IMG/VR virus record: IMGVR_UViG_3300036851_000283
Location: 1-58,751 of that record
DNA length: 58,751 nucleotides
Direction: 5' to 3' (one strand)
Source of the DNA: a virus
Lineage: Duplodnaviria > Caudoviricetes
In this document: in pieces, positions 1 through 58,751 of the stretch
Numbering within the stretch: the stretch's first letter is position 1
How the letters are laid out: every line of letters starts with the position of its first letter
Notes under the pieces: generated by a model
Told to the model about the DNA's origin: nothing
Database searches by the model: none
Seen by the model: only the letters and a program-made list of their open reading frames with translations
Translations under genes and position numbers: made by a program

Positions 1-127
1 GATTTCCGATTTGAAGCAGGAGATTGCAACCCGCCAAAAAATAACCCGCGAGCGTTCGCCGTCTCCTTACAACGCGGAGACGCTGCGATTGCGTCAGGAA
101 CTCGAAACTTTGCAGGCCGAGCGCGAT
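1..127. repeat. Terminal direct repeat copy 1 (circular assembly overlap)
   Basis: Bases 1-127 are identical to 58625-58751; 127 is a common assembler k-mer; the reading frame continues across the join. Confidence 0.95.
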
Positions 128-2023
128 TCCATTTTTGGAACAGGACTGACCCCCGCGCAACAACTGGAGCGGGCGGAGAAATCTGCCGAGCGTCAGATTG
201 CGGAGTTGGAGCGCCAGATTAAAACCGGCGAGATATTCTCCAAGAGCAAAGTGCCGTTCAGCGGCGAAAGCCCGCAATTGACTGCGGCCAAAGCGAAGAT
301 CGAGGAATTGAAACTGCAACGCCAGTTTGCGCGGGAGGCAATCCAGCCAAGAACCGAGCCGGAGGTTGTCAGGAACGAAGCCCGCGTGAAGTCGCTCGAC
401 AAGCAGATTCAGGCCATCGAAAAACAACTCGCGGACGATGCGGTATTCAGCAAGCCAAAGAAAGAGCGGACCCCATCGGAAGATTCGCGCATCCAGGAAA
501 GAGAGGCGAAACTGGAGGAGTTGAAGAAAGAACGCCAGTTTGCGCGGGAGCGAAATCAGCCGGGAATCGAGCCACATGAAGCCTTCCTCTTGAACTACCT
601 AATGCGACTGCGACGGAGCGAGGCTGATTATACCGACCGTCTGGCGAAAGGTGACTTTCAAAAGAAGGCCAAGAAAGAGCCTGAAACCGATCCTCAGATT
701 CTTGCGGCAATGGCGAAGGTTGAAAAGGCCAAGAGCGACTATCGGCGGGGACTGGCTCAATACGAGCTTAACCGACGCAGCCGAAACCAGAAGATTTGGG
801 ACGGCATCAAGCTGGCGAAGAATGCGTTTGTGAACATCATTTCATCTTACGACTTCTCTGCGCCACGGCAGGCTTTTGGCGCCATTCTTGGAAACGCGAC
901 CCGGCTGATAACTAATCCAAAGCGCGGCGCCGAACTATTGGCCACCCCGTTCCGTGACATGTTCCGGGCGTGGGCAAGTGAGGAAACATCATCCGTAATT
1001 GAGCAGCGCATCAAGAACCGACCGAACGCGCTCAATGGTGCGGACAAGAAGGCTGGGATTCAGTACACCGATCTTCACAACCCCATCTTCACCAAGCGCG
1101 AGGAAAACGCCCAATCCGTTTTGGACGACCTGGCGGCGCTGCCAATCAAGACCGGAAACGCGCTAAAAACTACCGTTACCGCGCCGCTCAAGATTGCAGC
1201 CAAAGGCGTGCGAATGAGCAATCGCGCCTTCGTCACCTATTTGAACGTGACCCGCGCCGGACTCTTTGATGAACTGCTGCGGGCGCAGTTTTCCGACCGT
1301 CCTCCAACTGATGTCGAACTAAAAGTCATTGGCAACATTGTCAACCTTGCAACCGGGCGTGGTGATCTAAGTCCGGGCGTGGCAAAAGCTGCGAGCGAGA
1401 TTCTTTGGGCGCCAAGCCTGCTGGCCAGCCGGATTCAAACCCTGGTCGGACAGCCATTTTGGGGCAAGTCAGGGCGTGAAGGAGGAAGTCGGGCACGGAA
1501 GATCGCCGCTCAGGAGTACGCCCGATGGATTGTTTCAGGGGCGGCACTGTACGCCATAAGCAGATTGTTCGACGACGACGATGACAAAATCACATCAAGC
1601 GATGCGGGCAAGATCGTTCGCGGTAACACCCGCATTGACCCGTGGGCTGGCTACCAACAAAACGTGGTTCTGGCGGCTCGCTTGGCGACGGGAGAAACCA
1701 CGTCATCCACGACCGGAAAGACCCGCGACATCTCGGGATTCGGGACCGGCGAAGTCATCTGGAATTTCTTAAAAAACAAGACGCGACCAGACATCGCCGC
1801 CGCCGTGAAGTTGGCGATTGCCGCAATTGATTCAGGCAAGGATTCCGGGGTTCGGGTAACTCCCGGCGAGGCAGTAAAATCCGTCGTTCCGGTTCCGCTG
1901 GCGTTGCGGGAAGTTGTCGAGGTTATGCGTGACCGAGGAATGACAGAGGGGGCAATCATATCGGCCTTGGCCGTGTTTGGCGCTGGCGTCTCGGTTTACG
2001 AGGATAAAGAGATTCAAAAATAG
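1..2023 (+). CDS. Large internal virion/ejection protein, C-terminal part
   Basis: Continuation of the 55446 ORF; charged coiled-coil repeats (IFSK...AKIEELK..RQFARE twice) followed by a helical C-terminal region. Confidence 0.8.
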   Translation, partial: ISDLKQEIATRQKITRERSPSPYNAETLRLRQELETLQAERDSIFGTGLTPAQQLERAEKSAERQIAELERQIKTGEIFSKSKVPFSGESPQLTAAKAKIEELKLQRQFAREAIQPRTEPEVVRNEARVKSLDKQIQAIEKQLADDAVFSKPKKERTPSEDSRIQEREAKLEELKKERQFARERNQPGIEPHEAFLLNYLMRLRRSEADYTDRLAKGDFQKKAKKEPETDPQILAAMAKVEKAKSDYRRGLAQYELNRRSRNQKIWDGIKLAKNAFVNIISSYDFSAPRQAFGAILGNATRLITNPKRGAELLATPFRDMFRAWASEETSSVIEQRIKNRPNALNGADKKAGIQYTDLHNPIFTKREENAQSVLDDLAALPIKTGNALKTTVTAPLKIAAKGVRMSNRAFVTYLNVTRAGLFDELLRAQFSDRPPTDVELKVIGNIVNLATGRGDLSPGVAKAASEILWAPSLLASRIQTLVGQPFWGKSGREGGSRARKIAAQEYARWIVSGAALYAISRLFDDDDDKITSSDAGKIVRGNTRIDPWAGYQQNVVLAARLATGETTSSTTGKTRDISGFGTGEVIWNFLKNKTRPDIAAAVKLAIAAIDSGKDSGVRVTPGEAVKSVVPVPLALREVVEVMRDRGMTEGAIISALAVFGAGVSVYEDKEIQK

Positions 2024-2025
2024 CC

Positions 2026-2457
2026 ATGATTCTCAAACTAAAGTCGCCTCAAGCGCAATTTCCAAATGCAGGTTGGCCTTTTAAGGACCCGAGAACCGGC
2101 TTCACCGTCAAAGGCGTTGCCGCGTACGAACAAACCGCGCACGGCCTCGCTCACAAGATCATCAAGAATCGTCGCGCCAATCCGCATTTGTATTCGGCGA
2201 GCGAGCCGCAATGGTTTGATACCGAGAGTGTCGTTCAAGAAATCTATCAACTGAAAAAGTCAACGCACCCGGAATTGTTCACCGATTCTACAGCGTCTTT
2301 ACCAGCGCCCACCGCCGACAAGAAGGTAACGACCCCGCAAGGCTTGAAGTGCCCGGAGTGCGGAAGCGCAGATGTGACGGCATTGGGCTGCAAAACTTGT
2401 TCAGGAAATCGCATTAAATCTTACAAGTGCAACGCTTGCAATAAGGGCTGGAAATGA
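2026..2457 (+). CDS. Hypothetical protein with C-terminal Zn ribbon
   Basis: CPECG, CKTC and CNAC motifs; follows the previous stop directly. Confidence 0.7.
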   Translation: MILKLKSPQAQFPNAGWPFKDPRTGFTVKGVAAYEQTAHGLAHKIIKNRRANPHLYSASEPQWFDTESVVQEIYQLKKSTHPELFTDSTASLPAPTADKKVTTPQGLKCPECGSADVTALGCKTCSGNRIKSYKCNACNKGWK

Positions 2458-2744
2458 AACGAACCAACTGCATTTGCGGAAGAAGTGTCATCGGACGACC
2501 AATCACATATTGGTTTCACACTGACGAAACGGTTGTTGATTGTGATTGTGGGGCACAGGCTGTAATTGAAGGAGATGAAGTGGCAAGAATGAACTGGTGT
2601 TTAACTAATGCCGCGCTGCATTACTTTGCGCCGCCCGGCACGGAAAGAAACACAATTATGGCATTCAGATACAGGGCACACGAGAGATTGTGTGACGAGG
2701 TTGCCCCAGATTTAATTCTCTGTGGACGGCTTTACACACCATGA
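2454..2744 (+). CDS. Small hypothetical protein
   Basis: ATGA overlaps at both ends. Confidence 0.6.
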   Translation: MKRTNCICGRSVIGRPITYWFHTDETVVDCDCGAQAVIEGDEVARMNWCLTNAALHYFAPPGTERNTIMAFRYRAHERLCDEVAPDLILCGRLYTP

Positions 2745-3136
2745 ACCTCCTCACCAAAGCCGCCCGCCTCAAAAACGGAATCCTTATTCTCCAAGAATGG
2801 CTTGGTGAAGGGGGAATTGCCGCCGATCAAGAACTTGCCCAGAAGCGCACAAATACGTGCATCGGCTGCCCCCTAAACCGTCCCGGCTCTTTCGCCTCCG
2901 AAGCCATCGCCAAGGCCATCAAATCCCAGGTGGAATTGAGAAACGAACTGGGGTTGCGGACCAACGGCATCAAGTCTTTGCATACGTGTCAGGCGTGCTT
3001 GTGCTATCTTCCGCTCAAAGTCTTTGTCCCGATTGAAAATCTGGCGGCTTACGAGACGGCGGAGACTCTGGCCAACTACGACCCGAATTGCTGGGTGTTG
3101 GCCGAGTCGAAAGAACTCGCGGAGGGCTTGAAATGA
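2741..3136 (+). CDS. Cys-rich hypothetical protein
   Basis: CIGCPLN, CQACLCYLPLKV and NCW motifs. Confidence 0.7.
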   Translation: MNLLTKAARLKNGILILQEWLGEGGIAADQELAQKRTNTCIGCPLNRPGSFASEAIAKAIKSQVELRNELGLRTNGIKSLHTCQACLCYLPLKVFVPIENLAAYETAETLANYDPNCWVLAESKELAEGLK

Positions 3137-3246
3137 CCGCCAAACAACTATTGGAATTCGCTTTCGAGGTTATATGCCTTGGCGACAAAGAATTTGAGGA
3201 GCTTGAAAGAAAATTGAAGGCACTGGCGGAACGAAATGTAAAATGA
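3133..3246 (+). CDS. 37-aa mini-ORF (MTAKQLLEFAFEVICLGDKEFEELERKLKALAERNVK)
   Basis: Read by hand; ATGA coupling at both ends. Confidence 0.55.
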   Translation: MTAKQLLEFAFEVICLGDKEFEELERKLKALAERNVK

Positions 3247-4181
3247 ATAAATTTATTGCCACCCTCAGCTATCACCAAGAGAACGCTCCACAGGCCGAAA
3301 GTCTGTTGGATTTCATGCTTCGCCTCAACAGCGGAAAACCCAAAGGCCATCTCCTTCTCTGCCACGATGTCGGAGTCCATGCCGAGAACCGGGAGCGCAT
3401 CAAGATTTCCGCCGGACTCGCGTTTGAGCAGGTTTACCCGCTGGAAATACGCAGGCTCGCCGATGGCAACGCGCCCAAGTCGGCCAAGATCAACAACGCC
3501 TTCTATCAGGTCGCGCAACACGTCAGCGATACCTACCTCTGGCCGTTTCTCTGGCTTGAGCCAGATTGCACGCCAACGTGTCAGGACTGGATGGATAAGC
3601 TGTGGGCACAATACGCGAACCAACCCCGAGCCTTTTTCGGAAACCGGATGCAATACCAGTTGAAGGACAAAGACCCGCAGCAGTTCATGGCCCGCGTGGG
3701 CATCTATCCACAGAACGCCATCACGATCCTGCCGCGCATCGAAGCGGCGAATCCATTTGAGTTGGTGTCGGGCAAGGTAGTCGCGCCGAAGCTTACGCCG
3801 ACGAAATTGATTCACCAACTGGCAATCAAGGGCGCGGAGGACGCGGCAAAGGTCAGGCCCGAGGCTTTGATTGTGCATGGGGATAAGAACCAGATTTTGT
3901 TGAACAGCGTAACTGTCAATCCAAAGGAAATTGATAGTAAATTGATAGTTAAATCCGTTTCGGCGCCACTCGTAATGCCAGTTTCGATAGAGGAAGCGCC
4001 ATTCAAAGCAGAGGGAACGGCGGTAATTCACACAACTGCGAAATTAAAACCAGTTGGAAGTAATCTTCCTCCCGACAACGCTCCCCGCCAAACCCGCCGC
4101 CAGAAAGCCGAAGCCTTGGACAAACAACATCGGGATTTGGTTGCAACCAATGGGGCTAGGAGTTCTACTCAGGTTGTATGA
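3243..4181 (+). CDS. Putative glycosyltransferase-like (GT-A fold) protein
   Basis: FLWLEPDCTP (DxD-like motif after a hydrophobic strand), GIYP, and C-terminal IVHGDK. Confidence 0.5.
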   Translation: MNKFIATLSYHQENAPQAESLLDFMLRLNSGKPKGHLLLCHDVGVHAENRERIKISAGLAFEQVYPLEIRRLADGNAPKSAKINNAFYQVAQHVSDTYLWPFLWLEPDCTPTCQDWMDKLWAQYANQPRAFFGNRMQYQLKDKDPQQFMARVGIYPQNAITILPRIEAANPFELVSGKVVAPKLTPTKLIHQLAIKGAEDAAKVRPEALIVHGDKNQILLNSVTVNPKEIDSKLIVKSVSAPLVMPVSIEEAPFKAEGTAVIHTTAKLKPVGSNLPPDNAPRQTRRQKAEALDKQHRDLVATNGARSSTQVV

Positions 4182-4441
4182 AGCACTGCGAGCATTTTTC
4201 GGATAAGATCGTCAGGGATTCTGACGGCAATTACGCAACGGTCTGCGAGCGGTGCGTGACCGAAGAAGATTTGGCGCATGAAGGCTACCGAGAGGCCACT
4301 TACAAGGAAGTGCGTGAACTCCAAAAAACAAATTTCACGCCTCCAAAGTTAAATCCAGAATGGTTTCACGCCACACATCGAATGCTGACGCCATCTTTTA
4401 AGACCGTAAACACAGGGGCGTATCCCAAACAGGATTATTGA
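4178..4441 (+). CDS. Small hypothetical protein
   Basis: ATGA overlap; CxH/CxxC motifs. Confidence 0.55.
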   Translation: MKHCEHFSDKIVRDSDGNYATVCERCVTEEDLAHEGYREATYKEVRELQKTNFTPPKLNPEWFHATHRMLTPSFKTVNTGAYPKQDY

Positions 4442-4696
4442 ATGAGCGAAGGGCTTACATTTGAACATTTGAAATCCATCACGTCGCAGCTAGGCGCCAC
4501 CGTGGACGACAAATACAGCCTTATTGTTTCATGGGCCACAAGCCGCTGGATTGATGATACCTCTCGGTTTTGCGAAACCTGCTATGATTGGTCGAGAAAG
4601 CGAAAGCTGAAATGGTTCAGGCGCAGAAACAAACAGCACATGAAGGAGGATGCCTCCGAAGTTAAATCCGCCCCCTCTTTCAGACCACTCCTATGA
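4442..4696 (+). CDS. Small hypothetical protein
   Basis: Abuts the upstream ORF and overlaps the portal start. Confidence 0.55.
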   Translation: MSEGLTFEHLKSITSQLGATVDDKYSLIVSWATSRWIDDTSRFCETCYDWSRKRKLKWFRRRNKQHMKEDASEVKSAPSFRPLL

Positions 4697-7026
4697 GCGA
4701 AAAACCCTCACGCTTTGCCACGCCTTCCGACTGCCTCAAGATCGTAAACGACATTGAGACTTCGATGTTGCCTCGCTCGGGCGACCGGGCGATTATCAAC
4801 GCTCAGTTTAACGGCGCCCGACCGTTCTCCGCAGCGGAGGAAAAAGAGCATCAGATTCAAGTCAACGCCAACTTCCTCGAAGGCTACAAGATTGCCCAAT
4901 CCGGCATTTTGCAGATGAACACGGCGCTCCTCTACAAAGAACGGTTCTTCAATGCCAAACTTCTCAAGGGGAAGCCTACCAAGCGTCAGGAATGGTCGGA
5001 AGCTCTGACCAACAACATTCATCGGCCACTCAAACGCGGCAAGTCGGGCAAGAAGTTCACCTACCTGATGCAGAATCGGAATGCCGCGCTCACCTTGCAC
5101 GGCATAGGCCCGCTCTGGTGGTCAAACGACTTCGACTGGATGCCAAAATTCGTTGCTCTGGACGACCTGCTTATCCCGACTGACACGCCCTTGGACTTCG
5201 AGGACGAGCTTGGATATTTCGGGGTGAATCAATGGCTGACGGCCTGGCAACTCTACAAGATGACCATGGGCGAGAAGGTCAAGCCGGGTTGGAACAAGGA
5301 ACTGGCGAAGCAGATTATCCAGTCCATGCTCGAATCCCAAAATTTCAGTCCCGACTATTGGGACAAGCCGGAAAAGTTGGAGGAGCTTTGGAAGCAGCGC
5401 AGCACGTTCCTCAACAGCGATGCCATCCCCAAGTGCAAGCTGACGACGATTTACTGTCAGGACGACAAGACGGGTCAATGGTGGCGCAAGATCATCGTCA
5501 GGGAGAATCAGGCGCTTCAAATCACCCACGTCTCAACCGACAAGTTTTTGTACGACGGGGAATCAGCTTTTGCGGAAGTCATTGACCGGGTTTTGCATGT
5601 GCAGTTTGGCGACGGCAGCGTGGTTGCGCCGTTCAAGTATCGGTCGGTTCGGGGATTGGGCGTCTTGCTTTACTCAGTCATCGAATTGATGAACCGCCTG
5701 CGTTGTCAGTTTACGCAGAGCGTGTTTACCGACTTGATGCCGCTGATTCGCATTGAGAATCCGACCGACCGCGACCGGCCAAAAATGTTGCAGATGCAAC
5801 CCTATGGCGTGGTTGACCATGGAGTTACGTTCGTCACCCAGCAGGAGCGTCACCAGCCCACCTATCAACTTGTCGAGGCTGCAATGAACGAGTTCCGGCA
5901 GTTGATGTCGGAATCAAGCTCGTCCTACGTTCAGGACATTGACACCGGCACGGGCAAGGAGATGACGTTGGGAGAGGCTCAGATTCGATTGCAGTCGGTG
6001 AACAAGATGGTGGCAAGCATGTTGAGTGCAGCGTACTTCCAAGAGGTCTTTCTTTACGAGGAAATCTTGCGCCGGTTCTTTAGCCGCACGAGTAAAGACC
6101 CGGAAGTTGTCCAGTTTCAAAGTCGTTGCAAGTCCGATGGCATCCCCGACGACATGATGAATTCGGAGTGCTGGCAGATTGATATTACGAAGGCTTTCGG
6201 TGCGGGCGATCAAAGTTTGGCCCAGCAGGAAATCGCGTTCCTATCCAACGTCGCTCCGCAGCTTGATCCCACGGCCCAGCGCAAGGTTCGCCGGATGTCT
6301 ATTTCGGTGATGACCCGAAATCCTGAGTTGGCGGATGATTTGGTGCCGCAAGAGCAGGTCATTGGCACGGAAGGGCGCAAGGCAGCGGAGAGCTTGTTTG
6401 GAACTCTCATGCAGGGCGCACAGGTCAACCCGATTGAGGGCATCGAGCAAACCGATTACATCGCGGCCATGATGCAAATGATGGGCAACGTCGTTGAACG
6501 CATCCAGACAACCGACCAGATGGGGACGATGCAGGAAGTGATGGGGCTGCAAACTGTCGCGGGCGACATCGAGCAACACCTTCAACTCATCTCCGACGAT
6601 CCGGCGCAGAAAGAGTTTGTGACCGAGGCTGGCAAGGAATTGGGCAAGCTGATGAACTTGGTCAAGGCGTTCGCGCAACGGTTGGAGGAAAAGGCTCAGG
6701 AAGGCCAGCAAGACCCGGAGAAAATGGCGAAGATTCAACTCGACCAGCAAGCTGCCGCGCAAAAGTTGGAAATCAACCAAGCTAACTTCCAGCAAAAGTT
6801 TGAACAGAAGCAGGCTTCATTTGAGCAAAAGATGGCGCAGAGCGAACAAAATCAAGCGATCAGTATTCAGCAGAGCTTGGACAGTGCCGCCGCCGAAATC
6901 GAAAGCATGAAGGCCAAGGCCATTGCTGAGATTCAGGCGTTACAGGCCAAGACTTCGGCGGAGATTCAGGCGACCAAAATCAAGGCCGAGAACCAGCCCG
7001 CCCCGGCCAAGGCAGAGAAGGCTTGA
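4693..7026 (+). CDS. Portal protein (podovirus/P22-like, long C-terminal coiled coil)
   Basis: 777 aa, helical, long Q/A/K-rich C-terminal barrel-like region; upstream of scaffold and capsid genes. Confidence 0.75.
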   Translation: MSEKPSRFATPSDCLKIVNDIETSMLPRSGDRAIINAQFNGARPFSAAEEKEHQIQVNANFLEGYKIAQSGILQMNTALLYKERFFNAKLLKGKPTKRQEWSEALTNNIHRPLKRGKSGKKFTYLMQNRNAALTLHGIGPLWWSNDFDWMPKFVALDDLLIPTDTPLDFEDELGYFGVNQWLTAWQLYKMTMGEKVKPGWNKELAKQIIQSMLESQNFSPDYWDKPEKLEELWKQRSTFLNSDAIPKCKLTTIYCQDDKTGQWWRKIIVRENQALQITHVSTDKFLYDGESAFAEVIDRVLHVQFGDGSVVAPFKYRSVRGLGVLLYSVIELMNRLRCQFTQSVFTDLMPLIRIENPTDRDRPKMLQMQPYGVVDHGVTFVTQQERHQPTYQLVEAAMNEFRQLMSESSSSYVQDIDTGTGKEMTLGEAQIRLQSVNKMVASMLSAAYFQEVFLYEEILRRFFSRTSKDPEVVQFQSRCKSDGIPDDMMNSECWQIDITKAFGAGDQSLAQQEIAFLSNVAPQLDPTAQRKVRRMSISVMTRNPELADDLVPQEQVIGTEGRKAAESLFGTLMQGAQVNPIEGIEQTDYIAAMMQMMGNVVERIQTTDQMGTMQEVMGLQTVAGDIEQHLQLISDDPAQKEFVTEAGKELGKLMNLVKAFAQRLEEKAQEGQQDPEKMAKIQLDQQAAAQKLEINQANFQQKFEQKQASFEQKMAQSEQNQAISIQQSLDSAAAEIESMKAKAIAEIQALQAKTSAEIQATKIKAENQPAPAKAEKA

Positions 7027-7040
7027 CACTGATGTATCAA
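7023..7040. promoter_or_regulatory. Palindromic -35/operator TTGACA-ctgatg-TATCAA
   Basis: One mismatch to consensus; contains the portal TGA stop. Confidence 0.7.
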
Positions 7041-7063
7041 TCGTCGTAACGTGGCGCACGTAA

Positions 7064-7348
7064 ATGGCTATCCCATATTCCCCAAAGCAACGCTTTCAGC
7101 AGAACACCGAACGGCGGCAGGCGTGGTCAGGAATCGTCGGCTCGCATGTTTACACCGATGCCATTATCCACGCTCAGGCATCCATGGCCGCAGCGGGCTT
7201 CAAGGAAAGCGAAATGACGGGCGTCAACAACTTCATCGTTTACCTGAGTAATCTCAGCGAAGATATTCCGGTCAACAATCCGATTCCGGCGAAGCAGTTG
7301 AAGTCCTACGACGAACCCTTTGGCAAACCACCGACCGAGACGCACTAA
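7064..7348 (+). CDS. Hypothetical protein (post-portal)
   Basis: 94-aa ORF downstream of the palindromic promoter. Confidence 0.65.
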   Translation: MAIPYSPKQRFQQNTERRQAWSGIVGSHVYTDAIIHAQASMAAAGFKESEMTGVNNFIVYLSNLSEDIPVNNPIPAKQLKSYDEPFGKPPTETH

Positions 7349-7351
7349 TTT

Positions 7352-7675
7352 ATGAGCAATGCAATTACACTTCCATACCAAAAACTGGCCCCTATAACCA
7401 CCGAACAACTAAAATCTGTTGCCCGGTTGCTTGCTTCAAACAAACACGCGCAGCTATCCTTATTGTTTTCGACTTTGGTGGAGGGTGGAGATGATATGCC
7501 GTTCAACCACTTGAACAGCCCGGAGTTTGGAGAAATATGGCATTCTCTTTTTTTACTAGAAAAAGTTGTTAATTTGTGCAACGGCACAAAAAATCCTTTC
7601 TGGGACGGCACCACAAATAGCGATTCGATGGCGGAAGAAATTCTCAAAGCATTCAAAGACGCCGGCGGAAAATAA
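7352..7675 (+). CDS. Hypothetical protein
   Basis: AATTTATG start context. Confidence 0.6.
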   Translation: MSNAITLPYQKLAPITTEQLKSVARLLASNKHAQLSLLFSTLVEGGDDMPFNHLNSPEFGEIWHSLFLLEKVVNLCNGTKNPFWDGTTNSDSMAEEILKAFKDAGGK

Positions 7676-7678
7676 GTT

Positions 7679-7834
7679 ATGGAAAAGGAAGTGTTAGATT
7701 TTAGGAACTACCTGTTCAGACTCAAATCAGACGACGACAGAAAAGAAGCGATTGCTGTTGCGCTGGCGGAGGTTTGTATTTGGTGTGGTGAAATAACGCA
7801 CGGCAAAATCTGCCCGTGCCAGAACGACGAATAA
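7679..7834 (+). CDS. 51-aa protein ending CIWCG...CPCQNDE
   Basis: Read by hand; fills the gap before the scaffold gene. Confidence 0.55.
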   Translation: MEKEVLDFRNYLFRLKSDDDRKEAIAVALAEVCIWCGEITHGKICPCQNDE

Positions 7835-7837
7835 TTT

Positions 7838-9067
7838 ATGCCAGAAACACTCGAAGCACCAGCACCCCCCGCCTCACCCGGAGGCATTGACGCAATGATG
7901 GCCCAGCTTGATAAAGCTGCGGCTGCGGGCAAGAACGTCGGCGATACGCCGCCAACGCCAAAGACTCCCGAAACGCCTCCTGCGGCCAAGCCAGAGGATG
8001 ACAAGCCCGCTGCCACCCCTCCGGCAGCCCCGGCTGCGGCGAAACCTGCCACGACTCCTGCTTCCCCCGCCAAACCCGCTGCGGACGAGATGAACGAAAC
8101 GGCGATGGAGGAGTTTCTCAAGAAGCATCCGAAGCCGTGGCGAGTTTATGAGGCTTCCAAGAAGAAGTGGCAGACGGAGAAGCAATCGCTGGAATCCAGG
8201 ATTGCCGAAATTTCCAACAAGCCCGCTCCAACCGCTGCCGACGACCGAAAACTTGAGGCGCTGACCAAGCAGCTTGAGGAGTATCGCGGCGAGTCCTCCA
8301 AATACAAACAGGAGTTGGTGAAGCGCGATTACACTCAGAGCGACGACTACAAAAAGAACTTCGTCGAAAAGGTGAACACGATTTACACCGAGGCCGTGGG
8401 ATTCGTCCAGCAGTTGCGTGTAAATCAAGGCGACGGCGAGCGCGTTGCGACTCAGGCTGACTTCGACGAACTCCGCGCATTGCCCCTTGGCGCACGTAGG
8501 AAGGCTGCGGTGGACAAGTTCGGGGATTACGCCAACGACGTTCTCTCATTCGTGCGCGATATTGATGTGGTCAAGCGCGATGCCAATCTGGCCGTCCAGC
8601 GTCATGCCGAACAAAACGAGAAGGAATCGGCAGAGCGCGAGACGATGACGGCCAAGCAGCGTCAGGAATACGAGGGCTATTACCGCTCGTCCTTGGAAGG
8701 CATCCAGAAAAACGAGTCTTACGGAAAATGGTTTTCAGAGAATCCTGACGACCCCGAGGCGACGCAGCTTCTCAAAAGCGGATTCGAGGAGATTGACAAA
8801 ATCTCCGCCCAACTCGACACGCTCCCTCCCGATCAACAGGCGGCTTACAGCGCGGTATTCAAGGCGCGAGCAGCGGCATTTCCGAGACTCTTGCTGGAGC
8901 ATGCCCGCTTGCTGGCCAAACAATCCGAACTCGAAGCCGAACTTGCGAAGTATCGCGGGACCGATCCCGGTGCCGAAGCGGGCGCGGGCGGCGACGGCTT
9001 GCAACCGACAAAGAGGATGAACACCGATGCGGCGGCGGCGGCTTTTGATGAAGCGCCGAGAAATTGA
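7838..9067 (+). CDS. Capsid scaffolding protein (putative)
   Basis: Pro/Ala-rich N-terminus, long charged coiled coil, between portal and capsid. Confidence 0.65.
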   Translation: MPETLEAPAPPASPGGIDAMMAQLDKAAAAGKNVGDTPPTPKTPETPPAAKPEDDKPAATPPAAPAAAKPATTPASPAKPAADEMNETAMEEFLKKHPKPWRVYEASKKKWQTEKQSLESRIAEISNKPAPTAADDRKLEALTKQLEEYRGESSKYKQELVKRDYTQSDDYKKNFVEKVNTIYTEAVGFVQQLRVNQGDGERVATQADFDELRALPLGARRKAAVDKFGDYANDVLSFVRDIDVVKRDANLAVQRHAEQNEKESAERETMTAKQRQEYEGYYRSSLEGIQKNESYGKWFSENPDDPEATQLLKSGFEEIDKISAQLDTLPPDQQAAYSAVFKARAAAFPRLLLEHARLLAKQSELEAELAKYRGTDPGAEAGAGGDGLQPTKRMNTDAAAAAFDEAPRN

Positions 9068-9101
9068 TTGACAGAATGGTGTCAATTGGTAGGGTGAACG
9101 G
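9068..9101 (+). promoter_or_regulatory. Palindromic promoter TTGACA-gaatgg-TGTCAA with -10 TAGGGT, probably leaderless
   Basis: Perfect palindrome 9068-9085; 16-nt spacer; ATG 6 nt after the -10. Confidence 0.75.
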
Positions 9102-9305
9102 ATGAACAGAATCGAAAAGAAAAACAAACTCCTTTTAGCCAAACCTGACATTGACTGCGCCATCAAAAAACATGGCCTTGATGCAGTTCGATACGTTGTA
9201 GCCCGCCGAGTCGAACTTGAAAAAGCCAAGCGCAATCTCGCAGCCGAGAAAAGTAAGCTCCAGAAGCGAATGGAGGAAATCGAAGCAAAGCTTGCTAGAA
9301 AATAG
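9102..9305 (+). CDS. Small basic coiled-coil protein
   Basis: 67-aa ORF directly after the promoter. Confidence 0.65.
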   Translation: MNRIEKKNKLLLAKPDIDCAIKKHGLDAVRYVVARRVELEKAKRNLAAEKSKLQKRMEEIEAKLARK

Positions 9306-9307
9306 CG

Positions 9308-10474
9308 ATGTCCGCCTATATCACCTTGGGAAAAGCGGGCGATGTCGTTAGTCTCTGCCCAATCCTCCACGCCGACTACTGCGAAACCGGGAAGAAGTCC
9401 AAGCTGATTGTCGCTCAGGAATACGCGCAAATCCCGCAGGCATTGGATTACGTCGAAACCGTCATCTATCCCGGAAGCTGGCGGGATTTGGACGGCGCCA
9501 TCAAATTCGCCAAGCAAAATTTCGGAGTGTTTTACACGCCGCAAATGCACGGCGAGAACTTTCAGCCCAAGCGTCAGCATCCGTCGTTTCAACTGGATCA
9601 ATGGGCCAGGTGTGGGAGGCTCGACCAGTGGGGGAAGCTGCCTTTGGTTTTGCCGAGGACGAGCTATGTTGTTTCGGAAAATTTAATTCCATCAGCAGAT
9701 TTGAGCTACATCGTGTTCGCCGATAAAAGCGAAAGCTCACCTTTTGAACACGCTGACGATCTTGCCGAAGCTCTGGCGGTTCAATTTCCGTCGCATCGCA
9801 TCGTGAGGCTTTCAAATGTGCAAGTCCCCTACCTGCTGGACTTGCTGGCTATTTTTGATGCGGCGGATTTGATCGTCTCGGTTGACACCGTTCACTTGCA
9901 TCTGGCACAGGCGACGACTACGCCGCTGATTGCGCTGGTGGCGGATAAGCCTTCGCGGTGGCAAGGTGCCGCGTTCCACCCCAAGATGTCGCTGCACGTC
10001 CGCTACGGCGATTACCCACTCCGCAAGTCAGAGTTGTTGCATGTGGCAAATCGCTGTGTGAATAAACTGCGAACAGTCCAAATCAAGACCGTCGAAACAG
10101 GCAGGAAAAACGGCTACAATCTCTCTGTTCTCAAGGTTGGGGATAAGTTGTGGCAAACCTACCGCTGGCATCCCGCCGAATCGTGGCGAACCGAGTTGGT
10201 TCTTATTCGCGACGGCGTGGAGTATCCGATTACGCCGCCCGCGAAGTACGCGAAGCATTCATGGGAGGACGGAAGATTATTTTGGTACCGGGGCATTCCC
10301 CATATTTCGATGACCATCGCCAAGAGCCATGTTATCGGCCAGAAGTTCGACCCCTGCATTTGTGGCTACGGCAAGATCGGTCCTGAGGGCCACATTACCG
10401 ACTGGGTAGAGCCGGAACACAAAGACAATGTGTGGACAAAGCAGACGAAGAACATCGTATTTTTTGAAGCATGA
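9308..10474 (+). CDS. GT9 (heptosyltransferase)-like glycosyltransferase fused to the first part of a beta-propeller glycosidase/phosphorylase-like domain
   Basis: LGKAGDVV start; ADLIVSVDTVHLHLAQA (GT9 D-T/S-xx-HLA signature); later YNLSV, WEDGRLF and KNIVFF motifs. Confidence 0.7.
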   Translation: MSAYITLGKAGDVVSLCPILHADYCETGKKSKLIVAQEYAQIPQALDYVETVIYPGSWRDLDGAIKFAKQNFGVFYTPQMHGENFQPKRQHPSFQLDQWARCGRLDQWGKLPLVLPRTSYVVSENLIPSADLSYIVFADKSESSPFEHADDLAEALAVQFPSHRIVRLSNVQVPYLLDLLAIFDAADLIVSVDTVHLHLAQATTTPLIALVADKPSRWQGAAFHPKMSLHVRYGDYPLRKSELLHVANRCVNKLRTVQIKTVETGRKNGYNLSVLKVGDKLWQTYRWHPAESWRTELVLIRDGVEYPITPPAKYAKHSWEDGRLFWYRGIPHISMTIAKSHVIGQKFDPCICGYGKIGPEGHITDWVEPEHKDNVWTKQTKNIVFFEA

Positions 10475-10548
10475 AAAGAATAAGGCTTAACACTGGAAGA
10501 TACGCAGCTTCGCGCAAACTCCACGGAAAATTTTCAAGGACCGCGTGA
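10471..10548 (+). CDS. 25-aa basic mini-ORF (MKRIRLNTGRYAASRKLHGKFSRTA) between the two halves of a split gene
   Basis: ATGA overlap with the upstream stop and GTGA overlap with the downstream start. Confidence 0.5.
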   Translation: MKRIRLNTGRYAASRKLHGKFSRTA

Positions 10549-10997
10549 GCAAGCTCTATTGCATTTGGGAAATCTCGCCCGTTCACATTGTTTACGAAAT
10601 CAATGTTGGTAAGATCGTAAACGAGTTTAAGACGACGTGCCCTCCGTGTTCATTTGGTCAGCCAAGAGGCGGCACCCCACCACTCCCCTTTGGTGAAGGA
10701 AAGTCCATTCGATTCTTTCATGCGAACCGCAGGAATCCAAAGTCTGACGTGTGGTGGAATTACGCAATCGGATGTCTCGTCATGCAATCGCGCGCCCCAT
10801 TCCAAATCCTCCAAATCTCGAAACAGCCGATCCTCAGTGGCGACGAGCTTTATTATCCGGGGCATAAGTTCTGGAAGCCAAAAGTCCGAATTGTTTATGG
10901 CGCGGTGGAGGAAGGCGACGGATGGCTGCTGAGTTTAGGCGCCAACGATTCGGCATGTGAAATGGCTGGCGTTAAGAAGGAGGATTTATTTCTATGA
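10545..10997 (+). CDS. C-terminal part of the beta-propeller glycosidase/phosphorylase-like (GH130/GH43-like) domain
   Basis: KLYCIW..P.H, PRGGTPP, FFH, PFQILQIS..PIL and LSLGAND motifs continue the upstream domain. Confidence 0.6.
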   Translation: MSKLYCIWEISPVHIVYEINVGKIVNEFKTTCPPCSFGQPRGGTPPLPFGEGKSIRFFHANRRNPKSDVWWNYAIGCLVMQSRAPFQILQISKQPILSGDELYYPGHKFWKPKVRIVYGAVEEGDGWLLSLGANDSACEMAGVKKEDLFL

Positions 10998-11236
10998 AAA
11001 AAGCATCGGAATGGGCAAAAGACATGGGCAGTTTCCGTGGAGAAAATTGCGAAAATGTTTCAATGAAAGATCGCGTTGAGCAAATCCAACTCGACGCAAT
11101 GAAAGACGGTATGCGGATGGCATCAGAACTGGCGTATAAATACAATTGTGAAGTTTTTCCAGAACGTTTATCTGAAAATGGCGTAAAACGAGAAATCCTC
11201 TCTGTCGCCGAACAACTCACCGAGAAAGATTTATGA
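10994..11236 (+). CDS. Small hypothetical protein (possible paralog of 38467-38646)
   Basis: MKKASEW...VEQIQLDA. Confidence 0.6.
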   Translation: MKKASEWAKDMGSFRGENCENVSMKDRVEQIQLDAMKDGMRMASELAYKYNCEVFPERLSENGVKREILSVAEQLTEKDL

Positions 11237-11445
11237 ACGAAAAACATTTTCGCATCGAAAAACTCACCAACTTCACGCGCATCCGGCATAAAATTTATCC
11301 GTCACTGATGTTTCCGCCCAACGCCAGGATTCGCGCTGGTGATCTGGAATTGAAAGTGATTTCCACCAACGACAAAAAGGACACGATTACGTTTCAGCTT
11401 GTCGGCGTGTTCCTGCAACCCAAAGATGAGCCGGAGAAGAATTGA
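11233..11445 (+). CDS. Small hypothetical protein
   Basis: ATGA overlap. Confidence 0.55.
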   Translation: MNEKHFRIEKLTNFTRIRHKIYPSLMFPPNARIRAGDLELKVISTNDKKDTITFQLVGVFLQPKDEPEKN

Positions 11446-11446
11446 A

Positions 11447-12235
11447 ATGAAACCACTAACCACCTACCCCTACTCACCCGAACTCCTGACCTCGAAGGAT
11501 TTTTTCTGGAACTGCAAAAAATCGGACGAGATTGCGGCTTATTACGAGAAGTTGAAGCAACGGCAATTGGTCAATCCGACGGATGGGGATGAGAAACCAT
11601 TGCTGGCGATTTGCCAGAATGAAAAAAAGCTTTGCAGCTTCATACTGTCAACCGTTCCAACCATGCACGGATGGAGCAAGGAAACCAAATGTTGCGCCAT
11701 GGCTGCCTTGATTGTCGCGATGAAGCCGAGACTTATCGTGGAGATCGGTGTGTTTGCAGGTCGCAGCCTCCTGCCGATGGCAATGGCAATGAAACATACA
11801 AACAACCCAGGCAAGGTGATTGGAATTGATCCGTACTCCAGAGAGGAGAGCGTAAAAGGAGAGTACGGACTAAATTCGGAATGGTGGGGAAATCTCGACC
11901 ATAATCCGATGCACGACTTGTTTTTAGAATTCGTGAAACGATTCGGATTGGAGGCTCAAGTTCAACTTGTCAAAAAGCCAAGCGATGCGGTTCAGCCAAT
12001 GGAATACGATATGATACATGTGGATGGGAACCACAGTGAGCAAGCTCTAAGAGACGCGGAAAGGTTCGGGCCTAAATGCTCCTTGGGTGGAATCGCGGTA
12101 CTTGACGATTTGATGTGGATTGGCGGTGGGCCGTTACGTGCCATAGACGCGCTTGAGGACATGGGATTTGTCGAAGCGTTTAGAATCACCGGAGATGGAG
12201 AATGTTGGAACGTCATGCAAAGAGTCAGAGTATGA
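11447..12235 (+). CDS. Class I SAM-dependent methyltransferase (Methyltransf_24-like)
   Basis: IVEIGVFAGRS, GIDPY, DMIHVDGNHS and GGIAVLDD motifs. Confidence 0.85.
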   Translation: MKPLTTYPYSPELLTSKDFFWNCKKSDEIAAYYEKLKQRQLVNPTDGDEKPLLAICQNEKKLCSFILSTVPTMHGWSKETKCCAMAALIVAMKPRLIVEIGVFAGRSLLPMAMAMKHTNNPGKVIGIDPYSREESVKGEYGLNSEWWGNLDHNPMHDLFLEFVKRFGLEAQVQLVKKPSDAVQPMEYDMIHVDGNHSEQALRDAERFGPKCSLGGIAVLDDLMWIGGGPLRAIDALEDMGFVEAFRITGDGECWNVMQRVRV

Positions 12236-12930
12236 GGGTTAGGGATTTAACAGGACAGAAATTCGGAAGGCTTCTTGTCGTTTCTTTCTGTGGCTACACC
12301 GATCAAGGGAAAGCGAAATGGCAATGCCACTGCGATTGTGGCAACAATCCAGTTGTCATTGGCGCCAGCATGAAAAACGGAAGGCAGGTTTCTTGCGGTT
12401 TCCACAAGAACGAAATATGCGCCAAGCGCATGAAAGAGTACGCCACAAAACACGGACTCGCCTATACTGCGATTTACAGAGCTTGGAAGGGCCTGCTGAG
12501 TCGGTGTTACAACCCAAACTCAAATTGCTATCCCGATTACGGCGGCAGAGGAATAACCGCCTGCGCCGGGATTAGAACGAGCGTCGTAACACTCCTGAAT
12601 GCCGTGGGCCACCGTCCAGAAAGTCATCTGTCTTTAGATCGGAAGAATAACAGCCTTGGCTATTGGTGTGGCGAATGCGTTGAATGCGTCAAAAACAACA
12701 GACCCATGAATCTCCGGTGGGGCGACGACTTCGTTCAGTGTAGGAATCAGAGAACGAACCGCATCATTAAATACAACGGAGAATCTAAATGCGTTGCACA
12801 GTGGGCCGAAGATACTGGGATAACTCAGAACGCTATCAAGATGCGTCTTGACCGGCTTGGATGGTCCGTTAAGAGGACTCTCACAACTCCCCTCCGAATC
12901 ACCAAGGCAAACAACTCAAGTAACTATTGA
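12232..12930 (+). CDS. HNH-type homing endonuclease-like protein
   Basis: DLTGQKFGRL, WQCHCDCG, YGGRGI, SLDRKNN and QCRNQR motifs. Confidence 0.8.
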   Translation: MRVRDLTGQKFGRLLVVSFCGYTDQGKAKWQCHCDCGNNPVVIGASMKNGRQVSCGFHKNEICAKRMKEYATKHGLAYTAIYRAWKGLLSRCYNPNSNCYPDYGGRGITACAGIRTSVVTLLNAVGHRPESHLSLDRKNNSLGYWCGECVECVKNNRPMNLRWGDDFVQCRNQRTNRIIKYNGESKCVAQWAEDTGITQNAIKMRLDRLGWSVKRTLTTPLRITKANNSSNY

Positions 12931-12960
12931 CATCTATGTGTCAATGTGTAGAGTCATCGC
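12927..12960 (+). promoter_or_regulatory. Palindromic promoter TTGACA-tctatg-TGTCAA with -10 TAGAGT, probably leaderless
   Basis: Perfect palindrome containing the upstream TGA; ATG 6 nt after the -10. Confidence 0.75.
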
Positions 12961-14480
<1,520 letters not shown>

Positions 14481-14484
<4 letters not shown>

Positions 14485-14813
14485 AAACACAAATCAAAAT
14501 TGCAAAAACCAACTTCCAACAAGGGGATGTTTTAGCGGTCAAGCTGGACGCGATGCCTTGCGGCGAAAAGAAGTCCGTCGCAAAAAAACACTGCGTCGTC
14601 GCCCACGGTGAAAGCGGACACTCGCACATCATTGACTGCGATGATGCTGAGCTAATCCAGATTGGCGAGCGCATGTTGCTCAAACTGGGGTCGCACGCAA
14701 ATCTCATGCACGAGGAGCATAAGCCAATCACGCTCTCGCCAGGCATTTGGGAGATTGGCCGCGTTCAGGAATACGATTACTTCGCGAAAATGGCGCGGGA
14801 TGTGAGGGATTGA
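14481..14813 (+). CDS. Conserved His-rich partner of DUF6745-like proteins
   Basis: QQGDV, HGESGHSH, HEEHKPI and RVQEYD motifs. Confidence 0.75.
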
Positions 14814-14827
14814 CATCGAAGAGTCAA
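14810..14827 (+). promoter_or_regulatory. Palindromic -35/operator TTGACA-tcgaag-AGTCAA
   Basis: One mismatch; contains the upstream TGA; TAGAAC 16 nt after the -35. Confidence 0.7.
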
Positions 14828-14848
14828 TGTGTAGAACGATCTCTTGAT

Positions 14849-15112
14849 ATGAACAAACCAACTAATTTTTCCGCAATGGTTGCGGCTTTCGACGAGGAAA
14901 TCCCAAACGGGAAACGAGGTTACAACAGTCTGTCTAAACGCGAATGGCTGGCTGGCATCATCATGGCATCCATGCAGGCGAACCCAGATACCTGCCGTTA
15001 TGCCAATGAGCTTTTGAAGCAAGGTATGACTCGGGATAAGATTGCCGCCAGCAACGCGCATTGCGCCGCTTTGTTCGCCGACGCGCTGCTGGCGGAACTG
15101 GAGAAAGAATGA
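14849..15112 (+). CDS. Small phage protein (LSKREW.A...ADALLAEL family)
   Basis: Motif common in small phage proteins. Confidence 0.7.
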   Translation: MNKPTNFSAMVAAFDEEIPNGKRGYNSLSKREWLAGIIMASMQANPDTCRYANELLKQGMTRDKIAASNAHCAALFADALLAELEKE

Positions 15113-15492
15113 ATATGGTCATCCACGAAACAATATTTCTTGAGGAAATCAGATGCGGAACATGCGGTATAATGCACGCTGTTCCGCAAGACTGGATTAA
15201 GAACAAGCGATCTGAAAAAGGCGATATTCATTGTCCTAATGGATGTGTTAGAACGTGGACGGAATCCGACGCTGACAGGCTGCGAAAGCAGCTAGAGAAT
15301 CGCGAGCGAGAGCTTCGAGAATCAAAATGTGAAGTCCTTCGCAAGCAACAAGCGTTGGACTCTGAGAGGCTGGCTCGGGAGAAGATAGAGAATAAGCTGC
15401 GGCGGTCAAATAAGGGTGTTTGCACGTGCTGTAATAGAAGTTTTGAGAACTTGCAGCGGCACATGAAAACGAAACACCCGGAAGTGAAATAG
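15109..15492 (+). CDS. Zn-finger/coiled-coil protein with C-terminal C2H2 finger
   Basis: CGTCG, CPNG and CTCCNRSFENLQRHMKTKH. Confidence 0.75.
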   Translation: MNMVIHETIFLEEIRCGTCGIMHAVPQDWIKNKRSEKGDIHCPNGCVRTWTESDADRLRKQLENRERELRESKCEVLRKQQALDSERLAREKIENKLRRSNKGVCTCCNRSFENLQRHMKTKHPEVK

Positions 15493-15495
15493 TTT

Positions 15496-16617
15496 TTGAA
15501 AACCTTCCCACTCACCGTCGCGATGACGCCCTCCTTCCGCTTCGGGGGCGACTCCGACTGGCTTCTCCGCGCCCAACTACGCTGCCTGTCGGAACAGGAG
15601 TTCAAGGATTTCGATGTCTTGCTCGTGGACTGTCATTTTCAGAAGCGCAGGGGTTACATGGCGGAGTTGGCTGAAAAGTATAAGCTGGCGATAACCCATG
15701 TGCCCTATCTGCCCAATCTGAACGTCGCCAAAAAACTAGACTGCGCTGTTTTTAACGCGCCGTACCTGTTTTCCGAATCCCCCAAGATCGTGCGTTATTC
15801 CTGCTGGCGTTTCGTGCGTCCGCAATTCACCAGGATTTGCGTCGAGTCTCCAACCGCAGTTGACTTCTATTTCCACAACGTCAGTCCGCCAACCAAGGCC
15901 GATGCCCATCACCTGACTGACCATAATATCAAGGTGTGGGACATGCAGAGCGATGTTGTGAACTGGAATGCCGTTCCGACGAAGGGTGGACAACCAGGAG
16001 CAAGCTGGGGGAGTCACGATGATCGGGATACTGGAGTGATTCCGTTTCCGCTAAATGCGTGTGGAAATTACATGGTGCCGCGAGAGACTTGGCTGAATCT
16101 CAATGGCTGTGACGAGGCGATATTTTCCTCCGAGCATTGGGAAGATCAAGACTTCTGCCAGAGAGCCAACAATGCGGGAGTTTTGTGTTCAAGGAATGCG
16201 GGGATCATGTACCGCTTGCATCATTTTTATGGAGGACATTCCGGGAGAGCCAATGAGCTTCCCGACTTCGGAGAGTTCAAAAAACTCTGTCCGAAGTGCG
16301 AGGCAGTCGAACATACTCCGAAACCTGACCGCAGGGAATTGAGGCGCCGCATCCGCGCTGGCGAACTCGACACGCCAAACGAAATGGTCTGGGTTTGCAA
16401 GGAGTGTAAATACTGCGGGCCAATCTTTTTTGAAGATGAGGGCGAGTATCACGCTTATTTGCGGCGGAAGAAAATCACGCGGTCGAATATCATTCCATCG
16501 CACAAACTGGGTCGGAATTTGCGGATACTTGCGGGCGACATGGACGGCAAAAGCCTGCAAGAGAAGGTGGAGATTTTTGAGGATTCGTACACAAACTCTC
16601 GCTACTATCAATTATGA
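15496..16617 (+). CDS. GT2/GT7-like glycosyltransferase
   Basis: LSEQEFKDFDVLLVD start; LNGCDE...WEDQDFCQRA...YRLHH C-terminal signature. Confidence 0.75.
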   Translation: MKTFPLTVAMTPSFRFGGDSDWLLRAQLRCLSEQEFKDFDVLLVDCHFQKRRGYMAELAEKYKLAITHVPYLPNLNVAKKLDCAVFNAPYLFSESPKIVRYSCWRFVRPQFTRICVESPTAVDFYFHNVSPPTKADAHHLTDHNIKVWDMQSDVVNWNAVPTKGGQPGASWGSHDDRDTGVIPFPLNACGNYMVPRETWLNLNGCDEAIFSSEHWEDQDFCQRANNAGVLCSRNAGIMYRLHHFYGGHSGRANELPDFGEFKKLCPKCEAVEHTPKPDRRELRRRIRAGELDTPNEMVWVCKECKYCGPIFFEDEGEYHAYLRRKKITRSNIIPSHKLGRNLRILAGDMDGKSLQEKVEIFEDSYTNSRYYQL

Positions 16618-17138
16618 CCCCCTCCGAACTTCTGAAAAAACATCTCAGTGATAAGTGTACGCACCATAATTATAGCGAAACTTACGACCGGCTCCTGTCC
16701 CCCCTCCGAGATTCCGCCACGGACATCTTGGAAATCGGGATTGAAAACGGCTGCTCACTCCGCGCATGGCGCGAGTATTTCCCGAACGCCCACATTTACG
16801 GACTGGAAAAAGAGGAGTCCAAACTTTTTCAATCCGAGCGCATCACGACCATTCGCTGCGACACGACCGAGCGGGATCGCATGATTGAACTGGCCGCAAC
16901 GCTCCCCTCCTTCGATTTCATCTGCGACGACGGCAGCCATGTTGTCACCGAACAAGTATGGGCCGTCGCCGTACTCTGGCCGCGTCTCAAGCCGGGTGGG
17001 ATTTACGTCGTCGAGGACATTTACCGACCGGAATATCTCAACCTGTTCAAATGCTTTCACAATGCTGAATTGCTGGACCTCCGAAAGCCAGGGGGCTGCG
17101 CGGATGATATGATGGCGGTGTTGAGGAAGGGGGTTTAG
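16614..17138 (+). CDS. Class I SAM-dependent (sugar O-)methyltransferase
   Basis: ILEIGIENGCSLRAW, FDFICDDGSH and LKPGGIYVVEDI motifs, resembling sugar O-methyltransferases. Confidence 0.85.
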   Translation: MTPSELLKKHLSDKCTHHNYSETYDRLLSPLRDSATDILEIGIENGCSLRAWREYFPNAHIYGLEKEESKLFQSERITTIRCDTTERDRMIELAATLPSFDFICDDGSHVVTEQVWAVAVLWPRLKPGGIYVVEDIYRPEYLNLFKCFHNAELLDLRKPGGCADDMMAVLRKGV

Positions 17139-17920
17139 CCCCGCCAATTAAGCGAACATCCCTTGCGATTATTTTCCTCCGCGTGCAAGGGCTGGCAGTT
17201 GGAGTAGTGGAATGCTTCCTTAACTTTCTCAGGATCGCTCAAATCAAAACTCGCCAGCGGAACCATGTGATCCACTTCCCAATAAGTGCCGTAATTATCC
17301 CAGTTCATCTCGGGGGTGAATTTTTCCTCCAACCACTCACGAAAGAATGCAGGAGTGCATCCAAGAATTTCGTAAGTCTTGTAGCGCATGGTGGGACTGT
17401 TGCGCTTGACCAATAGATATATTCGGGAGCGGAAGTTTTCGATTAGCTTGCGCTCGGGATTTTCAGCGCGACGAATTTTGCAGAGTTCGCGGCGGCGAGG
17501 CAGATATGCAATGCGTGCCTTGATGCGCTTGTCTTTATTCCTCAAGCTCCACAACGCAGACGACTTGGCTATTCGCGCTTTATTTTTGGCGTAATACTCT
17601 TTTGACCAATTAGGATTGGCGTCCCGCTGGGCCTTCTTTCTTGCGAGAACCCTATCCCGATGCTTGTAATATCCCTCAAGAGCCTTGATCCTGAAATACT
17701 CTCGCCTCTTTGCAGTATAAGCCCGGCTCCACTCCTTCTTGTGAGCCTTCTGCGCTGGTGTCAGGATTTGCTTTTTCTTTGGTCGCGATCCATTCGCCTT
17801 AGAAGCTCCGCCTTGGTGAATGGCCTCGGGTGCTTCCGACCCATTTCCCAATTCCGGTAAGTCCAAATTGAAATGCCCAACTTGTCCGCAACCTCCTTCT
17901 GATACCTCCTGCCTCTCCAT
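17135..17920 (-). CDS. HNH endonuclease with basic helical N-terminus (start uncertain)
   Basis: MNWDNYGTYWEVDHMVPL...FHYSNCQPLHAEENNRKG. Confidence 0.75.
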   Translation of the reverse strand: MERQEVSEGGCGQVGHFNLDLPELGNGSEAPEAIHQGGASKANGSRPKKKQILTPAQKAHKKEWSRAYTAKRREYFRIKALEGYYKHRDRVLARKKAQRDANPNWSKEYYAKNKARIAKSSALWSLRNKDKRIKARIAYLPRRRELCKIRRAENPERKLIENFRSRIYLLVKRNSPTMRYKTYEILGCTPAFFREWLEEKFTPEMNWDNYGTYWEVDHMVPLASFDLSDPEKVKEAFHYSNCQPLHAEENNRKGCSLNWRG

Positions 17921-17961
17921 AGTTTTAGCTGTTCCGAAAGTTTCACTTGTTCTAAGAACAA
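17761..17961 (-). CDS. XRE/Cro-family HTH regulator
   Basis: QKEVADKLGISIWTYRNWEMGRKHP; divergent from the capsid gene. Confidence 0.8.
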   Translation of the reverse strand: MFLEQVKLSEQLKLWRGRRYQKEVADKLGISIWTYRNWEMGRKHPRPFTKAELLRRMDRDQRKSKS

Positions 17962-18215
17962 TATCTAAGTCTTGATGGAAAATCAATCCGGGTTACTACT
18001 TAGTCAGAAGTCGCAATCAAGAGGCCAGAAATGGCTCGGCTTCCTCAGGCTGACTTAAACGCCCCGCAGCCGGGCCAACGCGAGTTGATTGGTGGCGCTT
18101 CACGCGCAAACGGCGACCTCGCCGGGACATTGCCAGTCCGAATTCCGAGAGGTAAAACAAAACCGAAAACTTTATCGCAGAATAATTACTTCTACGATTC
18201 AACATTAGAAAAACT

Positions 18216-19541
18216 ATGGCTGATGCATGTAACTTCTTCCGTACCAACCTTGCAGCGCAGACTCCAATTTATGATGACGTATTTCTTGAGGACTACAAAC
18301 CTCTCGACGCCTCTTTCGCCGGTCGCCATCTGACCGAGCAATGGAAGATGGGGACGGGCGACACTCACATTTACGACCAAATCACCATCGGTCAACCTGA
18401 CCTGCAAAACGAATGGCAGACCATCAGCGCCACGGAATGTCAGAACCCGTGCGATCCTCCGGTTGATTTCGTCAGCTTCGGTACTGTGCGCCGCCAGTAC
18501 AACATGAAGCAGAAGTCGCTGAACAGTCAGATGTGGTGTCTGACCCAGCTTCGTTACAACACGAAGCCCAGCGAGCAGATTTCGCGCATTATGAAGGGAT
18601 TGCGTCAGATCCCCATGATGTACAACGACGACTTTCTCCAAGTCGAGGCGTTCAAGAACGCGACGACCGTTCAAATCGCGTCCAGCGATTTCAACACGTT
18701 CACGCCCGACATCGTTGGTCCGGTGACGAACATCACTGGTCAGTTGACCACGATTGACCTGGGTGGCACGGCCAACCTGCCGGAGAGCCAGTTGACCTGG
18801 CCGTACCTGCGGTATCTTGGGATGCAGTTGAACATGGCGGGTTACACCGAAGGCGGTTCGGGCCTGCCGTCCAACATGTACAACCTGATGACCGACATCA
18901 CGGCTTGGTACAACCTCACCAACGGCAACGACAGCCTAAAGAACATGATGGCGTTGACCGATTACAAGCAGGCCAGCCCGCTCTACAAGATCGGGGAAGG
19001 AGTCCAAGTGCCATACGGCAACTTTGCGCCGACGATGATTAAGACGCCCATCCGGTTTCAGCACATGGGCAACGGCGTTCTGAATCGAGTTCAGCCGTAC
19101 AACAACATTGCGGCGACGACCGGCACGCAACGCAATAATTTCAACCCCGCGTGGCTGGATGCCAGGTATCAACTGTCTTGGATTTGGCATCCCAAGGCGG
19201 TCAAGTTGCTCACCCCAGATTTCAAGCGGGTCAATGACATGGTTCCAAGCGTCAATACGGCGATGTACGGGAAATGGTCATTCATCAACGATCCGGTGAT
19301 GATCTTTGAGCAACCGGATGGCACGGATTGTACCATCAGCAACCCCGACCGGAACAAGTTCTACTGGCGTGTGTTACTGGAATTGGGATTCCAGTACCTT
19401 TACCCCGAGTGGGTGATGGCAGTCATCCATCTCGTTGATGGCAGCGGCAAGGATTCGATGGTCAATGATCCTGTGTGCGGCGATGCTCCTCAGTACGTCG
19501 AACAGGACTACAGCAACGACCCAACAGTTTGCGAAGCTTAA
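18216..19541 (+). CDS. Major capsid protein
   Basis: 441 aa; strong codon bias; long leader upstream and terminator downstream; first gene of the head cluster. Confidence 0.75.
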   Translation: MADACNFFRTNLAAQTPIYDDVFLEDYKPLDASFAGRHLTEQWKMGTGDTHIYDQITIGQPDLQNEWQTISATECQNPCDPPVDFVSFGTVRRQYNMKQKSLNSQMWCLTQLRYNTKPSEQISRIMKGLRQIPMMYNDDFLQVEAFKNATTVQIASSDFNTFTPDIVGPVTNITGQLTTIDLGGTANLPESQLTWPYLRYLGMQLNMAGYTEGGSGLPSNMYNLMTDITAWYNLTNGNDSLKNMMALTDYKQASPLYKIGEGVQVPYGNFAPTMIKTPIRFQHMGNGVLNRVQPYNNIAATTGTQRNNFNPAWLDARYQLSWIWHPKAVKLLTPDFKRVNDMVPSVNTAMYGKWSFINDPVMIFEQPDGTDCTISNPDRNKFYWRVLLELGFQYLYPEWVMAVIHLVDGSGKDSMVNDPVCGDAPQYVEQDYSNDPTVCEA

Positions 19542-19562
19542 CCTGAGCGGGTTGGTTAATTC

Positions 19563-19595
19563 AGAGGGCGGTGGCCAAAACCGCCGCCCTCTTTT
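19563..19595 (+). terminator. Intrinsic terminator after the capsid gene
   Basis: AGAGGGCGGTGG-ccaaaa-CCGCCGCCCTCT then a T run. Confidence 0.85.
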
Positions 19596-19607
19596 CCTTG
19601 GAAATAT

Positions 19608-19898
19608 ATGCCAATCGAACGAAAGAAAACCACCTACGCCCACGACGACGTTATGGAGCCGGAGGTTGGGACCGAGGAAGTCGCCGAGGCGGCATCCGAG
19701 CCTGCGGGCGACACCGCGACGATCTCGCTCTCCATTCTCGGAGGCCAGAGCGTCAGTCCGGGGGATACGGTTCGATTGGAAGTCGTCGAATCCAGTGCTG
19801 ACGATGGCACTGTGACCTTACGTTATCGTAAGCCGGAGTCGAAAGGCGTGGCCAAGGCCGCTGCCGAGTTTGAAGAACCAATGAAAGGAATGGTGTAA
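19608..19898 (+). CDS. Small acidic protein
   Basis: 96-aa ORF following the capsid gene. Confidence 0.65.
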   Translation: MPIERKKTTYAHDDVMEPEVGTEEVAEAASEPAGDTATISLSILGGQSVSPGDTVRLEVVESSADDGTVTLRYRKPESKGVAKAAAEFEEPMKGMV

Positions 19899-19902
19899 TT
19901 TT

Positions 19903-20316
19903 ATGGCAAGACCGTCTGAAACCGCTTGTACCCGCGCAACCTTCACCGACGACGTTGCGTGTCTAAAAAACTTCGACCTTCACCAGCGAAAGGCGCTCCT
20001 CGTCTATTTCGGCGTGTTGGAACTGGCTGCCCTTGGCGGCACCGACTACACGGCGGAACTGGACTCAGGGGGTGAATTGGCCCTGGCTGCCGCCTGCAAC
20101 GCCACGCTTGATCCTGACCAGAAGGAACTGGCGCATTTGCTCGTGGCCCAGAACAACGCCTCGGATGCCGGTGCGACTGTGCCAGCGACCAACGCGGCTC
20201 TCGCGTCTGCCATCGCGTGCCTCCAAAACCAGCCGGAGGGGATGCTGGACGCCATGTGGCTGCTCGTGGAATGTCAGCTTGGCCGTCATGCGGTTTATCC
20301 GCAGGTGGATTTGTAA
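19903..20316 (+). CDS. Cys-containing helical virion protein (putative decoration/fibre base)
   Basis: Recurring ACL motifs; located in the capsid operon. Confidence 0.55.
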   Translation: MARPSETACTRATFTDDVACLKNFDLHQRKALLVYFGVLELAALGGTDYTAELDSGGELALAAACNATLDPDQKELAHLLVAQNNASDAGATVPATNAALASAIACLQNQPEGMLDAMWLLVECQLGRHAVYPQVDL

Positions 20317-20322
20317 AATATC

Positions 20323-20577
20323 ATGCCATGTCCTGACATCTCAGCAATTCAATCCAATGCGTGTCTCAGTGAAATTGGCCGCGCCACCGATGAGATTGAA
20401 CTGCTGCAATTGACGGCGCAATCGGCGCTGGCTTGGGCGGAGGCCAATAATCCCGGTGTGGACTATTCATTGGATGAGATTCAAGATCGGGCATGCGCCA
20501 GCGGAATCGGCTGGGAACAGAGTGAAATAAATCTGCTTCGAGTCATCGGGCAAAATCTCTGCAATCAAATTTCTTAA
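20323..20577 (+). CDS. Protein made of two tandem copies of the Cys-bracketed module
   Basis: IQSNACLSEIG..EIELLQL and IQDRACASGIGWEQSEINLLRVIGQNLC. Confidence 0.7.
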   Translation: MPCPDISAIQSNACLSEIGRATDEIELLQLTAQSALAWAEANNPGVDYSLDEIQDRACASGIGWEQSEINLLRVIGQNLCNQIS

Positions 20578-20580
20578 ATC

Positions 20581-21102
20581 ATGGCCTGTGATCTATCCAC
20601 AATAAAATCGGCAGCTTGCCTGAGCGGCATCGGAAAGGAGCAGTCGAAGATCAAGCTCCTGCAATTGATCGCGCAACTCACTTGTGAGGCGTCAGAAGGC
20701 GGCGGAAGTGGCGACAGCCTGCCCTCTGGCGTGATTCTCATGTGGAGCGGCACGATTGCCACCATCCCGTCAGGGTGGACGCTCTGCGACGGCACGGCTG
20801 GAACTCCCGATCTTCGCAACCGATTTGTGGTCTGCGCCAATGCCGACACAGTTGGAGTTCCCACGTCAACGATCTTGGGTCCGCCGCTGTCGTTTAGCGG
20901 TAGTGTTAGCCATACCCACAATCTTACTGACCCGGGTCACGATCACCTTTATCCCGAAGAATTAAGCGCTAATGTCCCGGGCACTACGGGCATAGTTGGA
21001 TATGACGCCGGCGCTGTAGCCGCAAACACAACCGGAATCACGGTTGATATGACCAGTAATGTTCCGCCGTTTTTTGCGCTCGCCTACATAATGAAAACCT
21101 GA
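20581..21102 (+). CDS. Fibre protein: Cys-bracketed module plus tail-collar-like domain
   Basis: PSGVILMWSG...IPSGWTLCDG..GTPDLRNRFV and NVPPFFALAYIMK. Confidence 0.8.
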   Translation: MACDLSTIKSAACLSGIGKEQSKIKLLQLIAQLTCEASEGGGSGDSLPSGVILMWSGTIATIPSGWTLCDGTAGTPDLRNRFVVCANADTVGVPTSTILGPPLSFSGSVSHTHNLTDPGHDHLYPEELSANVPGTTGIVGYDAGAVAANTTGITVDMTSNVPPFFALAYIMKT

Positions 21103-21105
21103 CCT

Positions 21106-21984
21106 ATGGCCTGCGATCTGACAACCATTCAAGCCGCTGCCTGCCTCTCTGGTATCGGTAAGGAACAAAGCAAAATAAAGCTGCTCCAGTTGATTGCCCA
21201 GTTGACGTGTGAGGCGGGCGATGGCACCAGCAGCGCCGTATGGGGAGAAATCACCGGCACGCTGTCGAATCAAACTGATTTGCAGGCGGCGTTGGACGCC
21301 TTGGAGATGGATATTGCATTGGCCTATGAAAAACCTATCAACGCCGCCTTTGAGCGGGAAGAATTCCTTGGCGGAGCAGGTACCGGCGCGATCGCTGGGT
21401 CACATGGCTGGGGAACCAATTCCGTGGCGCTGTCGAACCAGGCCGCCATTGAGAATGCTCATCCAGGCACGGTGGATGTTGCCTCTGGCGCGACCGCAAC
21501 CAATTTTGGGACCTACCAACTTATCGGCTCGCCATCTCTTGGCACTGGGGTTGTCCAGTGGGGGGCGATAACAAATTGGCGGCATCGCTTTGTCTTCAAG
21601 TCGCTCTCTACCACGGCGATTTTTGTTTATGTCGGGCTGGTGGTCAATAACGTGGCCACCACTGCCACCACTCCGACCGGGCTATTCCTGAGATTTAACA
21701 GTGCGGCCAACGCCAATTTCCGATTCGTGGCCTTCAATGGGGCGACCGAAACAGACTTGGACTCGGGAGTGGTGGGCGACACTGAATGGCACACTCTCAT
21801 CATTTCCTCTACAACCATCGGCCAGATAATTTTTCAGTTGGACAGCGGAGCGCCACAGACCATAGGCACAAATGTTACTGGCACTGCCTTGCGTGTGGCC
21901 TTCCAGATTGGCACTGGCGAAAACGTGGCCAAGACTGTTCGTTGTGATTTGTGGGATTTTCTAATGACCGGGTTGGCGCGATAG
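21106..21984 (+). CDS. Fibre protein: Cys-bracketed module, short stalk and lectin-like beta domain
   Basis: WGEITGTLSNQTDLQAALD stalk motif; DTEWHTL in a beta-rich C-terminus. Confidence 0.7.
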   Translation: MACDLTTIQAAACLSGIGKEQSKIKLLQLIAQLTCEAGDGTSSAVWGEITGTLSNQTDLQAALDALEMDIALAYEKPINAAFEREEFLGGAGTGAIAGSHGWGTNSVALSNQAAIENAHPGTVDVASGATATNFGTYQLIGSPSLGTGVVQWGAITNWRHRFVFKSLSTTAIFVYVGLVVNNVATTATTPTGLFLRFNSAANANFRFVAFNGATETDLDSGVVGDTEWHTLIISSTTIGQIIFQLDSGAPQTIGTNVTGTALRVAFQIGTGENVAKTVRCDLWDFLMTGLAR

Positions 21985-22044
21985 GTGGGTAGTTCGTCCC
22001 ATTTACAGATTTCGGCCAAGTGCGACATTTAACAATGACGGAGA

Positions 22045-22338
22045 ATGCTAATGGGAGACATGACACCGGAGGAATTAGGGAGGGGGGTCCGGTTGCTGGT
22101 GACAGTCCTTGGCATTGTCGCGGCAATCGCGCTGGCGGTCATTGGATTCATCAAGTTCTTTGTCACGCGCTACGAGTACAACAAGCTCCTGAAACTGGTC
22201 GAGGAGATTCAAGCCGCGCAAAATGAATTAAAACAGAATCAGGGCAGACTCACGCCGGAGTCTGAGGCGCAGATGATAAAGATTCTGCAAAAAATAGACG
22301 AATTTTTCAGTGAAAAACAACGCCGGAAAAATGGCTAG
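22045..22338 (+). CDS. Holin-like or inner-spanin-like single-TM protein
   Basis: One hydrophobic helix followed by a coiled coil. Confidence 0.5.
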   Translation: MLMGDMTPEELGRGVRLLVTVLGIVAAIALAVIGFIKFFVTRYEYNKLLKLVEEIQAAQNELKQNQGRLTPESEAQMIKILQKIDEFFSEKQRRKNG

Positions 22339-22738
22339 AGTTCTTCATATTGAAGATGACAAGGAATGCCGGGAAATTGTCTCATGCAAGCTCAAAGGGC
22401 ATCTCCAGATTGATGAGGCAAACACATTGGCGGACGGAATCGTGATGGCTCACCGGATTCAATATGATGGCATTCTCCTTGATCCAGGTCTGGTTGACGC
22501 CGACCGGGAGACGGCCCTGAATCGGATCAAGGCGGCGGTCGAGGGCGTTGCGATCATCATCCTGACTGGCTACGACGACGAGGCGTGGACGCGCCGCCAG
22601 ATTTCAAGTAACGCCAGCGGAGTACTTCTCAAGGGGCGGGACGACCGGGAAGCCCTGCCGTTTGCCAGCCAGATCATCCGCGCAATCTCGGTGCATCGGG
22701 CGTGCGCCGCCATTGACGCGGCGCAGTTGCAGGGGTAG
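22331..22738 (+). CDS. Single-domain response regulator (receiver domain)
   Basis: VLHIEDD, YDGILLD (phosphoacceptor Asp), IIILTG and LLKG: all canonical receiver residues present. Confidence 0.9.
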   Translation: MARVLHIEDDKECREIVSCKLKGHLQIDEANTLADGIVMAHRIQYDGILLDPGLVDADRETALNRIKAAVEGVAIIILTGYDDEAWTRRQISSNASGVLLKGRDDREALPFASQIIRAISVHRACAAIDAAQLQG

Positions 22739-22766
22739 GTTTTGGGCGTTAATCATTAACAAAACT

Positions 22767-23210
22767 ATGAAAAAACTCAAAATTGTCAGCGGCGGTTTCT
22801 GCATAGCCTTCACACTGTACTGTGCAGTGACTTACATCACTGGGTGCACCACACCGCAGGTTGTCACCAACCCCGACGGCTCAAGCTCCACCAACCATGT
22901 CGTTGATCCTCGCGTAACAACCGGGCTGGCGGTTGGCAGTGCGGTTAATACCGCGACTGCGCCGGTTAATCCAGCCTTCCCATTTGTCGAGGTTGGATTG
23001 AGTGCGGTCGCCGCTGGATTCGGCTGGTTCGCCAAGCGCAAGAACGACAAGGCGGCGGCGAATGAGTTGCTGTTGAAAACCGTCGTGCAGGCTATTGACG
23101 CACTGGACGACCAGAAGGTTAAGGACGCGATTAAGACTCACGCGGTCAACGTGGGAACGGAAAGCGCACTGAACACTGTCGTCCAAAAGATCGGAAGTGG
23201 AATCATCTAA
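22767..23210 (+). CDS. Lipoprotein with an additional TM helix (possibly lysis-associated)
   Basis: Signal peptide with ITGC lipobox; TM segment FVEVGLSAVAAGFGWF. Confidence 0.65.
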   Translation: MKKLKIVSGGFCIAFTLYCAVTYITGCTTPQVVTNPDGSSSTNHVVDPRVTTGLAVGSAVNTATAPVNPAFPFVEVGLSAVAAGFGWFAKRKNDKAAANELLLKTVVQAIDALDDQKVKDAIKTHAVNVGTESALNTVVQKIGSGII

Positions 23211-23234
23211 TTTGGGGTCGGTTGGCTCGTGGTC

Positions 23235-23265
23235 AAGCCCTCCTTTAATCGGGGAGGGCTTTTTG
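23235..23265 (+). terminator. Intrinsic terminator
   Basis: AAGCCCTCCT-ttaatc-GGGGAGGGCTT then a T run, at a convergence point. Confidence 0.85.
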
Positions 23266-23403
23266 TTTCTGGAGTTGTGGGAGTGATTTCTTGGGACGTG
23301 CTGTGAATCCATTCATGCCTTGCGGCGTTTCCAGCGTTGCTCATTGGAAAACTGCAACAAGAGCGCGTCCATGTGTCGGCTCCGCATTTGGGGCAAAATC
23401 TGT

Positions 23404-24060
23404 TCATAACGCCTCCACTCTAAACCAAGCACGAACGCAATTAGTATGCGGAAAGCTCCGCAACGTCCCATCCCCGACGAATTGCCCCATCGTCTCCCAC
23501 GTTGTCAGGTTGGTTGACACCTGAACCAAGTTGGTGCGCCCTAAAAGCCCATAGGTTTCCACCAGCCAGCGTTCCTGACGGAGGCTGACATGTATTGCGG
23601 TGACGCCGGTAGCTTCGTTGGAAACCTCACTCTCAACACCAGCCGCATTGTAAGACGTGGCAACAATGAAATAGCGCGTCCCCTCGTCCAAGCCGGTCAG
23701 GGCAGCGTTGGTGACGGACCCCACCGTGGCTGATTGCTGGCTTGACCCTGAGTTGGTGCCGTAGTAAAGCCGGTAGCCGGTCACGGTGGCATCAGGAGTG
23801 GCCGTCCATGCCAGCCTGAGTCTCCCGCGCTTGGGGACAGGCTCGGACGCCACCATGAACGGCGGGGCGTCCGCCGTGACTGTCAGAGCCATCCCGGGAG
23901 CGGCCAGAGCCGACGCCGTGCGCGACTCCTGAACCGCCATTATGACTGCCGTGTTTGGCAGCGGCGGCATTGTGGGAGTGGTGGCGGGTGAGATTTTGCA
24001 TCCGGTGGCAACAACCCAAAGCAGCGCGGCAAGACTGAGTGTTTGGTAGCGGCAATTCAT
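23404..24060 (-). CDS. Secreted lipoprotein with fibronectin type III domain and STNLTTW...WFR C-terminal domain
   Basis: ATGC lipobox; LAW...VTGYRLYYG...LTGL..GTRYF..TSYN..G.ES.SNE. Confidence 0.85.
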   Translation of the reverse strand: MNCRYQTLSLAALLWVVATGCKISPATTPTMPPLPNTAVIMAVQESRTASALAAPGMALTVTADAPPFMVASEPVPKRGRLRLAWTATPDATVTGYRLYYGTNSGSSQQSATVGSVTNAALTGLDEGTRYFIVATSYNAAGVESEVSNEATGVTAIHVSLRQERWLVETYGLLGRTNLVQVSTNLTTWETMGQFVGDGTLRSFPHTNCVRAWFRVEAL

Positions 24061-24099
24061 GGTTTGGATAGAGCGGTCGCCGGACTCACCGTTAGAGGC

Positions 24100-24381
24100 T
24101 TAGTCTGGCGCAGACGCTGCTATCTGTTTCACGCATGTTACCATTGCGGTTGGTTTCATTGCTGCCAACACCTTAAATGTCGCGTGCGCCGCACTCTTTA
24201 TTGCTAGCTCGGAGGTTTCACGATTGTAGATCAGTTCATCCTTCTCTGCGGCATCGTGATACCCTTCTATTAGAATGTCCTGAAATTTGGCTAATGTTTT
24301 TGGTTGCTTCATATCCACCTCTAAACAGAGTTCCCGCAGCCCGATCACGCCCTGGGATAAGCTTTTGCCGTTAGGCATCAT
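24100..24381 (-). CDS. Hypothetical protein
   Basis: ATGA coupling to the upstream ORF. Confidence 0.5.
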   Translation of the reverse strand: MMPNGKSLSQGVIGLRELCLEVDMKQPKTLAKFQDILIEGYHDAAEKDELIYNRETSELAIKSAAHATFKVLAAMKPTAMVTCVKQIAASAPD

Positions 24382-24566
24382 CGCGCCTTCCACAAGATGA
24401 TGCCGACCACAGCCAGTACGCAGTAGACGACGATTGCGCTGATCCAGATTGGTGAGAGTACCCACCACCATGACCAGCCGATTTTGCCCAGAAGTTTCAG
24501 CACGATGAATACGTTGGTGATCAGTCCGACAAAGCCGACGCCACCGGATGAGGATGAATTTGCCAT
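24378..24566 (-). CDS. Small membrane protein (FIVLKL.G.I.WSWWWVLSPIW family)
   Basis: Recognisable phage membrane-protein motif. Confidence 0.8.
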   Translation of the reverse strand: MANSSSSGGVGFVGLITNVFIVLKLLGKIGWSWWWVLSPIWISAIVVYCVLAVVGIILWKAR

Positions 24567-24618
24567 ATCACTTTTGGACACGAAAAGACCGGACGAAGTC
24601 CCGGATTGGTTTATAAAG

Positions 24619-25476
24619 TTACTGTTTGTTTTCCGCCCATTTCGGCAGCGCAATTTTCCGCACTCCCGACGCATACCCAGGCCAATGATCCTCCTTCACG
24701 CATTTGGAGTAAGAAAGGAGGAGTCGCCGCCATTCGCGATAGCCAAGGCGAAGCGCGTCGGCGTCCAGTTCAAACTGGCAGGCGTCGAATGGCGACTCGT
24801 CGTCGAAGGGCACAAATACGAACTTTGAGGCGCCTGTGATTTCGAGGTATGAAGCGGACTGAATGTGATAGCCGTAGGTCGCGCACGACTTCCCAAAATC
24901 CCGCTCGTTCGCCTCGCCGCTTTGAACTTTCTTGGGATCGAATATCCAAGTTGAACCGTCGTCGGTGTTCGCCACGAGGTCACAGCGGCATTTCAGCATC
25001 AAACCCGTTTCCTCATCCCGCTTGAAAAACGAGACTTCGGTTTGGCCGATAGCCAGTGCCGCACCAAATTCAGGAAGTGCCAACATGCGCTCCCGGATTT
25101 TGGGAAGCTTGTTTAGTTGCTCTTGGGTCATTATCGGGCGGTCTTGGTGGCTGGCTGTCCACTCCTTGCAGAAATCAGCGCCGCCATGCCAAGGCTTCGG
25201 TACAGACTTGCCGCGAACCTCCGCCTCGTAGGTTTCGGGGCGCAGGTAGTGAGCCAAATGAAGCAAATCGGGTTGTAGAATCGCGCAATGGGCGACGGTT
25301 CCTAGCTGCATGGCCGCCGTGGCCTCTTTCTTTTTGCGCTGCTTGAAATGTAGCGGAGTCGCCGCCTCGTGGAATTCCCAGAGGAGGGATTTGGAGACGG
25401 CGCTGGCTGAGTGGTACACGTCGGAGGGCAAATCTGTATAGACTCCTTCGGCGGGGTTGGTAGGGTCGAAGGTCAT
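24619..25476 (-). CDS. RecE/exonuclease VIII-like PD-(D/E)XK nuclease
   Basis: YH...VSKS.L, LGTVAH..IL.P, EVSFF, KCRCD, DPK and YHIQSASY motifs. Confidence 0.85.
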   Translation of the reverse strand: MTFDPTNPAEGVYTDLPSDVYHSASAVSKSLLWEFHEAATPLHFKQRKKKEATAAMQLGTVAHCAILQPDLLHLAHYLRPETYEAEVRGKSVPKPWHGGADFCKEWTASHQDRPIMTQEQLNKLPKIRERMLALPEFGAALAIGQTEVSFFKRDEETGLMLKCRCDLVANTDDGSTWIFDPKKVQSGEANERDFGKSCATYGYHIQSASYLEITGASKFVFVPFDDESPFDACQFELDADALRLGYREWRRLLLSYSKCVKEDHWPGYASGVRKIALPKWAENKQ

Positions 25477-25829
25477 TCGTTGCCCTTGAGTTTTCCGAAC
25501 TTGTGCGAGCCAATGACGGCATTTGCTGTTGCTTTGGCGACAGGTTCAATATGCGCGTGAATACTCGGTTTGTATTCTCCCGGTTTGAACCCAAAGAACT
25601 GCTCGAATAATTCTGGATGGTCTGTGTGAATTGAATATCGTATAACTTCAAGCAGCGGGTGAAAATTTCGCGGGGCATCCCAGTGTCCCCACTTGCCGTC
25701 GCCAGGAGAGGCATCCCCTTTCCTGTGGGTTTGCTCCAATCGGCGCAGCGCAAACCATAAATCCATAGCCTCGGAACATGATACGATCAATGTTACCGAG
25801 GGGTTGCATGTGCTGTCTGGAGTTCTCAC
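25473..25829 (-). CDS. Hypothetical protein between recT and the recE-like gene
   Basis: Abuts the recT stop; ATGA overlap with the nuclease. Confidence 0.55.
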   Translation of the reverse strand: MRTPDSTCNPSVTLIVSCSEAMDLWFALRRLEQTHRKGDASPGDGKWGHWDAPRNFHPLLEVIRYSIHTDHPELFEQFFGFKPGEYKPSIHAHIEPVAKATANAVIGSHKFGKLKGNE

Positions 25830-26909
25830 CTAAGCCTCCCCCTTAATCTGCTTCAACATCATCCCCGCCGCGTTGATGTTGGTCATGAGCGCCGCCACCT
25901 TCCCCGGCAGCAGGTTAGCCAGCTTGTCGCCCGCAGTTTCAGGCTTGAAGCAATTGCCTTTGCTCGCGCAGAAGGCCAGGACTTGCGCCTCGGTCACACC
26001 CTTGGCTGTCATGGCGGCGTGCAGGGCGATGACCTCCGGGCTTTCGCCGGGAATGCCGTCAACAACCTCCTCGAATGAAGGTTCGGGAGCAGGCGGCGCT
26101 GGAGTCGGCACAACCTCGGCCTCGACCGGCTTTTTGATTTCAAGTCCCGGCTTGGTGAATTTAGCCATTTGCGCCTTTTGTTTCTTGGGTGCTTGCGCCT
26201 TTTGTTTCTTGGGTGCTTCTGGTGCTTGCGGTGCCTGTGTGGCAGGAGCGGCAACAAAAACAGGCGGCAAATCCAGTTCGCCAACCGGCTTGGAGCGCGC
26301 AAAACGCTCCTCCTCGCGGATGCGGTCGGCATCGTCCTCGGTGATGACGCCCAAAACTATTTCCGGCTTGTGACGCCGCGCCCACTTCGTCGCCCCGGTG
26401 TAAACCAGCTTTTGCATCGGGTCTTTTGTCCACATGGAATTTTGCGTCCGCGCCTCTTTAACGCTGACTGTTACCGTCCGCGCCTCTTGCTCACCCTCAA
26501 AGCGACCTGAAACCGTTACCTCCAGTTCGTCGCCTTTTTTGTCGTTGAACGTGTAGGAGAGTTTTTCGGCCAATCCAGCACGGGCATTGATGACGGCTGC
26601 GAGGAGCTTGCCCTGAAAGCCCAGCTTGCCCCCGACTTCGTAAGTCTCAGGCGCGACGGCGAAGGGGTCAAACCCCCAGCGGATTGACTGATTGACGACA
26701 AGGAAGCAGTTCGCGGCGGTTTGTTCGGCGTTCTCACCCTTGAGATGCTTGGGGATGAGGCTGGCGCGGGCCATCATTTGCGCCACGCGGTAGCAGTGTT
26801 CAAATTTGGCCGTGTCCATCATGTAGGAGATGGCGGAGTCGTCTTGAACGATTTTGGCCTCGCGGCGGGGTTGGGTTGCTAGTGCGGTTGTTGTTGCTGT
26901 GTCTGACAT
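25830..26909 (-). CDS. recT: RecT-like single-strand annealing protein
   Basis: IPKHLKG..ANCFLVV.Q..RWG.DPFAVA..TY.V.GKLG; W..DP.QKL.Y...WAR...PE..LGV; adjacent to the RecE-like gene. Confidence 0.75.
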   Translation of the reverse strand: MSDTATTTALATQPRREAKIVQDDSAISYMMDTAKFEHCYRVAQMMARASLIPKHLKGENAEQTAANCFLVVNQSIRWGFDPFAVAPETYEVGGKLGFQGKLLAAVINARAGLAEKLSYTFNDKKGDELEVTVSGRFEGEQEARTVTVSVKEARTQNSMWTKDPMQKLVYTGATKWARRHKPEIVLGVITEDDADRIREEERFARSKPVGELDLPPVFVAAPATQAPQAPEAPKKQKAQAPKKQKAQMAKFTKPGLEIKKPVEAEVVPTPAPPAPEPSFEEVVDGIPGESPEVIALHAAMTAKGVTEAQVLAFCASKGNCFKPETAGDKLANLLPGKVAALMTNINAAGMMLKQIKGEA

Positions 26910-27162
26910 ATTTTATTTAGTTTTCGGTTTGTTAAAGAGCTTTCCCGCAGTGCCGTGGCCGAACGGCGAGACTCAATTCCATCCCGGGTGTTCCGCTTGT
27001 TGCAGCGGACGTATGCCAGGATTCGCCGCTGGTGCTCCCGGGGCGCGATGCAAAGCAAAGCGGCACCTTTCGAGGCCTGGCGAGAAGCGCAAGCCCTTGC
27101 GGGCCGTGGATAGAATTTGCGCGGATGTTCATTTTGTCTCCGATAATTAACTGCGGGAAAAA

Positions 27163-27348
27163 TTATTTATCATGCTTTCTCAAACACTGCTCGCACCGCT
27201 GCCCAAGGTCCGGCACCGTGCGCTTGATGCGTTGTTGCACGGCCTGAAATGAAACGCCGTAAAGGCTGCCGATGTCGCGATTAGTGCTGCCTCGCGCCTT
27301 GAGTTTGAGAATCACCGGCAGCGTCAGGGTTTTAGTTCCTTTGGTCAT
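27163..27348 (-). CDS. Small HTH protein
   Basis: TNRDIGSLYGVSFQAVQQRIKR plus CxxC. Confidence 0.7.
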   Translation of the reverse strand: MTKGTKTLTLPVILKLKARGSTNRDIGSLYGVSFQAVQQRIKRTVPDLGQRCEQCLRKHDK

Positions 27349-27827
27349 TGGGCGGCCTCCTCATTTGCGCAGCGCACAATATCAGCCATTGCAATCTCGT
27401 TTGATTCGTAAAATCGAACCGGATAAACTTTTATTATAGATGAGGCTTTGTAGATCGCCATTGCGGCGAACTCTGACGAGGTTTGATTCTCCAATCGTTT
27501 CCCTTCCTCGCCAGCCAGAGTTATTACCCAGCCACCGCGACAATGCGCAGTCCCGCATGAATGCCAATTGTCCATGTCAAATACTCCCTCCACCGAGACA
27601 GCCTCCAACACTCGGCGGTGAATGTTTTCGATGACGGGAATTTTTAAGGATTCGTATTTTGATCCCTTGTTATCGTAGCAATCGGAGCAATCGGAGCAAC
27701 CGATATTGGTTGTGTTTTGTGACTCCCAATTCGGATTCCGTTCGGCAAACGCGGCTGAAACGCCGTTTTCCATTTTTTCAGCGCGGTCTGAGAATTCTGA
27801 TTTTGATCTATAGATTTGAGTTTTCAT
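27345..27827 (-). CDS. Conserved phage protein (WH.CGT.HCR.GW family) with short CSD repeat
   Basis: MDNWHSCGTAHCRGGW; CSDCSDCYD. Confidence 0.7.
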   Translation of the reverse strand: MKTQIYRSKSEFSDRAEKMENGVSAAFAERNPNWESQNTTNIGCSDCSDCYDNKGSKYESLKIPVIENIHRRVLEAVSVEGVFDMDNWHSCGTAHCRGGWVITLAGEEGKRLENQTSSEFAAMAIYKASSIIKVYPVRFYESNEIAMADIVRCANEEAAQ

Positions 27828-27916
27828 TCTGGTAATTCGATGGTGTTTAGCAGTATTTCGTCTTTGCGCGTCCGATGGATTCTTTGAAACTCGCGTAAAA
27901 AATTGCTGATTTCATG

Positions 27917-28459
27917 TTAATAACTCGCCTTATAAAATGCCCGGCTGTTCGCGCTGATGGCATTGGTGTCCATCCAGCTAAAGTGCGACGGATCGTCCAA
28001 AATCGTGTCTCGCAAAACCCAGTCAACAAGGTTGGTTGACCTCCAGATTTTGATGGGGATGGCCGGAATGTAAACGCTGGGATCGTCCTCAACTTCCGAA
28101 TTTGAAGTCAGCACCAGATTGACCGCGCTGTTGGTTTTCGGAGGGCAGTATTTATGGGCCTCCTCAGCGGAGTTGTAGGGGCCGGATTTCACTTTCCAGT
28201 CATTCGCGGCCCGTTCAGTCCTTGTGGCATTGCTCGCAAACCGATTGCCGTCCTCGTCCTCAAGGCAATAGTATTTTGGGCGGCACGCCTTGACTTTGAA
28301 ATAGACGAATCCGCCGATCAAGGCCGCGGCGCCCAACGTGCAAATTGCCAGCACCGCCGAATTCTGCGGATCGGACGGCTTCTCTTTGGGCACAGCGTCA
28401 AGGTTTATAGGAGCGATTGTCAAAGCGCCGCACAAGGTTAGAGCAACGAGTTTTTTCAT
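27917..28459 (-). CDS. Signal-peptide/TM protein with STNLVDW...FYKA C-terminal domain
   Basis: MKKLVALTLCGAL signal; TM helix; WRSTNLVDW...WMDTN...AFYKASY. Confidence 0.8.
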   Translation of the reverse strand: MKKLVALTLCGALTIAPINLDAVPKEKPSDPQNSAVLAICTLGAAALIGGFVYFKVKACRPKYYCLEDEDGNRFASNATRTERAANDWKVKSGPYNSAEEAHKYCPPKTNSAVNLVLTSNSEVEDDPSVYIPAIPIKIWRSTNLVDWVLRDTILDDPSHFSWMDTNAISANSRAFYKASY

Positions 28460-28620
28460 TTGGTCAGGTTGGTTTGGGTGGTGGTATGTTTCCGCAATTC
28501 GGCGTCCAAAAATCGCTCGTTGCGCCAAGCTTGCGAGATCGTGACGGTCAGAACCGCAATCGTGATGAGCAGGATGATGAAGGCCACTAGGGTTAAAAGC
28601 TTTTCGGTTTGCGAGTTCAT
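28456..28620 (-). CDS. 54-aa single-TM protein
   Basis: Read by hand (MNSQTEKLLTLVAFIILLITIAVLTVT...); downstream of palindrome 28660. Confidence 0.6.
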   Translation of the reverse strand: MNSQTEKLLTLVAFIILLITIAVLTVTISQAWRNERFLDAELRKHTTTQTNLTK

Positions 28621-28659
28621 TTTATCCAATATTTTCGATTTCCATAGGATATTGATTTA

Positions 28660-28677
28660 TTGACACCATCCTGTCAA
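28660..28677. promoter_or_regulatory. Palindrome TTGACA-ccatcc-TGTCAA
   Basis: Perfect; abuts the stop of the 28678 ORF. Confidence 0.75.
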
Positions 28678-29091
28678 TCAATTTCGCGTTCCCTCCTGAC
28701 CGATTTCGTCGGGTGAAAGCCACGCCTCGCGAAACTTTTTGCAAGACGCGGAAAGATCTTCCGCCACGTCGTCAGGATAGCCGCGATCCCAGAATCCCAC
28801 GCCGTGCCAATTTCTGGTGAACCAAAAGTCGGCGCCGTTCTGCCACGGGTCGCCCGCTCTGTTTAGTAGCTTGTAATTCGCCATGGTGAACGCCGCGCAA
28901 TCCTTCCGCGCCTGCTCAATGAAGTAGTCCGGGATTTTGGGAAACATTTCGTCGGCGCGCCCGCTGGAAACGTAATCCTGGCCGGAGGGCGGAGTTTTGT
29001 CTGTGGTGAACAGCGCGGCGTCGAGATAGCCGCGCAAAAAGTCGTCGCATTCGTTTCGGTTCATAAATTCATTTAAGGTGGCGGTTTTCAT
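28678..29091 (-). CDS. Conserved early phage protein (DFW.TRN.HG.GFWDR family)
   Basis: Motif recognition. Confidence 0.75.
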   Translation of the reverse strand: MKTATLNEFMNRNECDDFLRGYLDAALFTTDKTPPSGQDYVSSGRADEMFPKIPDYFIEQARKDCAAFTMANYKLLNRAGDPWQNGADFWFTRNWHGVGFWDRGYPDDVAEDLSASCKKFREAWLSPDEIGQEGTRN

Positions 29092-29339
29092 TTCCAACTC
29101 CCGCGCTCTTTGATGGTTTTGGCAACGTAAGGGTGTAGCGGCTCCGGCGAATTGCCTTTCTTGCACTCATGGCAATTGCATTTCATTCCCCCGGCCTTGG
29201 CCTGCCTGCCATTTAGAAAAGCCTCGTTCATCGCTGGACGCGCAACGCGACTCTCGATAATCAGTCGTGTAAAGCTGGCAGTGTCCTCGTGATAGCCAGC
29301 GATCCGGGCGAGCGTTAAAGCTGTCTGGCGCTTACTCAT
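29088..29339 (-). CDS. Hypothetical protein with CxCxxC
   Basis: Overlaps its neighbours. Confidence 0.6.
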   Translation of the reverse strand: MSKRQTALTLARIAGYHEDTASFTRLIIESRVARPAMNEAFLNGRQAKAGGMKCNCHECKKGNSPEPLHPYVAKTIKERGSWK

Positions 29340-29595
29340 ACCCCAATTCCTCCGCCGTCTGGACAAACAGAAAGCCAAGCTCTTTGGTTTTGATGACGCA
29401 ACCGCCCCGTGTCGGCTTGCCTTTGTTCTCAGGTCGCGCCGGATTCTCAGGCAGGCAGAAAAGGCCAATCAGTGCACTCGTTGACGTGTAGGCGGTTTGT
29501 TGGTAGCCCAGATGTGCGGCGATACGCTCGGCTTGTTCATGGTCTTTGTCGGTGAATTCCATCTGGCAAAGGGCGGTTAGTGTTTCAGTTTTCAT
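29332..29595 (-). CDS. Hypothetical protein
   Basis: Preceded by a TTGACA promoter on the minus strand near 29633. Confidence 0.65.
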   Translation of the reverse strand: MKTETLTALCQMEFTDKDHEQAERIAAHLGYQQTAYTSTSALIGLFCLPENPARPENKGKPTRGGCVIKTKELGFLFVQTAEELGYE

Positions 29596-29655
29596 CTTGC
29601 GTTTACTCTCTTTCCTTATGTTGTTTTTGTCAATGTGAATAAATACGGAGGGGCG

Positions 29656-30261
29656 CTAGGGTAAATCCTGGCTTCCCCACTGCGCGGCGAATGCTTTTGC
29701 AATTCCCGGAAGCGTACGACTGCGTTCTTTCCAACGGTTGGGCCCGGGTGAGGCGCGATGCACCGCAGACCATGCCTTGTGTTCGGCGGTGCCATTGGCT
29801 GGTGGAGTCAATCGGTTGGTGGAAATCAGCGCGGGAATGTCGCGGAGCCAGAGGCAGGTTGCCTTAAATCGCGGCTCGCCAAAATGCCACGGCTGGATCA
29901 CTTGATCCTGTGGCCGGTCAATCAGCTTTTTGGCGTGGCAGTGCATGATTGAATTCTCCGCATAGCCGGGGCGCGGGTCGCGCAGTGTCAGGTTGAAAAT
30001 CTCCGCTGCTTCCGCCAGTTCTTCCCAGCGTCCCGGCTTTTCGTACAGCCAGCGCACCCCGCTATTTGCCATCACGCGGCACTCGTAATGGTAGCCCACA
30101 AAATCCCATGACTCCTGATTGACGCTGCGAAAGTCGCCCACGATATGATGCGGACTGCCGTCCTCAGCGGGTAGCAGGTCGCAAGAATAGGCGTCATGGC
30201 CTATAGCGCGAAAGGCTTGGCGCACCACGCCGGAGAATTCGCAGGCGATCAAAGCTTTCAC
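29656..30261 (-). CDS. DNA cytosine methyltransferase-like protein with altered catalytic motif
   Basis: ALIACEFSG.VR.AF...GHDAYSCDLLP, EN, IQPWHFG, KATCLWL, RSRT.PGIA.A.A.QW; HYEC where HPPC is expected. Confidence 0.75.
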   Translation of the reverse strand: MKALIACEFSGVVRQAFRAIGHDAYSCDLLPAEDGSPHHIVGDFRSVNQESWDFVGYHYECRVMANSGVRWLYEKPGRWEELAEAAEIFNLTLRDPRPGYAENSIMHCHAKKLIDRPQDQVIQPWHFGEPRFKATCLWLRDIPALISTNRLTPPANGTAEHKAWSAVHRASPGPNRWKERSRTLPGIAKAFAAQWGSQDLP

Positions 30262-30545
30262 AGTCCAAAAGCCTTTCCGAAAGTCCACGTTTCAAAACTC
30301 ATTGGAAACGGCGGGAAGCCTTCCATCATACAGGGCGGATTATTTGCCGCGCACCAAGCATCAAGCTCCGCCTCGGTTTCGCGGGAAAGGTGCGGGTGAT
30401 AGTCATTACAGCCGCCGGTGCCGCGATTGCTGACACTGTAGGAAATTCCCCGGTAGTCTAGTGTCGCGGTGAAGCAGGGCGTTTCCTCACTCAGGCGTTT
30501 GACGACTTTGATTTTTGTCAGGCTGGGAATGTTTTTGGTTTTCAT
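30258..30545 (-). CDS. Conserved phage protein (SEETPCF...N.G.GG family)
   Basis: Motif recognition. Confidence 0.65.
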   Translation of the reverse strand: MKTKNIPSLTKIKVVKRLSEETPCFTATLDYRGISYSVSNRGTGGCNDYHPHLSRETEAELDAWCAANNPPCMMEGFPPFPMSFETWTFGKAFGL

Positions 30546-30567
30546 AAGGTTAGACGGTGGGAATGGT

Positions 30568-31089
30568 TCAACCGAAACGCTTCCCGCTTTCGGTGAAGGT
30601 GTATTCATTGTCGGTGATGCTTTCATCAACCGCTTCGTTGCTCACGAGATATTCAGACTCGTTTTGAAGCATGATGGAATAATCTTCGAGGATGGATTTG
30701 AGAAACTCCGCTTCGCACTCGTTCAGCTTTTCGTCCAGTTCCCATTCGGAAACAGGTTCGCCCACTTCGTCACGCGGGGCCGCTTGAACAATTGCGTCAC
30801 GTTCCTTCAAAAAGGCTTGTGCCGTCTTGAATGTTTCGCATTGCTCGCCGTGTTCTTTCTCAATCTTCCAAGCGCATTCTTCGGCGCCTGAAATGAATTT
30901 GCCTGCCGCTTGCCGGTTGCAATCCAATTCAAAGCCCGTAATTTTCAGGCCGATGCGCTTCGCGTCATCGTACGTCGAATTCCACCATTCAAGATGAATG
31001 GCACATTGGTGCCACCAGTCACGCGCATTTTCCTTAGCCGCGTCGGAGAGTTCGGAGAATTGATAGACTTTCGTGGTAATTGTTTTCAT
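30568..31089 (-). CDS. Conserved acidic early protein (VY.F.ELS..AKE.A...NEY.F...G)
   Basis: Motif recognition; antirestriction-like context. Confidence 0.7.
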   Translation of the reverse strand: MKTITTKVYQFSELSDAAKENARDWWHQCAIHLEWWNSTYDDAKRIGLKITGFELDCNRQAAGKFISGAEECAWKIEKEHGEQCETFKTAQAFLKERDAIVQAAPRDEVGEPVSEWELDEKLNECEAEFLKSILEDYSIMLQNESEYLVSNEAVDESITDNEYTFTESGKRFG

Positions 31090-31293
31090 GGTTTTGGTCT
31101 GGGTTAAAGTTTCAAGCCGGGGCCAATTCGGATTCAAGCTTGAATGATTTAATTTCCGCCGGCGTTTTCAACGCCAGCACGGCTTCTTTTTGATCTTCGA
31201 CAAACTGTTTTGTGGTTTTTGTTTTCACGTTTCGTATTTTCCTTTCGTCACCCACATTCTGAACCCTCTCATTGTTTTTGTCAACGAAAGAGT

Positions 31294-31311
31294 TTGACAT
31301 TTGTTTGTCAA
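31294..31311. promoter_or_regulatory. Palindrome TTGACA-tttgtt-TGTCAA between divergent genes
   Basis: Perfect; TAGAGT 16 nt after the -35 on the plus strand. Confidence 0.75.
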
Positions 31312-31343
31312 GATTTAGAGTGATGTGAAAGGGAATTAAAATT

Positions 31344-31862
31344 ATGACAACCACAATCACACTTCCGAAATGGACCAGGCCAGCGAATTACATGGGCGCC
31401 AACTGGCCCGGCTTTTATGTTTTTCTGGGCAGGCATCGCGATAGCAATGCGCTTGATCGTGCTAATTTCAATGCTGGCTTGAAAGCTGTTAGGGAAGTCG
31501 CCAGCAAAGATTCAATCCCCGGCGATGACGAAAGCCCCACCGTTCAAGTGGTCTCCGAGAATCACCGGCTCGTTGGGTGGGTGGAATGGATTGCGATCCA
31601 CGAAAGCGATGTTGAGGCGCTGCGCGTTGCCTTGGAGATAATGAACTCACTGGAGAATTATCCCGTGGTTGATGAGGAACTATTCAGCCAATACGAAAGC
31701 GATGAGGCGAATGAAGTCTGGAAAAATTGCCATGCGCAATCCGACCGCGTTGAATATATTCGGAAGCACAAAAGCCAGTTTGAGTTTCGTTCACTAACAG
31801 ACCTGTTAGGTTGTGTCCGGGGAAATTACTTTGCGGGTTATGCCTCGGAACTTTTAGGGTGA
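31344..31862 (+). CDS. Conserved phage protein (RDS..L...NF / VGWVE / YPV.DEE family)
   Basis: Has its own promoter and terminator. Confidence 0.75.
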   Translation: MTTTITLPKWTRPANYMGANWPGFYVFLGRHRDSNALDRANFNAGLKAVREVASKDSIPGDDESPTVQVVSENHRLVGWVEWIAIHESDVEALRVALEIMNSLENYPVVDEELFSQYESDEANEVWKNCHAQSDRVEYIRKHKSQFEFRSLTDLLGCVRGNYFAGYASELLG

Positions 31863-31885
31863 GACTTTTCGCCAATCCCTTTCAT

Positions 31886-31911
31886 GCCCCGCTTAATCGC
31901 GGGGCTTTTTT
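31886..31911 (+). terminator. Intrinsic terminator
   Basis: GCCCCGC-ttaatc-GCGGGGC-TTTTTT. Confidence 0.85.
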
Positions 31912-31976
31912 GTTGTCCGCAGTGCTACCGCAGGAATTGACATACGGAAGCGTACGCGGCATGTTCGCGGCAGAAT

Positions 31977-32333
31977 ATGGCACTATTTACCGCAGAGAAT
32001 GCCGCAGAAATGGCCAAGCGGGGCGCATTGGTTAAGGAAGCCAACAAGATACGGAAAGCTACGCCCGAATTAGAACCGAACGAAGCTGAGCTATTCAGAA
32101 GGATGCGACTCTCACGCGTACGCGCACAACTGAATGCGATTGATGGACTAATCGCAAAAGAGATGAAAGAAAACTGCGATCCCGCAAAGCTTGACCGACT
32201 CGCAAGCGCAGCAATCCGCCTAAATGAACAAGAACGCCAGCTATCCAACCGCAGTCTCCCGCCCACGCTCAAAGCTTCTCAGGTCAAAGCCAAGCGATCA
32301 AGCGCCTCCCCAATAGACCCTGAACCAGTCTAA
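31977..32333 (+). CDS. Possible terminase small subunit
   Basis: FTAENA.EM..RG N-terminus, helical core and basic tail; precedes a long non-coding region. Confidence 0.4.
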   Translation: MALFTAENAAEMAKRGALVKEANKIRKATPELEPNEAELFRRMRLSRVRAQLNAIDGLIAKEMKENCDPAKLDRLASAAIRLNEQERQLSNRSLPPTLKASQVKAKRSSASPIDPEPV

Positions 32334-33020
32334 TCGCCCGCGCCTCTCACCCTCGGAGAGAGAATCAAGTCGCGTCCTGGACAATCCTGGGATGCCGAAT
32401 TCTATGTAAAACTACTGACACTACCAGTTGTGGTTTGATTTCGACAATTCATTTGCGCTTTGATACGCTCCAAGATATGCCTGATTCTATTGACGAAAAC
32501 AATTATGTATGTCATTTACCTGTTATCGTTACTTCGACGCCAAATCGCTTGCAACACGCTCTTGATAAATGCGTTGAGATTAAAAAAAGACGCTGAGTTA
32601 AGGAGGAGAGTATCCATGCTTTGCTTGATGAATACCGGGTGAGGGGCGAGTGGTTCAAGCTGCCAGACTACACGCTGGCTCTCTGGCTTCACACATGCCC
32701 CGACTACCACGACTCCTATCCAGCTTGATTCATTCTCTACTCCTCCTCCCTGCCAGCCCGGCCTATTGGACGGCAGGATTTTTCTTTGTGACTCCCAGAG
32801 CCGGGGCCAGACCGTCCCCACACCACCGGGGGTGGCATGGCCTTTTCGGGCGGTGAGGAGGAAACGGAGTCCCCCTCCTTTAACCGAACCTCAATTTTGG
32901 AACTTTTCGGTATCGTCGAAAAGACCACCTTTCCGAATAGGGTTCTAACTTCGTACCAGAATGCCCCGCAAACGCTCCAGGATTCGATTTGCCGCGTTTT
33001 GGTGTCGAGATGGGACAATT

Positions 33021-33227
33021 CTACCCAAGACGCCAAATTCTCACAAATCCTGGCTTGGTGAATTTTTGAGCGACTTTCCATCCGTGATACGCAGCGAATG
33101 ACCTGAATGCTTTCGCTGTTTTGAGGTCAACTTCAACCGAGTCTCCGTCGGTCATGCTTTTGATTTCTTCCGTCATCCGGTTTGATCGTTCGATTTTTTC
33201 CGGTGGTGCGATGTTCTTTTCAATCAT
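33021..33227 (-). CDS. Small DNA-binding-like protein (GDS...RIWR)
   Basis: Motif recognition; divergent from the initiator gene. Confidence 0.6.
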   Translation of the reverse strand: MIEKNIAPPEKIERSNRMTEEIKSMTDGDSVEVDLKTAKAFRSFAAYHGWKVAQKFTKPGFVRIWRLG

Positions 33228-33448
33228 GCAGACACATTTACAGAAACAGACTCAGAGTCAATAATGTTTTGAGCGAAGCGACCAAGCTCCGCATCGAATG
33301 TGGCTTTATTCATTGCTTCTGCTTCTGCTTCTCCTTCTGCTTGTCACACATCACTCTACTGTCAACCTACACATCTACAATGTAGAACGAAATAATTTCT
33401 ACACAATTCTATTGACGAAGGAGTTGAGGGTGGTAAAAAGAGGGTCGC

Positions 33449-34102
33449 ATGAGCATCACTTTTACCAAGCTTTTTTCCTCCATAACCGAGTCAACAATTT
33501 GGGCTGAACCTGACCATATTCGGATTCTTTGGATCACGATTTTGGCGATGGCGGATCGGAAGGGCCGGGTGTGGTCATCAATTCCCGGATTGGCGAACCG
33601 GGCGCGGATCACAATTCCTCAAGTCGAGGAAGGAATTGATCGCTTTTTATCGCCCGACGAATACAGCAGGACTGATGACAATGAAGGCCGCAGGATTGCA
33701 AAGATAGACGGCGGCTGGCGGCTCTTGAATTACGACAAATATCGGTCAATTCAGGACGACGAAGCAGTGCTTCACAGCAAGCGTAACTACATCAACGGTC
33801 GCCGACTTGCGGAGAATATCGCGGAGGATGTTGTCGGAAAAAAGCCGGAGCGGTTTCAGAAGCCGACAATTGAGCAGTGTCGGCTTTACGCGGCGAAGAT
33901 TGGGCTGCCTGAAATGGAGTGTAGCAAGTTCTTCAATTTCTACGAAAGCAAGGGTTGGAAGGTTGGTAAAAATCCAATGGTGTCATGGCCCCATGCGATG
34001 TCCGGGTGGAAAAACAGATGCGGTCAGTATGGTTCGGCTTCTCCAGAAACCCCAACCTCTCAACTCTCCGACGAAGAATTGGTGCGACAGGCCCAACTTT
34101 AA
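33449..34102 (+). CDS. Phage replication initiator
   Basis: FTKLFSSI.ESTIW...GGWRLLNYDKYR N-domain; FQKPT...FFNFYESKGWKVGKNPM.SW C-domain; upstream of DnaB. Confidence 0.8.
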   Translation: MSITFTKLFSSITESTIWAEPDHIRILWITILAMADRKGRVWSSIPGLANRARITIPQVEEGIDRFLSPDEYSRTDDNEGRRIAKIDGGWRLLNYDKYRSIQDDEAVLHSKRNYINGRRLAENIAEDVVGKKPERFQKPTIEQCRLYAAKIGLPEMECSKFFNFYESKGWKVGKNPMVSWPHAMSGWKNRCGQYGSASPETPTSQLSDEELVRQAQL

Positions 34103-34116
34103 TCCGGGACTCCAAA

Positions 34117-35442
34117 ATGGCCAAACCCCGACCGTCTCCCGACCGTCTGCCCCCGCACTCCGACGAGGCCGAAGCGGGTGTTTTAGGTTGCATCCTGCTT
34201 GATCCAATAGGCTGCCTGGACATCTGCGCGGAAACCATGAAGGCGGGCGAGGCCGTGTTCTACGCGCCGCAAAATGCGATCATTTACCGGGCGATGGTGG
34301 CCCTGCAAGACGACCTTTCTGAAATTGATCCCATCACGATTCACGAGAAGTTGAAAGGCTGGGGGAAGGCTGATGAAGTTGGCGGACTTCCGACACTTCT
34401 TAATCTTCAAAACAATGCGGGGTCGGCGGCAGCCATCCCCAGCTACATCGAAATCCTCAACAAGAAATTCCAACTGCGGAATCTACTGCGGGCGTGTACG
34501 TCCGCGACCGAACAAATTTTTGAATGCAACGGCGAAGTGGATTCGATCATCAGCTTTGTCGAACGAAACATCCTGTCGGTGGAAAAGAACGGGGTCAAGC
34601 CGACGTTGGATTCCAAGGCGGCGGGAAAGCGCATGGTGGAAGATTTGGAATTTCGCGCCAATCTCCAAGGCAGGCTCTCCGGCCTCGACACGGGATTCAA
34701 GCTGCTCAACTACATGACGCAGGGGATTCAATACGGCGAGCAGATGATTATTGGAGCCAGACCATCTCAAGGGAAAACCGCGCTCGGACTCACGATCCTG
34801 ACACACGCCGGGTTTGGTGGAGTTCCCTGCCTGTTCGTTTCTTTGGAAATGTCCATCGAGGCCATCATGCGCCGGATGTGTTCAATGAAAACCAGAGTCC
34901 CACTCAAAACCATCCGGGAGGGAACTTACGCGGATGAACAAATGGCCAAGTTTGTAATTTTCCAAACCCAACTCAACAAAGCGCCGATATTTTTCGCCGA
35001 CGGCGTGGACGGCTACGGCATCCGCGAAATCGCCAGCCGGATCAACCGAATGGTTTTGAAACACGGCATCAAATTGGTCGTGATTGACTACCTGCAAAAA
35101 ATAAAGGCGTCGGAAAAACAGGAGAAGCGGACGTACGAAGTCGCGGAAGTCAGCCAAAGATTGAAGGCGCTGGCGCACGATAACAACGTGGCGATGATAA
35201 CACTGGCCCAACTCAATCGTGAGAACGTGAAGGGCGAAAAGAAGGAGGCGCGTGCCCCCAGGTTGTCCGATCTTGCCGACTCCGGTCAGATTGAGCGCGA
35301 TGCCGATGTGGTGGGATTGATTCACCGCGAAGGCAACAACGCGAAGCTGATTATTGCCAAGCAGCGCGATGGTGAAGTGGGATCGGTCCCGCTTTATTTT
35401 GATGCCACTTACGCGCAGTTCATTTCGATGGATGACGAGTGA
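34117..35442 (+). CDS. dnaB: Replicative DNA helicase
   Basis: PPHS.EAE..VLG, GARPSQGKT, SLEM, IDYLQ, AQLNR, LSDLADSGQIERDAD and KQRDG motifs. Confidence 0.95.
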   Translation: MAKPRPSPDRLPPHSDEAEAGVLGCILLDPIGCLDICAETMKAGEAVFYAPQNAIIYRAMVALQDDLSEIDPITIHEKLKGWGKADEVGGLPTLLNLQNNAGSAAAIPSYIEILNKKFQLRNLLRACTSATEQIFECNGEVDSIISFVERNILSVEKNGVKPTLDSKAAGKRMVEDLEFRANLQGRLSGLDTGFKLLNYMTQGIQYGEQMIIGARPSQGKTALGLTILTHAGFGGVPCLFVSLEMSIEAIMRRMCSMKTRVPLKTIREGTYADEQMAKFVIFQTQLNKAPIFFADGVDGYGIREIASRINRMVLKHGIKLVVIDYLQKIKASEKQEKRTYEVAEVSQRLKALAHDNNVAMITLAQLNRENVKGEKKEARAPRLSDLADSGQIERDADVVGLIHREGNNAKLIIAKQRDGEVGSVPLYFDATYAQFISMDDE

Positions 35443-35458
35443 ACAAAAAACAAAAACA

Positions 35459-35659
35459 ATGAAAGCATACGCATACGAAACAATAATCAACAGGGATCAG
35501 GGAAAATTCGACGAGGAGGTTTGCAAAAGAATTGAAGAAGGGTGGGAGCTTCATGGCAACCCATACACAATAGCTGACGACAATGGCTCTTGTTATTATT
35601 TTTGTCAGGCGATGGTGATTGATGAAGCGACCTTCAAAAAGGTCTATGTAGATGGCTGA
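35459..35659 (+). CDS. DUF1737-like small protein
   Basis: V..RIEEGWELHGNP...FCQAMV. Confidence 0.7.
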   Translation: MKAYAYETIINRDQGKFDEEVCKRIEEGWELHGNPYTIADDNGSCYYFCQAMVIDEATFKKVYVDG

Positions 35660-35691
35660 GTCACCCGCCCCCCTTGATTGCAATCTGAAAG

Positions 35692-36264
35692 TCAGAGCTT
35701 CCAAAAAACCACCACCACACGAAACCTATGATTCGTGCTTTTCACCATGCCAATGACCGCATCAATCGCAAACTGGTCTTTGCGAAACATCGGAAGCACC
35801 TGGTCGAGCCACACCACATGACATCCAGGATTCAGCCTCGCTCCGAGCGCGGCCATCACTTTGTTACGCTTCACCATCGTCGTCTGGTATCGCTCGCAGT
35901 CCTCAACACTGTAGGGCGGGTCGGCCATCACCAGATCAAAAGACTCCAGCGGCGTGCTGGTCAAGGTTTGTGCGTCGTCAACAATATCGGGCCGGTTCTC
36001 GGGATTTATATCAACGGTCAATCCCGGCATCACTTCCGTATCCACCTTCCCGCTGAACAGGTGAAGAATTTTATGCTTGTCTGGGGAAAGGGCGCGAACC
36101 CGCCGAAGATAACCGGCGGGATAGCCCCCGTAATAAGTGGACTTCACGCGGTAGTCGTTGCCCATGATCCATATTCCAATACAACGGCCATCACCACCTA
36201 TAAAAAGCGATTCCGGGAATTGAGTTACCGCGTGGTAATTTGAAACTCTTTGCTGCCAGTTCAT
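35692..36264 (-). CDS. DNA amino-methyltransferase-like protein (DPPY)
   Basis: LHLFSG, DINP and DLVMADPPY motifs. Confidence 0.75.
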   Translation of the reverse strand: MNWQQRVSNYHAVTQFPESLFIGGDGRCIGIWIMGNDYRVKSTYYGGYPAGYLRRVRALSPDKHKILHLFSGKVDTEVMPGLTVDINPENRPDIVDDAQTLTSTPLESFDLVMADPPYSVEDCERYQTTMVKRNKVMAALGARLNPGCHVVWLDQVLPMFRKDQFAIDAVIGMVKSTNHRFRVVVVFWKL

Positions 36265-36440
36265 TTTTTTCTTTTCCACCGCCGCGTGTAACAACTCCCA
36301 TTCTTCCTGACCGCGCCGCTGGTCGTTTTCCCCGCCGCCAGATTGGCGAGCTTGTATTTATTGGCGACGAGATGGGCCGGGAGTTCCGGCAGGACGCTCG
36401 TGACGTATTTGGCGAAGGCGGGGTTGATCTGAGGCGTCAT
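36261..36440 (-). CDS. Small basic protein
   Basis: ATGA coupling at both ends. Confidence 0.5.
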   Translation of the reverse strand: MTPQINPAFAKYVTSVLPELPAHLVANKYKLANLAAGKTTSGAVRKNGSCYTRRWKRKK

Positions 36441-36964
36441 ACAACTTGCTCCACCGGCGTCATGCCGACCCGTCGCCAGATAAAAAGTCCGTGCATCCGC
36501 CAGTAACAAACACCCTTCGCGTGTTCAACAATCGAAGGCTCGGGCTTCTGGCTGTGAAGGCGCGGCGCCTTTTTAATCTCGCCCACAAAAGGAATTTCAT
36601 GTTTTGACTCCCGCGCCTCTATCAACCCCGCCCACTCGGGAATCATATTCGTCGGGAGCAACCCCGCTGGCGCGACGTAGTAAAACCGTGATGGTCCGAG
36701 CGGACTTCTCGCTTTCAAATCCTCGTGCTTGTTTCGGGCGGTCGAAAACTCGCCATTGAATTGCCAGCGCGGACTTTTTCGCTTGTCCGCATCAGCCTTG
36801 AAGTCGGCAAGCGACAACTTGATTTCGTACTCCACAAAATAACCGGCCTTGGTAATCTGAAACACATCACACTCCCACCAACCGCGAGGCGTGTAATTGG
36901 GCAGGACAAAACTCTGGCGATAGTGGTCGCGCAAGATGCGGCGTTGAATTTGAATGGCGGTCAT
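36437..36964 (-). CDS. MmcB-like PD-(D/E)XK nuclease
   Basis: ECDV...EYEIKLSLADFKAD; FYYVAP..L...IPEWAGLI. Confidence 0.75.
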   Translation of the reverse strand: MTAIQIQRRILRDHYRQSFVLPNYTPRGWWECDVFQITKAGYFVEYEIKLSLADFKADADKRKSPRWQFNGEFSTARNKHEDLKARSPLGPSRFYYVAPAGLLPTNMIPEWAGLIEARESKHEIPFVGEIKKAPRLHSQKPEPSIVEHAKGVCYWRMHGLFIWRRVGMTPVEQVV

Positions 36965-37078
36965 AAATGCGTCTTTCCGAAACCATCTCCAACAACGAAT
37001 ACGTCCCGCGCCTCCACGAACTCGCAGCGCAGGGCGCTGGTTATTTTGCGGTGAAGGTTTTGCACGGCGGTTACGAAA

Positions 37079-37354
37079 TTATTTATCTTTCTCCAAAGGA
37101 ACCGGAAAAACCGGAGTCACCCCGTCAAATGTCCATGCCCAATATGTAACTCCCGGCTCGACGAATCTTTTCCGTTCGAGTGTTCCGGTTTTAATCGTGG
37201 AATAATCCGAAGGCTCAAAGTTATTCCAGTCGAAAAATGAAATCGGATCACTCTCCAGCCAAACAAACCTCACAAAAGGATGTTCAACCCAGGTCGGTTC
37301 GGGAATGCGACAGCGAATGTCCTGAACGATTTCGGTTGCGGATGGATTTTTCAT
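37079..37354 (-). CDS. Hypothetical protein
   Basis: ATGA coupling. Confidence 0.5.
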   Translation of the reverse strand: MKNPSATEIVQDIRCRIPEPTWVEHPFVRFVWLESDPISFFDWNNFEPSDYSTIKTGTLERKRFVEPGVTYWAWTFDGVTPVFPVPLEKDK

Positions 37355-37725
37355 TTCGCCCCAACCATCATTGAATCTGGTTTCGGAAAGTCCGCGTCGG
37401 GTTTCCAAAGGTGAAGACACCCGGAATGAAAGTTCACGTACTCCGACTTCGCCGGATGAAACTGCATCACCCAATCCTCGTCATCCCAGAACAGGTCTTT
37501 GACGAAACACATTGTCTCCCACTTCGGCGGGCGCCGGTCATTTTCGATGGAAACGCTGACATGCTTCCACTCCTTTGAGTCACTGGCGATGCAGCGCAGC
37601 CTGCCCCACTGCGAAGGAATTCGGAACATCCCGCAAAAACCAAAGTCGGGCGTTGACCAATACTGTGATGGAACTTCGCCGCAGTTGTTGACGCGATGTT
37701 TGTTCAGAAAAGTCCAGTCGCTCAC
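37351..37725 (-). CDS. Conserved phage protein (HVSVS...W..MC.VKDLFW...HP...YVN.H..CLHLW)
   Basis: Motif recognition. Confidence 0.75.
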   Translation of the reverse strand: MSDWTFLNKHRVNNCGEVPSQYWSTPDFGFCGMFRIPSQWGRLRCIASDSKEWKHVSVSIENDRRPPKWETMCFVKDLFWDDEDWVMQFHPAKSEYVNFHSGCLHLWKPDADFPKPDSMMVGAK

Positions 37726-38090
37726 TTGAACTCCTCCGGCAGCACGCAATTTCGCGGCGCGTTTTTGAACATGGGCGCGATGTCTTTTGGGGAGTAGCCC
37801 GCGAGGCCGCAGCCAATGGCGGTTACAAGGAAGGTTATTTTTGGGTTGGCGGCGGCGAATCCAATAAAACGCTCAACGCGAGACTCTATTTCCCCAATTG
37901 GAAGAACATCCAAATCGTGACCCTTGGTGGGAATTGCATAGGAGTTTCCCGTCAGGCCGAAACCGACACCATATTTTGCGCCCCAGTAAAGCAAGGCATC
38001 CTTCGCCGCGCCCTTGCCATGTTTTCCGGCCAGATTGCTCCCGAAAACAAAACAGTGCTTCCCGTCGTTCATTTCTTTGGTGTAGGTCAT
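37722..38090 (-). CDS. A1S_2505-like/macro-domain-like protein
   Basis: FVFGSNLAG.HG.GAA, YAIPTK and VTAIGCGLAGY motifs. Confidence 0.8.
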   Translation of the reverse strand: MTYTKEMNDGKHCFVFGSNLAGKHGKGAAKDALLYWGAKYGVGFGLTGNSYAIPTKGHDLDVLPIGEIESRVERFIGFAAANPKITFLVTAIGCGLAGYSPKDIAPMFKNAPRNCVLPEEFK

Positions 38091-38461
38091 TTCACAATCT
38101 CCAAAAATTCATCCATCGTCCGGCATAAATGTATTTTGTGCCCCAATTTTTCCGCCCACATTTGCAGGCCAAGCTGCTCGCTGGACAGCTTTCCGGTTTT
38201 GGTTTTGCACTCGATGAAAAACACGCGGCCCCGGTCGGCCAAAATTTGAAAATCGCACTCACCACGAGTTCTCATTGCCCGGTGCGCCATTGACCCGTGA
38301 AAATAAATCCAGCCCTTCGATTTGCAAAAGGCGATGATGTCGTTGTGAAGATCAGACTCCTTGGAAACGCCCTTCGTCTCCCCCAAATTTTCACAAATCG
38401 TTTTGCGGCTGCGGTCACACCGCGCCTGCATCGCTAGATAATCGGAATGGGAAAAGCTCAT
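38087..38461 (-). CDS. VRR-NUC domain nuclease
   Basis: ESDLH..I, G..DF, FIECKTKTGKLSSEQ. Confidence 0.85.
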   Translation of the reverse strand: MSFSHSDYLAMQARCDRSRKTICENLGETKGVSKESDLHNDIIAFCKSKGWIYFHGSMAHRAMRTRGECDFQILADRGRVFFIECKTKTGKLSSEQLGLQMWAEKLGHKIHLCRTMDEFLEIVK

Positions 38462-38466
38462 TCGTC

Positions 38467-38646
38467 TCACTCCCAATGAATCGCGGCGTGCCTTGCCACT
38501 TCTAAAATAACATCCAGCTTAGGCTCACACTTGAGAATTTCACTCAGGTCTTTGACGAGCGCATCAATGGCATCATTTTGGATTTCCTTAACGAAATCGG
38601 CCATCGTATTAAAACCACCCGCCCTCCAATCTTCTGCACATTTCAT
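38467..38646 (-). CDS. 59-aa protein (MKCAEDW...VKEIQNDA), possible paralog of 10994
   Basis: Read by hand; ATGA overlap. Confidence 0.55.
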   Translation of the reverse strand: MKCAEDWRAGGFNTMADFVKEIQNDAIDALVKDLSEILKCEPKLDVILEVARHAAIHWE

Positions 38647-38864
38647 AAAAAACTTTCCAGCACCGATCCAGCCGCGTCACAGTGAAAGTGCTGGCAGGTC
38701 GAGCCATCCGCCTTCGCCTCAATCCTGATCCGATGCTGGCCATTGGCAAACGATACGACAGTGCCGGATGCGCCGCTCCACAAATGAGGACGGAGGATGC
38801 GGCAGGTTTCCCCGTCCGAAAACTTGCGCGGTTCGAGATTTTTGGTTTCGGGCTGGCGTTTCAC
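38643..38864 (-). CDS. KOW/SH3-like small protein
   Basis: FSDGETCRI...GASGTVV; GTG start just after palindrome 38882. Confidence 0.55.
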   Translation of the reverse strand: MKRQPETKNLEPRKFSDGETCRILRPHLWSGASGTVVSFANGQHRIRIEAKADGSTCQHFHCDAAGSVLESFL

Positions 38865-38881
38865 AACGGCATTCAAATCTA

Positions 38882-38899
38882 TTGACAAGGATTTGTCAA
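38882..38899. promoter_or_regulatory. Palindrome TTGACA-aggatt-TGTCAA between divergent genes
   Basis: Perfect; candidate bidirectional promoter. Confidence 0.75.
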
Positions 38900-38934
38900 C
38901 TGATAGTGTATTTTCATTCGGCAATGGATTTATT

Positions 38935-39808
38935 ATGAAGCAACGGGAATGGAAATCAGACGCTTGGTTTTTGTGCCATAAGCACTACTATCCCGGCAGT
39001 GTTCCGGTCGTCATCAAGGGTATGGAACACGGCTATCAACTCGGCTTGAAAGACGCGACGGAGGAATTTCGCAAGGCGATTGATGCCGAGGCCGACCGGA
39101 AACGGTTAATCAATCAACAGAGATGATTTATGACCCGCGACGAACTGATCGAAGAATTGAAGAAGTATCCAACCAACGCGGAGGTTCGATTCCGCATATC
39201 TTACAAAGACGAAGATGGTGATCCTCAAGTTGAGGATGCCAAATTCCCAAGGTTTATTTTCGACGCATGTCCGACCATTGAGTTGGAGCTTTGTATCTTT
39301 TAATGAAAAAATATACCAATTGCAACCAAATCATCGCCGACATTGACCGCGCCCACGCCAAGATCGCCAAGGCCAAGCTCGTCGCGCAGGAGCATATTGA
39401 CGCTGAATCATTTCTGACTGGCACGACCGACCTTTCGGGATTGAGCCTGCATCGCGAGGCGGCGGACAAACAATTTCGGAAGATCGAACGGCTGCAAAAT
39501 GTGCGGCTGAAAAAGCTGGGCGAGAAACTGGCGGAGATGAATACGATGTCGTTGGAGAATGTATGAGCGACGAGATTCAAGTCCACATAGACAAGTCGCC
39601 CGGACTGACGATGAAAGGAGTAAAGTTTGAGCATGTGGTGAACCCCAACAGTCGCAGCGGCAAATACTGGATAGCCAAGGCCAATATCGGGACAATTTTC
39701 GGAAGCGAAGTCGAAGGCGAACTTAAAGGAATCGGAACCACAAAAGAAAAGGCGCTCGAAAGACTCCATCAGGAACAGAAGGAACTTTACGAAAGTTTGT
39801 GGTACTAA
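38935..39808 (+). other. Island of four small plus-strand ORFs (38935-39126, 39130-39303, 39303-39566, 39563-39808)
   Basis: Tightly coupled ORFs in opposite orientation to both flanks, downstream of the palindromic promoter. Confidence 0.6.
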
Positions 39809-40056
39809 ACCGTCACAAACCTCGCCGGAGCCGACCCCAGAACCTTTCGCAATACGCCCCGATCCACCAGCCGCTTGATGTGGTGATGGGCCAGGGAGAG
39901 TTCCAGTTCCGACTTGTCCGAAAGCTGGGAGGCTGTGATGAACGGTTCGGACTCCAAATGCTTCGAGATCATTGCGTAGGTTTTCTTCAAAGCTTTGGGC
40001 AGCACGCCGTCGCCCGTCCCGTTACAGCAATTGCATTTGATTTTTGGCTGACTCAT
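39805..40056 (-). CDS. Zn-knuckle plus winged-helix regulator
   Basis: KCNCCNGTG; ITASQLS...LSLAHHHIKRLVDRGVLRK. Confidence 0.75.
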   Translation of the reverse strand: MSQPKIKCNCCNGTGDGVLPKALKKTYAMISKHLESEPFITASQLSDKSELELSLAHHHIKRLVDRGVLRKVLGSAPARFVTV

Positions 40057-40076
40057 TTTGTGGAAAGCTTGAACGA

Positions 40077-40094
40077 TTGATAGTCGCGTGTCAA
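40077..40094 (-). promoter_or_regulatory. Palindrome (minus strand TTGACA-cgcgac-TATCAA) upstream of the winged-helix gene
   Basis: One mismatch. Confidence 0.7.
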
Positions 40095-40105
40095 GGAGGG
40101 AGTGT

Positions 40106-40639
40106 TCACAGCCATTCAATTCTGGGACTCCCGCAGAATCCTCGCTCCCAGACAATCCAGCAGTACTCTAAAATACCATTGTCTTTTCCGGGTGTGTTTC
40201 CACGATCAAAGCTCAATCGTTTAGAGTAAACGTAAACCGTTTTAGGTGGATGAAGCTCAAAAAATAATTTTCGCTTCTGACCGGCAAGAAAGTTGAGCTT
40301 CAAAAGCAAAGCAACCTTTCCGGCAGCGCAATCAAAAGCGTGCTCAGCGAACCTCTGAGCTAAAACATAGGGAGGATTCGTAACAATGTGGTCAACCTTC
40401 TTAACCGTATTAAGGAAATCAACCCCGGCCTCCCCAAATCCCCTATCATAAAGGTCGGTTGAAATGGATGCTTCTGGAAGAAGCTTACTAATCGCACCAT
40501 CGCCGCACGCTGGCTCCCAAACAACCCCATTGAATTGTTCGCGAGCCAAAAAAGCAATCGTAGCCCATTTTGGAGTCTTGTAAAAATCTCCATCCTCACG
40601 CTTCTTGTCGGACGATCCTCCCAAATTCTGAGCAGTCAT
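40106..40639 (-). CDS. DNA adenine methyltransferase-like protein (NPPY)
   Basis: DFYKTP, WEPACGDGAI and IVTNPPY motifs. Confidence 0.85.
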   Translation of the reverse strand: MTAQNLGGSSDKKREDGDFYKTPKWATIAFLAREQFNGVVWEPACGDGAISKLLPEASISTDLYDRGFGEAGVDFLNTVKKVDHIVTNPPYVLAQRFAEHAFDCAAGKVALLLKLNFLAGQKRKLFFELHPPKTVYVYSKRLSFDRGNTPGKDNGILEYCWIVWERGFCGSPRIEWL

Positions 40640-40848
40640 TCCACCTTCCCATCCAGCCATTTTCGGTAATACTCGGTCATCCCCGCATAAGACTCCTCGA
40701 CGGTTCGGCCCGGAACGCCGTCACCAAGTTCGGCGGGCTGGCACGGACCAAAGCCGCAATAGACGTAAACGACAGGCCGATCCCCCAGCATTGTTTTCGC
40801 GCAGGCCAAAGGACGATGGCAGGCGGGACATTTTAGGATGGAACTCAT
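40636..40848 (-). CDS. Small Zn-binding protein
   Basis: CPAC...C...C. Confidence 0.55.
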   Translation of the reverse strand: MSSILKCPACHRPLACAKTMLGDRPVVYVYCGFGPCQPAELGDGVPGRTVEESYAGMTEYYRKWLDGKVE

Positions 40849-41066
40849 TTCCAAGTTTCTCCGATCTCGATTAACGCATCAATTCGGCTGGCATGGGGAA
40901 GGTGCTTTCTGCCATGCTTGAAGCAAAGAGCCATCCAGCCGCCGCCCATGGCTGGATAGGCAATATCAGCGGCGGCATCGCAGAACTGAACACTATCGCC
41001 AAACTTAGACAGCATGAATTCACAGGTCGGACTTATCGGGGCAGTTTTCCAAACCGTTTTTTTCAT
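40845..41066 (-). CDS. Small Cys/His protein
   Basis: ATGA coupling; CxxH. Confidence 0.55.
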   Translation of the reverse strand: MKKTVWKTAPISPTCEFMLSKFGDSVQFCDAAADIAYPAMGGGWMALCFKHGRKHLPHASRIDALIEIGETWK

Positions 41067-41139
41067 AAATAAAATGACCGCGACGACAAAGCCGCCATTG
41101 GTCACGTTTTTATCGTGCCAGCCTTGCAGCCGCGAATCA

Positions 41140-41157
41140 TTGACACCACTCTATCAA
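41140..41157. promoter_or_regulatory. Palindrome TTGACA-ccactc-TATCAA
   Basis: One mismatch; contains the terminase TGA stop on the minus strand. Confidence 0.65.
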
Positions 41158-43040
41158 ACTTCCGCAAGCTGTCGAGATTTTCTTTGCGCCTCCAGCTTCT
41201 CCGCCTCCTTGGCGAACCAGTCGGAGGAGGATTTGGAGGGGAGGTTGGGCGCGGCGATCTTATCAATCTGGAATCCGCGCCTGCGAGCGCCCTCCACTCC
41301 AACAACGAACATATCCGCAAGGTCGGGACTGACTCCGGTTCGCTCCCGAAGCTCATCTTTTGGCTCAACCTGCTTCTTGTCTCCACGAACTTTTCGCCAT
41401 TCTCGCGGCTGCGCGTCCAATACAATCTCCATGGTCAGGCCGCGCATCTGGTCGGACTCAATAACGTAGTGGGCGGACATCCATAGCTCCGTTACGAAGT
41501 TCAGAAATGCCTCTTTAGAAGTTTGGAGCCTTCTCAGATTGGTAATCTTGTCCACGACAAATAAATCAGGGCCAGCCGGTCTTTCGGTCGGGCTTCCGCC
41601 AAATTCCAAACTGTTCACCTTGTCGCTCCAAATCCGGGCCAGACTGATTGCCAGAGTGCCGCGACCGTCGAAGAAAAAGTTTTCGGGCGGAACTCCTGCC
41701 GACTCCATCTTTTGCTTGCAGAAAAAGGCAATTTGATCTTCGGGCAACAAGTCTTTTCGGATGGTGACTGGTATCAGCCACATCTCCCGGAATTTTAGGC
41801 GGGTTTTTCCATCTGTGCATTTACCAAACTCAAACCAACCGACCGGACATCGGTCAGAACCAGCGCCACCATACGAGGCGTCCAATGCACCAATACTGAT
41901 TGTGTCGCCTTCCCACTGAACGTCGTCGAAGGCGTGATAAATGTCGCAAAGCTCCTTGGTGATGATCTTGAAAGCGTCCAAGCCGAACTTGAAAACGCCG
42001 CGACCGTTAGACCAGTAGGATTCAGAGCCGGGAGTGTACTTCGCGAGCTTATGTGGGCCTGCCAGTTGCGACCAACGGGGGCGGTCAACCGGGAAGGCGC
42101 TGTTTGGACTGTCCAAACCGTCTAGGTTTACGCATACGCATTGAACCGGATGCTTGGGATGCTTTTTACACTTCCAAACCTGAGTCTTTCCAGATTCAAC
42201 CGTGGCCTCCGGGATCGAACCCCATCCGTTTTCAGGCTCAGACACAATATCCAGCGGGTTATCTCGAACCGAGGGGTTGGTATTCCCAATAAAGCAGCAG
42301 CGATAAAATCGCCGAGACTTTCCGCGCTCAATCGGATCGGGATGATCTTTAGGATAGACTCCACCCATTATGCCTGAGCCGTCTCCATTGTTACTAATGA
42401 GATTGTCCTGAGCCTCAAGAATCGAAAGATGCATGAATTGGAACTCGTCGCCGATACACCAGACGCGACGATTCTTGCGCCCGGAGTACGCGCCCATGCC
42501 GACAAAAACACCGGAGGAAGTTTTACAGGCGATGCCCAAAATTGAGTTCCGAATATCACGCGCCTTTTCCTCATCAACGTCGGTGAAAGTGATGACAGTT
42601 TTGCTGTCAATCGGATGTCCTGGAAACCACTCGTATCTTTCCGATGCGCGCTTCCACATCATCGTAGTTTCGCCGTAAATACGGTTCTTCAAACCATCGA
42701 GCGTGGTTGAACTCATCATCACCGAAGTATCTTCCGGCCAGCACGACCAATCCATGAGAGCGATTCTAGCGACCGTGCCAGACTTCCAAGCCGAGGCGGG
42801 ACCAACGAGAGACGTGAAGGTGTTTTTGATGACGTTTTCAAGAATCAAGTCAGTCCACCACGTCTGCGAATCCTCCGGCCAGAGTAGCGCCCAATAATTT
42901 TTGAAGTGCTGGTGAAGCCCGAGGCCGCGCACTTTTCCGTCTTTTGATGGGAAGTAACCTCCGTAGCGAATCATCTCCCTTTCTATTTGCGCGTCATCAA
43001 GATCATCTGGCCATTTGATTTCGTAGCGGAGTGTCGGCAT
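41154..43040 (-). CDS. terL: Terminase large subunit
   Basis: Walker A GPASAWKS, Walker B CIGDE, GN coupling motif, nuclease LDASYGG..DRC and SPDLAD. Confidence 0.9.
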   Translation of the reverse strand: MPTLRYEIKWPDDLDDAQIEREMIRYGGYFPSKDGKVRGLGLHQHFKNYWALLWPEDSQTWWTDLILENVIKNTFTSLVGPASAWKSGTVARIALMDWSCWPEDTSVMMSSTTLDGLKNRIYGETTMMWKRASERYEWFPGHPIDSKTVITFTDVDEEKARDIRNSILGIACKTSSGVFVGMGAYSGRKNRRVWCIGDEFQFMHLSILEAQDNLISNNGDGSGIMGGVYPKDHPDPIERGKSRRFYRCCFIGNTNPSVRDNPLDIVSEPENGWGSIPEATVESGKTQVWKCKKHPKHPVQCVCVNLDGLDSPNSAFPVDRPRWSQLAGPHKLAKYTPGSESYWSNGRGVFKFGLDAFKIITKELCDIYHAFDDVQWEGDTISIGALDASYGGAGSDRCPVGWFEFGKCTDGKTRLKFREMWLIPVTIRKDLLPEDQIAFFCKQKMESAGVPPENFFFDGRGTLAISLARIWSDKVNSLEFGGSPTERPAGPDLFVVDKITNLRRLQTSKEAFLNFVTELWMSAHYVIESDQMRGLTMEIVLDAQPREWRKVRGDKKQVEPKDELRERTGVSPDLADMFVVGVEGARRRGFQIDKIAAPNLPSKSSSDWFAKEAEKLEAQRKSRQLAEV

Positions 43041-43102
43041 TCCCCAAGACCCTATCAGAAATGCCTTGTGCGTTCAAGGCTTTGGGGTTAAATACGGCTT
43101 AC

Positions 43103-43993
43103 ATGAGTGCTGCGTCTGGAGATTGTTGCGCGTGCGAAACACCCGTCGTTACCGAAATTCCTGGCAGTCCTGGAACGGACGGGGCTGCTGGGGCCGCTGG
43201 CGTAGACGGCCTCTCAGTTTTCACCCTCTCCACCGCTGACGCCACTTTCGCCGACGCAGTAGCCACCGTTCAAGTCTCCGTCACCAGCAACGCCATGTTT
43301 GTCATCGGCCAGACCATCTTTGGCGCCGATCCCACTGGCGGAACGGATCACGGCACCTTCGAGTTAATCAACAAGACCGGAACGACCGCTATCGGTCTGC
43401 GTTACACCGCCGCTCCGGGCGACACTGCCGCGCCGTTCACGATTGGGTCAGGCGGTCAGTTTACTTCGGTGGGGGCAACCGGGGCACTGTCGGCGGCTCT
43501 ACCCAACGCCCTCACTGACAATTCAACCGGCACCGCCAGCGACACGATTGCCGCTGGCGTTGGAGTCACGACACTGATGTTTCACATCAACCTTGTCGCG
43601 CTCACTGCTGCCGCCGCAAATCTGATGTCCAGTTACGTTCCCGGCTACGCCTTCAAAATTCTACAAGTTGATTACGTAACGACCACGCTGGGGGTTGGCG
43701 CGGGAGCTACGATGAGTTTGAATCTCGAAATCGCTGGCACAAATGTTACTGGAGGCGTGGTCAATCCAACTGAGGCAAACACGACACCGCTCGGAAATCT
43801 GGTGGCGGGCACGGCAGTCACGGCGGCGAATGTCGGCACGGCGGCGCAGGCGCTTGAAATCGAAGTCGCGGCTGGTGGAACAATTTTCACAGCGGGACAG
43901 GGGACATTGCTGGTGAAGATTCAAAACATGGACAGCGCGTCAGCAATCGCCTCTCTCGCGGATCACATCAACGACCTCATCACCGCTTTGTAA
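43103..43993 (+). CDS. Virion fibre/decoration protein with short collagen-like segment
   Basis: CCAC start; GSPGTDGAAGAAGVDG; Thr/Ala/Gly-rich. Confidence 0.65.
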   Translation: MSAASGDCCACETPVVTEIPGSPGTDGAAGAAGVDGLSVFTLSTADATFADAVATVQVSVTSNAMFVIGQTIFGADPTGGTDHGTFELINKTGTTAIGLRYTAAPGDTAAPFTIGSGGQFTSVGATGALSAALPNALTDNSTGTASDTIAAGVGVTTLMFHINLVALTAAAANLMSSYVPGYAFKILQVDYVTTTLGVGAGATMSLNLEIAGTNVTGGVVNPTEANTTPLGNLVAGTAVTAANVGTAAQALEIEVAAGGTIFTAGQGTLLVKIQNMDSASAIASLADHINDLITAL

Positions 43994-43995
43994 AT

Positions 43996-46554
43996 GTGGC
44001 CGACACCGCTCCATTTAGGCCCCTGCAAGTTTATGACTCACTGAGCATCCTTCCTGACGGTATGTCGTCGGCGGTGAGTCCCTTGTTACTCGAAAAAACC
44101 CAAGCCGCCTATCTTTCCAACACGACCGTCCGCGATGGCTTCGCGACCTGCCGCCCGCCGTTCACCAAAAACCTGACGATCAACTATCCCTCGCCTGCGG
44201 TGCAGACGGCGATTGAAGAAGGACTTTATCAGGGCGCAACTTATTACAAGCCTGACGCGGGACCGGAGTCGTTGATCGCGCAAATCGGCGGCTTTCTCTA
44301 CCAGTTTACGGTGGTTGGTGATGTCGTTACCGTTCGCGATATCAGCGTTCCCGGCGATCCCAATCCGGCGACGGCGACTCAGGCATGGCTTTGGCAGGCC
44401 GAGAATTTTGTCATCGTTCAAGACGGCATCAGTCTGCCGATTTTCTTCGATGGGGCGACGAGTCGCAGAAGCTATGGACCAACTCAGGTTCTTGGGGCGA
44501 CAGTTGGCGGTGAAACCATCCCTCCATTCGGACAGTCCATACCAGTAGCGGTCACTTCTTACACCGGCCCATTCAACGTGCCGGTTTTAATCGGTGGATT
44601 TTACTGGCAGCCAATTGAGAACTCGGCTGGTTATCTGGTCAATGCGGAAAGCCTTTACGACGTTTCTGGAACGGCCATCCCAGTTGATGCCGAAGTCACG
44701 GCCAAGCCATCAATCGCGTTTGTGTTGTCATCCCCCATGAATTTAGTGGGGCCGTTTCAGTACTCGACGACGATCATCACGATTAACATCACCGCGCCGT
44801 CAACTGTGGCGATCAACTCCAAGATAATTTTGTTCAACCGGATTTGGAACATCAATTCGGCGGCGGGAAACACCGTGACGATTCGTCCGATCAAAAATCA
44901 GGCGGCGGGGACCTACTCGCCACTTCCGGCTGGCTATCAAGTTCAGGTTTCTGGCAGCACGGCGCCAAATGTGGTTTACGGACTCGTTACCGTTGCGGCG
45001 GTAGCTCCGGCAATCGGCGGCATGATTCAATTACGGCTCAACAATGTTTATGCGGGAACGCCGGGGCAGATAGTTTACATCGGCACATCAGGGCAGTATC
45101 GGATTACCGCCGTTCCGCCACCACCGCCGGGCGTCGGAACAATTGAGATGATTAACATCAACGCGCCGAATGGTAGTACAGTTCCCGAAACAGTTCCAGC
45201 GGCAGACATCATCTCTGTTCCCGAACTCCCTGCCGGTCGCATGGGCGTTTACGGTCATAGCCAAAACTGGGTGGCTTTGGTTGACGGCTTGAGCTTCATC
45301 CCTAGCGATATTTCAGGCAGTGCATCGGGAACTCCCGCCTATCAATATCGAGATGCCGTTCTCAAGACAACCAACATCACCTTCGGCAGTGGAAACTTCC
45401 GCATTCCTTCGGCTGGGGATTTCATCACAGCCATGTTTTTCACAACCACACTGGATGAGAGCATGGGGCAAGGGCCGCTGATGATTGGGACCGAGCGATA
45501 TATTTTCAGCGTCACCGCTCCGATTGACCCGTCGAATTTGGCGGCGATAATCGCCAAAGGAAGCCCGATCCTCACCTACGCCCTGATCGGTCGCGGCCCG
45601 CTCGCGCAAAACTCAACCATCAGCGTCAACAGCGATGTTCAATTCCGCTCCACGGTCGGACTGGGTTCTCTCATCATCGCCCGTCAGCAATTCACGTCGT
45701 CGTTGAACGGCAACACTCCAATCTCCGAGGAAATGGTTCGCGTTCTCAACAAGGACGACAAGCAACTGCTGCCCTACAGCAGCGCCATCAATTTCGACAA
45801 CCGGGTTATTTTCACGGCGTCACCTCAAGCATCCTCGCAAGGCGTGTTTCACACGAGCCTGGTTGTAATGAATCTCGACGGCTTGAGCAGCCTGCGTGGG
45901 AAAGAGCCAGCCTGCTACGACGGTCAATGGACGGGGTTAAACGTATTACAATTAACTACCGGCATGTTCAATGGCACGAGCCGGGCATTTGCCTTCACCT
46001 TCAATGTTTCGCTGTCGAAAATCGAACTTTACGAGTTGCTGCCATCCGATGCTCAAATTCTCGACGAGAACGACCAGCCGACGCTGGCAAATTTTTACGA
46101 CAACGGCAGCGTTCCGATTACGTGGTCAATTGAAACGGCCTCGCTGTTCAACGAGGATGTGAAGCCCAAGGATGTGCTGGTCCAACTTAACGGCGGCGAG
46201 TTCGCAGTTGATGAATTGGTGGGCACAGTGCGGTTTGAAATTTTTTACAAGCCCGACCAATACGGGGCTTACGGGGCGCAATCGTGCTGGGTGCCGTGGC
46301 ATCGGTTTTCTCTGTGCGCGGCGGCGGGGTCGAAGCCGTTGTATTTTCCGAGACTGGGATTGCCTGAGCCAGACAGCCTGACGTGCGTTGGCGCGATTGA
46401 TACTCCGGCGAGGAATGGCTACAGCTTTCAGGTGCGTTTCGTGATTACAGGGCGTTGCCGCCTGTTGCGCCTGCGCGTTGGCGCGGTGACTCAGCCGACA
46501 CCGAAATTCGAGAAGCCGACTTGCGACGTGATTGAGACGGTGGTGATTGGTTAA
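43996..46554 (+). CDS. Tail nozzle/hub protein (podovirus)
   Basis: 852 aa beta-rich; PISEEM..VL, WTG, IETA and C-terminal FQVRFVITG motifs like nozzle proteins. Confidence 0.65.
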   Translation: MADTAPFRPLQVYDSLSILPDGMSSAVSPLLLEKTQAAYLSNTTVRDGFATCRPPFTKNLTINYPSPAVQTAIEEGLYQGATYYKPDAGPESLIAQIGGFLYQFTVVGDVVTVRDISVPGDPNPATATQAWLWQAENFVIVQDGISLPIFFDGATSRRSYGPTQVLGATVGGETIPPFGQSIPVAVTSYTGPFNVPVLIGGFYWQPIENSAGYLVNAESLYDVSGTAIPVDAEVTAKPSIAFVLSSPMNLVGPFQYSTTIITINITAPSTVAINSKIILFNRIWNINSAAGNTVTIRPIKNQAAGTYSPLPAGYQVQVSGSTAPNVVYGLVTVAAVAPAIGGMIQLRLNNVYAGTPGQIVYIGTSGQYRITAVPPPPPGVGTIEMININAPNGSTVPETVPAADIISVPELPAGRMGVYGHSQNWVALVDGLSFIPSDISGSASGTPAYQYRDAVLKTTNITFGSGNFRIPSAGDFITAMFFTTTLDESMGQGPLMIGTERYIFSVTAPIDPSNLAAIIAKGSPILTYALIGRGPLAQNSTISVNSDVQFRSTVGLGSLIIARQQFTSSLNGNTPISEEMVRVLNKDDKQLLPYSSAINFDNRVIFTASPQASSQGVFHTSLVVMNLDGLSSLRGKEPACYDGQWTGLNVLQLTTGMFNGTSRAFAFTFNVSLSKIELYELLPSDAQILDENDQPTLANFYDNGSVPITWSIETASLFNEDVKPKDVLVQLNGGEFAVDELVGTVRFEIFYKPDQYGAYGAQSCWVPWHRFSLCAAAGSKPLYFPRLGLPEPDSLTCVGAIDTPARNGYSFQVRFVITGRCRLLRLRVGAVTQPTPKFEKPTCDVIETVVIG

Positions 46555-46631
46555 ATCACCCCCGGCAGATGCTCGGTGAGTCTAACTGGAGAAATCTCCA
46601 CGCTCTTAACCTCGCAGACGCTCCGGGGGCT

Positions 46632-46796
46632 TCAATCTTTAAGCTCTCCAAGCCTTTGATGTTTCCAGATAATCGGAAAACACGGCAACAAGCAAAGGTA
46701 AAAAGTAGTGATGACCGAAAACGACGGATACATTTGCTGTTCGCGTTTCCAATAAAGACCAAACCATAAATCTTGCGGGACAAATTTGATTTTCAT
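46632..46796 (-). CDS. 54-aa protein (DLW.G.YW...YLC.LP.FPI family)
   Basis: Read by hand; ATGA overlap with the exonuclease. Confidence 0.6.
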   Translation of the reverse strand: MKIKFVPQDLWFGLYWKREQQMYPSFSVITTFYLCLLPCFPIIWKHQRLGELKD

Positions 46797-47458
46797 GCAG
46801 TTTTGGACGCAGGCGGTCCTCCAGCCTCACAGCAACTTTGCTCTCTCTCCCGAATATAACGCAAAGCAGTTTCATGGCGAGTTTCGTTTGGATGAACGCT
46901 TTGAACAGCATAAAGAAGTTCCATGTAATCGGAGTCTCGATTATCGTTCAGCGTCTCAATCAGGACTCTCGCCGATTGGCGGGCGTCGGCCAGTGGATTG
47001 TGTTCTGGAAGCTCTGAATCCAACCTTGGGAATTTTTGCAGCGGGTCTTTCCCGTGAGCCATCAGCACGGAGCCAACGTCAATCAGTGGGTATGGTCCGC
47101 TCCATTCTCTCTCGTCTGGAGATTCATCAACGCACTGAATCAAGAATCTTGCTTCCACCGGCCAAGCGCAGTCGGCCACCAACAGCGCACCACGATCTTT
47201 CCAGCAAATCCACTGCGCCCAAAACGCCTCGCGCATGTCCTTTGGGCACGAGTGAGTGACCTCCAACTTTGGAATGTTTTTTTCGCACCACGCAAGCGAG
47301 GCCGGAGTTCCGAAGGTTTCGTTTCGCTCGCAAGCCATTAAGCCGTGCTGGACTTCAACGCCATAGCCGTTTACGACCACGAATCCAACGGCGAAATCAA
47401 GTCCTTGAAGCCCGACGCTCTCAACGTCGAAAACCATGTATAGCTGTTCTTTATTCAT
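46793..47458 (-). CDS. DEDDh 3'-5' exonuclease
   Basis: VFDVESVGL and HNPLADAR motifs. Confidence 0.85.
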   Translation of the reverse strand: MNKEQLYMVFDVESVGLQGLDFAVGFVVVNGYGVEVQHGLMACERNETFGTPASLAWCEKNIPKLEVTHSCPKDMREAFWAQWICWKDRGALLVADCAWPVEARFLIQCVDESPDEREWSGPYPLIDVGSVLMAHGKDPLQKFPRLDSELPEHNPLADARQSARVLIETLNDNRDSDYMELLYAVQSVHPNETRHETALRYIREREQSCCEAGGPPASKTA

Positions 47459-47476
47459 GGCGATGAGTCTTTACCA

Positions 47477-47494
47477 TTGACACAATCCTGTCAA
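47477..47494. promoter_or_regulatory. Palindrome TTGACA-caatcc-TGTCAA upstream of the antisense exonuclease island
   Basis: Perfect; minus strand continues ...AAGACTcatcgccATG, similar to the 12927 site. Confidence 0.75.
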
Positions 47495-47541
47495 TCCCAA
47501 TCCACATTGACTAAACCGGCATAAAGTGGGAAAGTCCGCCA

Positions 47542-49578
47542 ATGGCAACTTTCGATGCCCACGCCAACCTTGCCCTCGCGACTGTTGCGGTGGCGCCGTC
47601 TCCCGCGCTCTCAGGAACGAGCCTAATTATCACGGCGGGGTTTGCATCTTTGTTTCCAGCAACTCCGTTTAACGCGACCTGCTGGCCTGCCACCGCGAAC
47701 CCCACCGATGCCAACGCTGAAATCGTTCGCGTAACCAGCATTGTCGGCGACATCTTCACCATCGTCCGAGCTCAAGAGGGAACTACCGCCAAAGCCATCG
47801 CCTCGGGTTATCGCATCGGCAACACCGTCACGGCCAAAGTTTTCACCGACATTGAAAACCAGGCGATCTTTTCCATTTCCGCCGGGACGACCAATGCGAC
47901 CGGAAATCAGGTGGTTTTCTCCAACTCGAATGGAGTCTCGTTTGGCGCGAGCAACAACATCATCACGGCAAGTTTTTCAGGTGGTGGTGGAGGCGGGGGA
48001 GGCGCAGCAATCTCTGCCGGTGCAAATTCCCAAATCACAGGCACGGTAGTTTTTTCCAACAGCAACGGCGTTACGTTCGGGCTATCCAACAACGGCGTGA
48101 TGACCGCCTCACATAACGCGATCACCGCCCAAAGCACGCAGCCGGTCGCGGCCTCTGCCTCCAACGGCTCATTCGCTTTTTCGACACTGGGATTCTCCAA
48201 CGCGAACGGCGTCACGTTCGGCACCAGCGCGGGGAGCATCATCACCGCGTCGGTGGGCACCGCAGCGGCGGGAAACTCGGTCAACTTCTCCGCCGGGACG
48301 ACGAGTAACAATCTTGGTTCAATCGTTTTCTCCAACTCGAATGGAGTGACCTTTGGACTGGACGGTAGCACCATCACGGCGCAGCACGACGGATTGACCA
48401 GTCAAAGCAACCAAGCCTTCTCCGCGCAAGGCGGCAGCAGCGCGTTTCAAACGCTTAATTTCGCCAACTCAAACGGCATCACTTTCTCAAACAGTGGCGG
48501 ATCGGTCGTCGCTTCGCACGATGGATTAACCTCGCAAAGTAATCAGGCGGCATCGGCATCCAATGGATCGTTCGCGTTCCAAACCCTTGGATTCAGCAAC
48601 GCCAACAACGTGACGTTTGGAACATCGGCGGGAAGCATCATCACGGCGAGCGTGGCGGCAGCCGGGGCTGGTTCAGTTAATTTCAGCGCAGGGACAACAT
48701 CGAACAATCTCGCCTCGATTGTGTTCTCCAATTCCAATGGAGTCAGCTTCGGATTGAACGGCTCAACGATTACAGCGAGTGCGGCGGGCGGGACGGGGGC
48801 AGCCGCCAGAGTCAGCTACTTTGAACCCTTTACAATGGTTTCAACTGGCAACGCAGATTTTAACAATTCTGTCATTTCGCTGGTCAGATTCAACATCCCC
48901 TTCGAGATGAGCAATGCGTTTGCGCGAGTGCTGGTTTCGGTTTTATCAAACACATCTAACATTGGGAGCAATGCCACCTTTGCGTCGGCCACCGCCGGAT
49001 TGAATCAATCCTATTCCGGCTATCTCTATTCTCAGGGAACTGGCGCAAACTCAACCAATCTTGAGCTAATCACCTCGGCATCGGCATTGTATCGCTTCGA
49101 GAATCAATTAAGCATCACAAACGGTAGTCAATGGACGGCTACGCGGGCCGCAACATGGCAGGTTGGCAATGGCAGTTCATCGGCAAGCGAGAGCTATGCC
49201 GTAAGCTCCAGCGTTTACAATTTAACCGTTACATCTGCATTGATAGCTTCAATCGGTGGCGTCAAGTTTTTTGATTTGCCGTTCGGATCACCCGCAATAA
49301 CTCCCGGACAGTATTGGCTTGGAATGAGCCATTCCAGCGTCGCCACATCTGCGGGCGACGTGTCCGCCCTGATAAATATCAGGCTCAGGGCCAATTCCCT
49401 TAGTTTTGTGAACCAAGCTGACATTCGCACTGTTATGATGGGGAATAACGGAACTGCGAGCGATGCCCATTTTATGGGCGCTGGAAGCGCCACCGCCGAC
49501 GGAGCCACGATTGCCTTAACCAACATCGGAGTGCAGGGAACAAATCGGCGCTTGTATTTCAATCTGATAGGCGAATGA
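47542..49578 (+). CDS. Tail fibre with seven FSNSNG(V/I)(S/T)FG-type repeats
   Basis: N-terminal EIVRVT...IVRAQEGT anchor; S/N/T/G-rich repeats; PGQYWLG C-terminal domain. Confidence 0.8.
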   Translation: MATFDAHANLALATVAVAPSPALSGTSLIITAGFASLFPATPFNATCWPATANPTDANAEIVRVTSIVGDIFTIVRAQEGTTAKAIASGYRIGNTVTAKVFTDIENQAIFSISAGTTNATGNQVVFSNSNGVSFGASNNIITASFSGGGGGGGGAAISAGANSQITGTVVFSNSNGVTFGLSNNGVMTASHNAITAQSTQPVAASASNGSFAFSTLGFSNANGVTFGTSAGSIITASVGTAAAGNSVNFSAGTTSNNLGSIVFSNSNGVTFGLDGSTITAQHDGLTSQSNQAFSAQGGSSAFQTLNFANSNGITFSNSGGSVVASHDGLTSQSNQAASASNGSFAFQTLGFSNANNVTFGTSAGSIITASVAAAGAGSVNFSAGTTSNNLASIVFSNSNGVSFGLNGSTITASAAGGTGAAARVSYFEPFTMVSTGNADFNNSVISLVRFNIPFEMSNAFARVLVSVLSNTSNIGSNATFASATAGLNQSYSGYLYSQGTGANSTNLELITSASALYRFENQLSITNGSQWTATRAATWQVGNGSSSASESYAVSSSVYNLTVTSALIASIGGVKFFDLPFGSPAITPGQYWLGMSHSSVATSAGDVSALINIRLRANSLSFVNQADIRTVMMGNNGTASDAHFMGAGSATADGATIALTNIGVQGTNRRLYFNLIGE

Positions 49579-50300
49579 AACCAAGTATAATACTTCCATA
49601 TTCTCCGGGCCAGCAAAACTCGGACTTGAAGAAGGCCAATGAGAGGCTGACGCAATCGAAGTCGTACCAAAACTTGTCCACTGTGATTGTCACGCCCACA
49701 AGAGGTGGGAGGAGCTTGACGCCGAGATGGGTGAGTGCGATGCAGGGGTTACTACGCCCCATGAACCAGCAGTGTTTTGGTCCAGTGTTTGTCGAGGGAA
49801 TGGAGGTGGGCGCGGCATTTAACAGCGTGATTGAGATGGTACTGGCAAATCCAGTGTTGAGTAAATTTTCCTACCTCGTCACCATCGAGGACGACAACAT
49901 TTGCCCGCCCGACATGCTTCTCAGGCTCTATGAATCCATAGACAAATACGATTCCGTTTCCGGGCTATATTTTACCAAAGGTCCCGAGGGCCAGCCGCAA
50001 ATTTACGGCAACCCCGAAGAATCCCCACTGAACTTCGTGCCTCAAAAAGTTAAAGAAAACACCGTCCAGCGGTGCAACGGAACAGGCATGGGTTGCTCAA
50101 TCTTCCGACTAAATCTGTTCAAAAAGATGTCGCCGCCATGGTTCATTACCCAGCAATCGTGGGACCCTCAATCTGGCTCAAAATGTATGACGCAAGATTT
50201 ACACTTTTTTGAAAAACTGATTCGCGCCGGAGGAAAGGTCGCCGTGGATACCAGAATCAAGGTCGGCCATTTTGATGAAGTCGAGGGGGTCGTTTGGTAG
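49575..50300 (+). CDS. GT2-like glycosyltransferase
   Basis: VTPTRG, TIEDDNI.PPD, GTGMG, QDLHF and DTRIKVGH motifs. Confidence 0.8.
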   Translation: MKPSIILPYSPGQQNSDLKKANERLTQSKSYQNLSTVIVTPTRGGRSLTPRWVSAMQGLLRPMNQQCFGPVFVEGMEVGAAFNSVIEMVLANPVLSKFSYLVTIEDDNICPPDMLLRLYESIDKYDSVSGLYFTKGPEGQPQIYGNPEESPLNFVPQKVKENTVQRCNGTGMGCSIFRLNLFKKMSPPWFITQQSWDPQSGSKCMTQDLHFFEKLIRAGGKVAVDTRIKVGHFDEVEGVVW

Positions 50301-50872
50301 CTCAGAAAATCATGTCAAAGAAACTCAAGAAGGTAAAACCAGAACCAACGCCGCTCCGCCTGAACTTCGGCTGTGGTCAAATCAAGATTGAGGGCTTCAA
50401 GGGCGTTGACCTTTACGCGCCCGAAGCCGACATCAAGTGCGACTTGTTCAAGTTCCCGCTGCCGTGGAAAGACAACGAGGTTGAGGGCATCATGGCCTCA
50501 CACTTTTGCGAACACATTCCGCAAGAGAAACGCTGGCCGTTCTTTGACGAGTGCTGGCGGATTTTGAAGCCCGGAGGGTTGATGCAAATTGTGGTTCCGA
50601 ATTTCAAAAGTGAGCGAGCGTACGGGGACAACACTCATCTTTTTCCGCCTTTCACCGCATTCTCGTTTCCGTATTTGAATCGTTCTTGGCGCGAGGCGAA
50701 CCGGCTCACGCACGGCCCGTACGCGCTCCGTTGCGACTTCGATCACCAGTGCGGGCCTACCGGCATCTCTCCCGATTACGCCAACCGCTCGCACGACGCG
50801 CAGATGTTCGCGCTGCGAAGTTACTGGGAGTCGTACCAAGACATGTGGTGTAATCTGACCAAGAAGGTGTGA
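50294..50872 (+). CDS. Class I SAM-dependent methyltransferase (Methyltransf_11-like)
   Basis: LNFGCG, GVD, SHFCEHI and WRILKPGG...VP motifs. Confidence 0.85.
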   Translation: MVAQKIMSKKLKKVKPEPTPLRLNFGCGQIKIEGFKGVDLYAPEADIKCDLFKFPLPWKDNEVEGIMASHFCEHIPQEKRWPFFDECWRILKPGGLMQIVVPNFKSERAYGDNTHLFPPFTAFSFPYLNRSWREANRLTHGPYALRCDFDHQCGPTGISPDYANRSHDAQMFALRSYWESYQDMWCNLTKKV

Positions 50873-50876
50873 AGAT

Positions 50877-51092
50877 ATGGATAAAGAAATTTTCACCGGA
50901 GAACAAAAAGTAATTGAGAGATATGGCGACTTGATTCCATGCGGTCAATGCGGCGCAGTGAGGGTGGATGAAAAAGGAAACTTCGCTGGCCTGGTTGAAG
51001 ATTTCGGAGGGACGTTGTTTGAGGAAACCGTGAAGTATGTCGGCGAAGATGGTAAGATAAAACTCGGTAAAGACTGGACGACCGGGGAATGA
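50877..51092 (+). CDS. Small hypothetical protein
   Basis: 71 aa with CxxC. Confidence 0.55.
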   Translation: MDKEIFTGEQKVIERYGDLIPCGQCGAVRVDEKGNFAGLVEDFGGTLFEETVKYVGEDGKIKLGKDWTTGE

Positions 51093-51096
51093 AATT

Positions 51097-52899
51097 ATGT
51101 TCGGCGAATTTGAATTTGGCGCGGGGTTGTTTGGCGACGGCGCGGCAACGCCGGTTCCGCCGACTCCCACCCCGGCCACTTTTCAACGCCTCAAGGTCGA
51201 ATGCAAAACCCTGACTTGCACGGGCGAAACTGACACGTCGCTTTACTCCATTCAAGACCCGATCCCCAGTCGCATTGTCGCGGCGGCGACGTGTGCGGAG
51301 AATGATTGCGCCGGGATCGTGCCCGATGCCGAATCGTTCTCGCTCCAAGACGCGCTGCACTTCAACGGCACTCCGGTAACGGCGGTTGTCACCTGTCCTC
51401 CGGGCGCGAATTGCACGCCGGGAAGTTTTCCGCCGACAATTACCTATCCTCCGGGGACGTTCGTATTTCCTGATGTGCCGGTTATTCCCGGCCAGCCGAT
51501 CAACCTGAGTTTGCAGGGGTGTCAATCCTTGGTAAGCCGCGTTCTCCCGGCAGGCGCAACCCCGGCGCAGATTCAGGCGGCGGTAAACGCCATCATTGCC
51601 GAGGTCGCGGCACAGCAGGCGCAATGCGATTCATTCCCTGAATTTCCATTCGGGACTGAAATCGTGCTGGGAGATTTTTCAACTTACGCCTGCCTTAATT
51701 CCGAATTCGGCGACACGATAGCGGCCTTCGTCAGTCCGGGCACGAGCTACCCAGTCACGTTCGGAATCATCGGCGGTTCGCTTCCGACAGGGATCACCAT
51801 GATTGCCAACGTCGGAACGCTCGCGTCGTTCACGGGCACGCCAACCGTTGCCGGAAGCTACACGTTCACCCTGCGCGGTACCACGGCGGACGGCGTTAGC
51901 GCAACGCGGGCATATACCTTGAACGTGGTAGGTATTACTACGGGTGCGACACTGCCAGACGCCACAACCGGCGAATCCTACTCCGTGACGCTGGCGGCTA
52001 CAGGAATGACCGGGGCATTGCTTTGGGGCATTGCCTCGGGACCGTTGCCGCCCGGACTCACGCTGAATACCGCGACGGGAGAAATCAGTGGCGCGCCGAC
52101 AACCGAGGATGCTTTCTCGTTTGCGATATTCGTTCAAAACAATGATCAAGTTTGCGCGAAGGTTTTCACGTTGGACGTGGGGACGTGCTTGATTACCACG
52201 GCGTCGCCGCTGCCGGAGGCAACCAAGGACGCTCCCTATTCAACCACGCTTGCCGCGACCGACATCACGGGCACATTGACGTGGAGCATTATTGCCGGAG
52301 CGTTGCCGACGGGCTTGACGATCAATTCGTCAACCGGCGAAATAAGCGGCACGCCTACGGTTGAAGAAACTGCGAACTTCACCGCACAAGTTGAAAATGG
52401 AAACGGCAACATTTGCGAGAAAGAGTTCAGCTTGGAGGTCGCATCGGCAGCGGTTTGTCCCGATTGGAATCTGATTCCATGGGACAACCACTTTGTCGCA
52501 ACAGCAGGAGGGGGAACGGCCTCATTTTCTCCAAACAATGTTCCGTCGGATAGTTTTGCCGCAGCGATCTCAGCATTGGGAGCGGGAGATCAAGCCGCAG
52601 CTCAAAATTCCGGTCAATTCATTTACAACGGCGGGGGATGTAATTGCAGTGTCCATATCGAAGTGTCCAATTTCGTCAATGGCGCCGGACCCTTTGCGGC
52701 CTTCATTTTAATCACAACAACCCTTCCTGTTTTTACGGTTTTGATAAATGAGACGTTCGGGGTTAATGGAAGCTTTGATTACCCATTCGCTGTTCCAGAC
52801 ACGGTGGGCGCCAATGCGACGATTGAAGTCTTTGTCCAACTGGATAGCACCGGCGACCCGCAATCCGTAACCGTTGCCGGACAGATCACCAACGTATGA
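51097..52899 (+). CDS. Virion protein with three Ig-like (He_PIG) domains
   Basis: Three G.LP.G.T.....G..SG.PT repeats; Cys-rich N-terminal part; FG.F.FG start. Confidence 0.85.
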   Translation: MFGEFEFGAGLFGDGAATPVPPTPTPATFQRLKVECKTLTCTGETDTSLYSIQDPIPSRIVAAATCAENDCAGIVPDAESFSLQDALHFNGTPVTAVVTCPPGANCTPGSFPPTITYPPGTFVFPDVPVIPGQPINLSLQGCQSLVSRVLPAGATPAQIQAAVNAIIAEVAAQQAQCDSFPEFPFGTEIVLGDFSTYACLNSEFGDTIAAFVSPGTSYPVTFGIIGGSLPTGITMIANVGTLASFTGTPTVAGSYTFTLRGTTADGVSATRAYTLNVVGITTGATLPDATTGESYSVTLAATGMTGALLWGIASGPLPPGLTLNTATGEISGAPTTEDAFSFAIFVQNNDQVCAKVFTLDVGTCLITTASPLPEATKDAPYSTTLAATDITGTLTWSIIAGALPTGLTINSSTGEISGTPTVEETANFTAQVENGNGNICEKEFSLEVASAAVCPDWNLIPWDNHFVATAGGGTASFSPNNVPSDSFAAAISALGAGDQAAAQNSGQFIYNGGGCNCSVHIEVSNFVNGAGPFAAFILITTTLPVFTVLINETFGVNGSFDYPFAVPDTVGANATIEVFVQLDSTGDPQSVTVAGQITNV

Positions 52900-52942
52900 G
52901 CCCCATTGCCACCGCAAAGGAAAAGGAGTATAGCAGATAGCA

Positions 52943-54007
52943 ATGGCTTACACGCTCCAATTGATAAATGCCCGCAACGACATCGGCATCCGAAATATCG
53001 CGGGAGTTTGCAACAATGGAGAGCAGTTCGCCGACTACGTGAACCGGGCGACCCGGAGGCTGATGAAAAGGGGCGCATGGTTTGGGACGGAATGCTTGAT
53101 GCGACTTTGCACAACCGGCTGCGACGTGGTTTTCCCCCGCCATGTTGGAACGGTTCTTGGCCTCCGAATGTGCAAGGCTGGTCAGGTTGAAATCCGAAAT
53201 AATTGGTGGGCGATCCTGTCTCCCGGTTGCGGTGGCTGGGTCAACAGTCTTTATCCCGGCTACGGTTCAGGGTGGGGCTATGGAGGAATTTATGGCGGAG
53301 GTTTCTATGGGGGAGTACCAAATTCAACGGATACCAACACCGTTCCGATCTTCAATCAGGTTTCGGGCAACACTGGGAAACTCATCCGATACCACGTTGT
53401 AAAACAACAAGACTACGGCAAAACCATCACGATTTACGGCAAGCAATACGGGGGTCAGCCGCTCCAGACAGAGGTTGATGGCGCATGGGTGAATGGCGTC
53501 ACCATCACTGCGGCAAATCCCGTGGCGCAGACAACCATTCTAGTCACCAAGATTGATTCGGTCGTTCGCGAGGCCACGCAAGGCATGGCCTACCTTTACG
53601 AATACGACCCCGCCACGACGAAACTCCGCATGTTGGCCGTTTATGAGCCTAGCGAAACCAATCCGAGCTATCGGCACATGCTGATTCCGGCGATGAAGTA
53701 CGGAGCGGGTTGCTTCACCGACGAAAACGATCAAACGACCTACCAATTTGAAGCCCTCGTAAAACTCCAATATATTCCAGTCGTCAGCGACAACGACTTT
53801 CTGCTGTTGGACAATCTAGACGCGCTGGCTCTGGCGATTCAGGCCCTCAAGGCAGAGGAAGCCAACGACGACTCGCTTGCCGAAATCAAATGGACGAAGG
53901 CGATTGAGGATTTGAATTTTGAACTGCGGGACAAAACACCGGATAATCAGTTCAGCGTGAAAGTGCGCGTGATGGGCAGTGACAGAATCGTGAGCAACAT
54001 CGTCTAA
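52943..54007 (+). CDS. Head-tail adaptor (tail tubular A-like)
   Basis: YVNRATRRL...W.GT N-terminus and helical C-terminus; precedes the ejection genes. Confidence 0.6.
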   Translation: MAYTLQLINARNDIGIRNIAGVCNNGEQFADYVNRATRRLMKRGAWFGTECLMRLCTTGCDVVFPRHVGTVLGLRMCKAGQVEIRNNWWAILSPGCGGWVNSLYPGYGSGWGYGGIYGGGFYGGVPNSTDTNTVPIFNQVSGNTGKLIRYHVVKQQDYGKTITIYGKQYGGQPLQTEVDGAWVNGVTITAANPVAQTTILVTKIDSVVREATQGMAYLYEYDPATTKLRMLAVYEPSETNPSYRHMLIPAMKYGAGCFTDENDQTTYQFEALVKLQYIPVVSDNDFLLLDNLDALALAIQALKAEEANDDSLAEIKWTKAIEDLNFELRDKTPDNQFSVKVRVMGSDRIVSNIV

Positions 54008-54011
54008 ATTT

Positions 54012-54566
54012 ATGGCAGTCCAATATCCTCAATTTCCACTGGCGCGACCGCAGGCGGCAACCCCGCAGATGTCCTCGATAATAAATAATGCAATCCCCAA
54101 CTTTTCGCGACTGAACCAGAATGCCAGCGGCATTATTGAGAATCTCATGGGGGGTATGCCCAGCACAGGACCGGCGCGAAACAAGGGCGCTTACTTTGGC
54201 GCAACATCAGGAATGCCGAACAGCGGCGTGTCAAATGCGCTTGGTTATGATTTGTACCGTCAGGACTCCGACGAATATCAGCAGCGCGGCTTGGACAACT
54301 TCTTGAAGCTCATTCAGGGCTACAGCGGGACGGTGATGCCCACCACTGGCCAGCAGAATCAGGCCAGCCAATACCAGGAAGATTTTAATGAGCAGCGGCG
54401 CCAATTCGATTTGTCGCGACAGGATGCTCAGGCTCGGCTTGCTGCTGCTAATCGTCCTAGGATTCCGGGCGGAACATACCGAATTACGGGCGCTGGTGGA
54501 GGGGGAGGCGCATTTGGGTTGAATAATTTACCAACTTGGAACCCAGCTTGGAATAGCCGTTTTTAA
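54012..54566 (+). CDS. Ejection/internal virion protein (putative)
   Basis: Q/N/G-rich; positional. Confidence 0.55.
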   Translation: MAVQYPQFPLARPQAATPQMSSIINNAIPNFSRLNQNASGIIENLMGGMPSTGPARNKGAYFGATSGMPNSGVSNALGYDLYRQDSDEYQQRGLDNFLKLIQGYSGTVMPTTGQQNQASQYQEDFNEQRRQFDLSRQDAQARLAAANRPRIPGGTYRITGAGGGGGAFGLNNLPTWNPAWNSRF

Positions 54567-54569
54567 TTT

Positions 54570-55421
54570 ATGGCCGACCGATATTCACCAAACCGCCGCC
54601 GCCAGCCGCTCTCCGAAAGAGAGAGCGACATTCTGGAGCAGGAGATTGGCCGCTCACTCGCCGAAATTGATGCGCGGACGGGAAGGGCGGTGCAATACGC
54701 GCCGCTTTCCGAGCAGGACATTGCTTCGGGAATTATCTCCCGCGAAGCTCCGCGTCGTGGGGCCGCTTCGATTTCCGAGATGATTGAAAGTCCGACCGCT
54801 TTGGAGCCGCGCTTTATTCCAGGGGCAAGAGTCGAGCGTCCCGACGATCCCCGCCTTTTGGAACAAGAATTACTCGACCCAGTTTTGTCCGCGTTTGGGA
54901 TGGATGGGGTGAGCAGTGGGAGGCCGTCATCCACACCGAGGCAGCCAGCCCCAAAAACATACAAATTCAACACTGCTGATGGCGGTCAAAAGGTCGTCAT
55001 GTTCGACCCAATAACCGGCGAAGGGCGGGAGATTCATTCCGAGGCGGGAAGGACCACGACTCCAAGAATGACGGAGGAAAAGCGTTCCGCGATTCGCGTT
55101 GCTGAAAAAGAACTGGCGGATGCCCGCGCAGCGGTGGACAAGATTCCGAACGACAAAAAAAACCTGGACGCTCGCGCAGAGGCGTTGCAGCGATGGAGAA
55201 AGGCCCAATTGCGCCACATGGCTTTGATTGAGGCGGGAGAACCGGAAAGGGTCGCCCCTCCCGAGGACTTGCTTGCCGAGCCAGCGATTCCGATTCAGCC
55301 GCAGGGATTCATTGGGGGCATGGATGCCAATCGTAATCCGATTGCCTCAACCAACAGGTTTCAACTTCCGCCCAAGCGCGGCACCAAGCGAATTGGGCGT
55401 TTTGACGTGACAACGCAATAA
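54570..55421 (+). CDS. Ejection/internal virion protein (putative)
   Basis: Positional; low complexity. Confidence 0.5.
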   Translation: MADRYSPNRRRQPLSERESDILEQEIGRSLAEIDARTGRAVQYAPLSEQDIASGIISREAPRRGAASISEMIESPTALEPRFIPGARVERPDDPRLLEQELLDPVLSAFGMDGVSSGRPSSTPRQPAPKTYKFNTADGGQKVVMFDPITGEGREIHSEAGRTTTPRMTEEKRSAIRVAEKELADARAAVDKIPNDKKNLDARAEALQRWRKAQLRHMALIEAGEPERVAPPEDLLAEPAIPIQPQGFIGGMDANRNPIASTNRFQLPPKRGTKRIGRFDVTTQ

Positions 55422-55424
55422 ACG

Positions 55425-55442
55425 TTGATATAAAGGTGTCAA
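55425..55442. promoter_or_regulatory. Palindrome TTGATA-taaagg-TGTCAA
   Basis: One mismatch; fills most of the 24-bp gap before the giant ORF. Confidence 0.65.
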
Positions 55443-55445
55443 TAG

Positions 55446-58400
55446 ATGCCGACATTCGCCGTTACCGATGAACGCACTGGCCGAAAGTTCCAACTCGAAG
55501 GCGACAGCGAGCCGGATGAGCAGGAGCTAGAGGAGATTTTTGCCTCGCAGGAACAGCAAGCCCCCGCCGCGCCCCCTGATTTACTGAGCGAATTTTCCAA
55601 TGCCACGCTCGACCCCGGCTATTTTCCGGGATTGGAGCGGGATCGTAAGGTTGCAGAAATGCGACGGGATTTGAACCTTGAGCCAGTTCCGATTGATCCC
55701 GTAAGCGTCCTTCGCCGGGGAGTGGCAGACCCGGCAATCAGTCTGGCCAAAGGAGTAATTGGACTCCCCGAAGCCGCAGTAGGACTTTTGGACATTCCCA
55801 CTCTTGGCGGCGCCGGTAAACTGCTTGAGGCGGGCGGCTACGGATTCCAGCCCAAGGTTGCGAAAGAATTCCTGTCTGAGTTTTACAGCCCGGAACAGAA
55901 GGAGGCAAACCGCGCCGTTGAAGAAGCCAAAGGTTTTGGCGGAACGATTGTCAAAGCACTTCAAAACCCTTCCACGATTGCCAACACAGCGATTGAATCA
56001 GTCCCGTTGATGCTTGGTGGCGGTGCCGTAGCCAAGCAGCTTTTAACCAAAGCGCCCAAACTTGGCGTGTTGGCGGCAGCCGCAATCGGCGAAGGCGCGG
56101 CTGGGGCTGGCGCTGCCGCAGAAAGCACCAGGCAGCAAACGGATTCGGGACTTCTTACTCCACAGCAGGCGGCACTCTCACTTAGCAGCGGGGCAGTCAC
56201 GGGGGCGTTGGGTGTCCTTGGTGGCCGCGTGGCGCAAAAGCTGGGAATCGCCGACATTGATACACTGATGGCTGGAGCCACCACTCCAACGGCAAAAAAG
56301 GCACTGGCTGAGAGAGTGGTTCAAGGATTCGTCTCCGAAGGACTGCTGGAGGAGCTTCCGCAATCTGCGCTTGAGCAAATCCAAGGCAACCTCGCCAATG
56401 GCAGGCCGTGGAGTGAAGGCGTGGAGAAAGCGGCAGCGCAAGGACTGTTGACGGGTGGCGTTATGGGTGGTGGAGCAAACATCAGGGGGGCGACTCCAGC
56501 GGCAGCGCCAGTCATTCAGGATACCGGCGTCAACCCCGCACTCAGCGCCGCCGCAGCGGAATTCAATCGCAGGGGCGTTGGGATTGCGGGATTGCCGGAG
56601 ACGCAGCCAATTCAGGAATTTGACGAGACTGGGAGCGGTTTAACTGCGGCTCCGCCGCTGGTGGAAGAAGCCCAACCCATAGCGGACGCTCCGGTGTCGC
56701 TCAAGCTTCCTGGAGAAACAGCCGCCGATGAATTGATGGCGATGCCGACCGAGCAAGCCAACAAGTTCTTTGACGACATTCGCGCTGCCGGCAACGCGAC
56801 TCAGAATGATGCCGTGCTCCATGGCATGAAGCTCACAGAGCAGGATGTTCCTCGCCTTCAAGAGATGGAGAGGCAGGCTAGATCAGATGCACAAGCGGCG
56901 GTTAAAGCAAATGACAGCCCTGGCTACAAATCAGCTTTCGGAAAAATGGTATGGCTTAATGGAGCGATTGAGGGGGCGAACAAGAAAGGCCCGAACTTCG
57001 ACACCGTGACGCAGAGGCTCGCAAAAGAGTCAGCCCCAAAGCCACTAACGGGAGAAGAAATCGGAGAAATGCTTGGCTCGGAATTTCGCGGTGAAGCAGG
57101 CAAAGGCGGAACGCTTTTGCAATTTGAGGCCAAGAAGCCAGACGGAACCGCCTCAACCAGCTTCTCGGTCAAGAAGGGTGCAACCGCAGACGAAGTGAGG
57201 GCGAAATATCAGGAAGTGATGGATCGTTACAAAGACGATCCAGAGAACGCTCCAAGGCCGCTACCTCAAGAGGCTGAACCCGAGATGGAATTCACCGCAC
57301 TCGACCCCGCGACAGGATCGCCGATTTCGTCCATTCAGCCGTTGCTGGAAAAGGCCGATGCGAGAAAGGCGAAGATTGATGAACAGCGGGCGACGGCCCA
57401 ACCCGCGCCTACTGGGGTTGGCCCTGGAATGGGTGGCGCCTTATACGGCGAGACTGCGCCCGCTGGCACGACCCTCAAAAACGCATCTGGCGAACTAGAG
57501 CGCATTACGTCCGGGCTGCCAGAAGCCTTCGAGACGCAAAAGCGGGCGATGCTTCCGGTCTGGATTCAGTCTGGAGAGTTGATGGCGAAAGACCCCCAAT
57601 CAGGAGCAAAGCTGGCGGCAGAATTGAAGATCAATCCCGAGCGGGGAATGACCGACCTCGACTCTGCTCTATTACTGCGTCACAAGGTCGCGCTAGAGAA
57701 TGCCAAAAACCAAGCGGCGGAAGATACGAATACCGCCAAGACTCCCGAGGCCAAGCTGGAGGCGCAAAATCGCTTCGACGCAATCTCCAACGAGATGCTG
57801 GATTTACTGGACGCCGCCAAGTTCCGGGGCGCTCAGTGGGGGCGGGAAGGACGCTGGCGGCAGGCCATCGCCTTTGAGGATTTCAGTCTGGAGACAATGC
57901 GCCGGGACGCCCGCCTAAAGGCTGACCGCCCATTGACTCCCGAAGAAGAAGCGGACATCAAGCGCCGACACAAAGACATCACCGATAAACAAAAAAGGGT
58001 TGATGAAGCGACGGCCAAGGCTGAGAAAGACGAGCGGGAGGCGGGACAGAAAGACGCCGTTGACGAAGCGGTAAAAACCGGAAAGGCGCGCAAGGCAAAA
58101 GACAAGGCGGCGGGAATCGTTCGCGACATGGAGGCCGAACAGAGGGAAGCGATAAACTTCCTCAAGGATCACTTCATCGAAAACGGCGAGCTTATCGGAG
58201 GCGAGCGATCCATCCGAAAACTGATGGAGTTAATTGTTGAGCGCGAAGGCATCACCGAACGACTTCCGCTGGAAACGCGGGTGCATGAGATTTTAATTGG
58301 AGTTGATCCGACACTGACCCGCGAGGCCACGCTGGATTTAATGAGTGGCTACGGAAAATCGAAACTACCATCCCAAGAGCCATCCAAGAAGGTTGTCCGG

Positions 58401-58751
58401 GATATTGCGGCCCAGATTATTTCCGTCCGCAAGCTGTTGGATTACTTCAAAGGCAAGCAGCCGAGCCTGACTGGAATGCTGAGAGATGCCCCAAGCGACA
58501 TTCAGCGCGATCTGACGAGAATTGTCAATTTAGCGAAGAAGAATTTCAAACTGGATGGTCCGACCGACAATCCGAAAGCGATCAAGTCGGCGATAGACGC
58601 CATCAACACCCGGCTCAAAAACCGGATTTCCGATTTGAAGCAGGAGATTGCAACCCGCCAAAAAATAACCCGCGAGCGTTCGCCGTCTCCTTACAACGCG
58701 GAGACGCTGCGATTGCGTCAGGAACTCGAAACTTTGCAGGCCGAGCGCGAT
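55446..58751 (+). CDS. Large internal virion/ejection protein, N-terminal part (continues through the join to 2023; about 1733 aa)
   Basis: ATG at 55446 (MPTFAVTDERTGRKFQLEG); no closed ORF in this frame in the track; in frame with ORF 11..2023 (58635 equals 11, 1063 codons on); Gly/Ala-rich hydrophobic stretch then coiled coil; last gene of the tail/ejection block. Confidence 0.8.
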   Translation, partial: MPTFAVTDERTGRKFQLEGDSEPDEQELEEIFASQEQQAPAAPPDLLSEFSNATLDPGYFPGLERDRKVAEMRRDLNLEPVPIDPVSVLRRGVADPAISLAKGVIGLPEAAVGLLDIPTLGGAGKLLEAGGYGFQPKVAKEFLSEFYSPEQKEANRAVEEAKGFGGTIVKALQNPSTIANTAIESVPLMLGGGAVAKQLLTKAPKLGVLAAAAIGEGAAGAGAAAESTRQQTDSGLLTPQQAALSLSSGAVTGALGVLGGRVAQKLGIADIDTLMAGATTPTAKKALAERVVQGFVSEGLLEELPQSALEQIQGNLANGRPWSEGVEKAAAQGLLTGGVMGGGANIRGATPAAAPVIQDTGVNPALSAAAAEFNRRGVGIAGLPETQPIQEFDETGSGLTAAPPLVEEAQPIADAPVSLKLPGETAADELMAMPTEQANKFFDDIRAAGNATQNDAVLHGMKLTEQDVPRLQEMERQARSDAQAAVKANDSPGYKSAFGKMVWLNGAIEGANKKGPNFDTVTQRLAKESAPKPLTGEEIGEMLGSEFRGEAGKGGTLLQFEAKKPDGTASTSFSVKKGATADEVRAKYQEVMDRYKDDPENAPRPLPQEAEPEMEFTALDPATGSPISSIQPLLEKADARKAKIDEQRATAQPAPTGVGPGMGGALYGETAPAGTTLKNASGELERITSGLPEAFETQKRAMLPVWIQSGELMAKDPQSGAKLAAELKINPERGMTDLDSALLLRHKVALENAKNQAAEDTNTAKTPEAKLEAQNRFDAISNEMLDLLDAAKFRGAQWGREGRWRQAIAFEDFSLETMRRDARLKADRPLTPEEEADIKRRHKDITDKQKRVDEATAKAEKDEREAGQKDAVDEAVKTGKARKAKDKAAGIVRDMEAEQREAINFLKDHFIENGELIGGERSIRKLMELIVEREGITERLPLETRVHEILIGVDPTLTREATLDLMSGYGKSKLPSQEPSKKVVRDIAAQIISVRKLLDYFKGKQPSLTGMLRDAPSDIQRDLTRIVNLAKKNFKLDGPTDNPKAIKSAIDAINTRLKNRISDLKQEIATRQKITRERSPSPYNAETLRLRQELETLQAERD
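58625..58751. repeat. Terminal direct repeat copy 2 (circular assembly overlap)
   Basis: Identical to 1-127. Confidence 0.95.

Follow-up and report, generated by a model that had tools for sequence, protein, structure and literature searches.

We propose that a 37-residue module, a helix-loop-helix unit located at the extreme N-terminus of the proteins that carry it, is the putative conserved docking end of short, exchangeable fibers displayed on the surface of a tailed phage, a role that we judge fairly probable. Two adjacent gene products, ORF5 (20581-21102) and ORF6 (21106-21984), share this module in the window (the whole 58,751-bp record analyzed here), and each continues into a different distal domain, hereafter the payload. 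On sequence grounds, the two belong to a modular fiber set in which distal domains are exchanged while the common N-terminal unit, the putative anchor, is kept. The system is a variant of known anchor-plus-payload fiber systems, and the module family itself is unnamed.

A shared module beside the capsid gene

The N-termini of ORF5 and ORF6 align with 36 of 43 residues identical (E 5e-22), and both the alignment and a codon count bear out the 34/37 identity that the original prediction gave for the module. Its DNA differs at 33 of 111 nucleotides: 11 of the 37 codons are identical, 23 differ synonymously only, and 3 are non-synonymous. Because so many codons (23/37) differ without changing the residue, the peptide is under strong constraint. 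The same 23 synonymous-only differences rule out recent gene conversion as the source of the identity. A search of the record with the 40-aa module recovered four copies and no others: ORF5 and ORF6 contain one each, and ORF4 contains a pair (E 1.5e-6 and 1.7e-6). These matches and an HMM scan agree with the earlier description of ORF4 as two divergent copies of the module. No fifth copy was found in a six-frame HMM scan of the whole record, where the next match has an E-value of 0.3.

Table 1. Features of the capsid-fiber region (positions in the window).
Feature	Position	Strand	Basis or detail
Major capsid protein, 441 aa, HK97 fold	18216..19541	+	AF2 model and Foldseek
Terminator-like hairpin, gap between capsid gene and ORF2	19563..19592	+	Consensus match; 12-bp stem, 9 G-C pairs, T-rich tail
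ORF2, small acidic protein, 96 aa	19608..19898	+	Conserved 3' of capsid gene in relatives
ORF3, conserved core protein, 137 aa	19903..20316	+	Orthologs in relatives
ORF4, tandem two-module protein without payload, 84 aa	20323..20577	+	Module search and HMM scan
ORF4, copy 1	20323..20442	+	
ORF4, copy 2	20455..20574	+	
ORF5, module	20581..20691	+	aa 1-37; Cys 3, 13, 35
ORF5, linker (SEGGGSGD) and tail-collar-like domain with HxH motif	20692..21102	+	PHROG, PDB relatives
ORF6, module	21106..21216	+	aa 1-37
ORF6, stalk motif WGEITGTLSNQTDLQAALD	21241..21297	+	Matches in other phage proteins
ORF6, distal beta-rich domain, aa 85-292	21358..21984	+	Atlas structure search

The genes of the cassette are co-oriented and tightly packed (Table 1), and no Shine-Dalgarno-like signal was found upstream of any gene of the region. 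The upstream gene product is, by its predicted structure, an HK97-fold capsid protein. Its AF2 model (45 sequences, pLDDT 72.3, pTM 0.69) returned 261 Foldseek matches in the PDB at E<=1e-3; among the matches listed, all are phage or satellite capsid entries with probability 1.00, they include Pan3 (9vye, E 7.6e-10) and N4 (9e99, TMq 0.47), and the best are podophage capsids. By sequence, the protein has no Pfam, PHROG or PDB match. The claim that the fiber genes lie directly 3' of a capsid gene is thereby upheld. The hairpin that follows the capsid gene is a consensus match only; the region has 5 such sites, a number not above the 5.8 in shuffled sequences.

Conservation across related genomes

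The gene order of capsid, small acidic protein, ORF3-like protein, tandem protein and module plus payload occurs in all nine related genomes examined (L049, L052 and L056-L062; capsid identity 38-53%). All of these context genomes come from one phage clade, and the capsid-adjacent position therefore counts as one evolutionary observation rather than nine. The clade comprises 137 capsid clusters with genomes of ~55-58 kb and is abundant and uncultivated. Module and cassette are kept throughout the nine genomes while the payloads differ, and one N-terminal unit is again carried by at least two fiber proteins of a single phage in L049, L056, L058, L060 and L062. Six of the nine feature a diverged module subtype, 'CFxCL...LLCQI', that is homologous to the window's module (hhalign probability 93.9%, E 1.6e-7); the collar payload and a 'YRALLTQ...' payload each occur on both subtypes.

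ORF2 has tblastn matches in L057, L056 and L060, equivalent small acidic ORFs are present in L049, L052 and L057-L062, and neither Pfam, PHROG nor a further profile search matched it to a known family. Orthologs of ORF3 lie directly downstream in 7/7 loci (L056-L062; E 1e-16 to 1e-38) and are also found in L049, L052 and L051. ORF3 had been described as loosely related to the module, and this stands for its orthologs, three of which match an HMM of the CF-type module (E 8e-11, 2e-8 and 3e-7), but not for the window's own copy, which gave no significant match (E 0.22 with the same HMM; hhalign probability of 8% against the tandem family). Four of its cysteines (9, 20, 106 and 124) fit the tandem pattern, Cys 65 being extra, and ORF3 is probably a diverged, expanded two-module protein.

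Beyond these genomes, no match came up among 50,697 GenBank phage records when ORF3, ORF4 and the capsid protein were used as tblastn queries, and hence no cultured relative was found. The capsid protein as a single query found nothing in viral_contigs, module queries of contigs added one further contig only, and a search of genome_contigs yielded no more loci. A metagenome scan returned 5 loci, among them the same contig again and a non-member (L054). The P0003 query recovered 44 collar-domain loci, none reaching the start of the module; the two that extend furthest begin at residues 25 and 30.

Payloads of ORF5 and ORF6

The payload of ORF5 (173 aa) is tail-collar-like and, as judged by sequence comparison, homologous to collar-type fiber tips. 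Residues 34-173 match phrog_5795 (tail fiber, E 5.5e-17) and phrog_1800 ('tail collar fiber protein', E 2.9e-15), and the payload also matches the solved tail fiber 9qgo (E 4.5e-11), all in agreement with the collar-like domain first suggested for this protein. Against PF07484, the score of 21.4 bits falls below the 24-bit cut-off and covers only positions 1-22 of the 57 in the profile; close homologs carry a precomputed PF07484 annotation. The payload has 4852 homologs, and residues H111 and H113 are invariant among 30 that were aligned. Each of the solved relatives 9qgo, 6ov6 and 9nxk has three chains per entry.

ORF6 (292 aa) was expected to continue into a stalk and a lectin-like domain. 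For the stalk there is a motif, 'WGEITGTLSNQTDLQAAL', that is common to phage tail-repeat and fibritin-type proteins and matches Cellulophaga phage tail protein/peptidase genes as well as proteins with PF12789 and PF07921. The lectin-like label is putative; the C-terminal ~200 aa resemble SO2946-like C-terminal domains, with a TM score of 0.87 over 203 residues to PF22237 (SO2946-like_C) in an Atlas search where both sides are predicted models, a score high enough for that search to assign a name. The matched domains sit at the end of pectate-lyase-like viral proteins. By sequence, ORF6 has no Pfam family at E<=0.1, PF22237 included, and its payload has no PDB match with either the single sequence or a two-sequence profile. 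No full-length homolog is present among 48 matches; the distal domain recurs only in P0266, another module-bearing protein, at 38% identity.

A module family with many payloads

A search of 1.84 billion representatives places 247 clusters in the module family at E<=1e-3, of which 108 also pass E<=1e-10. It has no Pfam or PHROG entry and no solved relative. Architectures were surveyed in 150 listed members of the 247, from which P0180 and P0183 were left out because they are repetitive and lack any module domain at i-Evalue <0.01. In 146 of the remaining 148, the first module begins at residue 1-5. One module plus a payload is the most common arrangement (82/148), followed by two modules only, as in ORF4 (37/148), and two modules plus a payload (20/148); single modules alone (5/148), three modules plus a payload (2/148) and five modules (2/148) complete the set.

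Single-linkage BLAST clustering sorts the 101 payloads of at least 30 aa into 27 groups, giving at least 27 payload groups, a rough count because the largest group (43 members) is probably chained by common linker or stalk motifs. The payloads are of binding type and include tail-collar, SO2946-like, LRR (4 of 68 payload proteins scanned with Pfam), TIG (1 of the 68) and short foldon-like ends, and in roughly half of the payload-bearing members a Gly-rich linker follows the module (GGG within 20 aa of it in 51/101). Many members end in C-terminal segments of ~50 aa that we take to resemble foldon. The original prediction of an interchangeable N-terminal unit is thus supported: a profile search for fusions elsewhere, the check that it named, found many payloads (at least 27 groups among 148 members), and to these are added the 247 clusters and the payload swaps among relatives.

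The same payloads bear on a second reading, in which the helix-loop-helix is a coat-binding signal that loads payloads inside the capsid, with ORF3 and ORF4 as scaffold-like proteins. The models for such a signal are encapsulin cargo peptides and the C-terminal helix-turn-helix of P22 scaffolding protein, a helical hairpin of ~40 aa whose binding partner is a coat protein of HK97 fold. A small helix-loop-helix with a flexible linker is indeed encoded beside the capsid gene, and Pfam, PHROG and NCBIfam profiles identified no scaffolding protein elsewhere in the genome. However, the payloads are of adhesin and fiber-tip types (collar, SO2946-like, LRR, TIG and fibritin-like stalk motifs), and we know of no internal proteins of these types. 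Compared by description, the P22 domain also differs from the module in that it acts inside the procapsid and then leaves, contains no cysteines and carries no adhesin payloads. We regard internal loading as extremely improbable.

A putative four-helix docking unit

The AF2 model of ORF4 (38 sequences, pLDDT 91.1) has helices at residues 6-16, 24-42, 50-60 and 68-82, and by this confident model the two modules would pack into one four-helix unit. Foldseek returned 0 PDB matches for it at E<=10, and the best VIA-wide match (6kzj, Z 5.2) is within the noise for helical models.

Of 55 two-module proteins, 42 have both the first Cys of copy 1 and the last Cys of copy 2, 12 have neither and 1 has just one of them. 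For the last Cys of copy 1 with the first Cys of copy 2, the numbers are 9 with both, 46 with neither and none discordant. Among 89 single modules, 83 retain the full set of three cysteines. These counts are of 50%-identity cluster representatives and not of independent events. The covariation of first and last cysteines suggests a staple, with a disulfide or a metal fitting equally well. In the pairing that we propose, taken from the helix topology alone, the first and last cysteines would close one end of the four-helix unit and the two near-invariant middle cysteines the other, in each case by disulfide or metal.

If modules pack in pairs, the single module of a fiber would need a partner module, and ORF4 and/or ORF3 could supply one and so tie the fiber to the particle. 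Collar-type and foldon-like payloads would trimerize, such that each fiber brings three anchors. Two invariant proteins, the module-only ORF4 and the ORF3-like protein, which is probably of the same make-up, are always encoded beside the fibers and the capsid gene.

The covariation and the confident four-helix model also describe a self-contained fold, as expected if the module were a stabilizing or oligomerizing Cys-stapled cap without a docking role and if ORF3 and ORF4 were functionally unrelated to it. We consider this very unlikely, as it leaves unexplained why module-only proteins are conserved beside the fibers in every relative, why the module goes with the phage backbone when payloads are exchanged, and why two copies in one genome have stayed 34/37 identical although synonymous change is saturated.

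Possible location of a docking partner

For a docking module, the next consideration is where its hub would sit. We give the capsid shell almost an even chance, the portal-proximal neck or tail a smaller but appreciable one, and any other site a modest remainder.

The original prediction placed the proteins on the capsid shell as head fibers or decoration, with ORF4 and one fiber module forming a disulfide-locked pseudo-trimer, which we hold to be plausible though somewhat short of probable. The solved P68 head fiber has the same order of N-terminal attachment part, stalk and distal domain (PMC6795507). In the window and all nine relatives, the co-oriented, tightly packed cassette is directly 3' of the HK97-fold capsid gene. 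Some family members consist of the module, a Gly linker and a ~50-aa foldon-like end only, and these look less like a tail receptor-binding protein than like a trimeric clamp on three-fold sites of the capsid. All seven cysteines of the capsid protein are invariant, or close to it, in its family, and the protein ends in '...VCEA' as the module ends in '...TCEA'. Against the shell, the post-coat gene position is also that of neck adaptors in other phages, such as P22 gene 4, HK97 gp6 and SPP1 gp15. Against the pseudo-trimer, a trimerizing payload gives three modules per fiber, which misfits two modules from ORF4 and one from the fiber without added assumptions, and a disulfide lock is indistinguishable from a metal site.

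A more specific version of shell mounting is a plug-and-play display, in which the half-bundle of a fiber would pair with a shell-bound ORF3/ORF4 hub, the middle cysteines would lock the pair covalently under oxidizing conditions, and any fused adhesin would become head-mounted; the Cys-rich capsid protein may join the thiol network. Taken as a whole, this version is unlikely.

Alternatively, ORF3 and ORF4 could be portal-proximal adaptors of an anchor-and-branch system, with the modules plugging fibers into the neck or tail. Small helical proteins whose genes directly follow the coat gene are typically adaptors, both payload types occur at the tips of tail fibers and tailspikes, and in structure the capsid protein matches podophage capsids best. 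Tail receptor-binding proteins, as a rule, keep N-terminal anchors and swap distal domains (PMC6872550, PMC12692247, PMC13352976). However, the only tail-like annotations lie at 47542-55421, ~26 kb away on the circular map, and none is module-bearing; proteins of 80-170 aa on a flexible Gly tether are smaller than is usual for tail fibers; and the ORF4 model matches no solved adaptor (Foldseek 0, VIA Z 5.2), which is weak evidence. On balance, we find neck or tail attachment rather doubtful. The earlier statement that the fiber genes are far from the tail genes is tentative, as the tail genes are marked only by weak PHROG matches (47542-49578 and 51097-52899).

In a search for portal and terminase, the large ORFs of the window gave no Pfam, PHROG or NCBIfam match, and the proteins at 4693-7026, 43996-46554 and 41154-43040 have no PDB sequence match. 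The 777-aa protein (4693-7026), for which a four-sequence profile found nothing, is a candidate portal only as a guess.

Relation to known fiber systems

T7 gp17-type fibers carry an N-terminal anchor. The Klebsiella phages KP32, KP34 and K11 are reported to have an anchor, a branching domain and a docking peptide, the last being a short conserved peptide that docks a second fiber (PMC6872550, PMC13352976, PMC12692247). Like such podophage proteins, the present set places one N-terminal attachment part on several fibers and exchanges distal domains among relatives. Unlike theirs, its putative anchor is a helix-loop-helix of just 37 aa that contains cysteines and is followed by a Gly linker; it also occurs in module-only proteins and in 1, 2, 3 or 5 copies; and its genes follow the capsid gene rather than lying among tail genes. 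Neither in sequence nor in fold does the module match a known anchor in Pfam, PHROG, Foldseek PDB, VIA or the GenBank phages.

In phi29, the head-fiber gene (gp8.5) follows the capsid gene. The head fiber gp14 of Staphylococcus phage P68 is described with a capsid-binding N-terminal domain (residues 1-55) of three beta sheets and a helix, in contrast to the helix-loop-helix here, followed by a stalk and by a receptor-binding domain that has relatives among tail proteins (PMC6795507). Neither P68 nor phi29 is known to have module-only partners or several fibers on one anchor. For the present fibers, a capsid location is putative. T4 fibritin (wac) resembles the present fibers in its N-terminal virion anchor, repetitive stalk and C-terminal foldon, and proteins with the ORF6 stalk motif carry PF07921 (Fibritin_C); it differs in that the anchors are unrelated in sequence, it is attached to the neck, and it is a single gene without exchangeable paralogs.

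Conserved N-terminal anchors with exchangeable distal domains account for host changes of tailed phages and underlie phage engineering as now practiced. Among the systems compared here, the module with its glycine tether would be the smallest such anchor, at 37 residues and with its own module-only partners. If the docking partner is identified, the pair could be used to mount proteins on phage particles by a compact tag-and-socket, and the partner would reveal whether environmental phages carry head-mounted adhesins more often than the cultured examples imply.

A shared module downstream of an HK97-fold capsid gene

The N-termini of ORF5 and ORF6 are identical at 36 of 43 positions, and the 34/37 identity claimed for the module proper, a 37-aa unit with which both proteins begin, was confirmed. 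In the module DNA, 33 of 111 bases differ; of the codons, 11 are the same in both copies, 23 carry synonymous changes only, and three change a residue. We therefore conclude that the identity is kept by selection on the peptide, and the 23 synonymous-only differences exclude recent gene conversion as its cause. A record-wide search with a 40-aa module query recovered exactly four copies, one each in ORF5 and ORF6 and, as originally noted, two divergent ones in ORF4 (E = 1.5e-6 and 1.7e-6); a six-frame HMM scan of the record gave no fifth copy (next match E = 0.3). The sharing of the module is real and beyond chance.

The product of the gene directly upstream of this cassette had no sequence match in Pfam, PHROGs, PDB, or GenBank phages. 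Its homologues fall into 137 clusters at E ≤ 1e-5, with many of them on 52–58 kb contigs, and a model built from 45 of these clusters (pLDDT 72.3) gave 261 PDB matches at E ≤ 1e-3 to HK97-fold phage capsid proteins, the best being Pan3 (9vye, E = 7.6e-10), with N4 (9e99) at TMq 0.47. An Atlas feature search agrees weakly (a cluster with PF13252 in 18% of members). Judged by this predicted fold, the gene upstream of ORF2 is an HK97-fold capsid gene, and the fibre genes do lie directly behind it.

Architecture of the module family

Searching 1.84 billion cluster representatives with a profile built on 16 module sequences retrieved a family of 247 proteins at E ≤ 1e-3, 108 of them at E ≤ 1e-10. 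The module belongs to no Pfam or PHROG family, and tblastn with ORF3 and ORF4 against 50,697 GenBank phage records gave nothing at E ≤ 1. From 150 listed family members we removed P0180 and P0183, long repetitive proteins without a module domain at i-Evalue < 0.01. The first module begins at residue 1–5 in 146 of the remaining 148, the exceptions being P0215 and P0241. Most frequent are one module plus payload (82) and two modules only (37, about 70–84 aa); others have two modules and a payload (20), one module only (5), three modules and a payload (2), or five modules (2).

Payloads of at least 30 aa number 101 among inspected members and form 27 single-linkage BLAST groups, so that relatives do fuse the module to other domains; the largest group (43 members) is probably chained via common linker or stalk motifs. 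GGG lies within 20 residues of the module in 51 of the 101, and Pfam detected LRR in four and TIG in one of 68 payload proteins scanned. Many payloads span only about 50 residues, and these we take to resemble the fibritin foldon. Free-standing single-module ORFs of 37–38 aa sit between tandem protein and fibre genes in three related loci (L051, 687-800; L053, 4822-4935; L058, 12064-12180), and P0195, P0224, P0227, P0233, and P0237 are similar to them.

In the window, ORF5 continues through an 8-residue Gly/Ser linker into a domain whose predicted tail-collar likeness is borne out by PHROG tail-fibre families (down to E = 5.5e-17) and solved tail fibres (three chains per entry each; 9qgo, E = 4.5e-11), with PF07484 at 21.4 bits, below its 24-bit cut-off. 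Its HxH motif is invariant in 30/30 aligned sequences, and several of the 4852 ORF5 homologues carry the source name "microcystin-dependent protein." The stalk proposed for ORF6 also stands: its motif WGEITGTLSNQTDLQAAL recurs in Cellulophaga phage tail genes and in proteins with PF12789 and PF07921. The distal domain is at most putatively lectin-like; its Atlas model aligns with SO2946-like C-terminal domains (PF22237; TM 0.87 over 203 residues, predicted models compared), which form the ends of pectate-lyase-like viral proteins. Of 48 matches, none was a full-length homologue of the distal ~200 residues, and P0266, at 38% identity, is the sole other module-bearing protein that shares them.

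Payload exchange among related genomes

We read the context of the capsid gene in nine related genomes (L049, L052, L056–L062; with L051 and L053 as partial relatives of L052), which are 38–53% identical to the window in the capsid protein and 31–44% in ORF3. All nine keep the order capsid gene, small acidic protein, ORF3-like protein (E = 1e-16 to 1e-38 in 7/7 loci L056–L062), two- or multi-module protein, and one to three genes for module plus payload. Because all genomic context comes from one clade, this gene order counts once as evidence. At the place of the collar protein of the window, L049 encodes a protein of 193 aa whose payload is unrelated, and L052 one of 271 aa with yet another payload. 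L057–L062 have no match to the window-type module profile at E ≤ 0.01 and carry at the equivalent place a second module subtype ("C...CFxCL...LLCQI"), which is homologous to the first (hhalign probability 93.9%, E = 1.6e-7; all three cysteines aligned). Two payloads occur on both subtypes: the collar domain (P0002–P0011 versus P0012, P0018, P0030, P0036, and P0089) and a "YRALLTQ...VLENTLGGT" domain (P0145, P0173, P0200, and P0208 versus L062). Since payloads differ among relatives that keep the cassette and recur on both subtypes, the anchor follows the phage backbone in its divergence and the payloads move between backbones, in keeping with the predicted interchangeability. The second fibre gene of L049 (10587-11324) seems continued in another frame by an overlapping 147-aa ORF (11176-11619), which may reflect a frameshift or an assembly error.

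The suggested kinship of ORF3 to the module holds for its orthologues, which match the second-subtype profile in L058 (E = 8e-11), L051 (2e-8), and L052 (3e-7; set of 11 sequences), but at no significant level for the ORF3 of the window alone (hhalign probability 8%; HMM E = 0.22). The orthologue matches fall at an N-terminal "C...CF" and a C-terminal "C...LLC" stretch, a reverse search with an ORF3 profile recovered ORFs made of modules alone (E = 0.0015 and 0.004), and the invariant ORF3 cysteines 9, 20, 106, and 124 fit the pattern of two-module proteins. With moderate confidence, ORF3 would be a two-module protein that has diverged and carries an insert. A 362-aa ORF of L061 (11699-12787), its start called mechanically, has its ORF3-like part in the C-terminal third; given that start, payloads may also be borne by ORF3-like proteins, at the opposite end. 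The first 237 residues of this ORF have the look of an adhesin part, repetitive and beta-rich.

Genomic surroundings

The virus record is complete at 58,751 bp, with direct terminal repeats (127 bases identical at both ends). Most large ORFs have no match in Pfam, PHROG, or NCBIfam; the recognizable genes include several for glycosyl- and methyltransferases and a block for recombination and replication (exonuclease, RecT, DnaB).

Features of the virus record (window coordinates)
Feature	Position	Strand	Remarks
Open frame	2-2023		Enters from 5' end; terminal repeat separates it from giant ORF
777-aa protein	4693-7026		Possibly portal; kept in L056–L058 and L061; long Q/A/K-rich C-terminal stretch
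GT9-type glycosyltransferase	9308-10474		Kept in all nine relatives read
150-aa protein	10545-10997		Weak mannobiose-phosphorylase-like matches; kept in all nine
Methyltransferase	11399-12235		Kept in all nine
HNH/endonuclease VII-like gene	12202-12930		Interrupts structural region
507-aa protein	12961-14484		DUF6745; stretch matching Ser-Asp repeat region of MSCRAMM adhesin models
HNH/endonuclease VII-like gene	17135-17986	-	Adjoins capsid gene upstream
Capsid gene	18216-19541	+	441-aa product
Terminator-like hairpin	19563-19592		12 pairs; directly after capsid gene
ORF2	19608-19898	+	
ORF3	19903-20316	+	
ORF4	20323-20577	+	
ORF5	20581-21102	+	
ORF6	21106-21984	+	
Phage-encoded stand-alone response-regulator receiver domain	22310-22738		PF00072, 35.1 bits, above cut-off; just past fibre genes
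ORF	22662-23210		
Terminator-like hairpin	23235-23261		11 pairs; after ORF 22662-23210
Tail-protein matches	47542-49578, 51097-52899		Weak
Giant ORF	55446-58751		Continues beyond 3' end; N-terminal part matches PHROGs

In the giant ORF, residues 93–344 have matches in PHROGs 30335 and 11358 and a weaker one in PHROG 2206, the N4-type virion RNA polymerase. The 777-aa protein matched no solved structure by sequence or profile. The three conserved genes between it and the capsid gene may serve modification of virion proteins or DNA. For the 507-aa protein, the MSCRAMM match is probably compositional. The two hairpins, both strong, set off a unit of ORF2–ORF6 plus three genes downstream and may attenuate its expression relative to the capsid gene, with the total of terminator-like sites not above shuffles.

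Cysteines and proposed docking

The ORF4 model (38 sequences, pLDDT 91.1) has four helices (6–16, 24–42, 50–60, and 68–82) and matched no solved fold. All three module cysteines (positions 3, 13, and 35) are kept in 83 of 89 single modules, and the middle one in 205 of 217 modules. Of the 55 two-module proteins, 42 have both the first cysteine of copy 1 and the last of copy 2, 12 have neither, and one is discordant; as for the last of copy 1 and the first of copy 2, nine proteins have both, 46 have neither, and none is discordant. These counts are over 50%-identity representatives and are not independent events. An up-down-up-down helix order, by its topology, would place the first and last cysteines at one bundle end, opposite the two middle ones. 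The tandem protein would accordingly have two staples, and in each single-module fibre the middle cysteine would be left unpaired. The staples would be disulfides or metal sites, indistinguishable here; CxxC, frequent in the second subtype, would suit zinc. The capsid family has six invariant cysteines (C75, C79, C108, C372, C421, and C439) and a seventh, C5, kept in at least 90% of 45 sequences. The capsid protein begins "MADAC" and ends "VCEA" (compare "MAC...TCEA" in the module), and a thiol or metal network may exist in the shell.

We lean towards a docking role for the module as such. Two modules would make up one four-helix docking unit, the invariant partners being ORF4, in which the pair is fused, and ORF3, in which it would have diverged; each fibre chain would bring one module, with trimerizing payloads giving three per fibre. 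The originally suggested pseudo-trimer of ORF4 plus one fibre subunit is hypothetical, as are the disulfide lock and the capsid location. Docking may take place on the capsid shell, as suggested by the minimal module-linker-foldon members and by the place of the genes behind the capsid gene, which is conserved (in one clade). In other phages, the genes behind the coat gene also include adaptors, and this together with the tail-type payloads is a point for the neck or tail. For the shell there is the analogy with the head fibre of P68, for which PMC6795507 describes an N-terminal domain that binds the capsid (residues 1–55), a stalk, and a receptor-binding domain with relatives among tail proteins; for the neck or tail there is the general rule of N-terminal anchors in tail attachment, as given in PMC6872550, PMC12692247, and PMC13352976. 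At either location the original idea of a modular anchor is supported, and an anchor that tracks the backbone combined with mobile payloads is the signature of an attachment domain.
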